From positions 7,737-71,736 of the forward strand of contig JAQUPI010000003.1 of the NCBI GenBank assembly GCA_028716705.1: a stretch of DNA of 64,000 nt, read 5' to 3'. The stretch comes from Candidatus Omnitrophota bacterium (GTDB lineage Bacteria; Omnitrophota; Gorgyraeia; Gygaellales; Profunditerraquicolaceae). How positions within the stretch are numbered: position 1 is the stretch's first letter; every line of letters begins with the position of its first letter. Below the pieces are notes generated by a model. That model had not been told where the DNA came from and made no database searches. It was given only the letters and a program-made list of their open reading frames with translations. Both the position numbers and the translations under genes were made by a program. Shown here piece after piece: positions 1 through 64,000 of this stretch.

Positions 1-1
1 G

Positions 2-3000
2 GAAAAGGCCCTTGCCGCTGCAAAGCGCATCCAGGATAATTACGGCATCACCAGATGGCTGGCAAAGCGCATCGCCGTTCATCATCCCATTAATCCGGAA
101 GATTTTGCCCAGAACGCCCTGAAGGTAGCCGCGCAGCTTCAGGATAAATACGGCATAGAAAAAGGATGGGCCCTGCATGCGGCGGTGCGTAACCCCACCG
201 ATCCGGATGCCTTCGTCGCAGGCATAATTAAAAAGAGAAAAAATGCGTATGAACGCATATTGGTCGGCCTCGTCCCGCAAGCGCCATCAAAGGTCAGATA
301 TGAGCTAAAAGACGGCTCCATAAGAGAGATCTCCGACGCCAAACATGAATATCGAATATCGTTAAGCAAAGAAGAAACATCCAGAGTGAGCCAGGTGACC
401 GTTGAAATAGAGCAGGCTAAACTGGTCAGGAATGTGATCAGCAGGATTCGCCTGGGAGTATTTAAGGGTTCGCCCTTGACGCGCATAGCCGGCATTTTGA
501 AATTCCTGGAAGTCAAACCCGGTGAAAAGTTCCTGGATCTGGGTTCAGGGGACGGTAGGGTGGTTTTCCTGGCCAATGCCTTATGCGGCGCCAACTCCAC
601 GGGGGTGGAGATAGATGAACGGCTATTGAATAAGGCAGAGCTTGCCCGTGGGCGGTTGATAGAAAAAGGCATCGTAAACCCCGAAAGAATAAAATTTGTC
701 AAAGGCGATTTCCTGCAAGAAGACTGGTCCGCTTATAACCTGTTGTTCTATTACTCCTTCGGAACGTTTAAAACCGATAGTATCGTGGAAAAAGCCATCC
801 GTGAGATAAGGCCGGGAGCCAAGCTGGTTGTCCTGGCGCTGAAAAGGGTCTCCTGGATGAACCACTTCGACGATTTTACCCGGCTTATGGACGCTAACCG
901 GTTTACCTTCCATTCGGAGCCAGGGCTGGGCGTCTGGGTATTTACGCGCAAAGGACCCGCAAATGACTGGTGGCAGGACAGCGGACTTTACGGGCCTTGC
1001 TATCGCATCGCCGGCGCGGAAAAGATCGAGGTCCATTTCTGGCCCAGGCCGTACCAGCTTAAGAGGGATATCATTAAATTACATTCGGCTTATCCGCAGA
1101 TCCGCAGCGTAACCAGGGAGGATCTTGCGCCTTTGGCACAAGCTATGCGTTTGGTCAGGGACGTCTGGCCTGGGAAACACGATGAAATATTGGATTATAC
1201 CAGGAAGATCAATATACGGCCGGAGCCGAAGCTTCCTTTAGCCCTTGGATTCACCGTACCCGGAATTAACGGATTAATGCTGCTCAACTCTTACTTCACG
1301 GATGTGCCTTCATTGACGGAAACCATTATCCATGAAAATCAACATTCCTATTTCATCAGGGAATATTATTCTCAAAAACTGGAAAACAGTTCAGAACATC
1401 TTAACAGGGCATGGGGCAAACAGCTTACGGTCCAGGGCCTTTTAAGCGAAACAGTCGCTTACCTGGAAATGGTGAAGTTCAGGATGCTCTACTGGCGCGG
1501 CATGATCAAAAACGACCCGGATACAGCCTTTAGAAAAACGTATCAGAAACAGACCGGGGACCTGTTGAAAGAGATCGGTTCGGTATGCGACCTGATAGCT
1601 TATAAGCTATTCGCCTGCCCCTCCGTCCTTGGCAAAAATCAGGTCGATCTATTCCTGAGAGCCAGAGAAGAACTTTCAGCTATTGAAAAAGAAGCAGGCG
1701 CGCCATTCGAGGCAACCTCCGGCCTCTTCAACAACCTGACCAAACGGAAGATTGCGCGGTTTTTCAAGGATATCGATTCAGGCAGGATCGGGCTTAAGGC
1801 AGCGGAAGGCTTCAGCGGTTTTGATACAAAGATAGAAGGCAAACAGGTGAAATTCTACGAAATGGTCTTCGCCGGCAAAGCGCCTCCCTGCGCCTTTGCC
1901 AGACAAAAAGACAATCTCCTTGAAATATACTTCTCTTCTGCCGCATTAGAACTCCTTGAAAAAGAATTCAAGCCCGAAGAATTCCCTGGGCTCTCCCAGG
2001 TCATCGCTCTACACGAATACGCTGAAACAGTCAAAGGCCTCTCGCATCAGGAAGCCGTCCTTTGCCAGCGCGTTGCAGGCCTGGAAGCTACAGCCGATAA
2101 ATTAGAGGCGATACAATGCAGGTTCTATACAACAACCATAAGCAAATTTATAAGCCAGGCATTCCCGAAAGGAACGATCCTCGCGCCTTCTTTCGCTAAT
2201 CCCACGGACACCAGAACAGCCGAGGGCAACCGAAATGCCTGCCTGGATATCCATAAGACCGGGGAAGGGTTCATAGTAGATATTCCCGAAGCGGAGGAAG
2301 GATCCAAAGGCAAGATCATTTATCCCTATTACGCAGTGGTCCCCGTAATCATCGCCGCCAAGGATATACCCGCTTCGCTCAAAGAGGCGATCGGCGCCAC
2401 AAAGGCAAAAGAAAAAGAAGTTACAGAAAAGACCGGCGAATATCTTAAGGAAGCCGCGTCTAAAGCAATGCTGCCGGTGATGGCAAAGCAGGCGCGTTCG
2501 CATAAATTGACGGATAAGGGCATGCGCGCCCTTGATGCCGAGTCAGTGATCGCCATTATTAATCCGGTTACGGGCGATCTCCTGGCGCAGGTGACCTTCT
2601 GGGCAAAGGATAAGGAAGAAATTCTCGCCGCAGGAAGGATCGCCGCTAAAGAAAGCATGCTTACAGATCTGCCTGAAGAATGGTACAGGCAGGCGGATAT
2701 CGCCGATTCTGTTTCCGCGTTAGGATTTTTATCCCTGAATGCCATCAGGTTTTTCGAAGAATTGCGCCAAAGTAATAAAGAAGCCAAAGACCTTCTGATA
2801 AGGGTCATCAGCGCCATTCAACCCGGGGAACTACTCAAACTGGATGGCATCGAATATGACCGGACTATGGGCGTCTTCAGGTCGGCAAAAGACAAGCCCG
2901 AAGAACTGTATATGGGCAAGAACCTGGAGTCATTCCTGGCGCAATTGAACACCGTCCAGCAGCTGGCCAGCCTGGTTTACTTTCTGGCTGTTCCTTCATA

Positions 3001-6000
3001 CGATCCTGTAACCCGGCGCGCGAAAGGCCTTACGCGCTACGCTGACCTGGAAGAAGCCGTTATCAGGTTCTATTACCGTTTATACAGGAAACTGGATGAG
3101 TCGGCTATCCGTAACTTCAAGGATATCCGGGTCTTCGAGCCGCTGAGAAAAGAAATCGGCATATTCGCCGGACGCCTTAACCGTGCGGTGCGCCGGAAAA
3201 ACGCCCTGGAATTCAACGCGCAGGACGCCGGATCGATAGTCAGCGGATTGAAAGGGAAAGCGGCGCTCAGCGAGGAGGAGATCTCGGATCTAAGCGCAGG
3301 GCACAGGTTGTATGATATTTTGCAGCTGGCCGAGATGCTCAGCGAAGATAATTTCGTCAGGGCCTTCTATTCCTGTAAAGTGGAGGCGCCGAAGAGAGTT
3401 TTACCCGAAGAAAAGCCATACGAGGCATATGACGGCACCGGCAGGATCGCGCGGCTGGCCATGGCCCTGAGATTGGTGAGCGACCTGAATAATCCGGCGC
3501 TTTCGCCTGATTACAAGAGCCGGTTCCTGGTCCGGAGCCGAAGTATCGCAGGCGCGACGATGGAAGAGAAATTCGCTAATTGCAGGGAGTCCCTTGAAGA
3601 AATGCTTGCCGACAGCGTTATCGCCTCTTCGAAATTGACCGTGAAGACAGCGCAAAAAGATGTCGAGCTTTCGGAGTTAATCGCGGATAGAAGGGTAACC
3701 TTTGTTGCCGGCGCCAGGGCGCTGAAGGCAAAGCTTGATTCTTTAACTGATATGGAAATAGAAAGCGTTTACCCGGTAAAGGTTCTTTTGGACGGCAGGG
3801 AGATCGCCCTGGCTTATTTCCTCGATTGCGACAAGGGTTTCAGGGCACGGGCTAAAGAAGAGCGCGTGAATGTGTACAATATACCCAGGCCGAATATCGT
3901 GATCGACAACGGCGTCGCTTACCATTTCAGCTTAATGATCGATGCTACGCCCGGAGGCGTTGAGGTAGTGGGGTGGAAGGAAGAAGAGGTTAAGGCCCTT
4001 TCCAAAGAAGAGTTAGACAAGAAGAAGATAAAGGAGCTGAGCGGCCCCACTGTTTTTGAAATGGTGGGAACAGAGAAGATCGACGATCCGGAGTATAAGC
4101 TGGAGCCGGTTTCCGAGCTCCGGGTGCTCAGGCAGCTGAGCAGGCAGATCGAAGAGAAGCGCCTTGAACCAGGAGAACGCCTTACCTATATCAAGGCCCA
4201 GATCGGCAAGCTCACCCTTCCTCTGGGAGGCGGGGTACATTTCTTCGGCAGGTTCCTGCACAAGCTTCCGCTCATAAAAGAGAATGGTTTTAACTATATG
4301 ACGCCTACCTCCTGCAGCACCAACGGCGCTTCTTATTTCAGCCTGGCTTTATCCACGATCACCGGCCTTGGCCTTAAGAACCTGTCGCTTCTGGGCCTGA
4401 CTTATCATATGTACACCTCAGGCAGCGACGCCAAGCAGGTCTATGGGCACCTTTCCCCGAAATCCACCGGAGCGGCCAAGGGCGTCACACAACATCTTAA
4501 ATTAGCAGCAGCGCTGTTTACCGCAGTGCGTACTCCTACCGCCTTTAAAGACGGCCAAACGGATGTAGTAGGAGGCTCTATATTCGATTTTATATTGCAG
4601 CTGCCGTATCCGGTAAAGAAACAGACCCTTATCGCATATTTAGAGAGAGTAGGGATGGAATTCCCTGAGATGCTCAAGGTCTTTGAGGGCCGCCCGGATT
4701 ATAAATGGCAAAATACGATCACCGGCCAAAGGACCGGCTCCATCTTTTATGAAGGGCTCTTTTCCCAGGTCAATGCGAATACGTTCCGGGCCTTCGTCGG
4801 TTATGACAATGAGATGAGCTATTCCTTTAAGATGGACGAAATGAAGGAGGCCTATTACGAACTTCTAAAGAGGCAGCGCGACAGGATGGAAAGATACTAT
4901 GCCCTGCCTTTAAACGGCGAAAAGATCGATAACTATATCCGCAAGGAACCCTGCGAGGAAGAAGGCACCGGGGGCAGTTCAGTGGTTTACAGGTGCAGCA
5001 TCGACTCGATCAAAGGAAACAAACTCTTCAACACTATCCGCATGGCGAAAAAAGTCCGTACAGAAGGGGAAAATACCTTTTACCGCAATGTCATCTTAAG
5101 CCTGCTGGATGAGTATTTCCTGAAGAAAGGCAATTATTCAGTTTCACATATACCGGCGCCCCTCGGATGGATCAAGAACGCCTGTTTCTACATCTTCGTG
5201 CAGGGAGAAGAAGGTTTCCCCTGGGATTTGGGGCCCTTCGGCCACGTGCAGATCGAGGAATGGAACAGCTGCATCGGCTCATTTGGCGCAGCGGGGGTTT
5301 CCCTTTCCAGCGATGTCACTACGCCTGACGACGGAAGGGTATCAAAGAACATCATCGTGGAACCTTATAAAATTTCCGAATTGTACGAAACCATGAAGCT
5401 TTCCAAGATCTGGAAGAGGATAGATGTAGACTCCGGAAGCGTGGGTATAAGGGAGGAAGAACTGGAAAGGTATATCAGGGAGAATCGTGATAGTCTGCAA
5501 AATATCCTGGGATGGAAATTTTCTTTATTGGAAACGGTTTTTGAGATATACTTCAAGGGCAAAAACGCGCAGAAAGAAGGGAATTTCACGCAGCTTTTCG
5601 GGAAGTACCAGAAAGAAATATTAAGGGAATACCTGTATCCTTACAGCAAGCAGGGGATAACCGACAAAATGACCGAATCGAGGAATAAAAAGATACGCCC
5701 TGTAATATTGATCATATTGGACGGTTTCGGTTACAACAGGGAGAGCCGGGATAACGCGGTCGTCCTGGCCAAAAAGCCGGTAATCGACAAGTTGATGAAC
5801 GAATGTCCTTCCACCCTTATCAATACTTCAGGTTTGGCCGTTGGGCTGCCGGAAGGCGAAATGGGTAATTCCGAGGTCGGGCATTTGAATATCGGGGCCG
5901 GAAGGGTGATCAGGCAGGATGTTGTGCGCATAAATGACAGCATAAAAGAGGGGGCTTTTTTCTCGAACGCTGCCTTAAAAGAAGCCGTGGTTCATCTCAA

Positions 6001-9000
6001 GAATAATCCCGGAAGCAAGTTGCATCTTATGGGATTAATTTCTAACGCCGTAGTGCACTCGAGCATAGGGCACCTCCACGCCTTGCTGCAATTTGCTAAA
6101 CAGGAAGGCTTAAAGGACGTATATGTGCACGCAATAACCGATGGCAGGGATTCGCCTCCGCAGAGCGGGAAGGTTTGGATCCAGGCGCTTTTGGAAGAAA
6201 TACGCAAGATAGGCGCAGGCAGGATAGCTACCGTGTGCGGCAGGTATTATGCCATGGACAGGGATAACCGCTGGGAAAGGGTGAATCTGGCGTATGATCT
6301 TTATACGCAGGGAACAGGCATAGAAGCTCAGGACGCCATAGCGGCTTTGGAGGGATCTTACCTTAATGAGCCCAGAGGCGATGAATTTGTAAAGCCGGTC
6401 GTCATGGTCAACCCGGAGCAAAAGCCCTTAGCCTTGATCAAAGACGGTGACGTGGTGATCTTCTTTAATTTCCGGGCTGACAGGGCCAGGGAGATAGCCC
6501 GCGCCTTCATGGATAAGGAATTCAAGGGTTTCGAAAGAAAAACCCATCCGAAGATAAAATGGCTTTGTATGACCGAACACGATAAATCATTCTACGATTT
6601 CGCCGGATTGTCGGTAATATTCTCTCCGGAGCCAAGGTCAAATACCCTGGGGGAGGTCATTTCCAAAAACGGATTAAGGCAGCTCCACATTGCGGAAACG
6701 GAAAAATACGCGCACGTGACCTTCTTCTTAAACGGCGGAATAGAAAGGCCTTTCGAGAATGAAGAACGGATATTGATACCTTCCCCGAAGGTCGCTACAT
6801 ACGACTTGAAGCCGGAGATGTCCGCCAGAGAAGTTACAGAAGCGTTAACGAAGAGGATAAGGGAAGGGACGGATGATTTCATTGTGGTCAATTACGCCAA
6901 CCCGGACATGGTCGGGCATACCGGCATCCTGGAGGCGGCGATCAAGGCGGTAGAAGCGGCAGATGCCTGCTTGGGAGAGACTTTAGAAGCAGTCAACCTC
7001 CAAAAGGGAGTAGCGCTGGTGATTGCCGACCACGGCAATGCCGAAGAAATGTCCGGACAGTATAAGACTTCGCATACGTTGAACCCGGTACTCTGCATTT
7101 TGGTTGATCCGCATAAGCATCTGGGGAAAGTTTCCCTGCGCGAAGGAGGAGCTTTATGCGATATCGCCCCGACATTGCTCGAGATCCTGCACATAGAACA
7201 GCCGCGGGAGATGACCGGAAAGTCGCTTTTCGATAAAAAGGGCCACGCCTTTTGCCCCAAAGACGGCTTTATCGCTTCCGCTATAAGCTTGGGGGCCGGC
7301 TTAACCATAGCGCTTGGGCTGACCTTCCTTTTGGGCAGCGTGTCGGCCATAATAATCGCGGGTTTATTTGCCGGTTACGGCATCTGGACTTCAGTAAAGT
7401 TTGCGCTTCTGGGCAGGGCGACTTTCAATATAGCCGCCAATATGAATCCGCATTTACCTGCCCGCACCGTCCTTTCTTACCCTGTTGCCAGATCCGACGG
7501 CACAATAACCTCTGAATTTGAAGCCCTCCGGAAAGAAAACCCCAAAGCCGCAAAAGAAATCCTTACGCACGAAAGCTCCAAGTCGCATTTCTTGGGGATG
7601 CTGAAGCTGCTGCCCGGCAAATTCATACTTTTATCTATCGGGATCGCGGCTTTAATCCTAATTTTAGGCCAGAAAATAGAGTGGGGATCCGGGACGGTTG
7701 GCTTGGCTATGGTATTCGGAGGGATGTTCGGCGGCGGTTTCCCGAAAGCAAAAATCCGCCTGTTCTTCAAGATAGCCATAGGAAAAGCTGAGGGCGATAA
7801 AGAATTTGCCGCGCAGATCCTGGAAGAAATAGCGAATAAAGGCATGGCCGTGGGTTTCGCCGCGTCAAAAGATGAGCGTATTTTAGCTTTTGAATTATGG
7901 AAACGGTTCCTGGAGATCCAAACCCTTAAGGATTACGCGAAGGACATATCAGAAGAAGAAGCCGAAACAAGGATTCTGGAGATCATCCGCAAGAGATACG
8001 CCGAAGAATCGCAGGTCATACTGGATAATGAGGCGCTGGCAAAGCTATTGGTCGGCTTAATGAGCCAAAACGAGGAGTTAAGCTTAGAGATAGACAGGAT
8101 ATTAACGAACGAATTGAATCTTGGTTTGGAGCTGCGGGAGATGATCAGGGCGGCGACCTCCGCTTCTGATCCTGAGTTGAGGGGATCCGCCCAAAAAGTA
8201 TGGAACGAATTCATAAGAGACGTCGTAAATTTCATAGACAGGGAGTTTAAGAAAGGCGCTGACTGGGGATACCCCATATTAGCGTATTTCGGCACTCCCG
8301 ACAACGCGGGCTTGAAAGCATTATTAAAGAAGATGTTGGAGGCGGACGATGATTTCTTTTACGACATTTACTTGTTTCTATCGTCAATAAGGCATTTGAA
8401 GGTATTGCACGGGGAATTATTGAAGGCCGGAGATTCCCAGGATGCGGAGTTATTGGAATATACGCAAGGCGTTTTCGAGCGTTTTAGCGTAATGAACGCC
8501 TCGGTAGTGGAATTATCTTTGTTCAAAGACGAATACGATGCCGCGGTCCATTCCTACATTAACTTCACGAATTTTTATTCCTTGGAAAAATTAAGGGCAG
8601 GGCTGGAGAGGGGCGCTTCCAGCGCATTAAATATATACAATGAAATTCAACCGTTATTGAGGGACGCGGATGAAAATGTAAGCGCAGAAGCCAAAGAACT
8701 GTTCGTTAAGCTGTTCCCCAAGAATGGGCGCACGCATAACCTGCGCCCCGTATTGCAGCTTGCGGCAGGAATAGCGACTTTGTTTGCGCCTGGAGCGGGA
8801 GCCGGGTTCTTAAGGGTTGCCCGGGAAACTTACAACGCTAATTTGAAGTACATCCGTGAAATAAACGGCAATAAAGGCCCTCCTGCCCTTAAGCAAAAGA
8901 TTTCAGCGTGGTTGCGGCCTGTTGCCTGCGGTATTTCCGCGGCTTACATAAAATGGTTTATTTCCGATGAAGCCAAAGACAGGCTATCTTCCGGGACGAT

Positions 9001-12000
9001 AACTTCCATTACCACGCATGAATCCCAGCCTACGGAAATAAAGGGCCTGCTCGCGCAATACAGGCAATTCACTCAACGCAGCTTTACCGTCCGCCTCAAG
9101 AAATTATTTAAAATATTCTTAGTTTGCGGTTTCGCTCCTTTAGGAATGATCATGGCAGCGCCCGGTCCGCGCAGAGAAGAAGGCGATGCGGAGAAAAGAT
9201 TCCTGGAAGGGGCCAGGCAGGCGCGGATTGCCTTGCAAAGAAAAGATTATCAGTTCGCGCTGGAGATCATCCGAAGCCTGGGCAGCTGGAAAAGGTATTT
9301 CTCAGGGGCATCATTTGACGAATTGTTCAAGCTTAACGGCCTTATCCCGGATTACAATAAGGAACTGAAGAATGCCCTTTCACAGGCATTGAGGCAGTTA
9401 CTGCGCGTCAAAGATCAGGCAGAGATAGGCAATCCGGTGCCCTTGGCTTCCATCATCTTCGCAAATTGCTTTTTAAGCAATGTCTTTCGGACCTGTCCAT
9501 GCCGTCTTTCCAGGCAGGATGTAGTGAATCTGCTTATGGATGCGGGTTTGAAAGTGCCGTTCCTCAAGGAAGAACCCACAAGCCAGACGGCCGTGCCTTT
9601 TTACCTCAAGTTCTTGCTGAACGCGCTTAAGAAGGATTACCTGCGTTCCGACGCGAATACATTTATCGCTTATTATGATACGGCGGGCGCGCTGCTGGCG
9701 TTTGATATATTGCCAAAGTCAAATTTAAGGCACATTTTGGTTTATATGGTTTATGGCGCGAATTGGCAATGGCATTCAAAGATACTGGATTCCGCAGGAC
9801 CGATACGTTTGAAGACGGCAGAAGGCGGATTACTTACTTACAAGATCGTTCAACTTGAGACCATCATCGGTGCGATAAAAGAAACGGATCTTGTCGCCGG
9901 CCTTCCGGATCAAATGGACGCTATTAGAAAAAGGATTGCTTTAATTGAGGGATACGCGGCTCCCTTGAGCGCATCGGGCAGGTCAACGCTGGATGAGATA
10001 AAAAGAAAAGCAGCGGGTAAAATGTCCGCCGAAGAGCAGGAAAAAGTCCTCGCGACCTTGAATAATCCGCCTTTCGCGTGGTTTGAGACATACTTTGAAA
10101 GGATAGAAAAAGAAAAGGCGCTGAAAATGGTTTTAAAAAGCAAGTCGCCTCTTGAGATGATCGTGACCAAGGGCTGTTCCGTGCAATGCGACTATTGCAT
10201 ACGCGCGTCGGAAGCGCTTAAAGGCCCTTATTACATGCCCTGGCCCTGGATAAAGGAATTGATCGGTTTTAACGGCGAGCTTAAGAGCCTGATAGAAAAG
10301 AAAACCCAAGACGCTTTTTCTTATAGAGACGAAGAGGCCAAGATCATCCGCACCTGGTTTGATAATGACCCGCTGCGCGACTACTATGACCCGCTTTATG
10401 ACAAAGATTACGCGGATATAATCCTTGAGATAATCAAGAACGGCTCAATTTCACAGGATGGGTTTTATATACCTACTTCCGGATGGGAGATCGGTTCGAT
10501 AGGGGAACGGGCGATGCGTAAGCTCATAGATATCAGGAGTGAAAATCCCCATATCTTATTTTTGATAAAATTCAATATAAGCACTGAGAAAGAATGGTCC
10601 AGAAAGTTAGGGCGGGATGAATACATCAGGCATATGAAAGCGGCATATGCCTTGGCCAGGCGTATACGTTGTTCCATTGAAACAGGCGAATTAGATAAAT
10701 TCACTTATTGGTCAACGGGGGCATTTGATGCCCAGCTGATAAAGGAAATAGTCGGTGAAGGAGTGGACGACCATCTTCTCGAGATTTTATCCAAAACGCA
10801 TAAGCCGAAAAAAGCCGGCAAAGCCGCCAAATACTCTAAAGAAGAGTCCTGCGAATATACGGACAAGGAAGATTGGATCCTTTTCAGGCCGGACAGAGAT
10901 ATTGAGAAATTCAAGCAATACGCGGAAGCGGGAAAAGGGTTAATAACCCGGGAGTCCTTATTGCCTGTGTTAAGTAAACAAGGCAAAAGGAGGATAAAAA
11001 TTATCGGCCACCTGCCCAAACCTATCCAGCGGCCTTTACTTAAGGCGTTAAGGCCGATGCGGTTTAATGTAAATTCGCCTGTAGAATTATTGACCTTGAT
11101 GACAAAAGAGGAATTATTAAGGGTGGGTAAGGGCTTGCGCCTGGGAGAAGGGGCTATACGCGAGTTGGAGGAGATCCTGTCAAAAGAGGGTCTGTCTCTT
11201 GGCGTAAGCTTGCCCGAAGGGCCCTCTTATGAAATTAGAATAACGGGCAGCGCAAGCGTACCCGGGATCAATGAGTTCTCTGCTTTAATCCAGGGGGAGA
11301 TCGATCATTTCAAGAAGCTTTTAATTTTAAGGGACAAAGAGGTTCTCACCCTGATCAAGGGCTTTCTTCAAGCGGTTATCCAGGATATAAAAGACACAAA
11401 CACGCTTTCCGATGAAGAGGCGATGGAAACGGCAAATTACGCTTTAAAGAATGATACTAATACCCTCCGGTCAGCGCAAGGCAGGGAAACCTGGAGATTT
11501 GTTAAGGGCAAGGGGGTCATGGTTGAGGGTAAGGATGAGATCATTAGTAAGGAAATATTCTTCAGCACCGCCCTGGGTAACCTGGTAAGCGGGATCACGG
11601 GGAACTTGGGGGTAGTAAGCGCTGATCCTTTTGCCCAACCCAAGCTTTTGGCCGACGAATTAATGCAGTTGATAGATAGCATTATGACTTATCTTGCATA
11701 CGTCCGGGCTCTAGAAATATGTTATCCGGTGCGCGGTCTCGGGCCTGGAACATACGAATTTTCGGGGGAAATAATATCAGATGGAGGCATTACCTCGCGG
11801 ACGCTGGAATCAGCGGGATTTGACGCGCATAAACGTTCCAGGGTTCTTGAGGCGCTGACAAAGATCCGCAAGTTTAATGTTCATAATCGCGATTTCTCCT
11901 TTGAAAGATTGCAGGAGAAAATAAAAGGCTTACTGTTATATGAAGGAAAATCAAAGGAATTGGCCCGCAGGGCCGTTTATAACGCGCTTATAAATATGGG

Positions 12001-15000
12001 AAAAGCCGCCTCCAAGGGCGATGCTGGGATAAGTCAGATCCTGGGATTGGCGGGCGAATTGTCCGGAGTATATGAGGTGGTTATAAACAGGGGTAATACG
12101 CTGGAAAAAATAAGCCTGGGAGACTTAGAGGCGATAAACCATATTGTTTATGATGATAATGCCGCGAAGAAAGAATTTGACGCGGTCAGCACGAATACTG
12201 TTTTTGAGTTTAAATTCCACCTTACACTGCGTAAGCTTTACCAGCAGGTGATCGGCATAGATTCGGCGCATCTGCCGCACCTGAAGGTGCTGGAAATGTA
12301 TCCCGAGAGATTTTCTAATATACGGAACATTGTTTATTTCGGAGAAGCGGAGAGCGGATACGTAGTAAAGGCGATAACGGCATTTCTTAACAGCCTCTCG
12401 CGTGAGCGCAGGGCTGATATTGTGAAGAGGATAACGATAACCAGGAATAAGGGAGTTTCCATAAAATTAACATTGGCGGAAACGGCGGAATTTCTCTGCG
12501 CCGGATCAACCATGGACTTTGTTATAGAGGAAGGGCGCAGGCACGGGAACGCATTCCCGGTAAGGGATTTTGCGCGTATACGCAATTGCGTAAGAGAGGC
12601 GATAGGAACTAAGATCAGGCAGCTTAGGGAGGGAGAGAAGTTCGATGTAATTATCGGCGTAAGCAGGACTTCCCCTCAAAATATAGAAGGTATCAGCGGC
12701 GTAAAGAGTTCAAGCGCCGCGGAGGCGGGAGAAGCCTCCTTACTCCTGACCAAGCCGGATAATACGGTATTTTTATCCGCTATGCAAAAGGATAGATTCA
12801 CCAGAGACGGGCTTTATACTTTTAAAGATATTATAGCCAGTATTATGGCAGAACCGTTTTCAAGAGCTGCCGCGATGGCGGAAGAAGAAACATTGAATGA
12901 GGCAAACAGTATAAAGCGCAGCATCCCCGGATACGAAGGTTTTGAAATCAGGGATATTATTAAACGAATGGCAAAGACGCCTGAGACATGGGAAGATGTT
13001 TTAATCCAGGATTTAATAGCGTTGAAAAATCTAAGGGAGTTTTACGAAAGGAAAAAATACCTGGAGGAAGCTTCGAGACAGGAGCTGATTAATGAAACTT
13101 ACAACCACGAAGTCCTGATGCGCGCCTGGAATATCGTGAGCAGCCGCGCCGCACAGGAGAGTAAATTACGCACTGCCTTAGAGCACGAAGAAGCCGGTAT
13201 AGCCGCTTCGAAAACAGGGGATTACGCTTATGAAATAGCCGCTTACAGGTTAGCTTTAAATCATCTTCCCCAAGGCGGGAATTTCGCAGCTTACAGGCAG
13301 CGGATTGAAAGCCGGCTTAAGAATGCTATAGAATCGGCAAGGTTGAGAAACCAGGGCAAAGGCAAGATGAATGGGAACACGCGAGGCCAGGGCGGGATCG
13401 GCAACTTAGATGATAATCAAGCAGAAGAGATAAAGGGTTTGATAAGCCAGAATAAACGCAGGCTCCTTCCGGCCGCCAGGAAACTTATAGACTTATTTGA
13501 CGGCGTTCCGGTTAATGTCTATTTTCTCACCAGCCAGATCACCCGCGCCCCGCCGAAGGGCTTCATCTGGGAACAGATCAAAGACGGCGAATTACATATT
13601 TATTTCTCCTCCTTAACCTGCTACAAGCAATACGCTCAGATACCTTCCGCCTTAAATTTCTTCTCCTGTCACGGTACTATCGAAATCAGCACGATGATGC
13701 AAGGGGTTTCCCCCGGGCAGGCGCATACCATCGCCTGGGAAAAGGCTGCCCAAAGATATCCCCAGGCCGCCAGGGAAATAAAGGCGTTGCTTAAGAAGAG
13801 AGTCTGGCGCGAAGACGGCAGGATAAGGGTTTCACAACACAGCTACATCGCCAGGAAGACAAGAGATGTCACCAGGTATGTTTTAAGCGAGGGCGCGGCA
13901 ACCCACAGGACAATGTGGGAGGCATTCCGGGCCGAAGACCACCGTATTGATTCGGAGTTGGAGGACAGGATCAAATGTATCCGCAATATGGGATTGATCT
14001 CGCAAGCGGTCAGATCACTTGAAGGCCAGAAATCGCCATTAAAAGAAGAAGAACGCGGCAAGGTCATAGAGATCGTCCGGGAAATGAGCGCCTCAATGGT
14101 AAAACCCGCGGGCAGGCCGAAGATCTCGGAAAAGATAATCTCGCAGATCCTCTCAATAACCGCTCAGGAATTGATCGACACAGTCCAGGAGCCGCGCCAT
14201 GAAGCCATTGAACTGCTTAAGAACATCCATGAAAACCTGAAGCTGCGCAAAGAAGGCGCCGAAAGGATAATTGCCGGCAGGCGGATTGCGCTTAAGGAAT
14301 TGAGAGAAATGTCCAGGTCTACTAATATGGATATCTCGCGCCGGGCGGAAGCGGCGGCTAAACTGGCGCAAAGCGGCGAATTGAATAAGGCCAAAGGCCA
14401 GATACTGGGCATAACCAGGCTAGGCATTATCAAGGGAGAGCCGGAGTATTCCCCGGTCAAACGTCTGCTCTTTGCGGCCTCAGGCGCCAAGGATGAGAAG
14501 AGGGTTTCTGCGGTCCTGGATATGGTCAAGCAAAAGTTAAGAGAGATCGAGTTTCTTTATGAATTCATGATCAAATACCGCGATGACCTTTTATCCAAAG
14601 AACTTAAGGAAGACGCGCCTGTCGATAAGCAACAGCTCTTGAAGGAGACCTTTGTATTTTTCTGGAAGACTGCCAATTCCGAATTCGCCGATCTGTTGAA
14701 CAGATCGCTGAAACAACGCGCCATCTGGTGGGCTAAGGTATACAGGGCAATTTGTATTTCCCTGAATATCAATGACCCTGAAAACAGGTCGCAGCGGATC
14801 CCCAATCCGGTATTTCTGGGCATAGCGCGCTATATCCGTTTACTGGAATACAATTTTATCGAAGATCTGTTGGGGAAGAGGGACATCGGCGCCAAGGTGA
14901 GGGATATTCTGAAGGAGGCGCAGAGCGAAAAGAGAAAAAGCGGCAATGTAATACGTAAAGAAAATGAGCTTAAAACCTATATTGTCCAGGATGACCTGGA

Positions 15001-18000
15001 TGGATTAGCAGAAGCGATCTCGCAGGATCTCAAATTAAACCCGGGAAAAGAAAGACAGGATCTGCGGGGTTGCGTATGGAAAGAAGACAGGCCCAGGCCG
15101 CAGCAAAGCGCAACCAACGTGAAAACCTTACCCGGTCCTCCCGCTGAAAATGTGGGAGAAAAAGCCGGCGAAAATAAAGAGCCGCAAACAGAACTGCGGC
15201 ATATAAGATCGGTTTTAGGATCCGGCCTGTTCAGGCAGCGTTCTCCGGAAGAGCTAGCGTATATTGAGAGGGACAATTACGAGCGCTTTATGAGAGAAGT
15301 AAGGATGAACTGGGTATATCATAACGCCAAAAACTATATCCTGGAATACGCCAGGGAAATGAACGAATATGAAAAGACCGCCTCAAAGATAAGCGCCTAT
15401 GAGAAAAAGACCCCAAAGAGGAAGAGAAAGATAAGAGGGCAGATATGGTTTCTTCTGAAATGGGCGGCCGAGGGAAGGCATTTTACGAAAATCCAATCCG
15501 AGCGCCTGGCCAGGCTTGTCCCGGCTCCGGAGCCTGTTCCGCAAGACTCAAAGCCCGCATTCGAGCCCAGGCAGTTAAGCTTCGATCTCGGACAGATCAA
15601 ATTCGGCGTTGCCGAAGGCAATATCAACGGCAAGAAAGTTAATTTCCTTGCGGATGGAACCGGCATGACGGATAACCTCTGGATCCCTCCGGTACATTCC
15701 GGTTTTTCAGTTTTCCAAGGAGATTTGGAAAGGTTTATCCGCATGACCCCGGAGAAGTTCACGGCATTGATCCTGGGCTTGCTGGCAGGCAAAGCGCTGA
15801 CCTTGAAGCAGAAAGAAGAGATAGGCGCTTTTTGCTCTGCCATAAAAGAGATTTACGGGTTGAGAGAAAATTATCTTTTTGAGGGCCACTACCCTTATAT
15901 TTGCGACAGTTACGCAAGAAGTACGGCCGAAATACTTCAAAAACACGGCTTGAAAGCCAGAGAACAAGACAGGAGTTGGCCTGAATTGAAACGGGTGCTG
16001 ACCGATCCGGCCGACGATCCCGAGCACCATTTTGTCAGGTGCCGCATAGCCGGGTACAATTTCATCGTCGACATCACCGCTGACCAGTTCGAGAGGGAAG
16101 ATGAAAAGGGCAAATACCAGCAATTAGGCATTGTGGTCCTGCCCGTGCAAGAGGCGCGCAAAGACCCCGCCAGGTTCTGGATGTATAACAGGAAGCTGTC
16201 CGATTCATTCTCCGTTGTTCCGCCGGGGGAACGGCCGGACGCGCTTGGGCAGTTCGCGGAATTCCTAAGGATATTTGAAGAAGAAAAAAGGGAGGCGTTA
16301 GCGGATATCCTCTGGCCTGCCGTTAAAGCCAAAGATAAAAAGAAAGAGGTTTTCAACAGGGAAGATCAAGGGCGGATCTCGAGGTTAAAATACGCCCTGG
16401 CCGAACTGAAGGCAGAGAAGATAAAAGTCTTATCCGTAAAGGAAAAATACCCGTTCGATATAACCGACTCCAAGCTTACATTCGTGGCCGATATGGTTTT
16501 GGATGGCAATAAAGGCAGGTATTTCATAAAGACCCGAAGGACGTGGACGAATGAGCCCGAAGACGATGCCTGCAAAGTGCTGGAAGAATTGTGCCTGCCT
16601 AACTCCGCTACCGTTGTGGTAAGGGATTATTTTGTTTCCAAATACGTGGGCGACGCGGACCTGACATGGGTATCAGCCGAACAGATGAAGAACAGGGAAT
16701 TCAGGAGGGGGCTGTGTTTCGAATTGGGCCGGGCATCGGCAGCGGCTTATATCATAGGGTTAGCAGACAGGTCGCCGACCAACATACGCATATGCATGGC
16801 CAGGGATAAAAAATGCGTTTTGGCGATCAATACCGACTTGACTACCGCCTTCCAGCTGCTTGAGCTGCCTTCTGAAGTGGGCGAGCAGTGCATTATCTTG
16901 AGCTTTCTTTTCAACCTATCAAAAGAAGCAGGATTGGAAAAAGAAGAGTTCAGGTGGATAATCCGTTACTTTATAGAAGGATTCTGCCAGCAATATTCGA
17001 CCACAGGCAAATATTACCTTAAAAACTCCGGCAAGATAGATAATTGGTTATCAAATCTGAAGTATTACCCTCTTGTCAAAAAAAGATTATTGTTGCAGGA
17101 GGAAAAGATCTCAGGGCTTTCACAAGAGATTGAAAATAAGTTCAAGCAGGATTATTGCCGCGATCCGGAACTGATTGGGGACGCGGAAGATATGAAATTG
17201 GAAGTATTGATCCGCATGACCGTGGAAAAAGCGGAAAACCTAGGGATGCCGCTTACGAGATTCGATGAGCTGCTGATAAGGGGCACCGGGCAGCTGGTAA
17301 AAGAAGCGCATAAGGACCAGAAGCGCAAGTCCGGGGAGCCTTATTTTAATCACCAGTTGGAGGTTGCGACAGAGGCAAATAATTTTGACCTGTCGGAGTT
17401 CATAATCAACGGCCTGTATACGCTGATGACCAATATAGCGCTCTTCCATGATACCCGTGAGGACCAGGGTAAATCTTACCGCGAGATCAAGCACGGGATA
17501 GAGAGACGGCTTGAAGAGACAAAGCTGCACAGGACGGGCGAAAAAGAAGCCTTAAGGGCGTATAACCTGCTGCGTTTAGGCGTAGCCATGCTTTCGAAAT
17601 TGGAAGGCGGGGAGTGGAGATGGATTCCGTCGACCCTGGGAACGCGGCCGGATGTTTCCTGCGAACCGGAAGACGGGATAACCCCGGAAGAATTGACGCC
17701 TCCGGCAAGAAAGATCGAAGGCAAAGGCGGCTTGTGGGTTTGGCAAGATATGAGCCCCGGAGAGATCAAGGCGGAGTATTACCGCCGGCTCGTAAACCCG
17801 CGCAGCTTATTTAATAAACATATATTATTCCCCGAGTCGAACCGTTATGCCGACTACAGCGATCTGTTCATCAGAATGATACAGGTGATCAAATTGGCCG
17901 ACCGGATCGCGAATTTCCGCGACCTGGCCAGTTTATTCAAAGCAGGCATGGATATTACAGAGTCAAAGGCCTTTGTAGAGAAGGTTTTCAATGAAACCGC

Positions 18001-21000
18001 GGAATATTTCCTCCCTGCGTTCGTGGAAAGCTCGCAACACCTTACTTTTACCGAAAAAATCAATTTCTATACTATCCTTACAGAGATAATAGACGGATAT
18101 ATCAAGAACGAAGACCCGGCCGCAAAGTGCCTGAAGGATGCGGCCGCGGATTTCAGGCTGAAGATCGAAGTGGTAATACCCGGCCAGGCCGAGGGCACAT
18201 TGTATTATCCTGCGGCGAGAAGAGATTTTAAGACGGTGGCATACTGGCTGGATGTTTTCACGGGGATAAGCACGGTGATCCTGGCTGACCCGCTGGTTTT
18301 CCCGAGGCGTTTAAGGGCGGTCGAGGAACAGGATAAGCGAGCAGAGATAAGCCTGTTCAAAGAAAAACTCCCCGAGGCATTGTTAAGCTCCGGATTCAGG
18401 CTGATTAAATTGCGGGAATTCAAAGATAAGGTCATATTCTACGCCTACTATAAGGCAAGGAAGATAAGATTCAATTATTATTTTCTCGATTATGCCGATA
18501 TGTATTTCAGGTATAAGAAAGGCCTTCCGTCAGTGGTCATCGCCTCCTACGCCGGCTGGATGGGGAATCTGCTCAGGGATTCGAATTTTTATACCAAGAT
18601 ATTAAGCCAGATGCGAAAGCCCGGATATCTCATAGCATACGCCGATTCTTACGAGGAAAGGCCGGAGGCGGTACTGGGAGACATCAAAAGATACGGAATG
18701 ACGCCGGTTAAAGGCAATCTTCCGGCAGGTTGTTATATTTACGTTAAGAAAGATGATTTTGCCTGGGAACAGATATCGGCATTGGAGGAGAGGCCGGGTA
18801 ATGTCAAAGTCGCGCTCAGGACATTAAAAAGCCATTTTTCCGACCGCGGCTGGTTTACCTTGAAAGATTTCCTCGGCAATTTAGATTCGCAGTTCGCAAA
18901 TTACCCGAGAATGAAGAACGGCCATGTCCTGAACAGCCGCAGGGCGATAACCAATCTCTTGAGGTTGAAAGACCGCGGAGTAGAAGTCAGAAATAACGGC
19001 AAGGCTTATGAGTTTCGTTACCGGCAAGAGTCGGGGGAAAAATCCAGGAACTGGCCGAAAAAAGTTCCTTTAAAGGCGAAAGAAAAATACGCGAAAGAGC
19101 CTTCATATGAATACAGGGTCATCGCCGGTTTTGATCTCGATAAGCGCAAGAAAGCCCCGGGTATTTCTTACGAAACGGCCAGGGCAAGAGAAGCGATCAT
19201 GATCAGGCTGCTTAAATTAATAAACAAGACCTCCTTGCCTTTGGCGCCGCCTTTTAATTTAAAGATTTCCCCGCAGATCGACACCTATGCAGGGACAGAG
19301 ATAGAAGGGCAGAATGTCATCCTGCATCCCGCCTTTTTTGAATTATCTGCCGCAATGCAGTTTATTATCCTCTATCATGAAGTAGCCAGCCACCTGAAAA
19401 AAAGGATATCCTCCGAACCCCGCGCGCTTTTTGATACGTTAACCGGCGTCTTGCGCGCCTTGCCTTTCATGTTTAATGCCGAAAAAGAAAGAAGGTTCAT
19501 TAAGGAGGTATTCCGCAGGAACGCCCGTTTCCTGGGAACGGGTAAAAAGAAACATCTGCCTCCCGTAAGCTATGATACGGAATGGCTGATCAGAAGGTTC
19601 GTATGCGGTGACGAAGATATAAAAGCGTTGATCCTCGGACTCTGCAAGCGATATTCCGGATCGCTGCAGAAAGGCCTGAAGCACTATTTTTGCGTCAAAC
19701 CGAGCGCGGAATTACTGGTCACGGTTTTAGTTTATGGCGATAAGTCAAACAGAGCGATCGCCTTGAAATGTATTACGGAGTTTGTTTACTCCTATGGCTT
19801 AGACGAAAAGAAAGTTATCGACGGCTGGTTGCAGGGCGATGACGGGTGGCTTAACAATATGGTCAGCAATATGACTATCCTGGAAAGCCTGGAAAGGGAA
19901 AGGCCGGGATCCGCCAGAGTTTTATTCAGGGAATTCGGGATCGCGGATTTCGGCAGATACAGCCTGGGTATGCTGATCACTCAATACGACGAAAGGGATA
20001 ATGCCGCTTCGCCTTACGGCCTGGTTATCTACCCGAGGCAGGATAATGACATAGAGAACGGCGGCGCCTTCTATAAAGATTCGCAAGTCCTGGATAATCT
20101 GCAAAAACAAGCCGGTGACTGCGGATTACTGTTAAGGGTAGTGGAATGTTCAAGTAAATATGATGTGGCCCGCAGGGTCATCAGGGCATACGAGCGTTAT
20201 GGAAAGATATCTTTCGCGGTCCTTGGAGGGCATGGGACCGAAAATTCAGTACAGTTCGGAAAAGCAAAGGACGCAGGAAGGCTTGTCAAAGGGGACCTGA
20301 GCGGTGCCGCGGAGAAAGCCGCCAAATTCTTTATCCCCGGGCCGTCAGTAATATTATCCTCTTGCTTTACCGGCCGCCCCGGAGGATTCGCCCAGCAATT
20401 ATCGCATGCGCTCTCTGCCACGGTCATTGGCCCGGAAGAATCCACCTTTATAGATAATATCAGTGTTTATGTAGAGGAAGACAGGGCAGCTTTCCAGGTA
20501 GAGTACCGTAAAGGATCCGCGAAGACATACTTAGCAGGAAAGCCGCTTGAAAACCGCTTCGAGGAGAATTCTTCCGCGCCATTGGGAGAATTGGCGGAGG
20601 CCAGAGAAGCGCCTGATAAAGATAACGGCAAGAACAGGGGCGGATCAGGGTCCAGATTCGATTTTGCTCCGGAAATAGACCAGGAGAAAAGAGACCAGCT
20701 AAAGAGTGCCGTTTTGAAAGAGGATTTCCTGAAGAGCAGCGTTAAGAATATCCTGGGGATAGACGGACTGGAGCTGGATGATGTAGAGCGGATTTCGCTC
20801 AGCTTGATAGAGAAGGCCAGGTTTACCGAGGTTTACAGGATGACGCTCAAGACAAAATCCGACGGCTTAAATACCCGGCGCAACGGCGAAAGCGCGTATA
20901 TAGTTTTGAAACAATTCACTGTCGGGGCGACTATGGACGAAAAAACGAACCGCATCAGCCGCCTGAGAAAATTATCATTCGAAAAGAAATCAGGGCTTGT

Positions 21001-24000
21001 TCCAAGGTTCGGAGATTATCTGCCGGAAGAAGAGATATACTCGGTTGAATTCATACCGGGAGCGGATCTGGCAGGAATGTTGCGGCAAAAAGACATCCTG
21101 GAGCAGAAGAAGCGGCATTTAAAGGAGCAGGCGATAGTCCTTGCTCTGCAATTAGCCAAATCTCTGGGAGAGGAAGACCATGCGCTGGAGTTCCTGATAG
21201 AGATGAGGAATCCGGCTAACGTCATGTTCCGCGATGCCGGAGGAAAATGCGAGCAGCCGGTTTGCGTCGATGTCGGATATTTTACGACCAGGGAGCCGCG
21301 CGAAATAATGCTTACCCTGGGAAATTACATAGACGGCATCTATTTTGGGAATAAGGAACCGCAAGAGTTTTTATTTAACGCGGTTTTAAAAGCCCTGGGT
21401 GACGAAGAAGGCTGCGCTTTCCTTAAACAGGCGTTTGACAGCAAGCTTAATTATCACATAAAGGAAGAATTAGACGCGTATTTGAATAAGAAGACCGGAG
21501 TGAGTCTTCAGAAAGAAAAGGTCACCGCTATCTTTAAGGCCATGGCGAGGGGTAGGGCCGCTCCTGCCAACGCTGCCTTCAAGCAGCTCTGCAGGGACTT
21601 CGGTTTTGACCACCGCGACGCGAATGCCGGGCTAAAAGCGTTGATCATCGGGGTAAAGAGAGGTTTTATCGCGGAAAAACTGGATATAAGGCATCTTTCG
21701 GGAAAGATAAGCAAGATAACGGCGATAACCGGGATGCCAATAGAGATGGACATAAATAATTTAGAGAATGACATAATTGACTTGATAGATGCCGGTTATA
21801 CGGAAGAAAAAATAACCATGGAACTACTTATAGATAACGCTTCCTTGGAAGATTACATAAAGCGGATCAACGATAAATTAGACATATCGGCCAGACAGGT
21901 TCCTGAGGCCGAGGTCATAAATTGGGGTAATGAAAAAGAAGATGACGAAGTTCCTCTCTCCCAGGATGAAAAAAAGATATTAAGGGCAAGAGGCAATTCT
22001 TTGAAAGAGATGATGCCTGAGTTAAATATGGGCGGAGCCCAGATCAGCAATCTCATTTCCAGTATTTGCATTAAATTACAGGCGAACAGTTTCTCGGAGG
22101 CAAGAGAGAAATTCTTCTCCTCAGTAAAAGCGTATGTTATAAGCAAGGGGTGCCACTCGCTCATAGCCGAAGAGGTAGTAAGAGACGCGGATCCCCTGAA
22201 AACATCCCAAGTCCTTATGAACGAAAAACAAAAACTGACCGAGCAGGGTTATACGCTTATTTTAGCTTTATTCCTGGCGATAAGAGAAAGAAATTCAAAT
22301 AAGGTTGTGACGCAGGGATTAAAAGAAGCCATAAAAGAATCCTTTGCTACCGGGAATCCCAAGTGCGGCGATTTCCTTAATGAACTCTGCGATATTGCCG
22401 GCAAAGAGCGCATCGTCAGCGAAATAAAAAATATATTATTAACGGACATGGAAATACTGGAAAGGCTCTGCTCGGAAGAAACCCTGTCCAGATTAAATGC
22501 GTTAATTAAAGGTATCGCTCCGCAGATTGTCCTCAGGACAGCAAACCAGGTACGCATTTTAAAAGAAGTCGTGGCTTCTTCCAAAGCTAAGCAGGTATTG
22601 ACTCAGAAAGATATAGCCGGGAAGATCGGTGTTTCCACGGCTACCGTCAGCCGGGACATAAAGATCCTTCAGGAATCCGGATTTATCGATGTCCGCAAGA
22701 TCATCATTGAGAAGAGGGTTTATCTCTTCGGCCAGGCCCCCGAGTTCATCCTTAATGATGCGGAAGGGGCGATCATGAAAGAGTTGGAAAGGGCGAATTT
22801 ACCTTTATCGGCCCGTGAGCTGGCGAAAAACACCGGCTTACCCAAGAACAACATCCGCAGGAATACCAAAAGCCTCAAGAAAAAGGCACCGGTCAAAGAG
22901 GTTCTGATCAATAAGAGCGTCAAATTTTACCTGGGAGATAAACTTCCTAAATTTATCCTTACGCCTATCGAAAAGCGGATCCTGGAAATACTCTGGAGAA
23001 AAGGCCCTTCGACGCAAAAAGAAATAGCCGGGGATGGGATATCAAGCGGCATGGTCAGCGTTTATGCTAAAGAATTAAAGAGTTGGGATTTGATCAAGGC
23101 GCAGGGTGAAGGCAGAAGCAACGTTAAGCTTAGCTTGACTCCGGAAGGAGCGAAATTTATAGCGCCTGAAATAAAGTTCGGAGTGGCGCAAGGTAATATA
23201 GGGGATAAGAAAGTTTATTATTTTGCGGACGGAATTCAGAATGAAGATATGCAAAACGTATGTTTCTTCCAGGGCAACATGATAAAGATATCCGCTGCCG
23301 CTGACAAAGGTAACAAGCTGCCCTTATCAAAAGAATCATTGTCTTTAAGAATCGCGTCTGTAATGGATAAGTTATATGGCTTTACGAGCCTGAAAGAATT
23401 ATCGGGTATCTTAGGCATACCCGATTCTACGCTATCTCCTTACATGAAGCGCTGTTTCAACAGGATAAACAGCAGGCGCAGGAAAAAAGAAGAGCCCGTG
23501 TACCGGGTCTACAACGATAATACGGTGCAGGCGATGAGAAGCGTGATCGCGGTGCTCAAGAAATGGGGAAGGATAACCGTGGAAGAACTGGCTCTGCAAT
23601 TAAGCCAAGGAAATAGATGCGTAGAGAAGAAACAAGTCATTTCCATCGCCGCGAGGATCGATTTTGCCCTGGTGAACTGGTGCATGGTCAAAAACAATGA
23701 AGAGACGATAGGGATCCAGGGGCTTGAGCCGGTATACAACCGCAATAATACGCAAGAAATACTGGCAGGGTTAGGCAAAAAATTCAGAAAAATATCCATG
23801 AAACAGATAGCGGACGCTTTAAGAGGCATGCCTGAATCTAATGTCAGGCGTTTGATAGAGGCGATGCAAAAGGAAGGCACTCTTCCTTTTGAGGAGATCA
23901 TCCCTTACGAATCGGTGCGCAAAGACATAGTATTTAAGGCGATGGAGGAATTGTCCGCGGAGCGGGCCTCCGGATCATCCGCCAAGCAAATAACTGAAAG

Positions 24001-27000
24001 GGCGATAGCCATAGGTTCGGCATTAGGGGTGCCCATATCAAAAGATATCTCGCTAAGGAAGATACGCGCGATAAAAGAGGAAGGTGTGTTGCCGGCCAAG
24101 ATCATCTCCCATCCCAGGACGCAACAACCGCTCCGCAAGGCCAAGACGCCGAAGGTAAAGGCGCGTAAAAGCACTAAGAAAGCGATAGACCTCCGCTCAG
24201 CCGGCGTTTCAGCCCGGGAAGTACCGCTGGTTAAGCCGGCTGATCAGCCCGTACAGGAGCGTGACGCCGCTTGGTATGCGAGCAAGGATTTTGAGGTCGG
24301 GAAAGAAAGAAGGAACGGCTCAGCGCAAAACGGAAATAGAAATACTCTGCCGGAAAAGAATGTGACGATATTTATAAAACAAGTAAATAAAAAGGTGGAA
24401 TTTTCCATAAAAGAAGCGCTTATCTTGATCGCCAAAGGGTATTCGGCTAAAGAGATCCGCGAAGAGATCGGCAACGGCTTGCTTGAAAATCATATCACGT
24501 CATTCAAAATAAGCATCTTTGTGAAATTAAAAGATACGGGCCTGAGGATTATCGCGGAAGATACTTTGGAGTCATTAAATATGGCCAGGACTATATGTTC
24601 GGGACCAGTAAGAGAAGAACTCATAAAACGCGGATATCCATTGCCCGAAAAGCTCGCGGATAAACCGGCCGTATCAATAACCAGCCAGCCCAGGCAGGCA
24701 GGATTTTACGTTAACGGAGTGTTAAGGGCCCAATTCACCGATGCGGTTGATCCGGAAGATTGCTCTGCCAGGCGCATGCTAAGCGGGAATGGAACCTATA
24801 TCTTTGATGCGGGCTGCTTCTGGAGCGCGAGGATAGAGTATCTAAGGAAGATAGGGGCGATGCTTCCGCAGAATAATCAAAGGAAGCGGTGCTTGTACAT
24901 AGCTTCTGCCGCGGACTATTCTACGGCGCAGATAGTATCTGACGGCGCGAAAGAGACTATTTTTGTGGAAAAACTTCCCTTTGAAGGCGTGGCCGGGTTT
25001 CCCGAAGAGGAATTAGAATATTTCAAAAATTCGTACCATATGCAAGGTTTTGACAGCAACTTCCATCACGTATGCAGCCTCGGAAAAGGGATAGGTATAA
25101 AACAGTACCTGCTCTGGGAGCTTGAAGCGATGGGGGTTAAGACGCAAGCCGTAAGCGTTGAATTTGACACAGCCTTAAACGCGCACAGGATGAAATTTAC
25201 TGTCCCGGGCGCATCGCAAGAAAGAAGCATCCTCTATTTTAATACAGAGGCGGAGGCCATAAGCAGGTACCCGCCGTTAGTTGACCTTATCCGCGAAGGG
25301 TTGGATTCTTTTATTATAAAAGCCGCGGTAGATGTTTGTCTCAGCGATGAAACCATAGGTCTGATAGTTACCTCTATGAACCCTGACGGGATGATGTTCT
25401 TAGACGCGAATTTTGCCTTTTTCAGCGGATCCCTGGAGTGGTTAAACGAGGAACAAATGCGGCAGATCAGGGCCTTAGAGAGGGGCCATGGTTTTGCTTT
25501 CGGGTACAAAGAGATAATCCTGGCCAGGCCCAGGAAGCTTTGGGGAATAGGGCCCAGGAAGGCGGGATTTTATATTAATGGGAAACCTGCCGCGCAATTC
25601 ACAGATGCGGTTTCAGAGGATGACGCAGGTTCGGGGCAGCATGGAGCGCAAGGTTCTGTAGGCCCGTCTGCGCACAAAGGGTTAAGGGCGATATGCTTAT
25701 CATTGATCCTTATCTTGTTATCAGCCCGCGCGGGCGCAGTTAATGCGATGATCGACCTGGCGATCCCCATGAAATCCGCCATAGCGAATACTGTTTCCAT
25801 CGAAAGCCTGTCAGTAGATAACGCGACGGTCGGCGAACGCTTCGCCCATAAAGTCGTTCCATGGGATAGGTTTAATGTGTTGGACAGGCCTGTCTCGCTT
25901 GAAGAAAAGGCCCTTTTGAGAAAGTTTTCGCAACCATCTGCCGCCTACGATAATAGCTTCACGCAGCTAGTAGATAAAATATTTGAGAAAGAAGGGTATA
26001 CAGACAACCGTTTAAAGGAGATCGGCAAGGACGACCCGAAAAAACTGGTTCAGCTTATTGCGGAAATTGTCTACAGGAATGTCCAGTACGATCATACAGC
26101 GTTAAAGGCATCGCAAAAATACAATAAGATTTTTACCGCCAATCTTGGCAATAATAATTTAACAGCTCTGCTTGAACAGGGGTTGACCGCGGAAGAAAAA
26201 ACCTTATTAAACAGAAATCTGACAGAAGTCATTAAAGAAGGCGGTTTATGCGATGATATATCCGGAGTATTTTCAGCCGTCGTCGATTATATGCAAAAGA
26301 AGAACGTATTGACTCAAAATTTATATGCCAATAATTTTACCGGCATAAAAATTGATTCCACGAACCCGATGGCTTATCCTTATACAAAAATAGGCTGGCA
26401 TGAATGGAATAGGATATTTACGCTGGACGAATCCGGAAACCTTATATCGACGCATATCGATATAACAATATATAGCCCTTCTTTGACATGGCTAGATTCG
26501 GTTTTAACATTCAAAAAATCCGGATTAAACGCCGTTGATATAAACCACCGCATTAATATGGGTGTATTGTCCGATAAAGGTTTCAAAACAGAGAGGAATC
26601 TGCATTTAGATAATATCCGCCGATATTTTGCGTTCATAAACTCTACCGTTTCCTACGATCCTAAGATACTTTTGCCGATGCATGTACGAAGAAAAGGCAA
26701 GGTTTCTTCAGTTCCCGGCAAAGGCGAACCGGAAGAAGAACCTTTATTCGATAAATTTAAATGTTACAAAATAGAAGATGACGGCAGCCTTACTGTAAGT
26801 TCTGACTACGGATCTTATCAGGACAACATAAAAACAGGGTTGTCCAAATATTCAGAGAAAGTATTTTGCGTTATGGGGATTAACCGGGTTGTCCTCGCGG
26901 AAGTTTGGCCCGGCCTGAATATCAGCTCGCGCCGCTACTGCGATTGCGCAGGCATAGTGATCAAAGACGGGACATGGATGATCGTATTCCACGTATTATC

Positions 27001-30000
27001 CAGCCTTCTCAGAAAGGCCTGGCCGAATATCCTAAAGATCTATAAAGATCGCGCATCCAAAAACGCGGAAGCAGTCATATTTGGTATCGAGCAGGACGTC
27101 CGCTGGATGAAGAAGAATACCCCCCCTGGCGTAAAAATCATTAAAGAAAAGATTAATGCCTATCCTTCTGAGGCGTACGACCTGTACACGGATGCCGATG
27201 AAGGGGTATTGGCAAGAAGCATTAAAGGCCCTTCCGGGATAGAACTGGAAATATATAGAGACGAATTCAGGTTCACTAACATCGCTGAAAGGGATCCTTA
27301 TTCCGAAGACAGAAGCGTCATGGCGGAGGACCTTAAGGAAAATGGCATAAATGACGAAAGAGTATTATCTGCGATCAGAAATATCCCGCGCCATGAATTT
27401 GTCCCTGAAGAAGAGATGAAAGAATGCGCCTACCTTTACGAGAACAGGGCTTTGCCCATAGGCGAAGGCCAGACTATCTCTTCCGCCAATACGGTTGCCA
27501 TGATGACCCAGGCCCTGGGATTAAAAGAAGGCGACAGGGTCCTTGAGGTCGGCACAGGCAGCGGATACCAGGCAGCGGTCCTCGCAGAAATGGTGGGCAA
27601 AACCGGCAGGGTTTACACTATAGAAATAGTAGAGGCATTGCAAAACAGGGCAAGGGATCTGCTGTCCAAGCTTGATTATGACAATATTGAATATAAAGCT
27701 GCCGATGGGTATGAGGGATGGGCCGAAAAAGGGCCGTTTGACGCCATTATCATTACAGCTGCTTGCAGCGAGTATCCATTGCCTTTGATCGGGCAACTAA
27801 GAGAAGGCGCGAATTTAATCTTCCCGCTTGATTCGGGGATCGAAAAGCTTTTGGTCATAAAGAAGGCAGGCAAAGATTTAGAGGTAAGCACTTTAGCAGA
27901 GCGCATTAAATTCGTGCCTTTCGTAAGAGGCGCGGTAAAACTATATCCGCGGCCAGTCCAAACATATAAGAGAACACTCTTTGACGAAAAAGAGTATCTT
28001 TCAGCGAAAAAAGAAGCCGCGCAGAAATTAGCCAAATTAGACCCCCAGGAAGCAATATCTACATTCATCCAAGTTATAGAGAATTCTATTTCTCCTTTGT
28101 CAGAAGTACTGCTGGAACTGGCAGGAAATATCGGCACGCCGGAAGCGGTCGCATTCATTATAAAAGCGTTAAACAACAGGACCATGTCTGTCAGGCAGCA
28201 GGCTATTTCACTTCTGGAGAAGTTTGAAGATGAAAGGATCTATGGGGCATTATTGCCTGTTATTTGTACAGCCGGTGAATCCCTCGTACAGGAGGCGATC
28301 CGCGTGCTCTATTCCAAGAAAGAAAATCCCCTGTACAGAAAAGAAATATTAAAAGCGGTTATCAGCCAGGATCCCGCAACGCGCTTTGGCGCGGCGACTA
28401 TGCTTGCCACGATCATCGATGATGAAACAATGCGGATGTTGGATTTACTCGCCAAATCTGATCCGCAGGAGGAAGTAAGAAAACACGCGAAGTTCGTATT
28501 GGTTTGCGTACAGAGCAGGCTTGAGGAAGACAAATTAACCGCAGGGATAAAATTAAAAGAGGACAAGGTATTATCTCTTATAGATTCGTTCGCTTTTGAA
28601 AAGAAAGCGCCGCTTAAAGCGATCGATATCGGTTCGGGAGCGGGGGAATTCAGGCGTAGAATAAACATCCTTTGGCAGGGAAGGGAGATAGACATTGAAT
28701 GCGTGGATTCAAATAGCGAAGCGGCAAAAATAGGGTTTATCCATTATGGCATGCCGATATTGATAAGGAATGCCGAAGATCATATCTTTGAAGAAAAAAG
28801 TTTTGATATCGCCTTTTTAAACTATCCTAATCCGGGCTACATGAAAGTGTTAAAATTGCTCCCAGAGGCCGAAAGGATACTGCGGGATGGAGGTTTATTC
28901 TTTTTTGCCAGCAGCCGGGACGATTACCAGCCTGAAGAGATAAAGGATATATTGTCAAGGTCGCATTTTGAAATAATAGCTCAATACAACGGAAAAGAAA
29001 ACATACCGGCGGGCTATCCGCTAAGCCAATGCGCGGAGCAGGCAGTTGCATCCGGCAATATCGGTCCGGAGATGGTCTATCTTATAATTGCCCGCAAAAA
29101 TCGTACAGAGCTGTTATTAGGTTCGGGCGCTGTCAAAGATCATCTGAAGGATCCGGGGATTTTATCCGCCAGGCAGGCAGGGTTTTACATTAACGGGCAG
29201 TTAAGAGCGCAATTCACGGATTCGATTTCTGAAGAAGACGCTGCCGTTGGAGATCGCCGGTTCCCGCAAGATCGATTGAGCCCGGGTCCCCAGGTTCCAG
29301 ACGTTGAGATTATCAGGCTCTTATCCGGCAGCGATACGAAAGAGATAGATAGGGCGCTTGAAATCATGGAAAGCATTCACGACCCGGAAAGGGTATCGTC
29401 AATTGTAGAAAAGGTATTTGCCAATCGCCGGCTGGAGCCGGTATTTATGGAGGAGGATAACACATTGGCAATAATCGGGGAAAACAGGAGCCATAAGGGC
29501 ACTTATGAGATCGCGGAATTACAGGGCGAAGATCCATACGTTCATTTCTATAATGCCTGGATATCCGAAGAATTAAGAGGCAAGCGTATCTTGCCGTTAT
29601 TACTGCGTTGGGCAGCCGCTCATGGTTCCTTCCGTAAATTTTCCGGATGGCGGACAGAGGTGGATAACGCCAATTATATGTCAGCCAGGGCTTGGTGGCG
29701 CAGCGGATTTACTGACATCGAACTATTTGAAAGGGAAAGCAAAGAGCCGGTCAGTTCGATAGAGGAGCTTAAGCCTTCAGAAAAACGCTATATTGTAAAA
29801 GCCAGATTCCCGTTATGGACAAAACAGGCCGGCATACCGAATGTGCCTTTTGATAAAGGCGCGGTACGCTTGACATGCAACTTGGGTAACATGCTTCCGG
29901 GCAGTGTAAGCACGGCTTATTTGGCTTTTCCCGATCCCGGTGACCTGCGAGCGCAGGGAAAAGGATTCGCGGAATGCGCTTACAGGATCTTAAGAGAGGG

Positions 30001-32797
30001 CGGAGAGTTTTTGATATATTACGAGGTGCCGATGTCTTCAGCCGCCGTATTCTTATATGAAGAGAACATAGAGGGATTTGTAATATCCCTGAAAAAAGCG
30101 GGCTTTATTGTAGAAGGGCCGGAACATATCCTGTCTTCTGTGAATTATGCCGTAACCATAAGAGCTAAGAAGCCGCGGAAGGAAGACTCAATTTCAGCAA
30201 AAGCGCTGCGGGAGAAAGCCGTCCCGATCCTTTATGATCTGGGGTATTCAAAAGGATCCCTGGATCCGCTGCTAAAGGAACTTGAGACCCTGTTCAAGGA
30301 GATCGATGCCAGAATGGGGCTGGCCAGGCTTCAAAATGAATTAAGCCAGGCCCTGCAAGCGAATAATGCCGCGCGTCTTATAGCCCCTCTTAACGGATTG
30401 AATTCGCTGTTTGAGGAAAACAACTATAAGAACGTTTACCGTCCAAGGCCGATAATAAATCTATTGATCAACGGCTTAAACGCGGAGGATATCTTTGAGC
30501 GCATAATGCAGACCGAGATCCCGACCATGCTCAAGCTTAAAGCCAATGAAACGCTCATTTCCTGCACTGCCATTTCCCAGCTGGGTTACACCGTTTTGAG
30601 GTCATTGGGCGTGGATGCCAAGGGAGCGATCTCCCCAAGGCACGCTTTCCTCGGAATGGAGCTTAGCGGCGGCCGGGTCCTGTTCATTGATTTCTACAGG
30701 AATATATTCCGTGCGGTCAATATCGCCAGGTATTACAGGAAAGAAGGGGTGTATTTTGTCCTTAAGGAAAAATACAGGCTCAGCCGGAAGGAGTTAGGGG
30801 GGATTACGGAAAGAGTTGCCGCTGTTAAGGGCGGAGAAAGAATAACTGTGGTAGAGAGTTTGAGAGGCAACAAACTTCTGCATTGGAAGTTCTTTTACAT
30901 TAAAATGATCAGTTCCGGGGGAGTTTCCCGCCTTATCCATAACAACCTGGGCCTGGCTTACGGGACTCTAGGCATCTATAATGAAGCGATCTTGGCCTGC
31001 AAAAAAGCCATAAGATTGGACCCGAATTACGCGGATGCCTACAACAACCTGGGGATCATTTACGCCCACCTGGGGCAATACGATAAGGCTATCACGGAAT
31101 TAAGGAAGGCAAAGAAATTGAATCCCAACGATAACGGCATCATTTCCAACTTGGATAAGCTTTATGGTATGCAGGGCGGGATAGGCAAAACCAGTTACCT
31201 GGCTGAAGGCGAACCGCTGGGCATAGACACCCCGGCCGTATCTTTAAATAAGATGTTATTAGGCTGGGCAGGAAGATACAGCGAAGATGAGATTTTGATG
31301 CTGATAAAAAAAGCCAAGGCAGAAAAACGCATAAAGAACCCGGGGCTTAAGCTTGGATTACGTTTATGGATGGCGCAAATACGAACCAACACTTTATTAG
31401 AAACCCTGGCCAAACAAGGGCGGATCGCGGGGCCTCCTTTTATCAAGGGTTTCCGGTTGATCATGAATGAGAATAACGCGCTGACATTCGGCGCTTACAT
31501 CAAACAAGGCATCCTTTATATCGAGCAACCCCTCCTTCAAGACCGTTCCCTCGAAGAGATCATCCTGCATGAAAAAATCGAGATTGTTGCCAAAGACCAT
31601 GCGATAGCGCAAGGCCTGACAAGAGAAGTTCTCACCACTTCGCTGCGCGTACATACATCTAATATCAGGCATATCATTGGCACGGTGCTTAAGCACCGTT
31701 ATTTCCCGCTGTCGATTTTTATTTCCATGATCGCGTTTACCGCCCTAATTTTTACCTACAGGGACACGATTATAAATTTGGGCGTTTTTGATTACCGGCT
31801 GGCGGCATTCCTTACTTCGGCAGTGACTAATGCCACCGTTTTTATTCCGGACACAGGCCTTGTTATAATCCTTTCCCTGGCCGCGGCGTATAATCCTGTT
31901 ATAGTGGGGATTATGACCGGTTTGGGAGCGATCACAGCATTGCTTATGACCTATTTTGGAGGCCGCATTATCCGTTCTTTAGTAAAAGGAGACCGCATAG
32001 ACCGTATCGAGCAAAGGGTAAATCACGGGATAGAGAAACGGGGATGGCTCTTTATCCTATTCGCTTACGGCATCCCCATACCTTCTCCCCTTCCTGAGAT
32101 CACGGGCATAGTAGCCGGAGCCACGAAGTTTTCCATTTCCAGATTCCTTATGTTTATCGTATGCGCTACGGCGGGAAATGTGATAAAAAGCGTTTTTTAC
32201 GCCTGTATCGGCGCATGGCTGTTGAATTTATACGGGCCTGCAGTATTGAACTTTTTCAAGGAGAATGTGCTTATCTTCGCGCCTTTAGCGGGAATAGCCG
32301 TGATCTTCATCGCTTTTGTAGCGATCTTAAAGCTGGTCCCGGAAATAAAAAGGATCCCCGCGTTTGCGTCTATAGACAGGTTACTGACAATTGAGGGCAT
32401 AAAGTTGTTGTTTGAGAAATCCGGGCAAGGCATAAGGATTTCGAAGATAAGCGTAAAGAAAATCAGCATAAAGCCGGTCAGGATAATCATAAAGGGAATA
32501 AGGATCAGGGTCAGGCCGTTGAAAATAAAGGTCAGGGCGCTCAGGATAAAGATCAAAAAGTTAAGAATAAAAGTAAAGAGGCTAAAGATAAGTATAAAGA
32601 AGCTGATTATAAAGAAGGGGGGGATTTCGGAGAACCGGGAAGAAAAAGCCTGCCCGGAAAATAATACAAAAAGAACGCAGGAGAAAACTAATAACCAGGA
32701 CCTTGCCATCGAAAATCTGAGCAATGGTATGGAATCTATGCAGGGAGGTAAGACGGCGCAGATAGAGAATGCCACGGTTATTTCCAGCCGGATATAA
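2..32797 (+). CDS. Giant multidomain protein, 5'-partial. The reading frame is open from window position 2. The first start-like codon in the window is GTG at 185. More than 10,930 aa lie in the window.
   Basis: Continuous stop-free frame for 32.7 kb in ~50% GC DNA. Many recognisable protein motifs occur in this single frame (listed as sub-features). The frame is still open at the window start, so the true start lies upstream. Confidence 0.9.
   Translation, partial: [10931 protein letters not shown]
440..960 (+). other. Domain in giant ORF: class I SAM-dependent methyltransferase fold
   Basis: Motif I '[12 protein letters not shown]' (glycine-rich SAM loop) followed by an acidic residue ('VEIDE') and a post-II region, in the usual Rossmann order. 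Confidence 0.6.
5692..7240 (+). other. gpmI: Domain in giant ORF: 2,3-bisphosphoglycerate-independent phosphoglycerate mutase (iPGM/GpmI-like), apparently full length
   Basis: '[10 protein letters not shown]', '[22 protein letters not shown]', '[10 protein letters not shown]', 'TSHTLNPV' and the C-terminal '[23 protein letters not shown]' match the iPGM family signatures in correct order over ~515 aa. Confidence 0.85.
7255..7790 (+). other. Cluster of ~4 predicted transmembrane helices inside the giant ORF, immediately after the iPGM domain
   Basis: Hydrophobic stretches '[40 protein letters not shown]', '[16 protein letters not shown]' and '[17 protein letters not shown]'. Confidence 0.5.
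10175..10198 (+). other. CxxxCxxC motif (radical-SAM-like [4Fe-4S] cluster motif) in the giant ORF
   Basis: In-frame 'C-S-V-Q-C-D-Y-C'. It is a single motif and no further radical-SAM landmarks were recognised. Confidence 0.3.
17300..17935 (+). other. Domain in giant ORF: RelA/SpoT-type HD ((p)ppGpp hydrolase-like) domain
   Basis: '[14 protein letters not shown]...[10 protein letters not shown]' and downstream '[13 protein letters not shown]' mirror the SpoT/RelA HD-domain blocks ('GEPYI.HPL.VA', 'LLHDVVEDT', 'IKLADRLHNMRTL'). Confidence 0.6.
20000..20470 (+). other. Domain in giant ORF: CHAT / caspase-like (clan CD) peptidase-like segment
   Basis: '[12 protein letters not shown]' (His block) and '[14 protein letters not shown]' (Cys block) resemble the His/Cys dyad motifs of CHAT domains. 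Confidence 0.35.
22580..23150 (+). other. Three helix-turn-helix / winged-helix DNA-binding-like motifs inside the giant ORF
   Basis: '[30 protein letters not shown]' (DeoR-like HTH), '[24 protein letters not shown]', and '[39 protein letters not shown]' (MarR/TrmB-like wHTH). Confidence 0.45.
26238..26475 (+). other. Domain in giant ORF: transglutaminase-like cysteine-protease core (C...H...D)
   Basis: '[17 protein letters not shown]...[23 protein letters not shown]' shows the Cys / His-x-Trp / Asp spacing of the transglutaminase-like superfamily. Confidence 0.3.
27340..27935 (+). other. pcm: Domain in giant ORF: protein-L-isoaspartate O-methyltransferase (PIMT/Pcm)
   Basis: '[15 protein letters not shown]', '[19 protein letters not shown]', '[19 protein letters not shown]' and 'GRVYTIEI' match PIMT blocks in order. 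Confidence 0.8.
28045..28515 (+). other. HEAT-like helical repeats in the giant ORF
   Basis: Repeated '[25 protein letters not shown] / [10 protein letters not shown] / [13 protein letters not shown] / EEVRKHA' helical-pair pattern typical of PBS-lyase/HEAT repeats. Confidence 0.45.
28600..28990 (+). other. Second class I SAM methyltransferase-like domain in the giant ORF
   Basis: '[11 protein letters not shown]', an acidic residue at 'IECVDS', and 'FDIAFLNYP...[10 protein letters not shown]' are in the usual motif I / II / post-III order. Confidence 0.45.
29461..29735 (+). other. GNAT-like acetyltransferase segment in the giant ORF
   Basis: '[41 protein letters not shown]' resembles the GNAT motif A region (R/Q-x-x-G-x-G/A-like with the following helix). 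Confidence 0.3.
30925..31160 (+). other. TPR repeats (about 2.5) in the giant ORF
   Basis: '[63 protein letters not shown]' fits the canonical 34-aa TPR consensus. Confidence 0.7.
31690..32365 (+). other. C-terminal multi-pass TM block with DedA/SNARE-associated-like signature in the giant ORF
   Basis: Several hydrophobic helices plus '[48 protein letters not shown]', which resembles the DedA/TVP38 family core. Confidence 0.4.
32400..32625 (+). repeat. Periodic K/I/R-rich low-complexity tail near the C-terminus of the giant ORF (in-frame ~9-nt periodic DNA repeat)
   Basis: '[60 protein letters not shown]'. The DNA shows repeated AGGATAAAG-like units. Confidence 0.8.
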
Positions 32798-32848
32798 AAT
32801 TGGTTTTAAAAATAGGATTAATTAACAAATTTAGAGGAGGTGAGAAGG

Positions 32849-33178
32849 ATGGACGAGAATAACGGGTTTAAAGAGGACCGCAGGATTTTCGAAAGATTTT
32901 CTGCTGTCATGCCCGCGAATTTGATCGATCTGGACGCGGGAAAGGAATTGGAAGCAACTACTTGCGACGTAAGCGCAAAAGGCGTAGGGGTAGTGTGCGA
33001 AGAGCATTTAACACCGGGAAACCGTTTAGAGTTGTGGTTAAGGATCAAAGACGGGAGAGAACCGCTTTACACCAAAGGCACGGTAATGTGGGCCAGGCCG
33101 GAAGAAGGCAAATGCAGGGCGGGTATCTTGTTGGAGAGGGCAGAATTGATGGGTATGGCGCGAATACTCAGATCGTAA
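32849..33178 (+). CDS. Single-domain PilZ protein (predicted c-di-GMP receptor). A GTG at 32840 is an alternative start.
   Basis: AGGAGG RBS at 32835-32840. Canonical PilZ motifs 'RRIFER' (RxxxR) and 'DVSAKG' (DxSxxG). It lies 52 nt after the giant ORF stop. Confidence 0.8.
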   Translation: MDENNGFKEDRRIFERFSAVMPANLIDLDAGKELEATTCDVSAKGVGVVCEEHLTPGNRLELWLRIKDGREPLYTKGTVMWARPEEGKCRAGILLERAELMGMARILRS

Positions 33179-33231
33179 GGAATAAAGGGTAAAATCTACA
33201 ATAAAATCCAGTAAAAAAAAGAAATTCTTGC

Positions 33232-33259
33232 TTGACAAAACGTATTTATATGTTATACT
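33232..33259 (+). promoter_or_regulatory. Sigma70-type promoter: TTGACA - 16 bp - TATACT with TGn extended -10
   Basis: TTGACA at 33232-33237 and TGTTATACT at 33251-33259, at near-consensus spacing. Confidence 0.55.
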
Positions 33260-33276
33260 TTCAACTAGTTAAGGAA

Positions 33277-33376
33277 TTAAGAAAACGCTTTCTTAACTAT
33301 TTTATAAAGTCTGAACTAAAGGAACGCCACGGTCCTTTAACGAACTTTTTTTGTTATAGGATGGTGGCGTTTTTTA
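33277..33376 (+). promoter_or_regulatory. Structured 5' leader with three hairpins, two of them terminator-like and mutually exclusive (possible attenuator or riboswitch-like element)
   Basis: H1: TTAAGAAA-acgc-TTTCTTAA (33277-33296). H2: AAAGGA-[9-nt loop]-TCCTTT (33318-33338), followed by a run of 7 T. H3: AACGCCAC (33323-33330) pairs with GTGGCGTT (33364-33371), followed by TTTTT and then the RBS GGAG and the ATG at 33393. H2 and H3 share the 'ACGCCAC' segment, so they cannot form together. Confidence 0.45.
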
Positions 33377-33392
33377 TTGGAGTAAAAAACCA

Positions 33393-34916
33393 ATGTTGAG
33401 AAAATTCAGGCTAAAGCTGGTTTACGGTTTCATATTCAGCCTCTTTATTCATGCCTTTTCTTTTGCCATGGCGAAAGAAATCAACATCCCCAGCCAGTTC
33501 GGTAGCACAAAAGAAATATTCCAGCCCGCGAATCCCGGCCCTTCCGCAGAACGCACCATCATCCATATACAGGACGCGCATTGTAATTATGAGGCCCAAA
33601 AAAACATGGCCCAGCTCTTAGATTATTTGGCCAAAGATGACAATCTTAAACTGATCATGGTCGAAGGCGGTAGCGGGGACGTCAGCTTGCGGTTTTTAAG
33701 GGGCTACGCGGATAAGAAGGCCAGAGAACAGGTCGCGGAAAAATACCTTAAGGCGGGAAAGATCTCCGGCGAAGAGTATTTGGATATCGTTTCCGATCAC
33801 GCTATAGAGCTTTACGGGATAGAGGATGAAGGCTTGTATGAAGCGCATTTGGCGAGTTTCCAAAAAGTGGATTCTTTCAGGCAGAAGGCGCTGCAAGATT
33901 TAGGGGCCTTAGCAGGCATAGTAAATGGGCTCAAATCCAGGATATATCCGGAAGATCTGCGGCGTTTAGACGAACAAAAAAGCAGTTATGAGGGGCAAAA
34001 GACCGCGTTAGCCGAATATTGCCGCTTCCTTAATAATACAGCCGCAAAAAAGAGGATCGGCCTTGGCGCTTACCCGCACCTGGGCGCCTTTTCAGAGACT
34101 GCCCGCCTGGAAAAAGAACTGGACCTTAGGCAAGCGGAAGCCCAGCGCAACGCTTTCATCAAGGATCTGGCCAAGCTTTTAAACGAAAGAGAGGCGCAGA
34201 ACCTTATCCTTATGACCCAGGGTTTTAAGGCAAAAATGATCACTCCTGAGAAATATTATTCTTTTTTGTTGGACACCGCCACCGAACAAAAGATCAACCT
34301 GAGCCGCAGGTACCCTGAGCTTGGCGCTTATATCAGGTACGTGACCACAAGCGGGAATGTAGACGCGGCCGAGCTTTTAAAGGAAGTAAACGCGGCAGAA
34401 GAGAAGATAAAAGACGCTTCATTGAGCAGCCCTGAACAGAAGAAATTATCCGAGATTGACAAATCCCTCCATATCTTGACCAAAATACTGAACTTGGAAT
34501 TGACCCCTGAAGATTACGCGTATTTCAAAGAAAACACGCGCCGGTTCATGACTGCCGGTTGGATAGGTTTTTTAAATGAAGAGTGCGACAAATATAATTT
34601 TTCCACCCGGCCTTTTTTTGTCAAGGCCATCGATGAAAACCTGAAGGAGCTTGACGGATTTTACCGGTTGGGAGTAGCAAGGGAAGAGGCCTTTATCAAT
34701 AATTTGGCGGCCAAGCTCGACGATTCAAAAGAAAAGACCGCGGCGCTCATTACCGGCGGGTTCCACACGCCGGGCATTACCCGCAATTTAAAGAACCGCG
34801 GTTATTCTTATATAGTAGTCACCCCGGTGATCACGCAGAAAAGCGAACCGGACCTTTATTTTTCCGTGCTAAGAAGCGAGAAAAGACAGCCCGTAAGGGT
34901 TTCCGATGAAGAATAG
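33393..34916 (+). CDS. Exported hypothetical protein (507 aa) with an N-terminal signal peptide; possible ChaN/EreA/Tiki-superfamily fold
   Basis: RBS GGAG. Hydrophobic N-terminus 'LVYGFIFSLFIHAFSFAMA'. The 'TIIHIQDAHCNYEAQKNMAQLLDYLAKDDNLKLIMVEGG' pattern is reminiscent of the ChaN/EreA N-terminal block (weak). The stop overlaps the next gene by 11 nt. Confidence 0.7.
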   Translation: MLRKFRLKLVYGFIFSLFIHAFSFAMAKEINIPSQFGSTKEIFQPANPGPSAERTIIHIQDAHCNYEAQKNMAQLLDYLAKDDNLKLIMVEGGSGDVSLRFLRGYADKKAREQVAEKYLKAGKISGEEYLDIVSDHAIELYGIEDEGLYEAHLASFQKVDSFRQKALQDLGALAGIVNGLKSRIYPEDLRRLDEQKSSYEGQKTALAEYCRFLNNTAAKKRIGLGAYPHLGAFSETARLEKELDLRQAEAQRNAFIKDLAKLLNEREAQNLILMTQGFKAKMITPEKYYSFLLDTATEQKINLSRRYPELGAYIRYVTTSGNVDAAELLKEVNAAEEKIKDASLSSPEQKKLSEIDKSLHILTKILNLELTPEDYAYFKENTRRFMTAGWIGFLNEECDKYNFSTRPFFVKAIDENLKELDGFYRLGVAREEAFINNLAAKLDDSKEKTAALITGGFHTPGITRNLKNRGYSYIVVTPVITQKSEPDLYFSVLRSEKRQPVRVSDEE

Positions 34917-37900
34917 ATTAAATAGAAAACAATTAAAAAGGAGAATGAAAATGAACGCAGGGAATTTCCACAAGAGTTTATTGGCCAGGATAATGAGCCT
35001 TATCATTATCGTAAATTTCATTATTACCACCGGCCCTGTGAGCCTTTACGCGCAGGACATGTTGAAGGCGCCGTCAGCGGTCCAGAAAAATGACAGTCCT
35101 GTCCAGAATTTGATCGACGATCTCAGGGCGACGCAGGCAGGCCGTGAAATAGCCGCCTTTAAACGGATCGGCATACTCACCAGCGGCGGCCCGGCTTCCG
35201 GACATAACGCGGCCATTTACGCGGCAGTCGAAAAAATGAAAGAGCAGGGCATAGAGGCAGTGGCGATCCTGGACGGTTTTGACGGATTATACGAGGAGAA
35301 ATTAGTCAGCCAGGCACGGCCCCTTAGCCTGGAAGAGGCAAGGTCCCAGCGCAATAAAGGCGGGACAATGCTCGGTACTGACCGCATGAACCCCTTTGAG
35401 GCTAAAAATGTCGCAAACGGAGTTCCGCAGGCGATCTGGACGAATATCCAGAAGCTGAAACTGGACGGCTTGATCGTTCTCGGAGGCAACGACAGCCAGA
35501 GCACGTCTTATAAATTACAACAAGAGCATCCGGATTTCCCGATCATAGGCCTGGCTAAGACTATGGATAATGATCTGGCTTTACCTGAATTGGATGCTTT
35601 AACCTACGGTTTTGATACTTTTGTCAGGGAAACCACAAGGGCCCTGATAAAAATGATCCGCGATTGCCGCTCTATGAGAAGGATCGGGGTGGTTGAGGTA
35701 TTCGGCAGGAGCGCGGGGCATGTAGCGTTGCACGCCGGAGCCAATGTCAGGGCAAGCCGTACACTTTTACCCGAGGAAGGCAACCTTGATCTAGAGCAAC
35801 TGGTGAGCGACCTTAGAGAGAGCAAAAATAATGATAAATACAGAGCAGCCTTGTTAGTAGTTTCAGAAGGCATAAGTATAAGCAAGGATTACAAGAATAA
35901 CGCAGGCATATTGGAAAAAGCTTTTGCCGAAGACGAAGTGGCCAAGGCGGCTTTTGAAAAGGCGGTTAAGGGCGCCAAAAAAGATTCCTTCGGTAATCCT
36001 AAACTGGAGAATACCGGGAAAATCATCGCCGCGGTCTTGCGCTCGCAGGGTTTAGCCGTGAGCGAAGACCAGGTTAAATACATCGCGCGTTCGGCCAACC
36101 CTTCAAAGTTAGATATCGCCATGACAGAGCTTATAGGCCGCGCGGCGGTAGAAAATCTTTTGCAGGGAAACCATGGCCGCATTTTATACGCCTATAACAA
36201 TCAAGCCAGGTCTATCCCGTTCGCCTCGGACGTGGGGGGCAGAGTAGCGGACCTGACAGGGCATAAGCAGCTGTATTTAAGGGCGAACCAGGCCTTTGAT
36301 ATTAAGGTATCGGATAAGCCGGCTCTGAATTTTGCGAATACGGCTGAAGTCAATAGCGCGATAGCCGGCATATTGGCTGTCAGCGACAAGGCTGTCAGCG
36401 TGCTTGATGAAGAACGCCTGAGGAGCCAGCTTATTGATAACCTGGTTTATGACGCTACATTCGGCAGCGATAAGGAAGTAGTTAAGCTTTGCCGCCGGCT
36501 CATTAAAGACACCGCAGCCGCCCAAGGCGCGGTGCTCGGTTCTGTTTATGAGCTTTACAGGGCGAAAGCGAAAGATAAAAAACAATATACAGTCCCGGCG
36601 ATAAATATCAGGGGCATGGGTTACAATACCAGCAGGGCGGTATTCGCCTCAGCCATAGATAACAATGCCGATAAGTTCATCTTCGAGATCGCAAGGAGCG
36701 AGATAGGTTATACGGCTCAGCGGCCGGCGGAACTAGTTACCTCCGTTTTAGCGGCGGCGATCAAGGAAGGCTATAACCTGCCTGTATACCTGCAAGGCGA
36801 TCATTTTCAGGTTACGCTTAAGGACTATACGGCAAGCCCGGAAAAAGCAAAAGATTATATTAAAGGGTTGATCCGCGAGGCGATAGAAGCGGGCTTCTAT
36901 CAGGTAGACCTGGATATGTCACAACTAGTGGATTATACCAAGGCCGATGTTCAAGAGCAGCAGGAACTGAACTACAAATTAGTGGCTGAACTTACCGCTT
37001 ACGTGAGGGATTTGGAAAGGGAATTAGGTTTAGACAGAGCGGGTATCGTTGTTAATTTGGGCGGTGAAATAGGAGAGATCGGCAAGGGCTTAGCCGAAAA
37101 GGACCAGAAGAACAGCACCGTCGCGGAATTAAGGGCGTTTATGGACGGTTACAACGCTGAATTAAAGCGCCTCAGCCAGGAAAAAGGATACGAGCTGAAC
37201 CCTATCACAAAAATCGCGATCCAGACCGGCACTCAGCATGGCGGCATCAGAAACGCCAAAGGTGAATTGGTCAGGGCCAAGGTTAGTTTTAACGCCATTG
37301 CCGAACTCGGTAAAGTAGCCAGGGAAGAATACAGCCTGGCGGGCGTAGTGCAGCATGGCGCGTCCACCCTTCCCGAAGATAATTTTACGCTTTTCGCGGG
37401 CAACACCCCGGAAGGCCTGGTTATTGATGAAAGCCTTTTGAATGAGGCTTCTAAAAATATATTGAGCACCAACCCCGCCGCCGAAGTGCATCTGGCTACG
37501 GCTTATCAAGACACGATCATCGATCATCCCAGGATGCCCGCTTCTATGGTTTCCCAAATGAGGGAATACATTTTCAGCAAAAATCCGGTTAAGGAAAACC
37601 AGAACGCGGACGGAGTCTTTGTTTCCAACCGCAAAAATGTTTGGGGCCCGTTCAAGGCCCAGGTATGGAACCTGCCTGCTGGCGTGCAAGAAGCTATGCG
37701 CGACAGCCTGCGCGGACAATTCGACGTGGTCTTTAACAATATGGGGGTGAAGAATTCATCCCAGGCGCTTATCGCGCAAAAGGCCTCCGAAAAGGCAAAG
37801 CTTGTTAAAACAAGACTGGCTATAAATAACCCCGGTGGGCAAGAACGGGAGCTTATCAGGCTTTGGCTGGCAGGCAAATCCGCCGGTATCGACTTAGTCG

Positions 37901-40900
37901 GCGTAAACGGTATTTCTCCGGGCAGCCTGTATTATCTTTTAACCAAGGATTTCACCGCCTCCCCGGATGTCAGGGCATGGTTCACCGCTAATTTCACTTC
38001 GCTGCCGGAAGGCATAGGCGACAAAAACAAGAAACTCATTCTGCCTGTCACTGAAATTATCGACGCTAAGGACTTGCCTTGGAAGAAATTGAACCCGGAT
38101 GTCGTGCTTGAGGGTTCGGATCCGCAGCTGGCGGCCAGCCATAAGAGCCAGGGCGCGAAATCCGTCATTGTTGCCCACCCGGCTTTAACCGCGGTCAGCG
38201 CCTTAATGCCGGTCATTTCCGTCATGGGCGACCAGATCAAAGGCATCAATTTTACGGATATCCAGCCGCCTACGCCTTTACAGCGCGGCCTTGATAATTC
38301 CGGTCCGGACCCGGTATTGATGCGGGCCATGGGGATTAACCTCGTTCCTTCATTAAGAAAGGACATAGACAAATATGTGCAGGCATTATGCCCCGCGGAT
38401 CTAGCCGCGCATATAAAGGGCGCGATCAATTTTGCGCCTCAGGCGTTAGGTTCATTGCTGGACGTTCATATAGTCGTAAATAAAGATACTGACGCCGCGG
38501 CTATAAATAAACTGTTCAAGGCCGCGATCGAAGGCGTTTTAAAAGGCAAGGTATCTTACTCGCAGGATTCCTCTCTGGTATCCGTGGATACTTACCAGCA
38601 GCCGCAGCTTATCTTCTTGGCCAACAACACGAAGGTTACCGGGAAGAGGATCGTGCATTTACAATTCATGCACAATGAGGAGGCGACCTTTGCCGCGACG
38701 CAAGTACCTTTATTACTGCAGGCGCTGAAGGAGGGAAAAGCCCCCTCGATTATTACATCCAAAGATACTCAAACTATCTCCGCGGACGCTCAGGTAGTCT
38801 TGGATATCATCCAGGCAGAGCAGTCTAAGATGGCCAGGCCCGCGTTCCTGGGTACCAACCTGGCTTTTATTCCCGCTCTCGACGGCAACGTCAAGCCGCG
38901 TATCGTAGTTCGCGGCAAGGCCGTTAGTCCCGCGATCGTAGGTATAAACGGTCCCGGAAGAGTGGGCAGGCCTTCGACCTGGGCAATGCAGGGGGACCCG
39001 AATGTCGACCTGAGGATGATCAACGGTTCTTCCAGCGCTTTGATCCTGTCATGGTTATTGTCCGAAGATTCCGTGCAGCAGTCAATATCAAAGCCGGTCA
39101 CAAGAATAGTAATAACCCCCGCGCAGTTAAAGAGGGAAGTTTCCTCTCTGCTGGGCAGCTACAGTATCGAGCAGGTAAACGGATTCTTGACCGGCCTGCT
39201 TAGCTCTCAAAGATTATACCTGCTTAAAGAAAAAGAAGAATTCGTTCCTTACATCAAAAACCTCCTGGCCTCTTGGGGCAAGCCCAGTAATGAGCTTGAT
39301 TCCGCGGCCAATTGGTTGCTGAAGAGCCTGGTAGGCGTTTTAGATATTAACGGTAAAAAAGTCCTGGTAGTTAACGAGAGAAAAGCGATCACGGAACTTC
39401 CCTGGGACGTAGCAGGCATAAAGACGATCATGGAGTGTACCGGGGATCTGAAGAACGCTGACGAAGCCAGGCAGCATCTGGCGCATATTTCCGGAGGCAA
39501 GGTGATCATATCCGCTCCGGCCGAAGGAGCAGGCCAGTCTATCGTCTTGGGCGTAGTAGAGCCCAGCCGCGCTGCTCAGATCGTGGATAATGCCAGCTGC
39601 ACCACCAACTGTTTAATGCCTATGGTCGCGGTTTTGAATAAGGCATTCGGCGTGCTCATGCAGGAGATCACCACTGTCCATGCTTATACCACCGACCAGA
39701 CTTACGCCAGACAGGCAACACATAAAAAGGAAGCTACCCGCGGGAGGGACGCAAGGACGAACAGCCTTCCCGGTTCTACCGGAGCTGCCAAAACCGCCGC
39801 CGTTATATATCCGGACCTTGCCGGAAGGTCCGACGGTTGGGCAGTGCGCACGCCTCACGTCACCGGTTCTGCCGTAGCCCTGACCGCTACACTTAAGGGC
39901 AATGTGACCAAAGAACAGATACAGGCGGCGTTTAAGAGCGCCAGCGAAAAGGAAATGGCCGGGATCATGGCTTATACCCAGGCCCCGATCGTTTCTTCAA
40001 TGATCATCGGCAACCCGGCTTCCAGCATCATTGACGGTAATGCCATTGAAATCATCAGCTACGACGAAGAACTTGACCAGACCACAGCCGGTATTACCTC
40101 CTGGTATGACAATGAATATGGTTTCTCAAACCGTATGGTGAACCTTGCCGTAGCCCTGCAAGGCTTCTCTTTGATCAAAGGGAAAGCCCTGGCAGACATA
40201 GGCCCCAAAACCGTCGAGTTATTTGAAAACAAAATAAAAGAGATCTCTCCTGCCACGGTAGTCTGGAACGGGCCGATGGGCGTAGTGGAAGTTGCGGCTA
40301 CGAGCAAGGGTACTGACGGAGTGGCCATGGCGATCACCGCCTTAGGCGATAAAGTAGTTAAGGTTGTGGGAGGGGGGGATACCTTAAAGACGCTTTCGGA
40401 AGAAGAACGCGAGAAATTCACGCACGTCTCAACCGGCGGCGGCGCCTTCCTGGAGGCATTTCAATTCGGCGTGGATAATCTCCCGGGGATTAAGGCCCTG
40501 ATCGATCCTTCCACGGGCAAGATGGCGACGATGGACGGGCTCCTGCCGGTTTTGAAAGAGGGAGATACCGTCTTGATACGAGTTGACTTCAACGTGCCTT
40601 TGGATTCGCAATTAAAAGTAACAGATAGCACCAGGATCAAAGAAACAATGGTTACCATAAGGCCGTTGTTAGAGAAAAAGGCCAAGGTCATCCTGATGAG
40701 CCATTTAGGCCGGCCTAACGGGAAATTCGACGCTAAGCTTACCATGAACCCGGTGGCTTATGAACTGCAGAAACTCTTGCTAAAAACCAAAGTACATAAA
40801 TTGGATGACTGCGTGGGTAAGCCCGTGCAGGATTTTATCCAGAATACGGTAAAGCCCGGTGAAGTCGTAATGCTGGAGAATACCCGTTTTCGGTTAGACG

Positions 40901-42408
40901 AAGAACAGAATGCCTCTGGTTTTTCAAAGGATTTAAGCCAGCTGGCCACATATTACATTGATGACGCCTTTGGCACCGCGCACCGCGCGCATGCTTCGAA
41001 CGGCGGCATTACCTCAAATTACGCCTGGGGCAAGAAGTTCGCTGGCAGGCTTCTGGAGAAAGAAGAGCAGTATCTGAAACAGGTCTGCGAGAGTCCCAAG
41101 GAGCCCATGGTCGTAGTTTTGGGCGGAGGCAAGGTCAGCGATAAGATACATATCATCAATACCTTGAAACAGAAAGCGTCTGCTTTCCTGATCGGCGGAA
41201 GGATGTCTTTGGCATTCTTGGCAGCTCAGGGTCAGCAAGTCGGTGATTCCACGCCCGATAAACTTGACGTGGATACCGCCAAACGTTTCCTCGCCGATCC
41301 GCAGTTAAAAGGCAAGATCATTCTGCCGCAGGATAACATGGTGGTTACCGATATCTCTACGGGCGCGGACGCGACAGTTGTAGAAGGCAGTGTTGAGCCT
41401 TCGGATATGAGCGCGTTCCAGGAACAATTCCTGGCTTACCTTAAGTCTTATGTTGCTCTTGAAAGCGCGGAAGGAAAAGCGCTCGCTGCCGTCCAGAAAG
41501 CTGAAACCGAAGCCAGGCGGCTTATAGGTCTTCCCACCGCGCCAGAAGCTGCTCCTACTGTAACTCAGGCGGCAGTCGATCCCGCTCAATTAAGGTTCGG
41601 CGAGGCGAATGGTTTCCTTACTCCTGAGTCGCAGGCCAGAAACAAACCGGATTTCCAATATACCATGGGTTTTGGGGATGCCGCTAATTCCTACAGACCA
41701 GCCTCTGATTTAAGCCCGGCACTGCTGGTTCCCGAAGGCACCGTGTATACGGGAACTTCCGTGCTTTTCGGTAATTTCGCAAATGCCGTTAAGAATCGTG
41801 ATATAGCCGAAAGGGACGGCGCTGTCGTCATAGGGGCGAACGTGATATTGGAGAACGCGGGCTCTTTGACCAGCCTGAAGGCATTCAAGGATACAGGAAA
41901 AATCGTTGTTTATGCGCAAGACACTTCAACCCTGGAAGTTTTAAAAGCCATGGGGATAGATTCGGTAACGAAAAATATCATAAACGGGGAAACAAAAGGC
42001 GTCTCGATCGAGAATATCGCCATAGAATACAGCATGTCGGGCGAGACCGTCCTGGTTACCGCTCCCGTGGATCGTAAAGATATCAACTTAGGCAACATTC
42101 AAAAGGCTGGTGTCCGGATGTTGAATCTGGAGACGCCCAAAACTGAAGTAGGCAAGATAAACAGCATGCCGCTGGTTATCGCCAGGGCATTTGCCAGGAT
42201 TTACCAGGAAGACGCGAATGTGCCCAGGCAATTTAACACCTTAAGCAACAATTACGCAACGAAGAACCAGGTATTGGCGACAGATATCGAGAAGCTTAAC
42301 AACCTGGCTTCCCAGATCTGCGACGTGCCTTTAGTGCAGTTGAATATGGAGCAGGATAAAGAGATAATCGCGGCCCAGATGGCTTACCAGGCGGCCGTAA
42401 GCATATAA
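34906..42408 (+). CDS. 2500-aa fusion protein: N-terminal signal/anchor, then phosphofructokinase, class II fructose-bisphosphate aldolase, a ~400-aa unknown module, GAPDH, a circularly permuted phosphoglycerate kinase, and a conserved C-terminal domain
   Basis: Single stop-free frame. All four enzyme families are recognisable by their hallmark motifs in series (see sub-features). The start overlaps the upstream gene, which implies translational coupling. Confidence 0.9.
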   Translation: MKNRLNRKQLKRRMKMNAGNFHKSLLARIMSLIIIVNFIITTGPVSLYAQDMLKAPSAVQKNDSPVQNLIDDLRATQAGREIAAFKRIGILTSGGPASGHNAAIYAAVEKMKEQGIEAVAILDGFDGLYEEKLVSQARPLSLEEARSQRNKGGTMLGTDRMNPFEAKNVANGVPQAIWTNIQKLKLDGLIVLGGNDSQSTSYKLQQEHPDFPIIGLAKTMDNDLALPELDALTYGFDTFVRETTRALIKMIRDCRSMRRIGVVEVFGRSAGHVALHAGANVRASRTLLPEEGNLDLEQLVSDLRESKNNDKYRAALLVVSEGISISKDYKNNAGILEKAFAEDEVAKAAFEKAVKGAKKDSFGNPKLENTGKIIAAVLRSQGLAVSEDQVKYIARSANPSKLDIAMTELIGRAAVENLLQGNHGRILYAYNNQARSIPFASDVGGRVADLTGHKQLYLRANQAFDIKVSDKPALNFANTAEVNSAIAGILAVSDKAVSVLDEERLRSQLIDNLVYDATFGSDKEVVKLCRRLIKDTAAAQGAVLGSVYELYRAKAKDKKQYTVPAINIRGMGYNTSRAVFASAIDNNADKFIFEIARSEIGYTAQRPAELVTSVLAAAIKEGYNLPVYLQGDHFQVTLKDYTASPEKAKDYIKGLIREAIEAGFYQVDLDMSQLVDYTKADVQEQQELNYKLVAELTAYVRDLERELGLDRAGIVVNLGGEIGEIGKGLAEKDQKNSTVAELRAFMDGYNAELKRLSQEKGYELNPITKIAIQTGTQHGGIRNAKGELVRAKVSFNAIAELGKVAREEYSLAGVVQHGASTLPEDNFTLFAGNTPEGLVIDESLLNEASKNILSTNPAAEVHLATAYQDTIIDHPRMPASMVSQMREYIFSKNPVKENQNADGVFVSNRKNVWGPFKAQVWNLPAGVQEAMRDSLRGQFDVVFNNMGVKNSSQALIAQKASEKAKLVKTRLAINNPGGQERELIRLWLAGKSAGIDLVGVNGISPGSLYYLLTKDFTASPDVRAWFTANFTSLPEGIGDKNKKLILPVTEIIDAKDLPWKKLNPDVVLEGSDPQLAASHKSQGAKSVIVAHPALTAVSALMPVISVMGDQIKGINFTDIQPPTPLQRGLDNSGPDPVLMRAMGINLVPSLRKDIDKYVQALCPADLAAHIKGAINFAPQALGSLLDVHIVVNKDTDAAAINKLFKAAIEGVLKGKVSYSQDSSLVSVDTYQQPQLIFLANNTKVTGKRIVHLQFMHNEEATFAATQVPLLLQALKEGKAPSIITSKDTQTISADAQVVLDIIQAEQSKMARPAFLGTNLAFIPALDGNVKPRIVVRGKAVSPAIVGINGPGRVGRPSTWAMQGDPNVDLRMINGSSSALILSWLLSEDSVQQSISKPVTRIVITPAQLKREVSSLLGSYSIEQVNGFLTGLLSSQRLYLLKEKEEFVPYIKNLLASWGKPSNELDSAANWLLKSLVGVLDINGKKVLVVNERKAITELPWDVAGIKTIMECTGDLKNADEARQHLAHISGGKVIISAPAEGAGQSIVLGVVEPSRAAQIVDNASCTTNCLMPMVAVLNKAFGVLMQEITTVHAYTTDQTYARQATHKKEATRGRDARTNSLPGSTGAAKTAAVIYPDLAGRSDGWAVRTPHVTGSAVALTATLKGNVTKEQIQAAFKSASEKEMAGIMAYTQAPIVSSMIIGNPASSIIDGNAIEIISYDEELDQTTAGITSWYDNEYGFSNRMVNLAVALQGFSLIKGKALADIGPKTVELFENKIKEISPATVVWNGPMGVVEVAATSKGTDGVAMAITALGDKVVKVVGGGDTLKTLSEEEREKFTHVSTGGGAFLEAFQFGVDNLPGIKALIDPSTGKMATMDGLLPVLKEGDTVLIRVDFNVPLDSQLKVTDSTRIKETMVTIRPLLEKKAKVILMSHLGRPNGKFDAKLTMNPVAYELQKLLLKTKVHKLDDCVGKPVQDFIQNTVKPGEVVMLENTRFRLDEEQNASGFSKDLSQLATYYIDDAFGTAHRAHASNGGITSNYAWGKKFAGRLLEKEEQYLKQVCESPKEPMVVVLGGGKVSDKIHIINTLKQKASAFLIGGRMSLAFLAAQGQQVGDSTPDKLDVDTAKRFLADPQLKGKIILPQDNMVVTDISTGADATVVEGSVEPSDMSAFQEQFLAYLKSYVALESAEGKALAAVQKAETEARRLIGLPTAPEAAPTVTQAAVDPAQLRFGEANGFLTPESQARNKPDFQYTMGFGDAANSYRPASDLSPALLVPEGTVYTGTSVLFGNFANAVKNRDIAERDGAVVIGANVILENAGSLTSLKAFKDTGKIVVYAQDTSTLEVLKAMGIDSVTKNIINGETKGVSIENIAIEYSMSGETVLVTAPVDRKDINLGNIQKAGVRMLNLETPKTEVGKINSMPLVIARAFARIYQEDANVPRQFNTLSNNYATKNQVLATDIEKLNNLASQICDVPLVQLNMEQDKEIIAAQMAYQAAVSI
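35160..36235 (+). other. pfk: Domain: 6-phosphofructokinase (PFK-A family; residues suggest a PPi-dependent type)
   Basis: 'RIGILTSGGPASGHNAAI', 'LIVLGGNDSQST', 'GLAKTMDNDLALPELDALTYGFDT' and 'EVFGRSAGHVALHAG'. The D in GGNDS and the K in AKTMDND correspond to the Asp/Lys pair typical of PPi-PFKs. Confidence 0.8.
36580..37650 (+). other. fba: Domain: class II (metal-dependent) fructose/tagatose-bisphosphate aldolase
   Basis: 'YTVPAINIRGMGYNT', 'LPVYLQGDHFQV', 'YQVDLDMS', 'IQTGTQHGG' and 'VVQHGASTLPED' correspond to class II FBA blocks. Confidence 0.65.
38895..40160 (+). other. gap: Domain: glyceraldehyde-3-phosphate dehydrogenase
   Basis: 'IVGINGPGRVGR', 'GGKVIISAP', 'IVDNASCTTNCLMP', 'TVHAYTTDQ', 'SLPGSTGAAK' and 'WYDNEYGFSNRMVNL'. 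Confidence 0.9.
40190..40510 (+). other. pgk: Domain: the last ~105 residues of PGK (nucleotide-binding half), placed upstream of the PGK N-domain
   Basis: 'DIGPKTVELF', 'VVWNGPMGVVEV', 'VVGGGDTL', 'HVSTGGGAFLE' and 'LPGIKAL' are normally the C-terminal blocks of PGK. Confidence 0.85.
40565..41395 (+). other. pgk: Domain: PGK N-terminal (3-phosphoglycerate-binding) domain through the hinge and the first part of the C-domain
   Basis: 'LIRVDFNVPL', 'ILMSHLGRPNG', 'VMLENTRF', 'YIDDAFGTAHRAHAS', 'VVLGGGKVSDKIHIINTL' and 'FLIGGRMSLAFLAAQG'. Confidence 0.9.
41740..42405 (+). other. Conserved ~222-aa C-terminal domain of unknown function, shared with the next ORF
   Basis: 'VYTGTS..GNFA', 'GxNVILENAG.xTSL', 'VVYAQD', 'KINSMPL.I.RAF' and 'LNNLASQ.CDVPLV.L' align colinearly with 47470-48138. 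Confidence 0.8.
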
Positions 42409-42453
42409 GCCACACTTTAACACAATAACACACCTTAAAACGGAGGTTATGTC

Positions 42454-45400
42454 ATGCGGCCTTTGAAGCCCGGCTCATTACGCAAAATCATTATATTCCT
42501 TACCCTTGTCAGTTTCATTGCGTCTTTCGCGCCGGCTCAACTCTACGCGCAGATCCTTTCCGATACGCTCAGGACATCTTCGGCCAGGGCTACTGCCGTA
42601 AAGGATGAGATCGCCGTTGATCTGCTTAGAAGCGGCAAGCTTCCCTATGTGGTCACCTACGCAGACCCGCGCTCCGAAAGGAAAGAGACTGCCGGGGGAA
42701 AGTGCGCGCAGCTGGCCTGGGCATATAACCGGGGGATCCCCAATCCTCTGGGTTTTAGCATAACCGTGGAAGCGGTGAGGGAGTATTACAGGTACAATCC
42801 CAAACTCATAGAGATGATCAAAGATGCGCGTAACCTTGACATAAACGATGCCAAGAAACGCGCGGAGACAGCTTTACGGATACAGAATTTTATGATGAAG
42901 GAAACGAAGCTCCCTCCGGCCGTTTTTAAGGCGGTAAGCGATGACCTCGTGATGATGAGCAGGGTCTTGGGTTATGAAGAGGACGAGATGGTCCCGGTCG
43001 CCTACCGGGGAAGCGGCGTTATCGAAGACTTTGAAGGAGCCATACCCTGGTTCAAGAAAACGATCGGAGCCCAGCCGGGGCAAGGCACCACGCTGCTCAA
43101 CAAGCGCGGTTTTACCGATATTGAGCCATCGGTGATCGAAGTTATCGCCGGCTTGTTCAATGACCAGATATTCGTCTACCGCGATGTCCAGATCTTTTTT
43201 GATTTTGTGAGCAAGATGCGGGATGTCTCAGAGTATAACAAATTGATCCTTTGGGCGAAGAAATACGGTTTTAACGTTGCGGCCAGCAGGCTGGAGAATG
43301 AAAATTCACCCGGCTATGTCAACCTGCGCAAGATGATCGAGGAGATCGAGGCAAAGGAGCCGGGGGCGAAAGAGCAATATAAATGGGGTGATAAACTTGA
43401 GAAATCGGCAAACGATATCCTGGAGCCCATGAATTTTGTTACCGGCATTGCCGTGCTGGAAATGGCGGATAGTTTATTTTCCGGAACCGCATTCACTTCA
43501 CACCTGGGAACCGGATTCGACGGCTCAACATTCGCCAAGAAAACAAAAGGTCTTTTCCCGAAGAAGAGAGGGGATAAGTTCGATGGTTATACCCGCTATG
43601 TAAAAATAAATTTAGGCACAGGGTTAGGGCCCGGCATTGTAGAAGGAAAATTCCAGCCGAATATCGTAACCTTCTTTGATATTACCGGCCAGGGCAAATG
43701 GGTGCCTACCGAATTTTCAGTGGGCAAGAAACACATGAGTTTGATATATATAGATAAGGTTATCGATTCTTTAGCACCAAAATTCGCAAGGGAACAGATC
43801 TACCTCTTTGCCCAGTTATACGCGGATTGGCAAAACCCGATCAAGCAGCAGGGGGTCCGGGTCGCCCTTAAAACGGAGTTCAATATCGAAGCGGAAAGCT
43901 GGATACGGGCGATGATGGACCTGTGGTATTTTTATGATAAACCCGATAAACATAAAGCCACCGCCCAGGAAAAAGCGGTTTTATTGAAGGAACTCAACGT
44001 AAACGAAAATGAATTCTTTACCTTAAGCCATTTAGTCAAACATATCAATAAGGTCGCGACCAGTTATGATACGGCCTCTTATATGCTTACTTCCCCGGAA
44101 CTCGCGTCGAGCAGGCTTTTAAGCGATGAAGGTTACAAGAAACTCGCGGACATGATCGCTAAAGTCGGCAATCTTATGGCCCAGGAGCGGTTTGAGGCCG
44201 CCGACAAGGGCTGGCGCGAGCGCAGGGATATCGAGTTTTCGGTTGTCCGCTGCAACGAAAACGACACAAGTAAATATAAGGTAAAACTGGAACATATTTA
44301 TGACCTGGTAACCGGCAATGACCTGGGGGAGGGCTGGGTAAAGATACTGCATATCCAGAACCGGCCGATCAATCCGGAAAAAGAGATACAGGACCCGGAT
44401 AACATAATTTTCAAGAAGATGAAGGTCGACGAAGATTTTGTGGACGGCCAGGGTATTTTGCCTATCGCGAAAAACGGGCTGGTTGGCTATGGAGCGGCTG
44501 AAGGCATGCTTTATTTTGTCGATCCTTACAACGACCTGGCTGAGCAAGAAGAAGAAGTCGCGAAGATGAAAGACCAGGGAAAGAGCGTGATCGTGGTCCT
44601 GGAAGAAATGGGCCCTGAGCATGATCCTATAGTAGAAAAAGCGGGCGCCGCGATCGTGTGGAGGGGTAATGACACCAGCCACGCTTATATATTCAGCCTG
44701 GAATTAAAGATCCCCATCGTTATAAACGCGGCTACGCAGCCAGGGTTCGAAGGATATCTTAAGGACCGCATGAACGCGGTTATTGACGGCTCAGGGGGAA
44801 TGATCTATCCCGGAGATAAAGAGATCCCTCTGCTTCCGGACAATCTGATCATACGCGTAGACATGCTTCCGGAGACGAAAGTCGGGATGATCGTTTCCAC
44901 GCTGCAAAGCGCGCAGGAGGTAGCGCGGTTAGGAGCGAAGAGTGTCCTTACCCGTATGGAATTTTTGATCAATAATGTAGTCAAAATATACCCGCAGGCG
45001 GGTTGGGCCTATGACCTGATGACCAAGCTGGATAACGGGCAGATAAGCGAGTCCGGCCTTACTCCCGAAGAGCTGAAAGACGTAGCGGCATTAAGGCAGC
45101 ATCCGGAGATAATAGAAGAGATCAGAAAGATGATCACAAGCTTTCCGTCGGCAACTGAATTCATGGCTGAAAAGATGCGTTATGCCGGCAACGCGCTTGG
45201 TTCTATCTTTCCTATACTTAATGAAATGCGCGCCTACGATAATAAGGAAAAAGAAGCGCTTCTTTACGGGCTTATCGGCGCCAAACTTTATCTGCGTTAT
45301 GACGATAAAAATCCTGAATTCGATTCCCCGTTGGTCGGCATGCGCGGCTCAGCGTTAATGAGCCATCCGCATCTAAAGAAGGGATTTCAGGCTTTAAACA

Positions 45401-48141
45401 GGGGCGTCATCCGCTCGGTGAAAGACGGGTTTAAAAACAATGCCTTTTTCTTCGTTTATCTGAGGAATACCCATGAGCTGAAAACGCAGCTTGCAGACTT
45501 CGAGAGACTATGCCAGGAGGAAGGGGCCTATCCTGAAGAGATCGGCACCATGATCGAACTGGGAGGCAATCTCTGGATGATAAAAGAGGTCAGCCAGATA
45601 TTTTCCGATTTTGTGGCAAAACATAAAAAAGACGGCGTTAAGCGGTGGTATATTTCTTTCGGGACCAATGACCTTACCAATTCGCTCGGCAAGACCTCGA
45701 GGGACGATAAAGACTTTACCGGGGAGCTAAAGGTGCTGCAACCGGCGTTGATCAACGCGGATCCAGCTGAGGCAAAGATTGAAGTTGTCCCTGGCGCGGT
45801 TTACGGGCCCAAAGAATACGGCCAGCCTTTTACCGTCACTCTTAACGATGAGGCGGCTCCGGGGGTAATACGCTTTATAGAAAATGCCACCGCGGTTGTC
45901 AGAAATATGGGCGGCCATGTATATTTGTGCGGACAGGCGGTGAGCAAGGCCATCAACAAGGGGGATGTGCAGACCGGGATGAAACTTTTATCTGTATTGG
46001 ACGCGGTCGGCACGCAGAGTATTACCTTTGTATCCGGGGCAATGCTTGATTTTGATACCCGGGTTTCGCTTACCCGGATATCGAAAGACGCCTTATCCGA
46101 CAAGACGCCCGCCGCTAAATTATCCGACATTAAAAAAGAGGCGGAAAACGCGGTTTTGATTTCAGAGTCTGTGGTAGTGGAAAAACCGCAGGATATACTT
46201 AAGCTCCGTGAAGGGCAGAATAAACAGAAGATAGTGATAATGAAAACAACCTGGGAGCGCAAAGACCTGGAAGATATGGGTATCCCGTGGGATTACCTTA
46301 ATTACGCCGGAGCTATCCTGTTGTCTAACGGGGTAAAACCCGGGACAGGCATCCTCGCGGAGCCGGGAGTAAAATCCAGGGTTAAGGCCAGGCTTATCGG
46401 GGGAGCGACCATCGTTTCCGGAGAACCGTTGACAATAGCATACGGCGAACAAGCTGTGTATAAAGGCGTCTATTCTACGTATGCCGAAGAGACCAGGGTC
46501 CCGCAGCTGCGTATGCCTAAAGAGGGGATGATCCCGGTGGCCAAACCCATAATACGCATAAGCGCGGGCGACCTCTTCGTGCGCCGGGGCGATAGCCCCG
46601 CGGCAATTGACATACATCCTTTGGCATTCGCGCTGTATAAAGCGAACCCCGACGCGGTCTCTCAAGAGACCCGCGCGGCGATCGTGGGGCTTATCGGCGG
46701 CGAAGATCCGTTAATTTACCTGCATGAACGTTTTGTCGAATATGTGGCGGCGAAGGCACAAGAGGCGGTCCAGAATAACCGGGTCCCGGTTTATACTCTT
46801 TTGCGGCTTACCCGTAACCAGTTGAGGGATCTTAAGGAGGGTGAGGCGATAGAAAAGACAAAGGGCAAAGAGGGGGTTAACTTTGACGACCCGCAGTGCC
46901 GCTTACAGGGAGGCGCCAGGGCACTTAATGATTTTTGGCAGATATTTAACACGGAAATAGCGGCGTTTAGGGAAGTAAAAACCGGATACCCGGCCATGGC
47001 GTTGCAATTGTCGGCAATGGGAACGCGTTCCCAGGAAGTAATAGAGATGCTGTTTCGCGCCCTCAAGCCCTTGGGCATAACCCCGCAGGATCAGGAGATA
47101 GGACTTGAACTTACTACGGCGCTTGACCCTTTGCAGGTAGAAGATTATATAAAGCAAGGCATTAAGTTTTTCAGTTATAATGACAGGGAATTGGCGGAAG
47201 CCCTTCTTTCTGTTAATTTGAACCACCCCGATATATTCTCCGTAGAAGGCAAAGAAGCGATGGTTAAACAGGCACTGGAAGCCCCCGTCGCTTACATAAA
47301 AGGCATTGTTGCGGAAAACGCCGATAGCGGCGTATGGGTAGGCTTAAACCCGCAGCAATCAGCAGTTGAAACCGCAGTTATCCCCGCGGCTCCCCTCGAG
47401 CCTTTGGTTACCGCGCCCGCGGAGCGTCTTAGGCGTGAGCTTGATGAAACAACCCTCTACACATCTGAGAGCGCGGTTTACACAGGCACTTCCGAGCGCT
47501 TGGGAAATTTTGCTGATTCAATAAAAGATTCAAAGCTTGAGAAAAATAGCGCGACAATAATCTTAGGCGGGAATGTAATACTTGAAAACGCGGGGGCAAT
47601 GACTTCCCTTATGAGATTTAAAGGGACCGGTAATTTAGTGGTCTATGCCCAGGATGGAGCAATATTAAATGCTTTGAAAGCCATGGGGGCGGATGAAGTT
47701 GTGAACGCCATAATAAGCCGGCAGGAGGTTCAACAGGATCTGGCTGAGCTTGCCTTTGATTATGCTAAAAAAGGGCCAACCGTTTTGATCACTTCTCCCC
47801 TGGACCGTAAGGGCGTGGATTTGACGAGTATTCCTTATGGAGTGCAATTAGTGAATCTTGATTCACCCAAGCCCGAAGAGGGGAAAATAAACAGCATGCC
47901 GCTGGCTATTTCCCGGGCATTTACCGCCATTTTGAAGAATGACCCGGCTGTGGTCAGTCAGTTCAATGCCCTAAGCCAGAATTACGCCGCTAAGGGTCGG
48001 ATATCCGGTAGAGATTTAGAGGCATTGAACAACCTGGCCTCGCAGGTTTGCGACGTACCGCTTGTAGAGTTAACTCAACAAAAAGACAGGGAAGTGATCG
48101 AGGCCCAGATAGCCTATCAAGCTACGGTAGGCCAGATTTAA
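42454..48141 (+). CDS. 1895-aa fusion protein: signal peptide, a pyruvate phosphate dikinase / PEP synthase-family enzyme (ATP-grasp N-domain, phosphohistidine domain, PEP-utilising TIM barrel), a ~480-aa unknown region, and the shared C-terminal domain
   Basis: RBS GGAGG. Signal 'IIIFLTLVSFIASFAPAQLYAQ'. Dikinase motifs 'AGGKCAQLA...GIPNPLGFSIT', 'VWRGNDTSHAYIFSLELKIPIV', 'WYISFGTNDLTNSLG' and 'VYLCGQA'. Confidence 0.85.
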   Translation: MRPLKPGSLRKIIIFLTLVSFIASFAPAQLYAQILSDTLRTSSARATAVKDEIAVDLLRSGKLPYVVTYADPRSERKETAGGKCAQLAWAYNRGIPNPLGFSITVEAVREYYRYNPKLIEMIKDARNLDINDAKKRAETALRIQNFMMKETKLPPAVFKAVSDDLVMMSRVLGYEEDEMVPVAYRGSGVIEDFEGAIPWFKKTIGAQPGQGTTLLNKRGFTDIEPSVIEVIAGLFNDQIFVYRDVQIFFDFVSKMRDVSEYNKLILWAKKYGFNVAASRLENENSPGYVNLRKMIEEIEAKEPGAKEQYKWGDKLEKSANDILEPMNFVTGIAVLEMADSLFSGTAFTSHLGTGFDGSTFAKKTKGLFPKKRGDKFDGYTRYVKINLGTGLGPGIVEGKFQPNIVTFFDITGQGKWVPTEFSVGKKHMSLIYIDKVIDSLAPKFAREQIYLFAQLYADWQNPIKQQGVRVALKTEFNIEAESWIRAMMDLWYFYDKPDKHKATAQEKAVLLKELNVNENEFFTLSHLVKHINKVATSYDTASYMLTSPELASSRLLSDEGYKKLADMIAKVGNLMAQERFEAADKGWRERRDIEFSVVRCNENDTSKYKVKLEHIYDLVTGNDLGEGWVKILHIQNRPINPEKEIQDPDNIIFKKMKVDEDFVDGQGILPIAKNGLVGYGAAEGMLYFVDPYNDLAEQEEEVAKMKDQGKSVIVVLEEMGPEHDPIVEKAGAAIVWRGNDTSHAYIFSLELKIPIVINAATQPGFEGYLKDRMNAVIDGSGGMIYPGDKEIPLLPDNLIIRVDMLPETKVGMIVSTLQSAQEVARLGAKSVLTRMEFLINNVVKIYPQAGWAYDLMTKLDNGQISESGLTPEELKDVAALRQHPEIIEEIRKMITSFPSATEFMAEKMRYAGNALGSIFPILNEMRAYDNKEKEALLYGLIGAKLYLRYDDKNPEFDSPLVGMRGSALMSHPHLKKGFQALNRGVIRSVKDGFKNNAFFFVYLRNTHELKTQLADFERLCQEEGAYPEEIGTMIELGGNLWMIKEVSQIFSDFVAKHKKDGVKRWYISFGTNDLTNSLGKTSRDDKDFTGELKVLQPALINADPAEAKIEVVPGAVYGPKEYGQPFTVTLNDEAAPGVIRFIENATAVVRNMGGHVYLCGQAVSKAINKGDVQTGMKLLSVLDAVGTQSITFVSGAMLDFDTRVSLTRISKDALSDKTPAAKLSDIKKEAENAVLISESVVVEKPQDILKLREGQNKQKIVIMKTTWERKDLEDMGIPWDYLNYAGAILLSNGVKPGTGILAEPGVKSRVKARLIGGATIVSGEPLTIAYGEQAVYKGVYSTYAEETRVPQLRMPKEGMIPVAKPIIRISAGDLFVRRGDSPAAIDIHPLAFALYKANPDAVSQETRAAIVGLIGGEDPLIYLHERFVEYVAAKAQEAVQNNRVPVYTLLRLTRNQLRDLKEGEAIEKTKGKEGVNFDDPQCRLQGGARALNDFWQIFNTEIAAFREVKTGYPAMALQLSAMGTRSQEVIEMLFRALKPLGITPQDQEIGLELTTALDPLQVEDYIKQGIKFFSYNDRELAEALLSVNLNHPDIFSVEGKEAMVKQALEAPVAYIKGIVAENADSGVWVGLNPQQSAVETAVIPAAPLEPLVTAPAERLRRELDETTLYTSESAVYTGTSERLGNFADSIKDSKLEKNSATIILGGNVILENAGAMTSLMRFKGTGNLVVYAQDGAILNALKAMGADEVVNAIISRQEVQQDLAELAFDYAKKGPTVLITSPLDRKGVDLTSIPYGVQLVNLDSPKPEEGKINSMPLAISRAFTAILKNDPAVVSQFNALSQNYAAKGRISGRDLEALNNLASQVCDVPLVELTQQKDREVIEAQIAYQATVGQI
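44640..44730 (+). other. Phosphohistidine (PEP-utilising mobile) domain motif
   Basis: 'GNDTSHAYIFSLELKIPIV' parallels 'GGRTSHAAIIARELGIPAVVG'. Confidence 0.8.
47470..48138 (+). other. Second copy of the shared ~222-aa C-terminal domain (paralogous to 41740-42405)
   Basis: See 41740-42405. Confidence 0.8.
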
Positions 48142-48156
48142 GGTGGGGTTTCTAAT

Positions 48157-48205
48157 AAGGCCTCTGAAAAAATCAATGAAAACTTTTCAGGGGCCTTATT
48201 TCCTT
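48157..48205 (+). terminator. Rho-independent terminator after the 1895-aa ORF
   Basis: AAGGCCTCTGAAAA (48157-48170), a 13-nt loop, then TTTTCAGGGGCCTT (48184-48197), followed by a T-rich 'ATTTCCTT'. Confidence 0.6.
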
Positions 48206-48233
48206 ATAATTATGTGTTGCATAATCTTATAAT
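48182..48233 (+). promoter_or_regulatory. AT-rich region with two TATAAT boxes (48205-48210 and 48228-48233) upstream of the second PilZ gene; candidate promoter
   Basis: Perfect TATAAT hexamers, but only weak -35 candidates. Confidence 0.3.
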
Positions 48234-48299
48234 TTATGATAGCATGAATTTCTTAGAAAAAGCCACCACGGAAAAAGCCACGGAGAAAGGAAAGGAGGC

Positions 48300-48629
48300 A
48301 TGGACGACCGTAGGGTTTTTGAGCGCATCGGCACGAAGCTGCCCGTCAGATTCTTAGACCCCATAAGCGGCAAAGAAGGTACCGCGGATACAACTGATAT
48401 CAGCGCCAACGGCCTTGGTATGGTGACCAATGAGAGCTTAAGAACCATGACTCCTTTAGAGATGTGGCTGGGAATCCCCGATAAACACGAGCCCCTTTAT
48501 ACGCGAGGCCAGGTAGTCTGGTCAGAATCCCTCCCCAGTTCCGGAGAATACCGCATCGGCATACGGCTGGAAAAAGCAGAATTAATGGGCTTAGCCAGGG
48601 TGTTATGGCTTAAGAGGCGCGCAGGTTAA
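48300..48629 (+). CDS. Single-domain PilZ protein, a paralog of the one at 32849-33178
   Basis: RBS AAGGAGG. Motifs 'RRVFER' and 'DISANG'. The sequence is colinear with the first PilZ, including the shared C-terminal 'EKAELMG.ARVL'. Confidence 0.8.
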   Translation: MDDRRVFERIGTKLPVRFLDPISGKEGTADTTDISANGLGMVTNESLRTMTPLEMWLGIPDKHEPLYTRGQVVWSESLPSSGEYRIGIRLEKAELMGLARVLWLKRRAG

Positions 48630-48680
48630 GCGCAGTTTCCGGCGACAGGAACCCTTAACCTCTTTGGGAAAATTGATAGT

Positions 48681-49970
48681 ATGCGTAAATTCCCCGTATT
48701 TTATATTCTTTTTCTTTTAATTTTTGCCGGATGCTCCGGCGCGAACAAAGGGTCCAAGCCGTCTGTGACCGTCTGGCATTGGATGACCGACCGCGATCCC
48801 GCCTTCCAGGAATTAGCCAAAAAATACGAAACTGACACAGGAATAAAAATAAATTTTGAGTTATACGCGCCATCCGACGCTTATTCCCAGAAAGTCCGCG
48901 CCGCGGCTCAAGGGCAGAACCTCCCGGATATTTACGGGATACTAGGCGAAAAGAGGGACTTTTCTTCCTTTGTGAAGGCGGGGCATGTCCTGGAACTGAC
49001 GCCGTACATGGAAGAATCGGGCGCGGCATGGAAAAACGCCTTGTTCGCGAAGGCGCTGGCCATAAATGAATTTCGCGAAGGGAACAGTTATGGCGTCAAG
49101 CCCGGTATTTACGGCGTGCCTATAGATACCATGACCATCCAGATGCTCTACAACAAGGATCTATTCAGGCAGTTAGGCCTTGATCCCGATAGCCCTCCGA
49201 AAACTTTCCAGGAATTTTTAGATATCGGTAAAAAGATCAAACAGGCTAATCTTCAGGGATTGGTTTCCGGATGGGACGAGACCTGGATAATTGACAGCCT
49301 GGCCAGTAATTATGCCTTCAATATCATGGGCGAAGGTAAGGTCATGGCAACCATAAGGGGAGAAGTGCCGTATACCGATCCGGATTGGATAAGGGTGTTG
49401 GCCATTTTTAAAGAGATGCAGGATTCCGGCGTATTGGCGAACGGCCTGGTAACCATGATAAACAAGACCGCGGAACAGCTTTTTGCCAACGGAAGAGCGG
49501 TTTTTGCCTTTAATGGTTCCTGGTGCGTCAATGTCTATAAGGGCATGAACCCGGACCTGAACTATGGGGCCATGATTCCGCCGTCCGCCGGCGATAAGTA
49601 TCCGATGACCATATGGGGAGGGGCAGGTTCTTCTTTTATGGTCAACCTCCGTTCAAAGAACATGGAAGAGGCGGTGAAATTCTTAAGGTGGCTGACGGAT
49701 AAGGACCAGCAAGTTTATCTTGCCCAGTCCACAAATAACCTTCCGGCAAATAAAGAAAGTTTAAGCAAATTATCCCCGTTGTTATCCCAGTTTGCCTATG
49801 TTATGGAGCATACGACGCATCCAAGCGCCTGGGGTATCTCGGAATTCCCTCAGGTAATCGAGGCTATCGATAAAGGCATTCAATCCATAATAATCGGGGA
49901 GAAGTCTCCCGAGCAGGTCGCCCAAGAAGTACAGAGGATGAAAGAGCGTGAATCAGCCAGAAAACGTTAG
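48681..49970 (+). CDS. Sugar ABC transporter substrate-binding lipoprotein (family 1 SBP)
   Basis: Lipobox 'LIFAGCSG'. Size and sequence are typical of MalE/UgpB-like SBPs. It is followed by two permease genes. Confidence 0.75.
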   Translation: MRKFPVFYILFLLIFAGCSGANKGSKPSVTVWHWMTDRDPAFQELAKKYETDTGIKINFELYAPSDAYSQKVRAAAQGQNLPDIYGILGEKRDFSSFVKAGHVLELTPYMEESGAAWKNALFAKALAINEFREGNSYGVKPGIYGVPIDTMTIQMLYNKDLFRQLGLDPDSPPKTFQEFLDIGKKIKQANLQGLVSGWDETWIIDSLASNYAFNIMGEGKVMATIRGEVPYTDPDWIRVLAIFKEMQDSGVLANGLVTMINKTAEQLFANGRAVFAFNGSWCVNVYKGMNPDLNYGAMIPPSAGDKYPMTIWGGAGSSFMVNLRSKNMEEAVKFLRWLTDKDQQVYLAQSTNNLPANKESLSKLSPLLSQFAYVMEHTTHPSAWGISEFPQVIEAIDKGIQSIIIGEKSPEQVAQEVQRMKERESARKR

Positions 49971-49973
49971 ACG

Positions 49974-50852
49974 ATGAGGTTCAAAGCCACCCTCGAAAAC
50001 TACGTATTTGTCTTGCCGGCAGTCCTGATTTTTTTGATCTTCTATGTCATACCGTTTATCTGGGTTTTCCAGTTGGGTTTATTCGACTGGGACGGTATCC
50101 TCCCCACCAAAACATTCGTCGGCTTGGATAATTTTAAAGAGATATTCTTTCAGGATAAGATCTGGTGGCAGTCGATGCTTAATGCCGGATGGATAACTTT
50201 TATTGCCCTGACCCTGCAAAATGCCGTTGCCTTTTTGCTAGCCATGGCTTGCAATAGAGAGATAAAATTAAAGCATTTTTACCGGCTCATATTCTTCATA
50301 CCCCCGGTATTGTCGGAGGTGGTGGTGGGGCTGGTCTGGCAATGGATTCTCGACGGAAATTATGGGCTCCTTAACGGCTGGTTAGTGCAATTAGGCTTGC
50401 CTAATTTAGTAAGGAACTGGCTTTCGGACCCGAATACCGCTTTGACCACGGTTGCCATTGTGCATTCATGGAAAGGCTTCGGCTGGGGATTTTTGATCTT
50501 CCTGGCGGGACTGCAGACCATACCGCGTGAATTTTACGAAGCCGCGCGCGTAGACGGGGCAAACGCCTGGGATTCTTTCCGGAAGATCACTATTCCCCTT
50601 ATGGTACCTGTTGCGGTATTAGTGGCCATACTTACGGTTTTGGGGACGATGCAGGCGTTTGTTTTGATCACCGCTATGACCGGCGGCGGCCCCGCGTATC
50701 ATACTCAAGTCCCTGTTTTGAGGATTTTGGCGTCTATGCGCGGATCATCCAGGTTCGGTTACGCCTGCGCGCAAGGGATCAATTTTGGTTTAATACTGAT
50801 GGCGATATCCTTTATCCAATACCGCTTCTCACGCAAGGCGCGCAATACTTAA
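49974..50852 (+). CDS. Sugar ABC transporter permease (MalF/UgpA-like)
   Basis: Six hydrophobic helices and the EAA loop 'EAARVDGANAWDSFRKITIPL'. Confidence 0.8.
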   Translation: MRFKATLENYVFVLPAVLIFLIFYVIPFIWVFQLGLFDWDGILPTKTFVGLDNFKEIFFQDKIWWQSMLNAGWITFIALTLQNAVAFLLAMACNREIKLKHFYRLIFFIPPVLSEVVVGLVWQWILDGNYGLLNGWLVQLGLPNLVRNWLSDPNTALTTVAIVHSWKGFGWGFLIFLAGLQTIPREFYEAARVDGANAWDSFRKITIPLMVPVAVLVAILTVLGTMQAFVLITAMTGGGPAYHTQVPVLRILASMRGSSRFGYACAQGINFGLILMAISFIQYRFSRKARNT

Positions 50853-50857
50853 AAGAG

Positions 50858-51706
50858 ATGAGGACGATAGCGTATTATAAATCCAAGAAGATAGCCGTAA
50901 ACGCGATCATCCACCTTTTATTGATCGCCGTCACTATCACCTGCCTCTTTCCTTTATTCTGGATGGTTTCGTCCAGCCTCAAGACCCAGGAGACGATATT
51001 CAAGGATATGTCTCTGATACCTAGAGAATTTCATTTTGAGAATTATATCCTTGCCTGGAGAGAAGGGGGCTTTGGCAGGTATTTCCTGAACAGTATACTT
51101 TACACTGTCTCGGTGGTGGCCGGCATTATTATTATCGCCTCCTTAGCCGCTTACGCGTTTTCCCGCTTGCGTTTCCCGGGGAAGAATTTTCTCTTCTTTA
51201 TGTTTATGGCGGCGATGATGATACCCATACCCGGAAGTTTTGTCCCCTTATACGTCCTTTTGAGTAAATTGCACTTAAGGAATACCGCGCTGGGCTATAT
51301 CCTATGCATGGTAAATGTAGGGTTATCCACGAGCATATTCCTCTTAAAGACTTTTTTTGATAAGCTTCCGCTTGAATTGGAAGACGCGGCCAGGATGGAC
51401 GGGTGCTCCAAATTAGGCATCTGGTGGCATGTGGCTTTACCCCTGGCAAAACCGGTATTGGCGGTAGTCGTGGTATTTAACGCCCTGAATGTCTGGAACG
51501 AGTATGTGCTGGCCCTGATAATATTCGACAATAAAAACCTGATGCCCCTGCAGCGGGCGTTGATGATGTTCCGGGGGGAGTTCTTGACCGATTATCCGCT
51601 TTTGATGGCGGGCTTGACTATAACGGCCCTGCCTATAATCATAGTATACCTGTTGATGCAGAAGTATATTGTCAAGGGAGTAACTAGCGGCGCGCTATTC
51701 GGATGA
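50858..51706 (+). CDS. Sugar ABC transporter permease (MalG/UgpE-like)
   Basis: EAA loop 'EDAARMDGCSKLGIWWHVALPLAKP'. Confidence 0.8.
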   Translation: MRTIAYYKSKKIAVNAIIHLLLIAVTITCLFPLFWMVSSSLKTQETIFKDMSLIPREFHFENYILAWREGGFGRYFLNSILYTVSVVAGIIIIASLAAYAFSRLRFPGKNFLFFMFMAAMMIPIPGSFVPLYVLLSKLHLRNTALGYILCMVNVGLSTSIFLLKTFFDKLPLELEDAARMDGCSKLGIWWHVALPLAKPVLAVVVVFNALNVWNEYVLALIIFDNKNLMPLQRALMMFRGEFLTDYPLLMAGLTITALPIIIVYLLMQKYIVKGVTSGALFG

Positions 51707-51711
51707 AAAAA

Positions 51712-51743
51712 TTGTTTAATGTGGAAGGTATATTTGTTATAAT
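51712..51743 (+). promoter_or_regulatory. Promoter with extended -10 (TGTTATAAT at 51735-51743) upstream of the MFS gene; an imperfect palindrome lies downstream (about 51764-51793)
   Basis: Consensus TATAAT with a TGn extension. 'CACCCAAACC...GGTTTGGTGTG' is a near-inverted repeat lying between the promoter and the RBS AAGGAG. Confidence 0.45.
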
Positions 51744-51822
51744 GCCATTTTAATTGTGATTAACACCCAAACCTATTTGATGGTTTGGTGTGCACTTGCT
51801 GCGTAAGGAGAAAGGGTAATTA

Positions 51823-53319
51823 ATGGAACAATCAGCTTGTAAGCCACGGCATGTTACAGCCCGCGAAGACCGCATCCCTCTGTTTCAAAAGGCCATATAC
51901 AGCATAGGAGGGCTCGTCAATAGCATTCAGGCCGCGGCTATTGGGGCGATGGTCATTGTTTTAAACATCGGATTAGGCGTGAATCCCGCTTTGGTGGGCC
52001 TTGTCGGGGCCATTCCGCGCATTATCGACGCCATATCAGATCCCCTTACGGGTTACTTTTCGGATAATGTCCGGACCCGATGGGGGCGCCGCAGGCCCAT
52101 TATATTCTTTGGAGCGATCATCGGGGGGGTTTTATACGCGTTGATGTTCCAGTTATATAAGGGTCATAGCGAAAGCTTCTATTTCTGGTATTTCGCGATA
52201 TTCCAGAGTATTTATTTTCTCGGATTTACCTGTTTTTCCATCCCCTGGATCGCACTAGGGTATGAAATGACCCCCGATTATCATGAGCGCACACGCTTGC
52301 AGGCAGCGAGCAATTTTATCGGTCAATTCGCCTGGATAATCGCTCCCTGGTTCTTCAAGATCATGGACAACAAGAGCATGTTCACGGATATTGTCCATGG
52401 AGCGCGGATCCTCTCAATACTCCTCGGCGCCTTTATCGTGGTCGGCGGCATACTTCCGGCAATTTTTATCAAAGAGCGTTTCGGTGACATAGCCAAACCA
52501 AAAAGAGGAGTGGGCCCTTGGAATATTACGAAAGACTTCTTTAACGGTTTCGCGGTCGCTTTCAAATGCCGCCCGTTCGTTAAACTTTGCGCGGCGACAT
52601 TCTTGATCTTCAACGGATTCATGCTTGCCTCGGCTTTCTCAGCTTATGTTATCTTCTTCTATGTTTATGGCGGCGATTATTCCAAAGGCGGCACATTGCT
52701 TGGCTGGTTCGGCTCGCTTAGCGCCGTTTGTACTTTCTGCGTCATTTTCATAGCCACATGGCTCTCCACGAAGATCGGCAAGCGCAATACCTTTTTGATC
52801 ACCGTTTCCATTTCCATCGTCGGTTACGCTTTGAAATGGATAGGATATAATCCGGCCCATCCATATTTACTGCTCATCGCGGCGCCTTTTATCGCGTTCG
52901 GCCTGGGATCGCTCTTCACATTGGTCAGTTCCATGGTAGCCGATGTTTGTGACTTTGACGAGCTTTTAACCGGCACGCGCAGAGAAGGCATGTTTGGCGC
53001 TATCTACTGGTGGATGGTAAAACTGGGGCTCGCGATTTCATCGCTTCTCTCCGGGATCCTCCTGAATGTAACCGGATTCAATGTCGCGTTAGGCGCCAAC
53101 CAGACAGTCAGCGCTTTATTCTGGATGAGGATATGCGATATCGGGATCCCGATCGCGACCTCTTTAATCGCCATTTTCATTATTATGACTTTTGAAATCT
53201 CGGAAGCCAAGGCATGCGAGATCCGCGCGCAGGTCGAAAGGCGAAGAGGGGAAAGGCGAAGCGAAGAAAAGCGGGTAGAAGAAGAAAGGCGAAGGGGAGA
53301 AAGACGGGAACAGGGTTAG
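51823..53319 (+). CDS. GPH-family (glycoside-pentoside-hexuronide:cation symporter-like) MFS transporter with an Arg/Glu-rich C-terminal tail
   Basis: 12 predicted TM helices and 'RWGRRRPIIFFG' (a GPH signature after TM2). The tail is 'ERRRGERRSEEKRVEEERRRGERREQG'. Confidence 0.75.
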   Translation: MEQSACKPRHVTAREDRIPLFQKAIYSIGGLVNSIQAAAIGAMVIVLNIGLGVNPALVGLVGAIPRIIDAISDPLTGYFSDNVRTRWGRRRPIIFFGAIIGGVLYALMFQLYKGHSESFYFWYFAIFQSIYFLGFTCFSIPWIALGYEMTPDYHERTRLQAASNFIGQFAWIIAPWFFKIMDNKSMFTDIVHGARILSILLGAFIVVGGILPAIFIKERFGDIAKPKRGVGPWNITKDFFNGFAVAFKCRPFVKLCAATFLIFNGFMLASAFSAYVIFFYVYGGDYSKGGTLLGWFGSLSAVCTFCVIFIATWLSTKIGKRNTFLITVSISIVGYALKWIGYNPAHPYLLLIAAPFIAFGLGSLFTLVSSMVADVCDFDELLTGTRREGMFGAIYWWMVKLGLAISSLLSGILLNVTGFNVALGANQTVSALFWMRICDIGIPIATSLIAIFIIMTFEISEAKACEIRAQVERRRGERRSEEKRVEEERRRGERREQG

Positions 53320-53325
53320 GGCTGG

Positions 53326-55689
53326 TTGCAGATAGACATGTTAAATCTAAAATCCAAATACTACAAAATCCAAAATAAATCCAAAATCCCAAATTCAAAG
53401 ATTAACTTTTGGGATTCTGAAATTAGGATTTGTTTGGTAGCATTGGTAGTATTGGGATTTGGGATTTGTCGTGCCTATGCTGAAGATAAGCCGTCTTCCG
53501 GAGAGCTGATCACGAAGGCCTGGGAGGCGCACGGGAAAAGAGACATCGAAAACACCTTTAAATACACCCAGCAGGTTATAGACCTATACAAGGATGAGGC
53601 GGACAGGCTTCAGGGGTCTTTAACGGCGCTTCCGAAGAACAAAGAAGAAATTGAGCAGGTAGCGGTTTTAAATAATGTAGCCACAGCCTATTTTATCCAG
53701 GCGGAGAGTTTAATGCGGCAAGAGAAGACGCAGGAAGCGAAGAAGGTCTTCCAGCTGATCATCGAAAAATACCCTTATGCCCAGGCTTGGGATCAGCGCG
53801 GATGGTATTGGCAGCTCGCCGAGGCTTCAGGGCAGAGCGTAAAGAAAATAGAGAGCGGTTTGATCGAAGTGGAGAGGAAGAAGGCTGTCAGCCAGATACC
53901 GACGAAGGTCGTCTTATACGACCCGGGCAAGGAAGAATTCGTGGATTACGCCAAATACGGCGAGTTTCAGAACTCCGGGACGAAGGATTATAAGTATGTG
54001 ATCAAGGATCAGGCGGGCTTGAGCGCGGCAGTAGGCGAGGGGATATATCCAAATACCACTTCCGTAAGATGGGATCCGGAATTTAAGAAAGCGCAAAAAG
54101 AAAAACGGCTCGATGCCGGTCACTGGGACTTTTTACATTCTCCGGACCTGGAAGCCGCGTTCTTAAAATGGGCGACTTCCTCGGAGCCGCAAGGCGTGAA
54201 ATTATTTTACACCGGGTTGGTCCTGGAAAAAGCGGGCCTCTTGAAGCACGCCATTAAATGTTATTACGCCATAGTTATGCACTTTCCGGGCGCGTACGGA
54301 TGGACTTACTGGCATACGCCCTGGTATGTCGGCCAGGCCGCCATTGCGAAGATAAAATTCCTGCTCAGAAAGAACCCTGAGCTGGGTTATAAACTCGAGG
54401 GAGCGGATATAACGGTTCAAAATGGCAACGATAACGATGTTTCTAACGACGTTGTCATAACCAGCCCCGGGAAATTCATAAAAACAGGCCCGTTTGATAA
54501 ATTAAAACTTCCCCATAAAGAAAAACGCGAAATAAAAAATAAAGTAGGGGAAGGCAGGGCCCGGTTGGAACAGTATACAAACGGCGACTGGCAGCTCATG
54601 GTGGATGATAAACCTTATGCGATCAAGGGGATCACCTATTCGCCCACCAAGGTCGGGCAGTCCCCGGACGACGGCACGCTAACCAACTGGATGGAAGATG
54701 ATTTTAATGATAACGGGAAGATCGACGGCCCTTACGATTCATTTGTGGACAAGAATGGGAATAACGCGAGGGATAACGACGAGCCTGTTACCGGAGACTT
54801 TCAGCTTTTAAAAGACATGGGGGTCAACACGATAAGATGGTACCAGCAGCCTTTTAAGGCAAACAAGCAATTGCTGCGCGAGCTTTATGAAAAATACGGC
54901 ATACGTGTCATAATGGGTGATTTCCTCGGAAAATACGCCCTTGGTTCGGGAGCCAGCTGGTATCCCGGAACCGACTATAATAATGAAGAGCATAAGAAGA
55001 ATATGATGAAATCGGTCCTTGATATGGTCAATGAATTCAAGGGCGAGCCTTATATCCTCTTCTGGCTTTTGGGAAACGAAAATGTCTACGGATTCGCCTG
55101 TAACGCGGACAAAGAACCCGAGGCTTATTTTAAATTCGTAAATGAAGTGGCCCGGGCGGTAAAGGCCGCGGACCCGGAACATCTTGTGGCGACCTGCAGC
55201 GGGGACACATTATTCCTGGATGTATTCGGGAAGAACTGCCCTGACGTGGATATCTTCGGCACAAACGCTTACAGGGGGGATTACGGGTTTGTGCATATTT
55301 GGCAGGATGTGAAGGCCGCGTCCGATAAGCCGGCCTTCATTACCGAATACGGCTGCCCGGCGCACGCCGAAGGCAGATCCGCGGAAGACGCCGAAAAAAT
55401 GCAGTCCGATTACCATCAGTCCGCCTGGGAAGACATCCATGCGAATATGGCTTTCCGGGAAGGCGCGGGCAACGCGATAGGCGGCGTAATATTCGAATGG
55501 ATCGATGAATGGTGGAAGGCTTATGAGCCGGGGCTTCACGATAAAAAGGGTCTATTTACCGGCCCATTTCCTGATGGGTATATGCACGAGGAATGGTTAG
55601 GAGTCTGCGGCCAGGGGGATGGAAAACTTAGTCCATTCTTAAGGCAATTACGCAAGTCCTATTTTACTTATAAAAAAATGTGGAAATAA
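53326..55689 (+). CDS. 787-aa secreted protein with a C-terminal clan GH-A-like (TIM-barrel) glycoside-hydrolase domain; paralog of 56911-58194
   Basis: Signal-like 'ICLVALVVLGFGICRAYA'. The C-terminal half shares 'LGNEN', 'ITEYG' and 'FEWIDEWWK' blocks with the 427-aa ORF. The 'GNE' acid/base and 'EYG/EFG' nucleophile spacing resemble clan GH-A. The start is ambiguous, and repeats and a hairpin lie in the first 150 nt. Confidence 0.6.
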   Translation: MQIDMLNLKSKYYKIQNKSKIPNSKINFWDSEIRICLVALVVLGFGICRAYAEDKPSSGELITKAWEAHGKRDIENTFKYTQQVIDLYKDEADRLQGSLTALPKNKEEIEQVAVLNNVATAYFIQAESLMRQEKTQEAKKVFQLIIEKYPYAQAWDQRGWYWQLAEASGQSVKKIESGLIEVERKKAVSQIPTKVVLYDPGKEEFVDYAKYGEFQNSGTKDYKYVIKDQAGLSAAVGEGIYPNTTSVRWDPEFKKAQKEKRLDAGHWDFLHSPDLEAAFLKWATSSEPQGVKLFYTGLVLEKAGLLKHAIKCYYAIVMHFPGAYGWTYWHTPWYVGQAAIAKIKFLLRKNPELGYKLEGADITVQNGNDNDVSNDVVITSPGKFIKTGPFDKLKLPHKEKREIKNKVGEGRARLEQYTNGDWQLMVDDKPYAIKGITYSPTKVGQSPDDGTLTNWMEDDFNDNGKIDGPYDSFVDKNGNNARDNDEPVTGDFQLLKDMGVNTIRWYQQPFKANKQLLRELYEKYGIRVIMGDFLGKYALGSGASWYPGTDYNNEEHKKNMMKSVLDMVNEFKGEPYILFWLLGNENVYGFACNADKEPEAYFKFVNEVARAVKAADPEHLVATCSGDTLFLDVFGKNCPDVDIFGTNAYRGDYGFVHIWQDVKAASDKPAFITEYGCPAHAEGRSAEDAEKMQSDYHQSAWEDIHANMAFREGAGNAIGGVIFEWIDEWWKAYEPGLHDKKGLFTGPFPDGYMHEEWLGVCGQGDGKLSPFLRQLRKSYFTYKKMWK

Positions 55690-55720
55690 AAAACAGCCCT
55701 TCTGGGCAAGGAGGTAAAAG

Positions 55721-56872
55721 ATGAAAAAAATATTAGTAGTTCTGGCTTTAGCGGTTTTGGCGATGCCGATTCTCGCGCTGGCTCAGGAACAAGCCGGTGA
55801 ACAGCCTAAGGAATTTGTAGTTTATACGGACAAGAATGCCCGTGATAACCACTATATTCCTTCAGGCTGGATGGGTGATTACGGCGACCTCAAGATGAAT
55901 GACCAGTCGATGGACAGCCCGCATTCAGGCACTACCTCTATCCAGTTTACTTATACCGCAAAGAAATCCCAGGGACAGGGTTGGGCGGGGATGCATTGGC
56001 AGAATCCCGCGAACAACTGGGGTTCCAAAAAAGGCGGTTTTGACCTTACCGGCATGACCAAGCTTACCTTCTGGGCGCGCGGCGCAAAAGGCGGGGAAAT
56101 AATACAGAAGGTAACGGTCGGAGGCATCAAGGGGGTATACCCGGATACAGCCAGCGCGGAATCAGGCCCTATCGAATTGACCGACGCCTGGAAGCAGTAT
56201 ACCGTCAACCTCTCCGGGAAGGATCTTAGCTATATCAACGGCGCTTTCGGCTGGGTAACCAATGCCGACCTTTGCCCGGACGGCGCGACTTTCTATATCG
56301 ACGATATCAAATTCGAAGCCGACCCTTCGATGAAACCTGAAGGCAAGAAACAGGAGAACATGCCTTTTTATGTCTATTCCGACAAGGGCTCCCTGAACAA
56401 CCATTATATCCCTTCCGGTTTCATGGGTGATTACGGAGACATTAAGATCGACGGGGCATCCGCGGATGACCCCTACCTGGGGAGCTCTTGCATCAAGATA
56501 GTGTATTCACCCCAGGCAACCCAAGGCGCCCGCTGGGCGGGGATGTATTGGCAGAACCCTCCCAACAACTGGGGCACGGTTGATGCCGGCTTTGACCTTT
56601 CTAAAGCGCAAAAACTTACCTTCTGGGCGCGCGGCGTCAATGGGGGCGAGAGGATAGAAGAGTTTAAAATCGGCGGGATCATGGGAGAATATTCAGATTC
56701 AGATACCGCTGTCATCGGCCCTGTCGTGCTTACTCCGGAATGGACGCAATATACCATTGATCTAAAAGGCAAAGACATGTCCTACATTATCGGCGGTTTT
56801 TGCTGGTCGGCCAATCTGGATGTGAATCCGGAAGGCGCGAGTTTCTATTTGGATGAGATAAAGTACGAATAA
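55721..56872 (+). CDS. Secreted protein built of two tandem ~190-aa homologous domains (possible carbohydrate-binding/lectin-like)
   Basis: Perfect RBS AAGGAGG. Signal 'MKKILVVLALAVLAMPILALA'. The two halves share 'HYIPSG.MGDYGD', 'WAGM.WQNP.NNWG' and 'KLTFWARG..GGE'. Confidence 0.75.
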   Translation: MKKILVVLALAVLAMPILALAQEQAGEQPKEFVVYTDKNARDNHYIPSGWMGDYGDLKMNDQSMDSPHSGTTSIQFTYTAKKSQGQGWAGMHWQNPANNWGSKKGGFDLTGMTKLTFWARGAKGGEIIQKVTVGGIKGVYPDTASAESGPIELTDAWKQYTVNLSGKDLSYINGAFGWVTNADLCPDGATFYIDDIKFEADPSMKPEGKKQENMPFYVYSDKGSLNNHYIPSGFMGDYGDIKIDGASADDPYLGSSCIKIVYSPQATQGARWAGMYWQNPPNNWGTVDAGFDLSKAQKLTFWARGVNGGERIEEFKIGGIMGEYSDSDTAVIGPVVLTPEWTQYTIDLKGKDMSYIIGGFCWSANLDVNPEGASFYLDEIKYE

Positions 56873-56910
56873 CGAATAACGAATAAGATAAGGCAGGGTA
56901 AGAGAAAAAC

Positions 56911-58194
56911 ATGGGGACGGTTCTATTTTTCAAAAAAAGGAAAAGCGATAAAAATAGAACCGTCCCCTTTCTTTTGGTTCTGGCCTTTATTTTTCTTTGC
57001 TGTTCTTCATGCGCACAGACTAAGAATAAGATTTTTATCCGAAAACTCAAAAACAGCCATTATCAGCTGATCGTCGAAGGTAAGCCTTATATTGTCAAAG
57101 GCGTTTGTTATAATCCCGTCCCTATAGGCCAGAGCCACGATTACCAATGGTGGTCTGACCCGAACAGCCCATGGATAACCGACGGCAAGCTGATGAAGGA
57201 TATGGGAGCCAACACGGTCAGGCTTTACAGGGTCCCCACTGATACCCAGGAAACAAAAAAGGTCATCCGGGACCTCTACCAGCTTTACGGCATCCGCACA
57301 ATACTTGGCCACTGGCTCGGATTCTGGGAATATCCATGCCCGTTCTACGCCGACAAGACATTCCGGGACAGGATAAAAAAAGAAGTTTTAGATATGGTCG
57401 CCCTCTATAAGGATGAACCGGGGGTCCTTATGTGGATCTTGGGAAATGAGAATAATTACTCCTGTTTCGGCAGGGTAAATCCCTGGTCAAGCGATGAGAT
57501 CGACAAAGAGACAGACCTGCAGAAGAAAAATCAGCTGCGCGCCAGGATCTATTATTCTTTCGTAAATGAGCTGGCAAGGGAGATCCACAAGATCGACCCT
57601 CTACACCCGGTCGCGCTCGGCAACGGTGAGCTGGTGGGCCTGGATGTCGCCGGCAAGGTTTCCGGCGACATAGACCTGGTTGCCTGCATTATTTACCGGG
57701 GAAAGACTTTCGGGAACCTCTTTCAGTCCTTAAGGGCGACTTTTGATAAGCCGATACTCCTGTCGGAATTCGGAGCGGATAGCTACGACGCTTATTTGAA
57801 TAAGGAAGACCAGAACATGCAGGCGTTTTTCCTGGAATCGCAGTGGCGCCAAGTATACGAGAACTTAGCCGGTGTTAAAAAAGGCGCCGGCAATTGTATC
57901 GGAGGAACGCTCTTCGAGTGGACCGATGAATGGTGGAAGCATAATGAAAGCTTCGCCAGCGATTGGCAAGTGCACAATACGGAGCCGGGCTGGTCAAGCG
58001 GAAGCTACTACTTTGATATACAGGCCCCCCGCAACATGAACATGAATGAAGAATTTTTCGGGATAACCGCCCTTTCGGAAGAGTTGGAAAACGGGATAAA
58101 TAAGCGCATACCCAAGAAGGGCTATTACGTCATAAGGGAATTTTGGAAAAATCCGGCTCAGGGAACAAAGAAAAATCCGGTGAAGGGGAAATGA
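56911..58194 (+). CDS. 427-aa lipoprotein-like glycoside hydrolase (clan GH-A-like), paralog of the C-terminal half of 53326-55689
   Basis: 'FLLVLAFIFLCCSSC' signal/lipobox-like. 'WILGNENNY', 'LLSEFGADSYD' and 'FEWTDEWWKH'. The start is uncertain because of the overlapping hairpin; TTG at 56974 is an alternative. Confidence 0.65.
   Translation: MGTVLFFKKRKSDKNRTVPFLLVLAFIFLCCSSCAQTKNKIFIRKLKNSHYQLIVEGKPYIVKGVCYNPVPIGQSHDYQWWSDPNSPWITDGKLMKDMGANTVRLYRVPTDTQETKKVIRDLYQLYGIRTILGHWLGFWEYPCPFYADKTFRDRIKKEVLDMVALYKDEPGVLMWILGNENNYSCFGRVNPWSSDEIDKETDLQKKNQLRARIYYSFVNELAREIHKIDPLHPVALGNGELVGLDVAGKVSGDIDLVACIIYRGKTFGNLFQSLRATFDKPILLSEFGADSYDAYLNKEDQNMQAFFLESQWRQVYENLAGVKKGAGNCIGGTLFEWTDEWWKHNESFASDWQVHNTEPGWSSGSYYFDIQAPRNMNMNEEFFGITALSEELENGINKRIPKKGYYVIREFWKNPAQGTKKNPVKGK
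56914..56980 (+). terminator. Perfect 18-bp inverted repeat hairpin with a T-rich tail (a terminator-like structure overlapping the annotated start of the next ORF)
   Basis: GGGGACGGTTCTATTTTT (56914-56931) pairs with AAAAATAGAACCGTCCCC (56951-56968), followed by TTTCTTTTGG. Confidence 0.5.
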
Positions 58195-59807
58195 GAAAAA
58201 TCAAAATAATATCTTTGTTTTTATTATCTTTTATGATTTTAGAATTGCGATGCGCGGATCATGTATCCTTCGCCTTAGATAATAACGCCGTGCTTTCCCT
58301 AAGCAAGCAGATCATTGAGGCAAAGTCCCGGGAGGAGCTTTATCCTTATTTTCAGGAGCTGAAAGAACTGTATTTTAAGGAAAATAGATACTCGGAGCTG
58401 GTGGATTTCTTAAGATCCATCGGCAGCCAGAAGGAACCATCAGCGCCTTTTATTGATTATTACACGGCGTTGGCGCGTTATTCCCAGCTCAAATATCTGG
58501 AAAGCACGCAAAGCTGGGATGAATATTTCAGCAAGGGAAATGATTACCGCGACGACATAACGGCATCCGCCAAAAATGTGATCAAAGCTGCCCCCAATAC
58601 TGAACCTTTGAATATCTATGCGCGCCTTATCCTTTGGCAATTCCATAACGACCAGCAGGATGCCTTCGCCGAATCCAGCCGCGCGGAATTGATGAACGCG
58701 CTTTCGGAGTATTCCGCGAAGGCTTTATACATAAAGCCGATAAAAGACGCGGCTGACGCTTTATTGTCGTACGGAGAAAAGGGCGAATCTTCGCGTTTGT
58801 ATAAAATGTATGTGAGCAAGCTCTTCGTCTCAACCAAGGATCCGGACGAATTGCGGCAGATCGCTTCTGATTTCTATAAAGAAGGGAACCTGGAACTATC
58901 CGAGTCAGTTTATGATACTTACATCGAACAGATCGCAAAGACGTATCCGAAGGAACAGCTTGTGCCTGTTTTGATTAATATTGCCAGGGATTTCGCCTAT
59001 AAAGACGAGGGGATAAACGATCCTTCTTACGCCGAGAAAATATTCAAGAAAATAGGGTCGCAAGGGATGAATGACGCCTTTGATGAGGAATTAAGTTATT
59101 TACGCGCTTTGAACGCGGAAAAAAGCAAAGATTTCCAGGCGGCAAAAGGCCTGTATCTCGATTTGCTGGAACGCTTCCCCCAAACAAAGTACACCGATGA
59201 GGCGCATTTTAAGGTAGCGATCATTTCTTCTTTTATATTGAAGGATCCAAAGACAGGAAAGGATTATTTCCTGATGTTATCGGCCAAGGAAAATTCAAGC
59301 CCGCAGGTTATCGCGAGCTTTTATTACCTGGGCCTGCTTGCGCAGTGGGAGAATGACCCCGAAAAAGCCGTTGAATATTATAATGAGCTTATCGAGAAAT
59401 CCGGCGGCGAATTTCCGGAGACAACTGCCGCGGCCGAAGAGAGGATAAGCGAAATAACCGATTCGGTACCGATGGAATACAACCTGAAGACATTCCTTGA
59501 CCTTTCTTTAAAAACTGAAAGCCCCGCGTTCGAATCGGGCAGGGCAGAATTAACATCTTCTAAGCGCCTGGTAAATAAAGGAGAAGCCGTTGAGATCTCC
59601 TGCGTTCCTTACGGCGTCCAAAGCGGTTGTATGCAGGTGGAAGTCCAGTATCTCTGGTCCGGCGATACCGGCACAGCCAAGCCCGCGCTTGAGGTAGCCA
59701 GTTTTAATACCTCCTATGCGCAACCCGGCATCAAGCTGGTAAGCCTGGTCATAGTCTCTCCCGGAGGCATTCTCGACCGGAGCATAGAAATAATCGATGT
59801 CCGTTAA
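58191..59807 (+). CDS. Secreted TPR-like repeat protein (538 aa from the ATG at 58191; ATGA overlap with the upstream stop)
   Basis: 'MRKIKIISLFLLSFMILELRCA' signal, with helical TPR-like repeats throughout. The ORF track gives an upstream ATG at 58143, but 58191 forms the classic ATGA overlap with the GH gene stop. Confidence 0.6.
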   Translation: MRKIKIISLFLLSFMILELRCADHVSFALDNNAVLSLSKQIIEAKSREELYPYFQELKELYFKENRYSELVDFLRSIGSQKEPSAPFIDYYTALARYSQLKYLESTQSWDEYFSKGNDYRDDITASAKNVIKAAPNTEPLNIYARLILWQFHNDQQDAFAESSRAELMNALSEYSAKALYIKPIKDAADALLSYGEKGESSRLYKMYVSKLFVSTKDPDELRQIASDFYKEGNLELSESVYDTYIEQIAKTYPKEQLVPVLINIARDFAYKDEGINDPSYAEKIFKKIGSQGMNDAFDEELSYLRALNAEKSKDFQAAKGLYLDLLERFPQTKYTDEAHFKVAIISSFILKDPKTGKDYFLMLSAKENSSPQVIASFYYLGLLAQWENDPEKAVEYYNELIEKSGGEFPETTAAAEERISEITDSVPMEYNLKTFLDLSLKTESPAFESGRAELTSSKRLVNKGEAVEISCVPYGVQSGCMQVEVQYLWSGDTGTAKPALEVASFNTSYAQPGIKLVSLVIVSPGGILDRSIEIIDVR

Positions 59808-59828
59808 AAGTTTTACATCCATTAATAC

Positions 59829-59867
59829 TTGACTTATTTTGCTTTTGTTGGTAGTATAAAACCAACA
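59829..59867 (+). promoter_or_regulatory. Promoter (TTGACT - 17 bp - TGgTAGTAT) with an overlapping 7-8-7 palindrome TGTTGGT-N8-ACCAACA that ends at the ATG; candidate autoregulatory operator on a leaderless-like start
   Basis: TTGACT at 59829-59834, TAGTAT at 59852-59857, inverted repeat at 59846-59852 and 59861-59867. No RBS precedes the ATG at 59867. Confidence 0.45.
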
Positions 59868-61102
59868 TGCCCCACGTAGACCTTCAAAGAGAAGAACTCA
59901 CCGAAAAAGAAAGGCGCATTATAGATATTCTAGAGATTCTGCGCCGCCGCGGACCCCTTACCCGCCCCGATATTTCCAAAGAATTAGGCATTAATGTCGT
60001 CACTATCTCCAATTACATCGATGAATTCGTGAAGAATAACCTGGTGTTGGAGAAGGAGTTAGATATATCGGAGGGCGGAAGAAGGCCGGCGCTCCTTGAA
60101 CTTAATCCTCAAGGAGGGTATATTATCGGCGTGGGCTTGAATCTCATGAATATGGTCGGCCTGTTGATGGACCTTAAGGGCAATATCATCACAAAGACGC
60201 AGATCGTCAGGCCGAAACCCTCGGTCAAAGAGATCACCGAATGTTTATTGGAGATCATCCGCGAAATACTCAGGCGTTCAAAGCAATATACTTCAAATAT
60301 CAGGGGCGTGGGCATAGGTATCGCCGGGTTAATCAGTAAAAAAACCGGCTCGATACACTGGCCGCAAAGGCAGAACGGCCGCTATAGTTACGCGTCCGTG
60401 GATATACCCCTGTTAGATCTGATCGAAAGGGAATTTGACCTTCCCGCCCTAGTCGAAAACGACGCTACCTGCGCCTGTTTCGGCGAATACTGGCAGAGCC
60501 TAAAAGGCCAATTCAAGAATATCGTGTATATGTTCTCCGGGGTAGGCTGCGGGATAATCATCAACGGGGACATCTACACGGGCACAAGCGGTTACGCCGG
60601 GGAAGTCTCGATTTATAATTACAAAGAGGACGACCTGCTTAAATGCCCGGAACAAGGCGGATGTTACTTGAAGCGCTGGGAAGCGGACTTGGGGATCGTC
60701 GATGAAATAAAATCGCTGTTGGCTAAAGACGCCTCCGGAGCCGAGAATTTCTTTAAATTGACCTCAAGCAACATAAACAACGTGGATTTAAAGAGCGTAT
60801 TTGCCGCCGCGAAATCAAACGACCCGATCGCCCGCCTGGCCCTGCAAAAAGGAGCCACGCGCCTGGGAATAAGGATAGCCTATATCGTGAATTTATTGAA
60901 TCCGGAAGTGATAATAATAGGCGGGGGCCTGGAAGAAGCAGGGGAAGAATTCCTGAACCGGGTAAGCGCCTCTATCAAAGAGTGGGCCTTCAGGGAAACA
61001 TCTGAGAATTTGAAAATTATTTATTCTCAACTTCGGGAAAACGCCGTGGCCATAGGAGCGGCAAGTTTAGTCACGCAGAAAGTTTTCGCCAGGATATTAT
61101 AA
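59867..61102 (+). CDS. ROK-family transcriptional regulator (NagC/Mlc/XylR-like): N-terminal wHTH plus sugar-kinase-like domain
   Basis: 'ERRIIDILEILRRRGPLTRPDISKELGINVVTISNYIDEF' is a wHTH. It is followed by ROK blocks 'GVGIGIAGLI' and 'ENDATCACFGE', and by Cys/His-rich segments ('CPEQGGCYL'). Confidence 0.75.
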   Translation: MPHVDLQREELTEKERRIIDILEILRRRGPLTRPDISKELGINVVTISNYIDEFVKNNLVLEKELDISEGGRRPALLELNPQGGYIIGVGLNLMNMVGLLMDLKGNIITKTQIVRPKPSVKEITECLLEIIREILRRSKQYTSNIRGVGIGIAGLISKKTGSIHWPQRQNGRYSYASVDIPLLDLIEREFDLPALVENDATCACFGEYWQSLKGQFKNIVYMFSGVGCGIIINGDIYTGTSGYAGEVSIYNYKEDDLLKCPEQGGCYLKRWEADLGIVDEIKSLLAKDASGAENFFKLTSSNINNVDLKSVFAAAKSNDPIARLALQKGATRLGIRIAYIVNLLNPEVIIIGGGLEEAGEEFLNRVSASIKEWAFRETSENLKIIYSQLRENAVAIGAASLVTQKVFARIL

Positions 61103-62055
61103 TGGACCGCAAAGTAAAATTTGTGATCACGATGGCTCTCGGCATAATGCTGGCAATAAGCCTTTTTAACGGCCTGGCGACTTACAACGCGAAAAGGGCG
61201 CTTGAGGTTGAGTTCAGCTCGTTAAAGGTCGAAAATGGAAATTTATCCAAAAAGCTTAATGACATCGCCAGGGACAGGAAACTGCTTGAAGAGCGGGTTA
61301 CTGTTTTAAATAACGATTTAGAAAAGTCATCGCGAGAAACTCAGGATTTGCGTACCCGGTATGATTCGGCGGTAAAAGAAAGAGATGAATTGATTGAAAA
61401 AGCAAAAACCCTGCAAAAGAATTATGACAAATTACGGGCGGACCTGGCCAATGTGACCCGGGAAAAGCAGAAGCTGGGCCAGAAGATGGAAGAAGGCCTG
61501 AATCCCTTAAAAAATGAGAATGTCAAGCTAAAGCAAGAGCTCGCTAATGTAAATAAGATTAAGAGCGGATTGGACGCGGAGTTAAGCAAGCTTAAAGGAG
61601 AAAAGTCCGGTTTGGAGCAGAAGCTGAGCCGCATAGATTCCGTCCTCCAGGAGAAGCTGACAAATTTAAGGTACCTTAGTATCAAAGAGGAGCTGGACGC
61701 CATCGGCGCCGGGACACAAGCCGGTCAGGCGCCTTCCGAACCGCAAGCGCAAAAGGAATCCGTTGAGCTGCCGCCGATAATCGTAAAGCCTCAAACACCG
61801 GCGCAGCCTTTCGAGACAAGTTCGTCAGCTTCGGCGAGGCCCGCCGGCAGCGTCTTGGAAATAAATAAGGCAAATAAATTTGTGATAGTAGATCTGGGCA
61901 GGGACTCCGGCGTAAAGACCGGAGACACATTCAGGGTATTCAGGCACGGTTCTCCCATAGCGATCATTGAAGTCATCCAGGCGCGGCAGGGCATATCCGC
62001 CTGCGACATAAAAGAAGAGAGCCTGCCCGTAGAAACAGGCGATATAGTTAGATAA
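61102..62055 (+). CDS. Membrane-anchored coiled-coil protein with a small C-terminal beta-rich domain
   Basis: TAATG overlap with the ROK stop. N-terminal TM 'FVITMALGIMLAISLF'. Long heptad-rich K/E/L region. C-terminal 'KFVIVDLGRDSGVKTGDTFRVFRHGSPIAIIEVIQ'. Confidence 0.55.
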   Translation: MDRKVKFVITMALGIMLAISLFNGLATYNAKRALEVEFSSLKVENGNLSKKLNDIARDRKLLEERVTVLNNDLEKSSRETQDLRTRYDSAVKERDELIEKAKTLQKNYDKLRADLANVTREKQKLGQKMEEGLNPLKNENVKLKQELANVNKIKSGLDAELSKLKGEKSGLEQKLSRIDSVLQEKLTNLRYLSIKEELDAIGAGTQAGQAPSEPQAQKESVELPPIIVKPQTPAQPFETSSSASARPAGSVLEINKANKFVIVDLGRDSGVKTGDTFRVFRHGSPIAIIEVIQARQGISACDIKEESLPVETGDIVR

Positions 62056-62077
62056 AGTTTCCACGTTTTCATTTTAA

Positions 62078-63103
62078 ATGCGCATTAAAAAAGGGCCTTC
62101 AAAAACTGTTTCTATAAACGACGTTGCCCGCCTTGCAGGGACTTCCATCACCACAGTCTCGCGCGTAATAAATAAAATACCCACGGTAAAGGAAAAGAAC
62201 CGCCTGCGGGTGCTGGATGCGGTAAAACAGCTCAAATTCCAGCCTTCCATCTTCGCGCAGCGTTTGGCTACGGGGAAAAGTAATGTCGTAGCGCTGGTTA
62301 TCCCCCGTTATGAAGGCATTTTTTACTCTTTTTACGCCCTGGAGCTGATCCGCGGCATAGGCACGCTTTGTGAGGCGCTGAAACTGGATTTATTGCTGCA
62401 TCTGGCGGATCCGAAATCCGCGATCAATTTAAAAGGTATCGGCGGGATAATCTTCGCCGATATCATCAGTAACCGCCTGCAGCTTGAGGATGCTTTGGTT
62501 TCCGGAATACCGTCCATAGTCATAAATAATTACGTCGAGGATCTGGAGGTAAGCTGTATCTCCATCGATAATATCGGCGGCGCGTATGAGGCGGTAAATT
62601 ACCTGATCGGCCTGGGCCATAAAAAGATCGCGCACATAACCGGCGACTTGATCACCCAGGCGGCAGCCTGGCGGTTTGAGGGCTATAAGAAAGCGCTGAA
62701 AAAAAATAACATAGAATTACGGCAGGAGTATATATTTAAGACCGACTACTCAAGGGGCCAAGCGCGCCAAGCCGCTGAGAAATTAATTAATATGCCCGAC
62801 AGGCCCACCGCGGTATTTGTCGCCTCCGACTCGATGGCCCTTGAGGTGATGGCGGTGGCGAGGGAATCAGGCCTTAAACTCCCGTCCGAGTTGTCGATCA
62901 TGGGTTTTGACGATAACCCTTCCGGGCTTTACGGCCCGGTAGCCTTGACTACCGTCCGGCAGCCGTTGATAAAGATGGCGGAAGACAGCGTAAAGGAACT
63001 GAACCTTTTAATATCGCGTAAAGATAAAAACGCCAAACCTAAGAGGATTTTGCTTCCGACGGAACTGGTGATCAGGGAATCCTGTCAGCCCCCGGCTCAT
63101 TAG
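62078..63103 (+). CDS. LacI-family transcriptional regulator
   Basis: N-terminal 'VSINDVARLAGTSITTVSRVIN' HTH_LacI, then a periplasmic-binding-protein-like sugar-binding domain of typical length (341 aa). Confidence 0.85.
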   Translation: MRIKKGPSKTVSINDVARLAGTSITTVSRVINKIPTVKEKNRLRVLDAVKQLKFQPSIFAQRLATGKSNVVALVIPRYEGIFYSFYALELIRGIGTLCEALKLDLLLHLADPKSAINLKGIGGIIFADIISNRLQLEDALVSGIPSIVINNYVEDLEVSCISIDNIGGAYEAVNYLIGLGHKKIAHITGDLITQAAAWRFEGYKKALKKNNIELRQEYIFKTDYSRGQARQAAEKLINMPDRPTAVFVASDSMALEVMAVARESGLKLPSELSIMGFDDNPSGLYGPVALTTVRQPLIKMAEDSVKELNLLISRKDKNAKPKRILLPTELVIRESCQPPAH

Positions 63104-63161
63104 TCCTTGCACAAAATATTGTATACAAATAATATTCCAATACCATATATTGTATTTTGTC

Positions 63162-63189
63162 TTGACAAAAAATTTTGAGGTGTTATATT
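63162..63189 (+). promoter_or_regulatory. Promoter TTGACA - 16 bp - TGTTATATT (extended -10) upstream of nrdJ
   Basis: TTGACA at 63162-63167 and TGTTATATT at 63181-63189. Its architecture is very similar to the promoter at 33232. Confidence 0.5.
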
Positions 63190-63240
63190 GATTTTATTAA
63201 CATTTGGCGTAACAGTTTTTCTTTTTAATCCGGAGGACAA

Positions 63241-64000
63241 ATGAAACTCGAGCTTTCAGACAACGCTTTAAAAGTCCTGGAGAGAAGGTATCTGAGCAAG
63301 GATGAAACCGGAAAAGTGACGGAGACACCGGAAGGGATGTTCCGGCGCGTCGCCAAGGCGATCGCGGCAGCGGATAAGTTTTACGGCGGCAAAGACGAGG
63401 AGATTACCGTTTTGGAAGATGCCTTTTACCGGATCATGACCGCGCTCGAATTCATGCCGAATTCGCCTTGCCTGATGAATTCCGGAAAAGAATTGGGACA
63501 GCTTAGCGCCTGCTTCACGCTTCCTATAGACGACTCCATGGATTCCATATTCGAGACGCTTAAAGCGACCGCCATGATACACAAGAGCGGAGGAGGCACA
63601 GGGTTTTCCTTTTCGAGATTGCGCCCCAAAAACGCGGTAGTTAAGACTACCGGAGGAGTGGCTTCCGGGCCGGTTTCCTTCATGAAGGTCTATGACGCCG
63701 CGACCGAGGCCGTGAAACAAGGCGGGACCCGGCGGGGAGCGAATATGGGGATACTGCGGGTGGACCATCCGGATATCATGGAATTCATCACCTGCAAAGA
63801 GAATAATAAGGAGATCACGAATTTCAATATCTCTGTTTCCATAACAGATGAATTCATGAGTAAGCTTGAAAATAATGAAGAATATGATCTCATCGATCCG
63901 CATACGCATGGCCCCGTCCAGCGCCTTAACGCCAAAGAGGTATTCGACCTTATCGTAAAACAGGCGCATAAGAACGGAGAGCCGGGTCTTATTTTTATCG
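63241..64000 (+). CDS. nrdJ: Class II (adenosylcobalamin-dependent) ribonucleotide reductase, N-terminal part (continues beyond the window)
   Basis: RBS GGAGGA. '[14 protein letters not shown]', 'NSPCLMNSG', 'SACFTL', '[16 protein letters not shown]' and '[12 protein letters not shown]' are NrdJ hallmark blocks. Confidence 0.85.

Follow-up and report, generated by a model that had tools for sequence, protein, structure and literature searches.

Two stand-alone PilZ proteins between a giant gene and a sugar-uptake locus in an Omnitrophota bacterium

With 10,000 to more than 80,000 aa, the giant proteins of Omnitrophota rank with the largest proteins on record. West-Roberts et al. (2023, bioRxiv 10.1101/2023.11.21.568195, section 11, Fig. 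7C) reported at least one pilZ homolog immediately after most Omnitrophota giant genes, and carbohydrate importers after those pilZ homologs. The same preprint speculated about a link between c-di-GMP and the giants, noted GGDEF domains in many 'Archaeovorin' giants, and described a conserved T2SS/T4P-like locus that precedes giant genes. The giant-PilZ pairing is thus already known, although an earlier note on the DNA studied here was not aware of a description; since the association stands in the preprint, the pairing opens no new question. On pilZ, the preprint offers two sentences and one panel of a figure, in which positional classes of PilZ, di-PilZ fusions, the splitting of a pair by a glycolytic-fusion block and transcription signals do not appear. 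What is added here is a tandem PilZ pair that appears to be split by glycolytic fusions, with PilZ1 at the giant and PilZ2 at the importer.

Among PilZ proteins of known function, MapZ (PA4608) of Pseudomonas aeruginosa (5xly, 5y4r) is a single-domain protein of ~110-120 aa with RxxxR, D/NxSxxG and a C-terminal helix. It acts as a c-di-GMP-dependent protein-protein adaptor, and its partner is the methyltransferase CheR1. In BcsA and Alg44, the PilZ domain is fused to its target and serves as the c-di-GMP gate of a membrane machine for polysaccharide export. Two-domain receptors include the flagellar brakes MotI/DgrA (YpfA) and YcgR, in which an N-terminal PilZN-like domain accompanies PilZ, as well as MrkH and the xPilZ-PilZ protein PlzA of Borreliella burgdorferi, which has a degenerate N-terminal PilZ-like domain and is linked to sugar and glycerol metabolism in Borrelia. 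PilB-binding PilZ proteins of the PA2960/XAC1133 type are degenerate, without RxxxR and D/NxSxxG, and do not bind c-di-GMP; PilZ-PilB regulation is an established mechanism.

The window analyzed here, a stretch of 64,000 nt from a Candidatus Omnitrophica MAG, contains two PilZ genes, PilZ1 and PilZ2, in the following arrangement.

1-32,797, plus strand: giant ORF, more than 10,931 aa, open at the window's 5' edge
32,798-32,848, plus strand: spacer from the giant ORF to PilZ1, 51 nt, with GGAGG at 32,836-32,840
32,849-33,178, plus strand: PilZ1, 109-aa single-domain canonical PilZ; narrow-clade paralog directly behind the giant ORF
33,232-33,392, plus strand: predicted promoter and structured leader downstream of PilZ1, at the start of the u507/glycolytic-fusion unit
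33,393-48,141, plus strand: block between the two PilZ genes, with u507, 2,500-aa fusion and 1,895-aa fusion
33,393-34,916, plus strand: u507, whose N-terminus resembles a signal peptide
34,906-42,408, plus strand: 2,500-aa fusion, PFK/GatZ-like (aldolase-like)/GAPDH/PGK
42,454-48,141, plus strand: 1,895-aa PPDK fusion
48,154-48,208, plus strand: terminator-like element, a 17-bp hairpin then a U-rich tract, directly after the stop codon of the 1,895-aa ORF
48,300-48,629, plus strand: PilZ2, 109-aa single-domain canonical PilZ; widespread paralog directly before sugar ABC-importer genes
48,681-63,103, plus strand: sugar-uptake/glycosidase locus headed by PilZ2
48,681-49,970, plus strand: substrate-binding protein gene (SBP)
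49,974-51,706, plus strand: two ABC permeases
51,823-53,319, plus strand: MFS_2
53,326-55,689, plus strand: GH2C-like/TPR
between GH2C-like/TPR and ROK, plus strand: u383, a GH-like 427-aa protein and a TPR 554-aa protein
59,867-61,102, plus strand: ROK, then a coiled-coil protein
62,078-63,103, plus strand: LacI

This arrangement shares with the preprint the phylum, a giant, small pilZ genes, SBP-dependent carbohydrate transporters and glycosyl hydrolases, and glycolytic and PPDK domains in or near giants. PilZ1, 51 nt behind the giant, belongs to the class described there, as does the series of SBP, two permeases, MFS and GH-like genes after PilZ2; PilZ2 itself, with a 1,895-aa fusion upstream, belongs to it only loosely.

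Both small ORFs encode PilZ proteins, as the earlier note had proposed. With the Pfam profile PF07238 (gathering score 22.5), PilZ1 scores 42.5 bits and PilZ2 37.4 bits; the PilZ domain covers residues 3-93, and other Pfam domains are absent from these 109-aa proteins. The proposed paralogy and the claim of intact ligand motifs are borne out as well: the two plus-strand ORFs are 50% identical (E 1e-33), and in their translations RxxxR is present as RRIFER in PilZ1 (R12 to R16, nt 32,882-32,896) and RRVFER in PilZ2 (R5 to R9, nt 48,312-48,326), and DxSxxG as DVSAKG (D40 to G45, nt 32,966-32,983) and DISANG (D33 to G38, nt 48,396-48,413), respectively. In an alignment, they are in register with RRQYVR and NISAGG, the motifs with which Bacillus subtilis MotI/YpfA (5vx6) binds c-di-GMP. 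Across 32 homologs of the family, RxxxR is invariant and DxSxxG is at least 90% conserved. Outside the ligand motifs, family-specific residues are also conserved (IPDxxEPLYTRGxVVW and EKAELMGLAR), which makes them a candidate conserved partner interface, and PilZ2-type proteins have a basic C-terminal tail, LWLKRRAG. The family is conserved in at least 80 species. PilZ2 has at least 162 homolog clusters, with identity up to 83%, and PilZ1 has 29, including one 100% identical protein named 'PilZ domain-containing protein [Candidatus Omnitrophica bacterium]'.

Sequence searches of the PDB with the family gave marginal matches only (E ≥ 0.03, the best being MotI 5vx6), so a fold search was needed to place the two proteins. 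The predicted structures (pLDDT 91.2 for PilZ2 and 85.1 for PilZ1) both consist of a six-stranded beta-barrel and a C-terminal helix, with RxxxR in the unstructured N-terminus ahead of strand 1. In the PilZ2 model, DxSxxG is located at the turn between strands 2 and 3 (E26-34 and E38-43). All 43 top Foldseek matches of PilZ2 in the PDB are PilZ, the top matches of PilZ1 are the PilZ domains of BcsA, MotI, Alg44 and YcgR, and the top matches of both are mostly PilZ structures solved with c-di-GMP. By domain, motif register and fold, PilZ1 and PilZ2 are stand-alone, canonical PilZ proteins, and we infer that they bind c-di-GMP as putative receptors.

Comparison with the systems introduced above places the two proteins, each with a single PilZ domain, in the stand-alone adaptor type of MapZ, which matches them in structure at only 18-19% identity. 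MapZ differs from them in the family-specific conserved residues, and the genomic context here has nothing to do with chemotaxis. The PilZ domains of BcsA (4p00) and Alg44 (4rt0) are among the best structural matches and offer a functional analogy to the gating of a giant or a sugar transporter, although PilZ is always a separate protein here and lies beside import genes. MotI is the best sequence-profile match and YcgR (5y6f) a top fold match, whereas PilZ1 and PilZ2 have no flagellar context and lack the N-terminal PilZN/xPilZ domain of the two-domain receptors YcgR/MotI, PlzA and MrkH. PlzA (7mie) is a weak structural match (E 1e-3) that resembles di-PilZ relatives of the window's proteins in its degenerate N-terminal domain; the single-domain proteins of the window give no indication of nucleic-acid binding. 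From the type IV pilus PilZ proper, both differ in having the two motifs intact and conserved. Both layouts occur in the family, which comprises single-domain proteins and, in ~32 species, di-PilZ proteins.

At the first junction, the window begins inside the giant ORF, which must therefore be longer than its visible part. The latter contains a DOT1-like methyltransferase domain, iPGM, an HTH array, PCMT and other methyltransferases, HEAT and TPR, and ends with a VTT/DedA-like membrane domain followed by a K/I/R-rich tail. To extend the giant upstream, metagenome contigs were scanned for exact matches to the first 60 nt of the window, and none was found. The earlier note was right to place PilZ1 behind this ORF, but the spacer is 51 nt long and not 52. 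It has GGAGG 8 nt ahead of the PilZ1 ATG and no terminator-like hairpin (dG only -4.4), and PilZ1 therefore appears to be co-transcribed with the giant gene. In other species, 37 of 43 giant-to-PilZ spacers are also without a terminator, and 0-100 nt lie between the stop codon of the giant and PilZ1-type genes or first PilZ copies.

The second large block postulated in the earlier note is real as a pair of large ORFs, but these are multi-enzyme glycolytic fusions rather than the usual giant gene. The u507/glycolytic block is also found between giant/PilZ1 and the downstream genes in loci L001-L004 and L008 of our comparison set, and it precedes a single PilZ gene and SBP in further ones (L050, L062, L078, L082, L088 and L092/93). 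Ahead of it, a near-consensus promoter, TTGACA-16-TATACT (33,232-33,259, 11 of 12 positions matching), is predicted, this call and those of terminators being based on consensus and Omnitrophota promoters being uncharacterised. The promoter hexamers are invariant in four loci. The leader that follows is ~130 nt long and ends in a long hairpin and U6 (z -5.67), and promoter and leader are conserved in the window's clade and partly in L050. The leader region (33,150-33,420) gave noise-level matches only and no Rfam family, and no Rfam model, those of c-di-GMP and other known riboswitches included, reached its gathering score anywhere in the window. The predicted signals mark the u507/glycolytic-fusion block as a separate unit with its own conserved promoter.

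PilZ2 starts 158 nt after the stop codon of the 1,895-aa ORF. The terminator-like hairpin in this interval has a dG of -26.7 kcal/mol and a z of -5.19, and none of 200 shuffles folds as well. On the other side of PilZ2, a spacer of only 51 nt leads to the SBP gene, and 58 of 62 PilZ-to-SBP spacers are without a terminator. The view that a giant block is simply followed by PilZ2 is not supported, since a strong terminator-like hairpin separates PilZ2 from the 1,895-aa gene and SBP lies 51 nt away. PilZ2 is therefore predicted to stand behind this hairpin, set apart from the glycolytic block, at the head of the importer genes. The sugar-uptake locus of the window has no ABC ATPase gene.

For the genomic context, we compared 80 species-level loci and counted ORFs of 1400 aa or more as large. 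In 26 of 38 testable cases, a large ORF immediately precedes the first PilZ gene, which holds for 14 of 371 other genes in the same loci (odds ratio 55, Fisher p 4.6e-22); the placement behind very large ORFs that the earlier note suspected is thus conserved and non-random. A large ORF is present within 4 kb upstream of PilZ in 29 of 32 loci (absent in three), a transporter or GH gene downstream in 25 of 32 (seven have no downstream transporter), and both in 24 of 32. Full upstream giants span 10,971 to 24,677 aa, and PilZ1 orthologs are located behind giants of 10,971, 13,055 and 17,569 aa. SBP is the gene directly downstream of PilZ in 54 of 74 loci, and the gene order of the sugar locus after PilZ is kept in most of the 80 loci. 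The succession of giant, PilZ gene or genes, and SBP-dependent sugar importer and glycosidases is a conserved Omnitrophota module.

Besides single PilZ genes, Pfam supports two PilZ domains in 40 of the 80 loci, 32 of which have them in a single di-PilZ ORF whose N-terminal domain carries DxNxxG instead of DxSxxG. In L006, three PilZ genes lead directly into the sugar locus. A neighbor-joining tree, based on ~100 aligned residues and without support values, places PilZ1 among the first and PilZ2 among the last members of tandem pairs. From tree and locus contexts, PilZ1 and PilZ2 look like one tandem pair that is split in the window by the u507/glycolytic-fusion block, and a tandem pair at the junction of giant and sugar locus fits better than one PilZ per giant block, as had been assumed before.

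Of the module's components, only the conserved PilZ between giant and sugar-uptake genes presents itself as an evident point of regulation, and c-di-GMP-dependent control of the module is plausible. The explanation towards which we lean, with modest confidence, is that PilZ1 and PilZ2 are receptors built into the module, a split pair acting on a conserved module partner. Expression of the giant-gene unit would end with PilZ1, and that of the ABC-importer unit would begin, after the terminator, with PilZ2. Rising c-di-GMP would be clamped by the N-terminal RRxxxR loop and the DxSxxG site, and the ligand-bound barrel together with the strongly conserved C-terminal helix would then bind the partner, whose identity is the most conjectural element of this explanation. 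Such binding may act as a post-translational switch of the attachment/degradation apparatus and of the sugar uptake feeding it. Against this explanation stand the lack of a diguanylate cyclase domain in the large ORFs searched, the unconserved C-termini of the giants, the lack of a precedent found for a PilZ at a sugar ABC importer, and the loci in which the downstream transporter or the upstream large ORF is missing.

The search for the partner is narrowed by the two PilZ classes, the frequent di-PilZ proteins, the observation that giants, which carry many other domains as fusions, never include PilZ, and the lack of a conserved docking domain at the giants' C-termini; the distinct transcription units predicted for PilZ1 and PilZ2 in the window are a further aid. 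With these refinements, the hypothesis becomes testable by simple binding assays. A more specific version, which we find distinctly doubtful, is that the split pair provides two c-di-GMP checkpoints in a single feeding machine, PilZ1 on the giant, as a surface protein co-transcribed with it, and PilZ2 on the ATPase-less importer or the glycolytic fusions. If this were true, an ultra-small predatory or episymbiotic bacterium would use c-di-GMP to couple prey/host attachment directly with nutrient import and with flux through glycolysis, and a link of PilZ to an ABC importer or a glycolytic complex would be a new class of c-di-GMP output.

Control of the giant alone, the idea of the earlier note and of the preprint, is possible, if on balance unlikely. 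Here PilZ would sense c-di-GMP made by the giant's own GGDEF and gate export, membrane insertion, processing or activity of the giant. The short, terminator-free giant-PilZ spacers argue for it, as do five loci in which PilZ follows a giant without any transporter (L033, L037, L040, L075 and L087), the GGDEF domains of many 'Archaeovorin' giants in the preprint, and the fold matches to BcsA and Alg44, gates of membrane polymer machines. However, Pfam and motif searches found no GGDEF, EAL or HD-GYP in the visible 10,931 aa of the window's giant, nor any GG[DE]EF in 134,648 aa of large ORFs adjoining PilZ genes in other loci, where the giants were scanned as C-terminal parts of up to ~3,300 aa each. 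The visible part of the giant therefore gives no support to the GGDEF link proposed in the preprint, which it neither confirms nor excludes.

Moreover, the PilZ proteins are 50-83% identical, whereas the C-terminal 700 aa of the giants match only among near-identical relatives and are not conserved across species, so that a conserved docking site there is unlikely. PilZ2-type genes also occur behind glycolytic fusions without a directly adjacent giant, and in the window PilZ2 is behind a predicted terminator. As general docking sites, the giants' C-terminus and its K/I/R-rich tail, which is found only in the window's giant and in L004, were rejected for lack of conservation, and so was a 226-aa C-terminal domain, which is restricted to the two glycolytic fusions and absent from the giant. 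For the chaperoning of giants suggested in the earlier note, no evidence was found.

The reverse reading, in which PilZ2 and the last copies of tandem pairs lead the sugar operon as regulators of the importer or of carbon flux and the giant is merely a syntenic neighbor, we regard as unlikely. Its targets could be an unlinked MalK/MsiK-type ATPase, cytoplasmic loops of the permeases, or the glycolytic fusions, and the missing ATPase gene would be in line with the first of these. The hairpin ahead of PilZ2 and the short spacer after it, the frequent SBP, transporter or GH neighbors downstream, and a conservation of PilZ2-type proteins on par with that of the importer proteins (65-90%) all point in this direction. 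Four loci that lack the usual sugar genes (L012, L046, L057 and L087) have LacI and another sugar ABC system after PilZ. On the other hand, a literature search turned up no specific earlier case of PilZ control over a sugar ABC importer, the five loci with giant and PilZ have no transporter at all, and the 0-100 nt spacers between giants and PilZ1-type or first copies would be left unexplained. Because the link to a large ORF (29 of 32) is at least as strong as that to the importer (25 of 32), we did not rank this reading first.

It is improbable that PilZ1 and PilZ2 act on the T2SS/T4P-like secretion apparatus upstream of giants through a GspE/PilB-type ATPase, in the manner of PilZ/FimX/PilB in Xanthomonas and Pseudomonas. 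The conserved secretion locus ahead of giant genes in the preprint is consistent with such a role, as are weak profile matches to the type IV fimbriae assembly PilZ of Xanthomonas (3dsg, 4f48 and 7lkq; E 0.04-0.09), and the PilZ-PilB mechanism itself is established. However, PilB-binding PilZ proteins are without the c-di-GMP motifs, both of which PilZ1 and PilZ2 keep, and the secretion genes would be more than 30 kb away from the PilZ genes; none lies in the window because it starts inside the giant ORF.

That PilZ regulates the sugar locus at the level of transcription or after it, by binding nucleic acid like MrkH or Borrelia PlzA, is highly improbable. The di-PilZ relatives with DxNxxG have a layout resembling xPilZ-PilZ, the structural matches include MrkH and PlzA, PilZ2-type proteins have a basic tail, and PlzA regulates the use of sugar and glycerol in Borrelia. 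Yet PilZ1 and PilZ2 are single-domain 109-aa barrels without a recognisable DNA-binding domain, MrkH and PlzA rank low among the fold matches, and the locus already has dedicated regulators in ROK and LacI. Finally, although small PilZ domains are common and it is easy to read too much into short ORFs, chance adjacency or an annotation artefact is refuted by Pfam scores above the gathering cut-off, high-confidence models, conservation in at least 80 species, and the enrichment of PilZ genes behind large ORFs.

Both short ORFs of the window encode ordinary members of the PilZ family:

32849-33178, + strand: PilZ1, ORF of 109 aa
48300-48629, + strand: PilZ2, ORF of 109 aa

Against the Pfam PilZ profile (PF07238, gathering score 22.5 bits), PilZ1 scored 42.5 bits and PilZ2 37.4 bits, and the two proteins share 50% identity (E 1e-33). 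They carry the c-di-GMP-type motifs RRIFER and DVSAKG (PilZ1) and RRVFER and DISANG (PilZ2). In a profile alignment of 32 family members, RxxxR fell in register with RRQYVR, and DxSxxG with NISAGG, of B. subtilis MotI/YpfA (5vx6), at its c-di-GMP-binding motif positions, and every motif residue is either invariant across the family or conserved to at least 90%. The AlphaFold2 models of PilZ1 (pLDDT 85.1) and PilZ2 (91.2) are alike, with a disordered N-terminal RxxxR segment followed by six strands and a C-terminal helix. Their top Foldseek matches in the PDB were PilZ domains only, including MotI, BcsA, Alg44, YcgR, PA0012, MapZ, VCA0042, MrkH and PlzA, most of them in structures with c-di-GMP. 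The Pfam search proposed in the earlier note and the motif alignment thus bear out its description of two single-domain PilZ proteins of about 110 aa with intact motifs. Beyond the ligand motifs, IPDxxEPLYTRGxVVW and EKAELMGLAR are strongly kept in the family. The PilZ1 type is rare (29 homolog clusters) and the PilZ2 type common (at least 162 clusters, identity up to 83%); a protein identical to a window PilZ is already named 'PilZ domain-containing protein [Candidatus Omnitrophica bacterium]'.

All window genes between 1 and 63103 lie on the + strand, and the two PilZ genes are separated by a block of glycolytic fusions:

1-32797, + strand: giant ORF, open at the window's 5' edge and hence longer than 10,931 aa
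33393-34916, + strand: u507, 507 aa, N-terminus signal-peptide-like by eye
34906-42408, + strand: 2500-aa fusion with PFK, GatZ-like aldolase domain, GAPDH and PGK
42454-48141, + strand: 1895-aa PPDK fusion

Recognised in the giant ORF are a DOT1-like methyltransferase, iPGM, an HTH array, PCMT, further methyltransferases, HEAT and TPR repeats and, at its C-terminus, a VTT/DedA-like membrane domain. PilZ1 does lie close behind it, with a spacer of 51 nt and a GGAGG 8 nt 5' of the PilZ1 ATG. PilZ2 likewise follows the 2500-aa/1895-aa pair, starting 158 nt after the 1895-aa ORF; the supposed second giant block is instead u507 plus glycolytic fusions. In many Omnitrophota loci u507 is kept at 36-62% identity and stands consistently before such fusions. 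At their C-termini (about 41722-42399 and about 47455-48129), the two window fusions are 51% identical over a domain of about 226 aa, which has no Pfam match, is absent from the giant and may serve both of them for docking or oligomerisation. This domain was rejected as a giant-PilZ link, since it joins the two glycolytic fusions only. Relatives have other combinations, namely TIM/FBPase_3/PGK/GAPDH (2763 aa), PFK/aldolase (1177 aa) and PPDK+PGK (1880 aa); such varied multi-enzyme fusions suggest a physically coupled glycolytic assembly.

A scan with one genome per species yielded 80 homologous PilZ loci (L-numbered, with their own coordinates), nearly all from Omnitrophota. Flanks were adequate on either side of PilZ in 32 loci. 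In 29 of these, an ORF of 1400 aa or more lies upstream of PilZ at a distance of up to 4 kb; sugar transporter or GH genes are present downstream in 25, and 24 loci combine the two; of the remainder, five have the large ORF only, one the SBP gene (first gene of the sugar locus) only, and two neither. The SBP gene lies directly 3' of PilZ in 54/74 loci; where the upstream flank spans 9 kb or more, a single open-ended ORF takes up all of it in 18/28. An ORF of 1400 aa or more directly precedes the first PilZ gene in 26/38 cases, compared with 14/371 for other genes of the same loci (odds ratio 55, Fisher p 4.6e-22); the control is conservative, as these loci are themselves giant-enriched. The genomic-context survey called for earlier therefore found the predicted enrichment behind large ORFs. 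In 21/80 loci (L012-L091), a contig end lies no more than 1.5 kb from the upstream side of the PilZ array. Assemblies that break inside repetitive giant genes would account for this, and giant-PilZ adjacency is consequently under-reported by public annotation.

Two PilZ domains are present in 40/80 loci, in 32 of them within a single ORF of about 235-250 aa, whose two PilZ stretches were confirmed by Pfam. Di-PilZ proteins of this kind, of about 230-250 aa, take the post-giant position in L030, L044, L064, L085, L094 and about 30 other loci. The N-terminal domain of these di-PilZ proteins keeps RxxxR and has DxNxxG (D-I-N-x-K-G) in place of DxSxxG; set beside PlzA, their layout is reminiscent of xPilZ-PilZ receptors. 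In a neighbour-joining tree (about 100 columns, without support values), PilZ1 and its orthologs grouped with the copies that come first in separate tandem pairs, and PilZ2 with the last, SBP-adjoining copies. Gene orders vary between loci. Giants of 10,971, 13,055 or 17,569 aa are followed by a PilZ1-type gene, a u507 homolog and a glycolytic fusion. One locus has a 24,677-aa giant, a 229-aa di-PilZ, a 113-aa PilZ, then SBP and the rest; another runs from u504 through a PFK fusion and a PPDK+PGK fusion to PilZ and SBP. L009 has a 1765-aa ORF, two PilZ genes and ABC genes (SBP recognised by BLAST), and L006 a PilZ1-type gene, two further PilZ genes and MFS through to ROK, with the glycolytic block absent. 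In other lineages (L047 and L055; L050, L062, L078, L082 and L088; L092/93), the u507/glycolytic block separates a single PilZ gene from the giant. The simplest reading is a conserved order of giant, optional first PilZ, optional u507 plus glycolytic fusions, second PilZ and sugar locus. A PilZ gene after each block, as the earlier note described it, is on this reading a consequence of where the glycolytic block lies in the window's clade; one PilZ per giant block is not a rule, and the window copies appear to be a split pair, judging by the tree and the gene orders of relatives.

The two copies also appear to be transcribed separately:

33232-33259, + strand: near-consensus promoter after PilZ1, TTGACA-16-TATACT (11/12 consensus positions)
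48154-48208, + strand: terminator-like element after the 1895-aa gene, 17-bp hairpin and U-rich tract (-26.7 kcal/mol, z -5.19)
48681-51706, + strand: ABC importer, SBP and two permeases

The giant-to-PilZ1 spacer forms no more than a weak A/U hairpin (-4.4 kcal/mol) and lacks a terminator, and in other species 37/43 giant-to-PilZ spacers, most of 0-100 nt, are without one. The PilZ2-to-SBP spacer (51 nt) is unstructured, and 58/62 PilZ-to-SBP spacers across species lack a terminator. Because of these terminator, promoter and spacer signals read from the sequence, PilZ1 is most likely part of the giant gene's transcription unit and PilZ2 part of the importer's. Behind the promoter comes a leader of about 130 nt with two hairpins, of which the second is long and ends in U6 (z -5.67); the whole unit (33232-33392) precedes u507 and the glycolytic mega-fusions. 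L001 (10334-10526), L004 (10334-10537) and L008 (about 2256-2461) share the promoter hexamers and the hairpin arms, and L050 (2040-2167) does so in part. The unit matches no Rfam family. A candidate role for it is that of an attenuator or riboswitch-like leader, and it could also end the giant-PilZ1 transcript.

After PilZ2 come SBP, two ABC permeases, an MFS_2 transporter, GH2C-like/TPR proteins, ROK and LacI. No ABC ATPase gene was found anywhere in the window, so the importer would use an unlinked MalK/MsiK-type ATPase, a possible regulatory point.

West-Roberts et al. 2023 (bioRxiv 10.1101/2023.11.21.568195) showed pilZ placement at Omnitrophota giants in their Fig. 7C and noted glycolytic and PPDK domains in giants. 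PilZ behind Omnitrophota giant genes and before carbohydrate importers is thus known already, and the pairing thought to be undescribed had been described, briefly. A literature search for Omnitrophota and PilZ gave no further paper treating the topic, and PilZ is absent from a 2026 preprint on the neighbourhoods of giant genes. What is added here is useful, if modest: the split of the tandem pair, relatives of di-PilZ type, the quantified enrichment, the distinct transcription units, and the finding of neither a docking domain nor GGDEF.

We lean towards PilZ1 and PilZ2 being c-di-GMP receptors that stand alone as proteins, form an integral part of the giant-gene/sugar-uptake module and switch it as ligand-dependent adaptors. 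PilZ1 would be expressed with the giant and PilZ2 with the importer, and the ligand-bound proteins would provide a post-translational switch of the module. That the giant itself is the target, as both the earlier note and the preprint proposed, seems doubtful. The adjacency is consistent with it; no giant carries a fused PilZ (308 aa is the longest ORF with a PilZ domain), and no conserved docking domain was found on giants. Moreover, the last 700 aa of giants are conserved between near-identical relatives only, whereas the PilZ residues are conserved family-wide and importer proteins share 65-90% identity across surveyed loci, which points to a conserved partner rather than the variable giant C-terminus. 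GGDEF was likewise not found in the parts examined: no GGDEF, EAL or HD-GYP domain was detectable in the visible 10,931 aa of the window giant, and no GG[DE]EF motif occurs in 134,648 aa of large ORFs neighbouring PilZ genes at other loci. Regulation of the importer or carbon flux only is unlikely, the upstream secretion ATPase is an improbable target, and a nucleic acid a very improbable one. Nothing supports a chaperone role, and chance adjacency is excluded.

Several further features of the giants and their loci were observed. A complete cofactor-independent phosphoglycerate mutase (iPGM) domain is embedded in the window giant at about 5699-7198; iPGM is the glycolytic step lying between PGK and PPDK. 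The winged-helix/HTH DNA-binding-type cluster (about 21764-23560) is unusual for a protein that the literature proposes at the cell surface. Right after the VTT/DedA-like domain comes a tail of about 60 aa, nearly all alternating K/I/R (RISKISVKKISIKPVRIIIKGIRIRV...; about 32435-32617), present in the window and its closest relative L004 only and not in other giants. In the giants of L035 (1-9908) and L036 (1-9957), a C-terminal segment is 62-63% identical to the window's stand-alone 427-aa GH-like protein (56911-58194), so a sugar-locus gene has been taken into, or copied from, a giant ORF. Finally, some genomes have two PilZ loci of this family (L044/L085, L016/L022, L023/L045, L015/L028 and L020/L027), and the module appears duplicated within one genome: in MAG STD1_209, L044 and L085 both start with giant, di-PilZ and SBP, the sugar locus being complete in L085 and ended by the contig within the first permease gene in L044.

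Follow-up and report, generated by a model that had tools for sequence, protein, structure and literature searches.

A conserved leader with a predicted terminator, and candidate attenuator, upstream of a glycolytic-fusion operon in Omnitrophota

The operon and its leader

Omnitrophota are uncultured, ultra-small and possibly predatory bacteria. We were interested in what might control the operon that follows a giant gene in the window, the whole stretch of 64,000 nucleotides analysed here. Giant genes of Omnitrophota, and their neighbourhood in the order giant gene, pilZ and sugar-uptake genes, have already been described (bioRxiv 10.1101/2023.11.21.568195). In the window a giant ORF (185-32797, 10,870 aa) is followed by a PilZ gene, PilZ1 (32849-33178), an A+T-rich gap (33179-33392, 29-35% G+C) and exp507 (33393-34916), the first gene that the leader would control, which encodes 507 aa with a signal-peptide-like N-terminus. 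For exp507 neither a significant Pfam match (E <= 0.001) nor, using its AlphaFold model (pLDDT 85.8), a significant fold match in the PDB was obtained, and every one of its homologues came from Candidatus Omnitrophota. The next gene (34906-42408) shares 11 nt with exp507, and the two are presumably transcribed together; its 2500-aa product carries an N-terminal hydrophobic segment and fuses PFK, an aldolase/FBPase-like region, GAPDH and PGK. A pyruvate-phosphate-dikinase-like protein of 1895 aa (42454-48141) is probably encoded by the final gene of the operon, and a terminator-like hairpin lies 3' of this gene at about 48158-48200. Further downstream, a second PilZ gene, PilZ2 (48300-48629), precedes a sugar-use cluster that begins at 48681 and comprises an ABC transporter, an MFS transporter, GH2-like enzymes, a ROK regulator (59867-61102) and a LacI-family regulator (62078-63103). 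The features named here lie on the + strand, as do all genes surrounding the leader.

The initial annotation had claimed a near-consensus promoter in the gap, and this was borne out. Directly 3' of PilZ1, a -35 hexamer TTGACA (33232-33237) is separated by 16 nt from the hexamer of an extended -10 element (TG-T-TATACT, 33251-33259), giving 11 of 12 matches to the sigma-70 hexamers in addition to the TG; this was the best promoter-like site between 31500 and 35500, and the -35/-10 pair recurs in all 41 instances of the leader described below. Transcription would start at about 33266, leaving a leader of 127 nt (~33266-33392) up to the ATG. Folding of 33266-33400 gave a minimum free energy of -43.1 kcal/mol compared to -23.1 ± 3.3 kcal/mol for 200 dinucleotide shuffles (z -6.1), none of which folded as well. 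A strong 8-bp hairpin, also claimed before, is indeed present at 33277-33296 (block 1 or P1, UUAAGAAA-ACGC-UUUCUUAA), with an alternative pairing of 11 bp between 33266-33276 and 33290-33299. Its conserved core GAAAACGCTTTC (33281-33292) is a 12-nt palindrome with a central CG (GAAAAC-GCTTTC), of which the window contains a single exact copy and the sugar cluster none. Block 2, AUAAAGUCU (33304-33312), includes a conserved AAAGU and can pair with ACUUU at 33345-33349 in the nascent RNA.

The 3' half of the leader is dominated by a long hairpin (33325-33369; CGCCAC.GUCC.UUAACGA ... UUGUUAU.GGAU.GUGGCG), the core of which was calculated at -22.6 kcal/mol. The 5' arm of its stem contains the heptamer GCCACGG (33326-33332), and the GCCACGG/CCGUGGC base consists of five to six G-C pairs, followed by the U-tract UUUUUUAUU (33370-33378) as the predicted point of termination. 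A G+C-rich base with a U-tract is a textbook intrinsic terminator, at which termination is predicted to release an RNA of about 108-113 nt. The hairpin was missed by a simple terminator scan because of its internal mismatches. The U-tract directly abuts the Shine-Dalgarno sequence GGAG (33379-33382), with the ATG at 33393, so that the initial annotation was right in placing the second of two T-runs next to the ribosome-binding site.

Of its two mutually exclusive stem-loops, each with a T-run, both could be found, and they do compete; only the second is a terminator. Stem-loop 1 (33318-33338; AAAGGA at 33318-33323 with UCCUUU at 33333-33338) holds GCCACGG in its loop and was calculated at -6.8 kcal/mol, while the T-run 3' of it, seven T at 33346-33352, forms the apical loop of the one long terminator hairpin. 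Stem-loop 1 is predicted to form before the terminator in the nascent RNA. The complete leader favours the terminator, with -40.1 kcal/mol compared to -25.1 kcal/mol when stem-loop 1 is forced, and the antiterminator candidates in the window range from -6.8 to -9.7 kcal/mol.

Conservation of the leader and of its hairpin

Loci for comparison were gathered by protein alignment of exp507 (80 from species-representative genomes), by exact-protein look-up (8 further close relatives) and by a DNA-pattern scan of metagenomes (further instances). The same leader architecture was found 5' of the orthologous 507-aa gene in 41 Omnitrophota loci, whose proteins are about 36-66% identical to that of the window. 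The initial annotation had made its reading depend on conservation of the predicted structures at homologous loci, and promoter, terminator hairpin and U-tract are kept in all 41. TTGAC at -35 occurs in 41/41 instances and is invariant in an alignment of 22 sequences (A2); a TAnnnT hexamer follows 16-18 nt past it, again in 41/41. GCCACGG is likewise invariant (22/22 sequences of A2 and all 41 instances), and the 3' arm reads (C/U)(C/U)GUGG(C/U) before the U-tract in every instance. The interior of the hairpin varies in length from 7 to 64 nt and the distance from U-tract to start codon from 0 to 60 nt, being 0-25 nt in most loci and 0-3 nt in several (L017, L018). For the terminated RNA, lengths of 75-156 nt are predicted, with a median of 109 nt. 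Distant paralogues (L024, L025, L027-L080) are without the leader element, except for L047, where GCCACGG...AGUGGC and a T-run lie 18 nt 5' of the start.

All 41 instances fold alike, with a mean of -21.7 kcal/mol. The interiors of the hairpins are unrelated in sequence between loci, yet complementary within each: when inner arms were swapped, the average dropped from -8.3 kcal/mol (native) to -2.2 kcal/mol (z -14.2; 0/5000 as good). Since 75 G-U pairs were counted in the hairpins compared to 8 A.C mismatches, selection acts on the RNA of the + strand. At the base of the stem nearly all variation consists of G-C to G-U changes on the 3' side, with a constant 5' arm. RNAalifold reported only two conserved helices, P1 (5 bp, 93% paired) and the base of the terminator (7 bp), and hardly any covariation was seen in their columns because these are nearly invariant.

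Hairpins comparable to stem-loop 1 are less widespread. Credible competitors of the terminator were found in about 12-14 of 34 independent lineages; a swap test showed enrichment of such hairpins (z -4.8), and a broader test of linker against hairpin was only weakly significant (z -2.6). Thus the alternative hairpin noted earlier does exist in the window and is seen in only about a third of the loci, leaving a ligand-driven switch between two states hypothetical. Such a switch would be expected if the leader were a metabolite-binding riboswitch, in which the aptamer comprises P1, linker and GCCACGG region and the ligand (speculatively c-di-GMP, a glycolytic intermediate or PPi) stabilises the competing hairpin and prevents the terminator. 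The early folding of stem-loop 1 in the window, the enrichment of competing hairpins over swapped controls and the coherent association with genes for glycolysis, sugar uptake and c-di-GMP receptors agree with this explanation. We regard it as possible but doubtful, as about two-thirds of the lineages lack a competing hairpin, distant loci keep the terminator hairpin without block 1, and the two simple helices are conserved in place of the multi-stem junction looked for with RNAalifold. Nor was there any Rfam match: cmscan of the leader against Rfam 15 at a permissive E-value gave at best 25.4 bits (gathering score 100), and at gathering thresholds the 12 sources searched yielded nothing but one tRNA elsewhere. 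The suggested Rfam search thus returned no riboswitch or leader family. What stands of the attenuator or riboswitch-like reading is the anatomy of promoter, terminator and start codon and the covarying interior of the hairpin; a match to a riboswitch known to Rfam is missing.

Block 1 shows a different pattern of conservation. The palindrome GAAARC-GCTTTC occurs in most loci and its core is kept in about 27 of 34 lineages; the block 2 region reads ..TTTT..AAAGTAT.. in the consensus of alignment A3. In the most distant loci (L011, L014, L016-L018, L021, L023) block 1 is missing or degenerate, and as judged from these it is dispensable for the terminator hairpin. Its conservation is one of sequence, not of covariation, and may be explained by DNA-level control, in which block 1 would be the operator of a sugar-responsive LacI-family repressor. 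The hairpin would then be a terminator that is constitutive and leaky, tempering the strong promoter and keeping transcription of the giant gene and PilZ from running into the operon. LacI-family operators such as CcpA cre and Cra/FruR boxes are likewise even palindromes with a central CG located just 3' of glycolytic or sugar promoters. Extended to 14 nt, block 1 fits the shape of CcpA cre and LacI-family operators (TGWAANCGNTNWCA), and 14-nt versions such as TGAAAGCGCTTTCA in L009, L013 and L026 fit the cre consensus. The palindrome lies just 3' of the -10 element, about 15-26 nt past the predicted start, as for a roadblock; LacI-family and ROK genes are present in the window, and no terminator was found by the scan of the interval between PilZ1 and the leader. 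With the sequence conservation of block 1, its central-CG palindrome and operator shape and the LacI-family gene in the window, an operator acting together with a leaky terminator competes seriously as an explanation of this block. The anatomy of the leader is also compatible with a terminator that is simply constitutive and leaky. As an account of the whole leader it is rather unlikely. The half-sites of block 1 appear to be unequally conserved, the left GAAAAC occurring in 12/25 and its right-hand equivalent GTTTTC in 3/25 phylogenetically dependent sequences, and lineages without the central CG keep the GAAA/UUUU pairing through G-U, both unlike LacI-family operators. Furthermore, an operator covers block 1 only: the sugar cluster has no second copy of the palindrome, and it is left unexplained why GCCACGG is invariant and recurs in PilZ 5' UTRs, and why a mere insulator should be placed past the promoter in 41 loci.

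The element is also specific. A covariance model (R1) run over 709 kb gave at most one strong match per locus, always just 5' of a gene and on its strand. Among 83 stretches obtained by the metagenome pattern scan about 69 are chance matches in unrelated G+C-rich DNA, whereas all nine with promoter and T-run precede an exp507 homologue. A general type of terminator or a repeat was rejected, as pattern and covariance model together matched these leaders only over 580-709 kb. Attenuation by a leader peptide was dismissed likewise, with no conserved small ORF and the GUG of the 3' arm in frame in about 5/25 loci, as were CsrA-type GGA sites (GCCACGGA in only about half of the instances). No Rfam matches were obtained for guanidine-II-like ACGR loops, T-box, RAT or ANTAR elements, and their loop sequences do not fit the loops of the leader. 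A literature search for a riboswitch or RNA motif in Omnitrophota led to no description of such an element. The leader would be a candidate family missing from Rfam.

The heptamer at PilZ genes

GCCACGG is not enriched overall in the window (7 copies compared to about 6 expected). A second site of interest lies in the 5' UTR of PilZ2 at 48262-48283 (GCCACCACGG-AAAAA-GCCACGG, + strand), where the complete arrangement up to the start codon is GCCACCACGG-AAAAA-GCCACGG-AGAAAGGAAAGGAGGC-AUG (48262-48302). The motif GCCACGGAGAAAGG was detected 5' of PilZ2 in the window and of its orthologues in L011, L014, L172, L173 and L174. Four of the PilZ2 look-ups (L172-L175) had been chosen blind to the motif, and three of them (L172, L173, L174) carry it. 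The PilZ link of the heptamer is based on about five independent lineages. PilZ2 5' UTRs with GCCACGG are unstructured, and long-range pairing in the PilZ2 leader was rejected (z ~0). For a riboswitch this is a further difficulty, as an aptamer is impossible in such short unstructured UTRs. In L174 the complete leader (63 bits, E 1.5e-9) was found 5' of PilZ2 and a gene for a sugar-binding protein instead of exp507.

Complementarity of 10-12 nt between the 3' arm with U-tract of the leader and the PilZ2 5' UTR raises the question whether the leader instead belongs to an independent sRNA gene of about 110 nt, or gives rise to an sRNA derived from the 5' UTR, whose 3' half (CCGUGGCUUU) pairs with AAAGCCACGG of PilZ2 mRNAs. 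The strong promoter, the strong terminator and the uniform predicted product (75-156 nt) would suit such an RNA. We consider it quite improbable, since the proposed seed is locked inside a hairpin of about -22 kcal/mol and the unit always lies directly 5' of a gene on the same strand. Moreover, with the start codon 0-25 nt past the U-tract in most loci there is no space for a second promoter, and the promoter-terminator unit is therefore also the mRNA leader. Where the start codon directly follows the U-tract (L017, L018), the mRNA must read through the hairpin, which speaks for attenuation and against an sRNA gene of its own.

A third context was found in five metagenome loci belonging to the cluster of one PilZ protein of Ca. 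Velamenicoccus archaeovorus. Their leaders have the order GAAAACGCUUUC, GCCACGG and CCUCU, a region complementary to AGGAGG and to CGUGGC, the GUG of the latter being the start codon. The hairpin is thus predicted to sequester both ribosome-binding site and start codon. This pairing of anti-SD with SD and of the start codon, located 3' of block 1 and GCCACGG, indicates that in Velamenicoccus these 5' elements come with a platform acting on translation. As the five loci were found via the pattern, the heptamer itself is ascertained, which does not apply to intergenic position, orientation and anti-SD pairing. One set of upstream blocks with two platforms, the terminator at exp507 and PilZ2 or the sequestering hairpin at the Velamenicoccus PilZ gene, is also known from riboswitches in different genes and counts in favour of that explanation.

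A candidate attenuator with trans recognition

We favour the reading of the leader as an attenuator with sequence-specific recognition in trans, controlling the operon of exp507, glycolytic fusion and dikinase, and put its probability at roughly 0.55. RNA synthesis from the sigma-70 promoter (33232-33259) would start near 33266 and proceed through the conserved block 1 (33277-33296), as a small hairpin or palindrome, and a linker rich in A and U into the strong intrinsic terminator (33325-33369 with U-tract 33370-33378), 15-25 nt 5' of the start codon. By default RNA polymerase would stop at the U-tract and release an RNA of about 110 nt, and the operon would presumably be switched on only if the hairpin is kept from forming or acting. 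This could be achieved by a putative trans-acting factor, a protein more likely than a small RNA, that recognises GCCACGG in the RNA and upon binding opens or blocks the hairpin, with antitermination at the leader and translational control at the PilZ genes as the result. We infer such a factor from the invariant 5' arm GCCACGG as opposed to a 3' arm that tolerates G-U pairs and mismatches, and from the presence of the heptamer unpaired in PilZ 5' UTRs and in the sequestering hairpin of Velamenicoccus. The leader is probably a new on/off control element, and would represent a new family of a known kind (leader attenuator or riboswitch-like element) with an invariant terminator arm as its unusual feature.

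A constitutive promoter and an intrinsic terminator in front of carbohydrate genes are shared with the leaders controlled by BglG/SacY/LicT (RAT-terminator), PyrR, TRAP and LoaP. As in protein-dependent attenuators generally, the 5' side of the terminator coincides in part with a short conserved stretch of RNA, where a bound factor would block termination. In contrast to these, it is the 5' arm of the terminator itself, GCCACGG, that is conserved, and comparison with RAT, PyrR-binding loops, (G/U)AG repeats and Rfam leaders gave no match in sequence or structure. From riboswitches the leader differs by the lack of a complex conserved aptamer and by a competing structure that is not kept in most lineages.

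Promoter, small conserved hairpin, leader terminator and then genes of 7.5 and 5.7 kb form a layout resembling LoaP-dependent leaders, and an invariant heptamer in the non-template strand brings the ops element to mind. The leader could on these grounds be a loading site for a NusG paralogue (LoaP- or RfaH-like processive antitermination) that serves very long genes. This is extremely improbable, as the heptamer has no sequence similarity to ops, the same elements occur 5' of short PilZ genes, and the window yielded no NusG paralogue.

For the attenuator with a trans-acting factor, the PilZ proteins themselves may be considered. In Borrelia the PilZ protein PlzA binds DNA and RNA of the glpFKD promoter and 5' UTR in a c-di-GMP-dependent manner (PMC9915621). 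The Borrelia case connects a PilZ protein with the untranslated leader of a carbohydrate operon; in the present case PilZ genes are found on both sides of the leader, and the heptamer occurs in UTRs of PilZ genes as well. Unlike PlzA, the PilZ proteins of Omnitrophota are mostly single-domain (~110 aa), and the link is one of gene association. With PilZ genes flanking the leaders, directly 5' of them in the closest clade and as PilZ2 on the 3' side, the heptamer in PilZ UTRs and the Borrelia precedent, it is conceivable, though distinctly unlikely, that GCCACGG is the RNA site of a c-di-GMP-responsive regulator that antiterminates the operons of the exported glycolytic mega-enzyme and of sugar uptake. 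The small and highly conserved PilZ proteins encoded next to the leaders would be candidates, autoregulating via the heptamer in their own 5' UTRs. A new class of riboswitch for c-di-GMP or a glycolytic metabolite would be the alternative to this circuit. If true, it would constitute a second-messenger-controlled PilZ-RNA antitermination circuit for operons found together with the giant 'archaeovorin' genes in Omnitrophota.

The leader would be a conserved, phylum-specific control point for exported glycolytic-fusion operons and, in one case, a sugar transporter, and it offers a way to test whether c-di-GMP signalling (PilZ) is connected to central carbon metabolism. The covariance model provides a handle for mapping the regulon in complete Omnitrophota genomes, and the invariant 7-nt RNA element a bait for its binding partner. 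Beyond the window, fusions similar to the 2500-aa protein are also encoded 3' of exp507 in L165, L168, L169 and L170. Judged by gene order, a PilZ gene lies 5' of the leader in L001, L164, L165 and L167-L171, and in L093, L114 and L115 it is found elsewhere on the same contig.

The exp507 protein family and its leaders

The first gene of the predicted leader-controlled operon, exp507 (window 33393-34916, + strand), encodes a 507-aa protein for which no significant Pfam match was obtained at E ≤ 0.001. Its family, which includes the proteins at loci L029, L034, L042, L045, L048 and others, shares the invariant motifs QDAHCNYEAQK and GGFHT. The protein has a confident AlphaFold model (pLDDT 85.8), in which the alpha/beta core carries a long helical insert; the fold matches obtained with it, to ChaN, HopBA1 and EreA-like proteins, were all weak. 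In many other Omnitrophota the exp507 module is the N-terminal part of a far longer ORF.

One MAG (L014, L016, L017) and one assembly (L169, L170) contain exp507 more than once, with a separate GCCACGG leader for every copy, which reflects either a multi-copy unit within a genome or mixed bins. In L011 (~2795-3000) and L014 (~2656-2920), an additional 200-260 nt separate the predicted start codon from the GCCACGG terminator, and the extra sequence of L011 contains a G+C-rich inverted repeat (GCGCC...GGGCGGGGC).

Glycolytic fusion and dikinase-like protein

A 2500-aa fusion of PFK, an aldolase/FBPase-like region, GAPDH and PGK is encoded at window 34906-42408, and the next gene (42454-48141) encodes a dikinase-like protein of 1895 aa; the fusions of relatives show other domain orders, with TIM, FBPase_3, PGK and GAPDH. 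As both proteins carry a hydrophobic, signal-peptide-like segment at the N-terminus, their sequences predict that these glycolytic enzymes would be exported or anchored in the membrane. Directly 3' of the dikinase-like gene, a terminator-like inverted repeat (48158-48200; AGGCCTCTGAAAA...TTTTCAGGGGCCTT, followed by ATTTCC) probably marks the end of the leader-controlled operon.

The giant ORF upstream of PilZ1

Upstream of the first PilZ gene (PilZ1, window 32849-33178), a single ORF of 10,870 aa spans 185-32797, starting near the left window edge, and related loci have ORFs of 2,100 to 24,677 aa at the equivalent place before a PilZ gene. The 10,870-aa ORF fits the 'giant genes' already described for Omnitrophota (bioRxiv 10.1101/2023.11.21.568195). 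A third GCCACGG was observed at 32771-32777, within the final 30 nt of this ORF and ~79 nt upstream of the PilZ1 start. No pairing partner was found for it, and it is probably a chance occurrence.

PilZ2 and the sugar-use cluster

The second PilZ gene (PilZ2, window 48300-48629) has its own promoter-like region and carries in its 5' UTR an element in which GCCACCACGG and GCCACGG are arranged in tandem (48262-48283). With 63-83% identity, PilZ2 is conserved far above exp507, and a sugar ABC transporter is encoded downstream of it both in the window and in the four loci retrieved for this gene (L172-L175). The sugar-use cluster of the window comprises an ABC transporter, an MFS transporter and GH2-like enzymes, and ends with genes for a ROK-family regulator (59867-61102) and a LacI-family regulator (62078-63103), both being candidate binders of the leader's CG-centred palindrome.

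Follow-up and report, generated by a model that had tools for sequence, protein, structure and literature searches.

A 64,000-nucleotide stretch of DNA (the window) carries, at 34906-42408 on the + strand, one open frame of 2500 codons without interruption that encodes a multi-enzyme glycolytic fusion belonging to a leader-cargo-CTD family; this family is apparently undescribed, occurs in Omnitrophota, and seems to build the whole glycolytic pathway from such fusions. The 2485-residue protein opens with a 34-aa Sec-type leader, followed in turn by a PFK, an aldolase-fold module, a dead GAPDH fold, an intact GAPDH, a permuted PGK, and a C-terminal domain (CTD). We tentatively propose that it is a subunit of a modular glycolytic machine, specific to Omnitrophota, that is exported and works outside the cytoplasmic membrane, a reading to which we give slightly less than even weight.

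A preliminary description had reported an uninterrupted frame, and this was borne out by an ORF scan and by the recovery of an identical 2485-aa ORF in separate assemblies of SRR22315506 and SRR22315508. A relative with 56% identity (P0078) is collinear over aa 1401-2499, including the GAPDH/PGK junction, which together with the two-run identity rules out a chimeric assembly. Translation probably starts at Met16 (34951) and not at the first ATG (34906), because Met16 is preceded, at a distance of 7 nt, by a GGAG and independent gene calls likewise predict a 2485-aa product. A leaderless start at Met52 was rejected, since the leader is kept at the protein level in relatives, in which the x of D-x-L-R is not Met. 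Apart from the leader, the one hydrophobic segment is a helix buried in the dead GAPDH fold. The features of the fusion are as follows.

34906..42408, + strand: complete reading frame, 2500 codons counted from the first ATG and 2485 aa if translation begins, as is probable, at 34951
34951..35052, + strand: leader, Met16-Ala49, with basic n-region (K23, R28), core IMSLIIIVNFIIT, helix breaker TGP, and predicted site SLYA↓Q
35161..36240, + strand: PFK module, aa 86-445, with PPi-type signature (GGNDS, AKTMDND), from Pfam PF00365 and alignment to B. subtilis PFK
36241..36585, + strand: extension/linker after PFK, aa 446-560, collinear with relatives by BLAST to about aa 574
36586..37785, + strand: class II aldolase-fold TIM barrel, aa 561-960, putative FBP aldolase, from a sub-threshold Pfam hit, a 2fiq profile match, and AF2/Foldseek
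37810..38775, + strand: degenerate GAPDH fold, aa 969-1290, from Pfam Gp_dh_C (E 1.2e-8) and alignment to T. maritima GAPDH 1hdg
38938..40170, + strand: intact type I GAPDH, aa 1345-1755, with GINGPGRVGR, ASCTTN (Cys1565), and TVHAYT (His1592)
40189..40497, + strand: permuted PGK segment 1, aa 1762-1864, equivalent to T. maritima PGK 292-392, with WNGPMG, GGGDT, and STGGGA
40558..41382, + strand: permuted PGK segment 2, aa 1885-2159, equivalent to T. maritima PGK 11-280, with RVDFNVP, SHLGRP, ENTRF, AHRAH, and GGGKVSDK
41383..41721, + strand: linker between PGK and CTD, aa 2160-2272, collinear in P0078 and P0042, with no Pfam match
41722..42405, + strand: CTD, aa 2273-2500, an orphan 227-aa five-stranded alpha/beta domain at the protein end

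Catalytic and substrate-binding residues are intact in the PFK, the second GAPDH, and the PGK. PF00365 matched aa 87-417 (E 4.6e-59, 200.5 bits against a cut-off of 30.9), and alignment to B. subtilis PFK recovers the active-site motifs KTMDNDL, GGNDS, and FGRSAG. The two donor-discriminating positions hold Asp (GGN-D-S) and Lys (A-K-TMDND), and GGDDT/GGNDS was found family-wide in PFK modules. Asp and Lys, where E. coli PfkA has Gly104 and Gly124, are an established determinant of PPi-dependent PFKs, and from these residues we infer that the phosphoryl donor is PPi rather than ATP. None of the NCBIfam PFK models matched the fusion PFK at its cut-off.

The aldolase module is far more divergent. 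Pfam matched the PFK, Gp_dh_N/Gp_dh_C, and PGK families expected from the preliminary description, but PF01116 gave no match here, and only a GatZ/KbaZ-like model scored below threshold (22.3 bits, cut-off 26.7); the aldolase modules of relatives do match PF01116. A profile match to PDB 2fiq was obtained (E 2e-4), and an AlphaFold (AF2) model of aa 546-965 (pLDDT 81.7) gave class II FBP aldolases as its best Foldseek matches (E 1e-11 to 1e-8), with GatZ/tagatose-epimerase relatives as further matches. The motifs DH, TxHGG, and QHGAS, which resemble class II motifs by sequence, are invariant in five homologues of the module. The module has a class II aldolase fold and is a putative FBP aldolase, although FBP, tagatose-bisphosphate, and epimerase chemistries are not separable.

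In the first GAPDH fold, Cys149 is replaced by Thr1095 and His176 by Gln1120, and GxGxxG is lost (NPGGQE instead), so that judged by its residues the module is a catalytically dead pseudo-enzyme. GAPDH-like modules of ~1700-aa relatives had also appeared dead in a strict motif search, an assignment overturned by residue alignment, in which Cys, His, and Arg231 are kept. The second GAPDH matched Gp_dh_N at aa 1345-1399 (E 4e-15) and Gp_dh_C at aa 1570-1718 (E 1.6e-44). It scored 297.9 bits against the NCBIfam equivalog, under the cut-off of 367.2, to which an insertion of ~85 aa in the NAD domain (39091-39339) may contribute. The PGK (PF00162, E 6.8e-111, 371 bits), with nine of nine substrate and nucleotide motifs present, is circularly permuted, the equivalents of T. 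maritima residues 292-392 preceding those of 11-280; P0078 has the same arrangement, and the PGK of another relative (L003) has the normal, unpermuted order. The four families named in the preliminary description (PFK, FBA, GAPDH, and PGK) are all present, but the additional, dead GAPDH fold, the permutation of PGK, and the shared 227-aa CTD had been overlooked, as had the PPi-type residues of the PFK, the 507-aa partner, and the presence of both leader and CTD on the PPDK-like neighbour.

The N-terminus shows the basic n-region followed by a hydrophobic export-type segment that had been described earlier. It has all the elements of a Sec-type signal (basic n-region, hydrophobic core, helix breaker, and small residues, with a less usual Leu at -3), and a cleavable signal peptide cut at SLYA↓Q is predicted. 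Directly after this site lies D-M-L-K-A-P (35056..35073, + strand), the local form of the family motif D-x-L-R-(P). Across the family, D-x-L-R-(P) is present in 52 leaders, of which 50 have a small-x-small site; in 37 of these 50 the motif follows the cleavage-type site at a distance of 0-1 residues, and in 38 of them Gly/Pro occurs at -4 to -9. The mean net charge was +2.5 before the hydrophobic stretch and +0.6 after it, and the N-terminal side was the more positive in 53 of 69 leaders. The family leaders average 36.5 aa, compared with ~22 aa for an ordinary signal peptide in the same window (383-aa ORF at 55721). A Tat signal was rejected, as the twin-arginine motif S/T-R-R-x-F-L-K is absent (H-K-S-L-L here, and mostly KR, KK, or RK in the family, with RR rare). 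A lipoprotein signal was also rejected, because no lipobox Cys lies near the leader end; the window's solute-binding protein does have one.

The CTD links the fusion to a wider class. Its AF2 model (pLDDT 89.6) gave only generic Rossmannoid structural matches, and neither Pfam nor NCBIfam matched it. Assignment as a HAD phosphatase or other known domain was rejected, as no DxD nucleophile is present at the end of strand 1 and the similarity is only generically Rossmannoid. An exhaustive profile search with the CTD returned 108 matches among 1.84e9 representatives, with the domain at the very C-terminus in nearly all of them; a word-indexed profile search returned three, and a scan of a genome collection with the single CTD sequence found no relative. 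Class members are from Omnitrophota wherever the source names the organism, which agrees with the Omnitrophota-like origin guessed earlier: NCBI names the relatives Candidatus Omnitrophota/Omnitrophica, and three of three genome-collection matches are Omnitrophota. The class layout is a conserved leader, D-x-L-R-(P) at the mature N-terminus, shuffled glycolytic cargo, and the CTD, and the fusion has each of these, as well as a locus after a giant gene and a 500-aa partner.

The cargo of CTD proteins consists almost only of glycolytic or sugar-phosphate enzymes. Thirty-eight scanned proteins carried PPDK (10), PGK (4), PFK (4), GAPDH (4), TIM (3), PGI (3), and FBA (3), and further enolase, FBPase, UDPGP, and aldose epimerase. 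Relatives with the same leader type carry PGI, FBA, TIM, and enolase. A terminal CTD is present in most of these; the one seen to lack it is the TIM-GAPDH-PGK protein of L003. Module orders among relatives include FBA-PFK-GAPDH-like, TIM-PGK-enolase, FBA-PGI-PFK-PPDK, and TIM-GAPDH-PGK. The significance first attached to the pathway order of the modules is not upheld by these differing orders, nor is the fusion unique, the class having ~108 cluster representatives and glycolytic-type domains of giant proteins having been noted in a 2023 preprint.

The fusion lies in a conserved synteny of a giant gene, a PilZ gene, a 500-aa protein, tandem CTD proteins, and a sugar ABC transporter, which in the window takes the following form.

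185..32797, + strand: giant ORF, 10,870 aa, directly upstream, with iPGM at 5699-7198 and a GAPDH-like stretch at about 4310-4834
32840..33178, + strand: PilZ-like 112-aa ORF between the giant and 507-aa genes, its L005/L006 counterpart recorded as PF07238
33232..33259, + strand: promoter-like site, TTGACA-16-TATACT with extended -10, upstream of the 507-aa gene; a consensus match, the number of such sites in the region being not above chance
33393..34916, + strand: 507-aa partner gene, with its own signal peptide and the motifs IIHIQDAHCNYEAQKN and ITGGFHTPG
42454..48141, + strand: PPDK/PEP-synthase-like protein, 1895 aa, with leader ..QLYA↓QILSDTLR, CTD at 47452-48138, and the T-S-H phospho-histidine present
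48681..51706, + strand: sugar ABC importer (solute-binding lipoprotein and two permeases), downstream, the same in relatives

Within the giant protein, the first ~2360 aa contain the iPGM and GAPDH-like modules, with no signal peptide or hydrophobic segment ahead of them; the protein also has HTH and SAM-methyltransferase domains, and its aa ~657-1582 are homologous to the cargo of two CTD proteins. Homologues of the 507-aa partner, 45-50% identical, lie directly upstream of CTD-protein genes in four loci (L001, L003, L004, and L007). The partner matched nothing in Pfam, NCBIfam, or a PDB profile search, and a ChaN/TraB/TIKI-like fold is a guess. By its sequence, the promoter-like site may drive a 507-aa/fusion/PPDK operon. 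The CTD of the fusion is 51% identical to the C-terminus of the PPDK-like neighbour, and GH2-like neighbours carry signal peptides. A tblastn search with TIM- and enolase-bearing relatives found no TPI or enolase in the window outside the known modules.

The PGK module has its closest homologues in leaderless Omnitrophota PGKs of 392-410 aa, encoded in gap-pgk-tpiA-secG operons. Because the phylum also has this ordinary leaderless gap-pgk-tpiA operon, the leader-bearing fusions are probably a second glycolytic set. Comparison of NCBI accession blocks did not find the canonical operon and a leader-bearing set in one genome; the one candidate pair belonged to two different MAGs. A coincidence of contig coordinates between L001 and P0135 proved false. 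According to a 2026 preprint (10.64898/2026.06.07.730766), pfkA is present in 176 of 176 complete genomes at a relaxed threshold only, from which it follows that the fused PFK might be the sole PFK.

In the proposed mechanism, the fusion would convert fructose-6-P to 3-phosphoglycerate with PPi as donor at the PFK step, TPI would come from elsewhere, and later steps would be carried out by the giant-protein iPGM and the PPDK-like neighbour, giving a PPi-dependent variant of the EMP pathway overall. The long, hydrophobic, conserved leader would direct each protein co-translationally to the Sec translocon, and signal peptidase would cut at the small-x-small site and expose the D-x-L-R-(P) N-terminus. 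The shared CTD would then dock the glycolytic polypeptides to one another or to a scaffold that they have in common, for which the giant protein and the 507-aa partner are candidates; this docking role of the CTD is suggested by its distribution. On the outer side, in the periplasm or at a predator-prey interface, the set would process prey-derived sugar phosphates and regenerate ATP. These tiny predators may in this way run a second glycolysis beyond their own cytoplasm.

A membrane-targeted or exported glycolytic assembly, as first suggested, stays the leading reading. Export is favoured because of the charge bias of the leaders, the cleavage site with its adjoining motif, the signal-bearing neighbours, and the canonical set in the phylum. 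The giant-protein literature places secretion systems upstream of Omnitrophota giant genes and predicts nucleotide-dependent giant-protein domains on the outer face (10.1101/2023.11.21.568195; 10.64898/2026.06.07.730766). Sidedness is the weakest step of the proposal, as signal features point outside and cofactor needs inside. Glycolysis requires PPi, NAD+, ADP, and AMP, and we know of no pool of these outside a bacterial cytoplasm. This need, together with the lack of an encoded NADH sink in the fusion locus, counts against export. So do the giant-protein iPGM and GAPDH-like modules, which, having no preceding signal, are cytoplasmic by default and would split the pathway across the membrane. 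In a stronger form of the export reading, a dedicated sorting and assembly system (SRP/Sec leader, D-x-L-R-P, CTD, and 500-aa partner) places a complete second PPi-dependent glycolysis in a nucleotide-containing non-cytoplasmic space; we regard this as possible but well short of an even chance. The candidate spaces, if this is true, are a periplasm that is energised and the cytoplasm of attached prey, and the arrangement would be a bacterial analogue of the glycosome; the set would supply ATP to nucleotide-dependent domains of the giant proteins of the envelope, or would harvest sugar phosphates of the prey on the spot.

Alternatively, the leader could be an uncleaved anchor or membrane-association signal, with the enzymes inside the cell near the importers and the giant protein, where they would perform the main upper glycolysis and PPDK steps. 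Every cargo enzyme needs cytoplasmic cofactors, the giant-protein iPGM and GAPDH-like modules lie in a predicted cytoplasmic region, its HTH and SAM-methyltransferase domains also need the cytoplasm, and the locus is tied to sugar importers whose products end there. The pfkA genes seen at a relaxed threshold only in the 176 complete genomes fit the fused PFK as a housekeeping enzyme, and West-Roberts et al. (10.1101/2023.11.21.568195) doubt their own extracellular prediction. However, the charge bias of the leaders predicts an N-in/C-out orientation, an anchor needs no conserved small-x-small site, upstream Gly/Pro, or adjoining motif, and a leaderless gap-pgk-tpiA operon already exists in the phylum. 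We consider a cytoplasmic-face assembly somewhat doubtful, though a serious contender.

It is rather unlikely that the chain is a polyprotein precursor whose linkers are cut after synthesis to release separate PFK, FBA, GAPDH, and PGK, a scheme that could operate on either membrane side and combine with export or with a cytoplasmic location. Long linkers do separate modules (aa 446-560 and 2160-2272), and West-Roberts et al. (10.1101/2023.11.21.568195) propose proteolysis of giant proteins from their C39 and S8 peptidase domains. These linkers, however, are sequence-conserved and collinear among relatives, no peptidase domain was found in the fusion or the 507-aa partner, and a shared CTD makes little sense with released modules; the direct joining of the permuted PGK to GAPDH and the survival of a dead GAPDH fold point to selection for an unbroken chain.

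A non-catalytic surface protein, with enzyme folds serving as binding or adhesion modules like moonlighting surface GAPDH or enolase and no pathway role, would account for the export-type leader, the dead GAPDH fold, and the very divergent aldolase module. This appears highly improbable given that catalytic and ligand residues are kept in the PFK, the second GAPDH, the PGK, and the GAPDH-like modules of distant relatives, and that the class-wide cargo makes up a complete pathway. An assembly or gene-calling artefact, in which a chimeric contig, missed stops, or frameshifts merged separate glycolytic genes, found no support and is practically dismissed by the same ORF in two separate sequencing runs, the 56%-identical relative collinear over 1100 aa with the GAPDH/PGK junction included, and dozens of relatives with similar multi-module ORFs in other samples.

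If the signal-peptide reading of the exported machine is right, bacterial substrate-level phosphorylation would take place outside the cytoplasmic membrane, the Omnitrophota cell plan and mode of predation would need revision, and the paradox of nucleotide-dependent domains on the outer face, raised in the two preprints, would be resolved. If the location is cytoplasmic, the class would represent a glycolytic metabolon that occurs naturally, is defined genetically, and has a shared assembly domain, and the covalent GAPDH-PGK pair within it would make the debated channelling of 1,3-bisphosphoglycerate directly testable. The natural permutation of PGK and the retention of a dead GAPDH fold bear on protein evolution and design. 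Public names give one enzyme per protein, a PFK+FBA+GAPDH fusion being called ‘6-phosphofructokinase’ and a PFK+FBA+PGI+PPDK fusion ‘phosphoenolpyruvate synthase’, and pathway reconstructions built on such names could miss the remaining modules.

The nearest known systems are the giant proteins of the same phylum, for which two preprints report glycolytic-type domains (TPI, PGI, FBPase, PGM, FBA, and PPDK; 10.1101/2023.11.21.568195; 10.64898/2026.06.07.730766), West-Roberts et al. 2023 (10.1101/2023.11.21.568195) noting that the extracellular prediction for such domains is puzzling. The ‘Archaeovorin’ and ‘multi-enzyme metabolic cluster’ giants share with the fusion the phylum, the locus, and the same outside-membrane puzzle. 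By contrast, the fusion has 2.5 kaa without internal membrane segments, whereas the giants have 10-147 kaa and an Archaeovorin is defined by many membrane segments. In the passages searched, neither preprint describes the leader, motif, and CTD of the fusion, or mentions PFK/GAPDH/PGK fusions or the genes that separate the giant gene from the transporters.

The bifunctional PGK-TIM of Thermotoga maritima (NF010569) is likewise a covalent fusion of neighbouring glycolytic enzymes, but of two only; NF010569 matched the PGK part of our fusion alone (366 bits, cut-off 883). The TPI-GAPDH fusion of diatoms and oomycetes, again of two enzymes, is imported into mitochondria; this stramenopile protein further resembles ours in that the fused enzymes carry an N-terminal signal for targeting to another compartment. 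The fusion described here differs from both in its five enzyme-fold modules, permuted PGK, shared CTD, and bacterial Sec-type leader. Cellulosomal enzymes and T9SS cargo have the same layout of a cleavable signal, variable cargo, and one C-terminal domain, and a large candidate scaffold gene lies near the fusion. The CTD, however, is a 227-aa alpha/beta Rossmannoid domain, which sets it apart from dockerins (~70 aa) and from the beta-sandwich CTD of T9SS cargo, Pfam found no dockerin (PF00404) in the fusion, and the cargo is central metabolism of the cytoplasmic type, unlike the polysaccharide hydrolases of cellulosomes.

In the kinetoplastid glycosome, a shared targeting signal puts many glycolytic enzymes in one location. 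That organelle, however, is eukaryotic and derives from the peroxisome, and its enzymes are separate proteins with short PTS1/PTS2 signals; in Omnitrophota we know of no compartment. An engineered permuted yeast PGK (PDB 1fw8), which is among the matches to the fusion PGK, established that PGK tolerates new termini once its natural ends are joined. The fusion PGK, by comparison, is a natural permutation, cut in the nucleotide-binding domain near 281-291 (T. maritima numbering) and fused to the C-terminus of GAPDH.

The fusion is a genuine multi-module protein; its active sites are intact, its leader and C-terminal domain (CTD) are shared across a class, and its locus is conserved. As the preliminary description had it, the frame is uninterrupted, comprising one + strand ORF of 2500 codons (34906–42408). 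Its first ATG overlaps the stop codon of the preceding gene; a GGAG sits 7 nt 5' of Met16 (34951), and Met16 is the start used in independent gene calls of an identical protein (2485 aa). Separate assemblies of SRR22315506 and SRR22315508 yielded the identical ORF, and a relative, P0078 (56% identical), is collinear with aa 1401–2499 in one alignment, which together exclude a chimeric assembly. A Pfam search of the translated ORF matched PFK, both GAPDH domains, and PGK, as had been proposed.

Modules of the fusion ORF (34906–42408, + strand).
aa 16–49, leader: two basic residues, core IMSLIIIVNFIIT, helix breaker TGP, site SLYA↓Q
aa 86–445, PFK module (Pfam match aa 87–417, E 4.6e-59)
aa 561–960, aldolase module (sub-threshold GatZ/KbaZ-like match; AlphaFold model)
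aa 969–1290, first GAPDH fold, aligning over both domains to Thermotoga maritima GAPDH
aa 1345–1755, second GAPDH fold; catalytic Cys, His176, and GxGxxG all kept
aa 1762–1864, first segment of a permuted PGK, equivalent to T. maritima PGK 292–392
aa 1885–2159, second segment of the permuted PGK, equivalent to T. maritima PGK 11–280
last 227 aa, CTD, a separate domain

The catalytic TMDND and other PFK motifs of the fusion align to Bacillus subtilis PFK. At the positions equivalent to Gly104 and Gly124 of Escherichia coli PfkA, the two known to distinguish ATP- from PPi-dependent enzymes, the module carries Asp (GGNDS) and Lys (AKTMDND), and the Asp is kept in all family members examined; from these residues we infer a PPi-dependent enzyme. 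None of the NCBIfam PFK models reached its own cut-off against the fusion.

The aldolase is the weakest of the four enzyme-family claims. A class II FBA had been proposed, and the fold part of that claim stood: the AlphaFold model (pLDDT 81.7) shows the fold family, with class II FBP aldolases as its best structural matches (E 1e-11 to 1e-8) and the GatZ/tagatose-epimerase branch as the next best. Pfam gave no PF01116 match for the module, only the sub-threshold GatZ/KbaZ-like one, and a five-homologue profile matched the GatZ structure 2fiq (E 2e-4). The invariant DH, TxHGG, and QHGAS motifs resemble class II metal-binding motifs, and FBP aldolase activity is presumed from context.

In the first GAPDH fold the catalytic Cys is replaced by Thr and His176 by Gln, and GxGxxG is absent. 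GAPDH normally works as a tetramer, and the dead fold may therefore pair with the active one. The active GAPDH carries a helical insertion of approximately 85 aa in its NAD-binding domain (39091–39339, +); the insertion is conserved in P0078, whose sequence starts inside it. GAPDH-like modules in distant relatives keep Cys, His, and Arg231. The PGK (Pfam E 6.8e-111) is circularly permuted, with the equivalent of T. maritima PGK 292–392 preceding that of 11–280, and all nine substrate- and nucleotide-binding motifs checked are present. Since the PGK of the relative L003 is in normal order, the permutation is lineage-specific.

Genes at the locus.
185–32797, +, giant ORF of 10,870 aa upstream of the fusion, with a DOT1-like methyltransferase (aa 101–217), an iPGM module (aa 1839–2338, E 1e-82), and a winged-helix/MarR/IclR-type HTH array (about aa 7190–7800)
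32840–33178, +, PilZ-like ORF of 112 aa, right after the giant gene
33393–34916, +, partner gene, 507 aa with signal peptide
34906–42408, +, fusion
42454–48141, next gene, PPDK/PEP-synthase-like, 1895 aa, T-S-H phospho-histidine kept

The giant ORF also encodes PCMT and further SAM methyltransferases, along with HEAT and TPR repeats, and terminates in a VTT/DedA membrane domain; its hydrophobic segments start no earlier than aa ~2361. Between window positions 2156 and 4930 its product is 41–47% identical to the cargo of two CTD proteins, P0065 and P0056. Inside that region, at ~4310–4834 (+), it contains a GAPDH-like catalytic stretch (SCSTNG, TYHMYT, STGAAK, AVRTP) that retains Cys, His, and Arg231 and had no Pfam match at E<1e-3. 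Its C-terminal tail (~32435–32620, +) is strongly basic, repetitive, and Lys/Arg/Ile-rich (...KISIKPVRIIIKGIRIRVRPLKIKVRALRIKIKKLRIKVKRLKISIKKLIIKKGG), and the repeat probably accounts for an antisense ORF at 32197–32775. The position of the PilZ-like ORF agrees with that published for pilZ behind Omnitrophota giant genes. The PPDK-like gene is followed downstream by genes for a sugar ABC importer and an MFS transporter, for GH2-like proteins, and, at the end of the sugar-uptake cluster, for ROK and LacI regulators. The paralogous GH2-like TIM-barrel proteins (53326–55689 and 56911–58194, +; 32% identical over ~400 aa) both have N-terminal hydrophobic segments, the former also a TPR region. 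The ROK-family protein (59867–61102, +) has an N-terminal HTH and is a NagC/Mlc-like regulator or a glucokinase; the LacI-family regulator lies at 62078–63103 (+).

The gene order of the locus recurs in relatives. At L001 and L002, giant genes of 30,339 and 19,746 aa, respectively, are followed by a 511-aa partner homologue and then by FBA-PFK-GAPDH-like, PPDK, and TIM-PGK-enolase proteins. At L003 and L004, giant genes of 47,109 or 41,159 aa precede 486/556-aa partner homologues, FBA-PGI-PFK-PPDK, TIM-GAPDH-PGK, PilZ, and a solute-binding protein. Three GTDB Omnitrophota genomes carried the partner gene, tandem CTD proteins, or both. Partner homologues (L001, 8452–9987; L003, 8457–9917; L007, ~3181–4695) always lie just upstream of CTD-protein genes; the family spans 486–556 aa and has a signal peptide and the invariant motifs IQDAHCNYEAQKN, MVEGGSGD, and ITGGFHTPG. 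No detectable family or solved relative of the partner protein was found. Enzyme order varies between lineages, so the pathway order in the fusion, which had been singled out, carries no particular significance. The earlier observation is confirmed and proved richer than its original account; the interpretation put on it was partly supported.

The PPDK-like neighbour begins with a fusion-type leader (...QLYA↓QILSDTLR), and the domain at its C-terminal end shares 51% identity with the final 226 aa of the fusion. The CTD also terminates the ~1700-aa FBA-PFK-GAPDH-like and 3269-aa FBA-PGI-PFK-PPDK homologues. A profile search of 1.84 billion representative proteins returned only 108 CTD matches, nearly all at the extreme C-terminus of proteins of 200–2543 aa. 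By Pfam, the cargo of 38 full-length members was almost all glycolytic or sugar-phosphate enzymes: PPDK (10), PGK, PFK, and GAPDH (4 each), TIM, PGI, and FBA (3 each), GatZ-like (2), and further enolase, FBPase, UDP-glucose pyrophosphorylase, and aldose epimerase. A NAD(P) Rossmann domain of F420_oxidored type occurred in five of the 38 and might serve GAPDH as a redox partner. P0003, a relative of 4059 aa, combines a cupin-type PGI, glutamate dehydrogenase, leucine-rich repeats, PFK, and an aldolase-like module.

Nearly all full-length class members start with a basic n-region and a ~23-aa uncharged stretch followed by D-x-L-R-(P), most commonly DHLR or DNLR; in the fusion, D-M-L-K-A-P directly follows the leader. 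Mean net charge fell from +2.5 before the hydrophobic stretch to +0.6 over the 15 residues that follow, and 53 of 69 leaders were more positive on the N-terminal side. A small-x-small site lay ≤10 residues upstream of the motif in 50 of 52 motif-bearing leaders; among these 50, Gly/Pro occurred at -4 to -9 in 38, and the motif started 0–1 residues after the site in 37. The mean class leader was 36.5 aa, as against ~22 aa for the ordinary signal peptide of a 383-aa ORF at 55721. Neither a twin-arginine motif nor a lipobox was present in the leaders.

The nearest homologues of the permuted PGK were ordinary leaderless PGKs (392–410 aa, 47–50% identical), many named Candidatus Omnitrophota, whose genes sit in a gap (350 aa)-pgk-tpiA-secG operon amid housekeeping genes. 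On the Omnitrophota contigs L010–L020 (≤475,712 bp) this operon is followed by an oligopeptide-type ABC transporter, which establishes a conventional lower-glycolysis set in the phylum. The leader-bearing modules consequently appear to have diverged, as paralogues, from enzymes that the phylum itself has. The operon and the leader-bearing set were not found paired within a single genome. According to a 2026 preprint, 176/176 complete genomes have GAPDH, PGK, and enolase by strict thresholds, but pfkA only by a relaxed one (10.64898/2026.06.07.730766).

The fusion would turn fructose-6-P into 3-phosphoglycerate, with PPi serving the PFK step. No TPI was detected in the 64-kb window, so TPI would come from elsewhere; later steps would fall to the iPGM of the giant protein and the PPDK-like neighbour, and the CTD would dock the glycolytic polypeptides to one another or to a scaffold. 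We tentatively favour export of the fusion, at somewhat under an even chance: the cleavage-type site is conserved, the motif is placed where the mature N-terminus would begin, the leaders show a charge bias, and a canonical leaderless operon exists. A metabolon on the cytoplasmic face is less probable but a serious contender: the chemistry needs PPi, NAD+, ADP, and AMP, the locus encodes no NADH sink, the iPGM module is cytoplasmic by default, and the locus is linked to sugar importers. Polyprotein processing, combinable with export or a cytoplasmic metabolon, is improbable. There is a substantial chance that the locus represents a relocated second glycolysis, something more unusual than a fusion variant.

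Multi-enzyme fusions and Omnitrophota multi-enzyme proteins, the kind to which the fusion belongs, are already known. In their 2023 preprint, West-Roberts et al. describe TPI-, PGI-, FBPase-, PGM-, FBA-, and PPDK-like domains within giant Omnitrophota proteins, remark that their extracellular prediction might be wrong, and list nothing downstream of giant genes beyond PilZ, solute-binding transporters, and glycosyl hydrolases (10.1101/2023.11.21.568195). The 2026 preprint reports "multi-enzyme metabolic cluster" proteins of at least 10 kaa and encounters the same topology paradox (10.64898/2026.06.07.730766). The passages searched of the two preprints make no mention of the 1.4–3.3 kaa leader-cargo-CTD class, the CTD, the D-x-L-R-(P) motif, the partner gene, or the permuted PGK, and the other literature searched yielded nothing relevant. 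Two-enzyme glycolytic fusions, the signal/cargo/dockerin layout of cellulosomes, and the glycosome offer analogies of function; in each case the likeness is not one of membership.

Follow-up and report, generated by a model that had tools for sequence, protein, structure and literature searches.

What lies between the aldolase and glyceraldehyde-3-phosphate dehydrogenase (GAPDH) modules of a fused glycolysis protein from a Candidatus Omnitrophota MAG, at the place where triose-phosphate isomerase (TIM) would stand in pathway order? The original prediction, made on a 64-kb stretch of DNA (the window), described a region of about 400 amino acids with no assignable motif and no TIM block, and proposed a non-canonical isomerase or a scaffolding or linker domain. 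The region itself was confirmed. As shown in Table 1, it is enclosed by one uninterrupted ORF of 2,500 amino acids found in the ORF list and its translation, and nucleotides 37700-38890 correspond to residues 932-1328. The polyprotein is identical to NCBI MDD4939506.1/MDD5552554.1, labelled 'phosphoglycerate kinase', and to JGI Ga0265297_10001711, in which the start is placed at Met16 (34951), giving 2,485 amino acids. From N- to C-terminus the order of modules is signal/anchor, phosphofructokinase (PFK), class II aldolase, the domain studied here (X), GAPDH, phosphoglycerate kinase (PGK) and a C-terminal domain.

Table 1. Features of the polyprotein (nucleotide positions are those of the window).
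Feature	Residues (aa)	Nucleotides	Strand	Evidence or remark
Whole ORF, fused glycolysis polyprotein	2,500 aa	34906..42408	+	ORF list, translation, Pfam
Hydrophobic segment after basic N-terminus	23-47	34972..35046	+	Kyte-Doolittle scan
Phosphofructokinase module	87-417	35164..36156	+	Pfam PF00365 200.5 bits; NCBIfam PRK03202 197.9 bits
Class II fructose-bisphosphate aldolase module	~557-946	36574..37743	+	Pfam PF01116 44.8 bits; TIGR00167
X, GAPDH-like domain, very probably inactive	965-1275	37798..38730	+	Pfam, PDB phmmer, NCBIfam, hhalign, AF2/Foldseek
X, NAD-domain remnant	968-1092
X, catalytic-domain remnant	1093-1275
X, degenerate dinucleotide motif N975-P-G-G-Q-E-R981	975-981	37828..37848	+	In place of G7-F-G-R-I-G12-R; alignments
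X, Thr in place of catalytic Cys149	1095	38188..38190	+	HMMER alignment to 1hdg; L-INS-i alignment
X, Gln in place of catalytic His176	1120	38263..38265	+	Alignments
Conserved linker, ~67 aa	1276-1342	38731..38931	+	Cassette alignment; IITSKDxQxI ... RPxFL ... P..DG
GAPDH domain	1343-1756	38932..40173	+	Pfam; TIGR01534 258 bits; alignments
95-aa helical insertion in GAPDH domain	1386-1480	39061-39345	+
Circularly permuted phosphoglycerate kinase		40174..41385	+	Pfam PGK in 2 stretches; phmmer with non-permuted PGK of P0041
C-terminal domain	~2257-2500	41674..42405	+

The N-terminal hydrophobic segment, the only one in the polyprotein by the Kyte-Doolittle scan, resembles a signal peptide or a signal anchor and was also found in the relatives P0023, P0041 and P0052. 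The end of the aldolase module was placed with the help of P0023, in which its C-terminal motif QFDxVxxNxGV directly precedes TIM. The GAPDH domain downstream of X retains INGPGRVGR, SCTTNC, TTVHAYT, STGAAKT, VRTP and WYDNE, with Asp32 replaced by Gly, and looks catalytically competent from these residues. In the permuted PGK, the C-terminal third (aa 1759-1848) stands ahead of the N-terminal two-thirds (aa 1892-2154). The C-terminal domain had no match in Pfam, NCBIfam or PDB; P0027, P0036, P0031, P0028 and P0033 end in the same domain. Two further ORFs of the window, of 10,870 and 1,895 amino acids, contain an iPGM domain and resemble PPDK, respectively.

The claim that the region carries no assignable motif was not borne out. 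X matched Pfam Gp_dh_C with 34.3 bits (2.1e-8), above the GA of 24.4, and Gp_dh_N with 25.5 bits (1.6e-5; GA 31.7). A phmmer search of the PDB with X gave 109 sequences at E<=1, and the 60 listed were all GAPDH or E4PDH; the best was 1hdg (E 4.5e-14), and the matches spanned both lobes. GAPDH and E4PDH models of NCBIfam matched X at 45-58 bits (1e-15 to 1e-11), below the equivalog cut-offs of 367-616 (TIGR01534, 52.7 bits against 367.2; PRK07403, 57.8 against 616). The X family was aligned with 19 canonical GAPDHs by hhalign at a probability of 99.8% (E 8.9e-29, 282 columns). Degenerate GAPDH motifs could be recognised as AINNPGGQER, LPWKK, DVVLEG, HKSQGAKSVIV and INKLFKAA..G.LKG.

The AF2 model of X (pLDDT 78.9, pTM 0.76) showed a Rossmann-like lobe and the GAPDH catalytic-domain sheet. 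This first model was built on an MSA of GAPDHs and is thus biased towards the GAPDH fold; the secondary-structure pattern was unchanged in a second model, whose MSA was chiefly of X orthologues. The structural search proposed for an isomerase fold returned something else: by Foldseek, the best 50 PDB matches of the AF2 model were all GAPDH or E4PDH (E ~1e-25, TM 0.66-0.77). Compared with type I GAPDH (Gp_dh_N/Gp_dh_C, e.g. Thermotoga maritima 1hdg), X is homologous in both lobes, is alike in predicted fold and still carries the core motifs LPWK, DVVLE, H..GAK.VI, INKLFK and LVS.D. It differs in that identity is only ~25%, key residues are replaced, 33 residues are deleted and scores are far under the equivalog cut-offs. 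X is almost certainly GAPDH-derived, a degenerate duplicate of type I GAPDH with the two-lobed fold kept. It is neither a simple linker nor an unrelated domain, being homologous to the adjacent GAPDH.

The residues of the GAPDH active site are largely replaced in X. Where GAPDH has ASCTTNxxAP, X reads ALTAVSAL, and FTDIQPPT stands for TTxHAYT; the three orthologues are identical at both places. The 33-residue deletion removes the '...IISNAS' segment of the NAD domain, just upstream of Thr1095 and before the active-site helix. Gly7 and Gly12 of GxGxxG are gone, and the motif is invariant as NNPGxQER across the three orthologues. According to the alignment, Asp32 and Asn313 of the NAD site are changed to Gly1002 and Glu, and at the anion sites (Ps/Pi) Arg231 is changed to Phe and TGAAK (Thr208-Gly209) to RKDID. 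Only the equivalents of Thr179 and Arg195 survive at the anion sites, while the S-loop LQRGxDxxxPDPVxxR is strongly conserved. Without its thiol nucleophile, its general base, the NAD signature and most residues of the phosphate sites, X should be unable to oxidise glyceraldehyde 3-phosphate, and judging from its residues it is very probably inactive as a GAPDH. The survival of the Arg195 and Thr179 equivalents and the S-loop makes residual ligand binding possible. That X is still an active dehydrogenase using alternative residues is scarcely credible: the GAPDH fold is kept, but X has neither a Cys in or around the nucleophile position nor a His to act as base; GxGxxG, Asp32 and N313 are lost, and the NCBIfam scores stay far from the equivalog cut-offs.

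Only two orthologues of X were found, in the Omnitrophota proteins P0023 (3,600 aa) and P0024 (2,437 aa). The active-site substitutions recur in both. In all three carriers X stands directly upstream of an insert-bearing GAPDH followed by PGK, forming a conserved X-GAPDH-PGK cassette. The pathway-colinear layout noticed earlier holds in the present protein, but in P0023 and P0024 X follows an unrelated 390-aa N-terminal region and goes with GAPDH-PGK, not with aldolase. Compared with the two orthologues, X was 59.6% and 52.3% identical, the active GAPDH 66.9% and 54.9%, and the N-part of PGK 57.1% and 46.7%. The pN of X was 0.245-0.308 at a saturated pS of 0.62-0.84, compared with 0.209-0.313 for the active GAPDH, 0.268-0.338 for PGK and 0.35-0.43 for the linker, which is partly helical by prediction (helix 330-350 in the tandem AF2 model). 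X also contains long invariant motifs. Because only three lineages carry X, these conservation statistics come from three sequences with saturated synonymous sites. By these comparisons X appears, with good confidence, to be kept by selection and to evolve as slowly as its active neighbours rather than decaying. The idea that X is an inert relic of tandem duplication, a mere spacer, would fit the loss of all catalytic residues and the partial deletion of the NAD domain. It is very unlikely, because X keeps 52-60% identity across lineages with saturated synonymous sites, its pN matches the values for the active GAPDH and for PGK and lies below that of the true linker, its invariant motifs are long and it is well folded by prediction.

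That the region contains no TIM block was borne out. Pfam PF00121 had no match in X (E<=10) or in any scanned ORF of the window, and six-frame phmmer searches of the whole 64 kb gave nothing with a canonical TIM domain from a relative or with E. coli TpiA. With hhalign, X and the canonical TIM domain of P0023 were aligned at a probability of 0.3%. X was rejected as a TIM on sequence and profile (the AYEPVWAIGTG loop, Lys12/His95/Glu165) and on its predicted GAPDH fold, which is no (beta/alpha)8 barrel. A non-canonical isomerase filling the step between aldolase and GAPDH might be argued from the colinear position in this one protein, from the lack of a TIM across the 64-kb window and from the G3P-site remnant (R195, T179). 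The proposal is nevertheless highly improbable, and it fails on several grounds besides homology, fold and the hhalign result. The P0023 chain holds X together with a canonical TIM (254 bits, AYEPVWAIGTG), so that X is no substitute for TIM; no aldolase adjoins X in P0023 or P0024; and where TIM stands beside aldolase or GAPDH in relatives (P0034, P0152, P0164, P0170) it is canonical. A lack of TIM in this 64-kb stretch is also uninformative about the remaining genome.

GAPDH is normally a homo-oligomer whose dimers form via the catalytic-domain sheet and the S-loop. The likeliest role of X is a structural one: within a single tethered chain, an inactive X would supply a partner subunit to the active GAPDH, giving an intramolecular pseudo-dimer or fused 'prozyme', and this pairing might stabilise or position the active GAPDH between aldolase and PGK. 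With identity and mechanism weighed together, X is fairly probably a dead GAPDH duplicate serving as a structural partner. Taken on its own, the role of a non-catalytic partner of the adjacent GAPDH, or of a scaffold for it, in which both the pairing and its function are inferred, stays tentative, a little short of an even chance. The scaffolding or linker proposal of the original prediction thus stood in part: X is non-catalytic by residue tests and under purifying selection, but rather than a simple linker it is a degenerate copy of the enzyme next to it. An AF2 model of the tandem X-GAPDH (804 residues, of which 166 disordered; MSA of only 4 sequences) had a pTM of 0.65, which gives weak support to the proposed pairing. 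X resembles prozymes in that catalytic residues are lost with the predicted fold kept, in purifying selection and in its co-occurrence with an active paralogue (3/3 carriers, a small sample). Single GAPDHs are fused to TIM in P0152, P0164 and P0170, and a fused GAPDH partner is thus no general requirement.

X may instead be a neofunctionalised domain that binds G3P, 1,3-bisphosphoglycerate, phosphate or a nucleotide, which we regard as distinctly less likely. Equally doubtful is its supposed role, which would be allosteric control of the adjacent enzymes or passing triose phosphate on from aldolase to GAPDH. Conservation is strong where cofactor and substrate once bound (NNPGxQERELIR, PALTAVxAL, FTDxQP, the S-loop, Arg195), purifying selection on X equals that on the active enzymes, and mammalian hexokinase I, with its non-catalytic half, offers an analogy. 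Against this, most of the anion-site residues (T208/G209, R231) have gone, as have the glycines of the Rossmann motif and 33 NAD-domain residues, and the sequence points to no ligand. The ligand-binding and the partner or scaffold readings are compatible with each other. A form of the partner reading that includes both, in which X is an essential fused prozyme pairing possibly via the 95-aa insertion and perhaps with a remnant pocket taking triose phosphate from aldolase, is unlikely on present evidence.

Tandem enzymes with one non-catalytic half are known in mammalian hexokinase I and eukaryotic PFK. Like these and the prozymes, X is an inactive paralogue, subject to purifying selection and invariably placed beside an active one. 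It is unlike prozymes in being covalently fused within a multi-enzyme polyprotein, where pairing and activation are hypothetical. In trypanosomatids, the AdoMetDC prozyme is a dead-paralogue partner of the active enzyme (PMC6221367). Two further polyproteins of the Omnitrophota type, P0041 (a-b-PGK-a-b) and P0052 (a-b-HEAT), share with the present one a tandem GAPDH-fold pair in an N-terminally anchored chain, but their copies all keep the SCTTN Cys and the His, whereas here the first copy appears dead.

TIM-GAPDH fusions occur in stramenopiles. Consecutive glycolytic enzymes also share one chain in the bifunctional PGK/TIM (NCBIfam PRK13962, Thermotoga type), as they do here. In both kinds of fusion, including P0152, P0164 and P0170, the domains are canonical and active-looking, unlike X, and we know of no fusion of neighbouring glycolytic enzymes that contains a dead duplicate. 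In the part of West-Roberts et al. (2023, bioRxiv 10.1101/2023.11.21.568195) that deals with Omnitrophota 'Archaeovorins', TIM, PGI, FBPase, PGM, aldolase and PPDK domains are described within very large proteins for which an extracytoplasmic location is predicted; that section mentions neither GAPDH or PGK domains nor a dead GAPDH copy. As far as that section goes, the phylum and the theme of embedded glycolytic domains are common to both, and the present polyprotein differs as a separate gene of 2,500 amino acids made nearly entirely of glycolysis modules.

The tempting false lead of a hidden non-canonical TIM is thereby eliminated, and the public records, which name the polyprotein only 'phosphoglycerate kinase', need correcting. 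Domain counts by HMM would give two GAPDHs here, of which only one can be active, and would score TIM as absent at a locus whose relatives have it fused. The polyprotein documents a conserved pseudo-enzyme domain in a naturally occurring fusion that covers as many as five steps of glycolysis, and it offers a compact model for studying how enzymes that must oligomerise are accommodated once a pathway is joined in a single chain. If the prozyme and pocket reading were true, the polyprotein would be an assembly line for glycolysis, tethered to the membrane or exported, in which substrate is handed on internally.

The glycolysis polyprotein of the window is encoded by one uninterrupted ORF of 2,500 amino acid residues. 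Public copies are MDD4939506.1/MDD5552554.1, annotated as 'phosphoglycerate kinase [Candidatus Omnitrophota bacterium]', and a copy on JGI contig Ga0265297_10001711. The region at nt 37700-38890 translates to aa 932-1328 of this ORF. According to the Pfam and NCBIfam layout, about 400 residues without a TIM block do lie between the aldolase and the obvious GAPDH, as the original prediction had it. The further claim that the region is unassignable is, however, not supported. When it was searched alone against Pfam, Gp_dh_C scored above its gathering score (34.3 vs 24.4 bits) and Gp_dh_N slightly under it (25.5 vs 31.7 bits).

Features of the polyprotein gene and its surroundings (aa positions refer to the 2,500-aa ORF unless stated otherwise)
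Feature	aa	nt in window	Strand	Content or basis
10,870-aa ORF		185..32797	+	iPGM, DOT1-like and other methyltransferase, PCMT, HTH, TPR, HEAT and VTT domains
PilZ gene, upstream		32840-33178	+	domain scan
Glycolysis polyprotein ORF		34906..42408	+	ORF list, translation
N-terminal hydrophobic segment	23-47	34972-35046	+	follows basic stretch; resembles signal peptide or anchor
PFK	87-417		+	Pfam, NCBIfam
Class II aldolase	about 557-946		+	Pfam, NCBIfam
Module	965-1275	37798-38730
Linker	1276-1342
Canonical-looking GAPDH	about 1343-1756		+	Pfam, NCBIfam
Insertion (95 aa) in GAPDH NAD lobe	1386-1480	39061-39345	+	four helices predicted
PGK, circularly permuted	1757-2160	40174-41385	+	Pfam
C-terminal domain, about 245 aa	about 2257-2500	41674-42405	+	no family assignment
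PPDK-like ORF, 1,895 aa	78-1099 (own numbering)	42454-48141	+	divergent N, mobile and PEP-binding domains
PilZ ORF, downstream		about 48300-48630	+	inferred from JGI contig gene call (L002 8327-8656)

A phmmer search of PDB sequences with the module gave 109 matches at E≤1, and the 60 listed were all GAPDH or erythrose-4-phosphate dehydrogenase (E4PDH). The best among those listed was T. maritima 1hdg (E 4.5e-14), and each lobe was matched separately. NCBIfam GAPDH and E4PDH models matched at 1e-15 to 1e-11, with merely 45-58 bits vs equivalog cut-offs of 367-616. When the module and its two orthologues were combined in one profile, hhalign aligned it with a profile of 19 canonical GAPDHs over 282 columns (probability 99.8%, E 8.9e-29). 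The AlphaFold2 model of the module (pLDDT 78.9, pTM 0.76) matched GAPDH/E4PDH structures alone in its top 50 PDB hits (E about 1e-25, TM 0.66-0.77). The alignment behind this model was built of GAPDHs and biased it; in a second model, made from mostly module orthologues, the secondary-structure pattern of the module was unchanged. Derivation of the module from GAPDH is thus almost certain. A recent tandem duplication was rejected, as the module aligns only weakly with the GAPDH that follows it (BLASTP E 0.005, about 27% over 56 aa). Antisense ORFs across the region were unsupported, all homology lying in the + frame.

Residue losses were read from the HMMER alignment to 1hdg and from MAFFT alignments. 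The catalytic Cys149 (SCTTN) is replaced by Thr1095 (ALTAVSAL) and the general base His176 by Gln1120 (FTDIQPP). GxGxxG (G-F-G-R-I-G) reads N-P-G-G-Q-E, Asp32 is Gly1002, the Pi-site TGAAK is RKDID, Arg231 is Phe and Asn313 is Glu, and 33 residues ending in '...IISNAS' ahead of the active-site helix are deleted. Of the anion-site residues, the equivalents of Thr179 and Arg195 alone are left. Every inactivating change is common to all three orthologues, and judged by these residues the module is very probably dead as a GAPDH. The downstream GAPDH domain retains INGPGRVGR, SCTTNC, TTVHAYT, STGAAKT, VRTP and WYDNE. Its Asp32 is also Gly, a sequence hint that its cofactor preference is relaxed or directed to NADP.

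The module is a conserved, rare pseudo-GAPDH domain found in three lineages. HMMER was run exhaustively on 1.84 billion representative proteins with aa 561-1760 as query; besides the window protein, two proteins matched the module and the next GAPDH in one continuous stretch: P0023 (3,600 aa, 63% identical, Omnitrophota MAG MCX5695737.1) and P0024 (2,437 aa, 53% identical, JGI metagenome). When all retrieved proteins were searched by phmmer with the module only, these two scored 468 and 337 bits and all others ≤50 bits, which left no further orthologue. A pattern/profile scan of 185,579 species genomes matched the MAG of P0023 alone, the single module sequence gave no match on the same genome contigs, and a metagenome scan recovered no contig other than that of the window, so that the module family must be rare. 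A word-indexed search with the module or the three-sequence profile brought up nothing but ordinary GAPDHs, about 330 aa long and ≤31% identical. This search missed the window protein and its polyprotein relatives though they are present in the collection, and alone it would wrongly suggest an orphan module.

Among the three orthologues there is little or no variation in motifs that include AINNPGxQERELIR, PALTAVxAL, FTDxQP and LQRGxDxxxPDPVxxR. Identities of the module to P0023 and P0024 were 59.6 and 52.3% (pN 0.245-0.308), those of the active GAPDH 66.9 and 54.9% (pN 0.209-0.313), those of the N-part of the PGK 57.1 and 46.7% (pN of the PGK 0.268-0.338), and those of the linker 49.3 and 41.3% (pN 0.35-0.43). 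We give pN and pS instead of dN/dS because synonymous sites were saturated (pS 0.62-0.84). The values of the module lie near those of its active neighbours, which makes it likely that purifying selection maintains it.

P0023 has the order 390-aa N-terminal region, module, GAPDH, PGK and, further on, aldolase, canonical TIM and enolase; P0024 consists of the 390-aa region, module, GAPDH, PGK and enolase. These architectures are unlike that of the window protein, so pathway colinearity is not conserved and the module-GAPDH-PGK cassette is. The module was found only directly upstream of a GAPDH bearing the 95-aa insertion, and this insertion was seen only in carriers of the module (P0023, P0024 and the truncated P0031). 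The PGK order is swapped: normal residues about 316-407 (aa 1759-1848) precede residues 13-301 (aa 1892-2154). The permutation is common to P0023 and P0024; the PGK of the related protein P0041 is without it. P0041 (a-b-PGK-a-b) and P0052 (a-b-HEAT) carry tandem GAPDH pairs with both copies intact. In P0041 (aa 115-845 and 1335-2070, the pair occurring twice around one PGK) and P0052 (aa 318-1072), each pair consists of two distinct GAPDH subtypes: one has an insertion of roughly 20 aa following strand 2, the other has NGAGRISL, and SCTTN and the catalytic His are present in both.

The module had been proposed as a non-canonical isomerase from its place in pathway order. The window encodes PFK, aldolase, GAPDH, PGK, iPGM and a PPDK-like protein, and neither TIM nor enolase is present in any frame; genes for these two steps would have to lie beyond the 64 kb. 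Nevertheless an isomerase is highly improbable. Both ancestry and fold of the module are those of GAPDH, and its profile had a probability of only 0.3% against a canonical TIM domain of the same protein family. P0023 holds, together with the module, a canonical TIM (254 bits, IVAYEPVWAIGTGK), and relatives with TIM beside aldolase (P0034) or GAPDH (P0152, P0164, P0170) likewise use the canonical domain. Canonical TIM and enolase are fused in varying orders among P0023, P0024 and these four relatives, and module order is shuffled between lineages. The C-terminal domain was also rejected as the missing TIM; it showed no similarity in Pfam, NCBIfam or PDB and no TIM motif. Other multi-enzyme proteins (P0027, P0036, P0031, P0028 and P0033) likewise end in this domain, whose role may be in docking or sorting.

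Of the alternative suggestion of a scaffold, the non-catalytic part stands by residues, and the scaffold role itself is plausible. GAPDH works obligately as a homo-oligomer, in which the catalytic-domain sheet and the S-loop form the dimer interfaces. Where the chain is anchored N-terminally and other enzymes lie on both sides, a dead copy within the same polypeptide could serve as partner subunit for the active GAPDH. Such a partner or scaffold role is a tentative reading, somewhat short of even odds. It is consistent with the exclusive site upstream of the insert-bearing GAPDH, the tandem pairs elsewhere, the catalytic-domain lobe being the part best kept relative to canonical GAPDH, and an 804-residue module-GAPDH tandem model (pTM 0.65, with 166 residues disordered). 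A ligand-binding or regulatory domain is unlikely, though less so than an isomerase.

The surroundings of the gene are in keeping with the 'giant gene' theme of Omnitrophota. The 10,870-aa ORF, with iPGM (cofactor-independent phosphoglycerate mutase) at nt 5699-7198 and long stretches matching no family, resembles the 'Archaeovorin' class. A 507-aa ORF of the neighbourhood was without significant family match, and the C-terminal ∼800 residues of the PPDK-like ORF are unassigned. Beyond the PPDK-like ORF lie sugar ABC and MFS transporters, GH2-like proteins and ROK and LacI regulators. The small PilZ ORFs on both sides of the polyprotein genes would be c-di-GMP receptors.

The searchable literature yielded no account of a dead GAPDH domain. 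For Omnitrophota, the only remark found on fused glycolysis or dead GAPDH concerns glycolytic domains, in a preprint (West-Roberts et al., bioRxiv 10.1101/2023.11.21.568195). It describes giant proteins, predicted to be extracytoplasmic, that contain domains of TIM, PGI, FBPase, PGM, aldolase and PPDK. The polyprotein has the segment at aa 23-47 as its sole hydrophobic segment; P0023, P0041 and P0052 have the same start type, and P0024 a similar one under the scan threshold. If the bulk of this ATP- and NAD-dependent protein is exported, its cofactor supply is unexplained, a puzzle raised for Omnitrophota in the same preprint. In the P0023 and P0024 genomes the polyprotein gene stands among housekeeping genes, and the polyprotein fits the role of the organism's main lower-glycolysis machinery.
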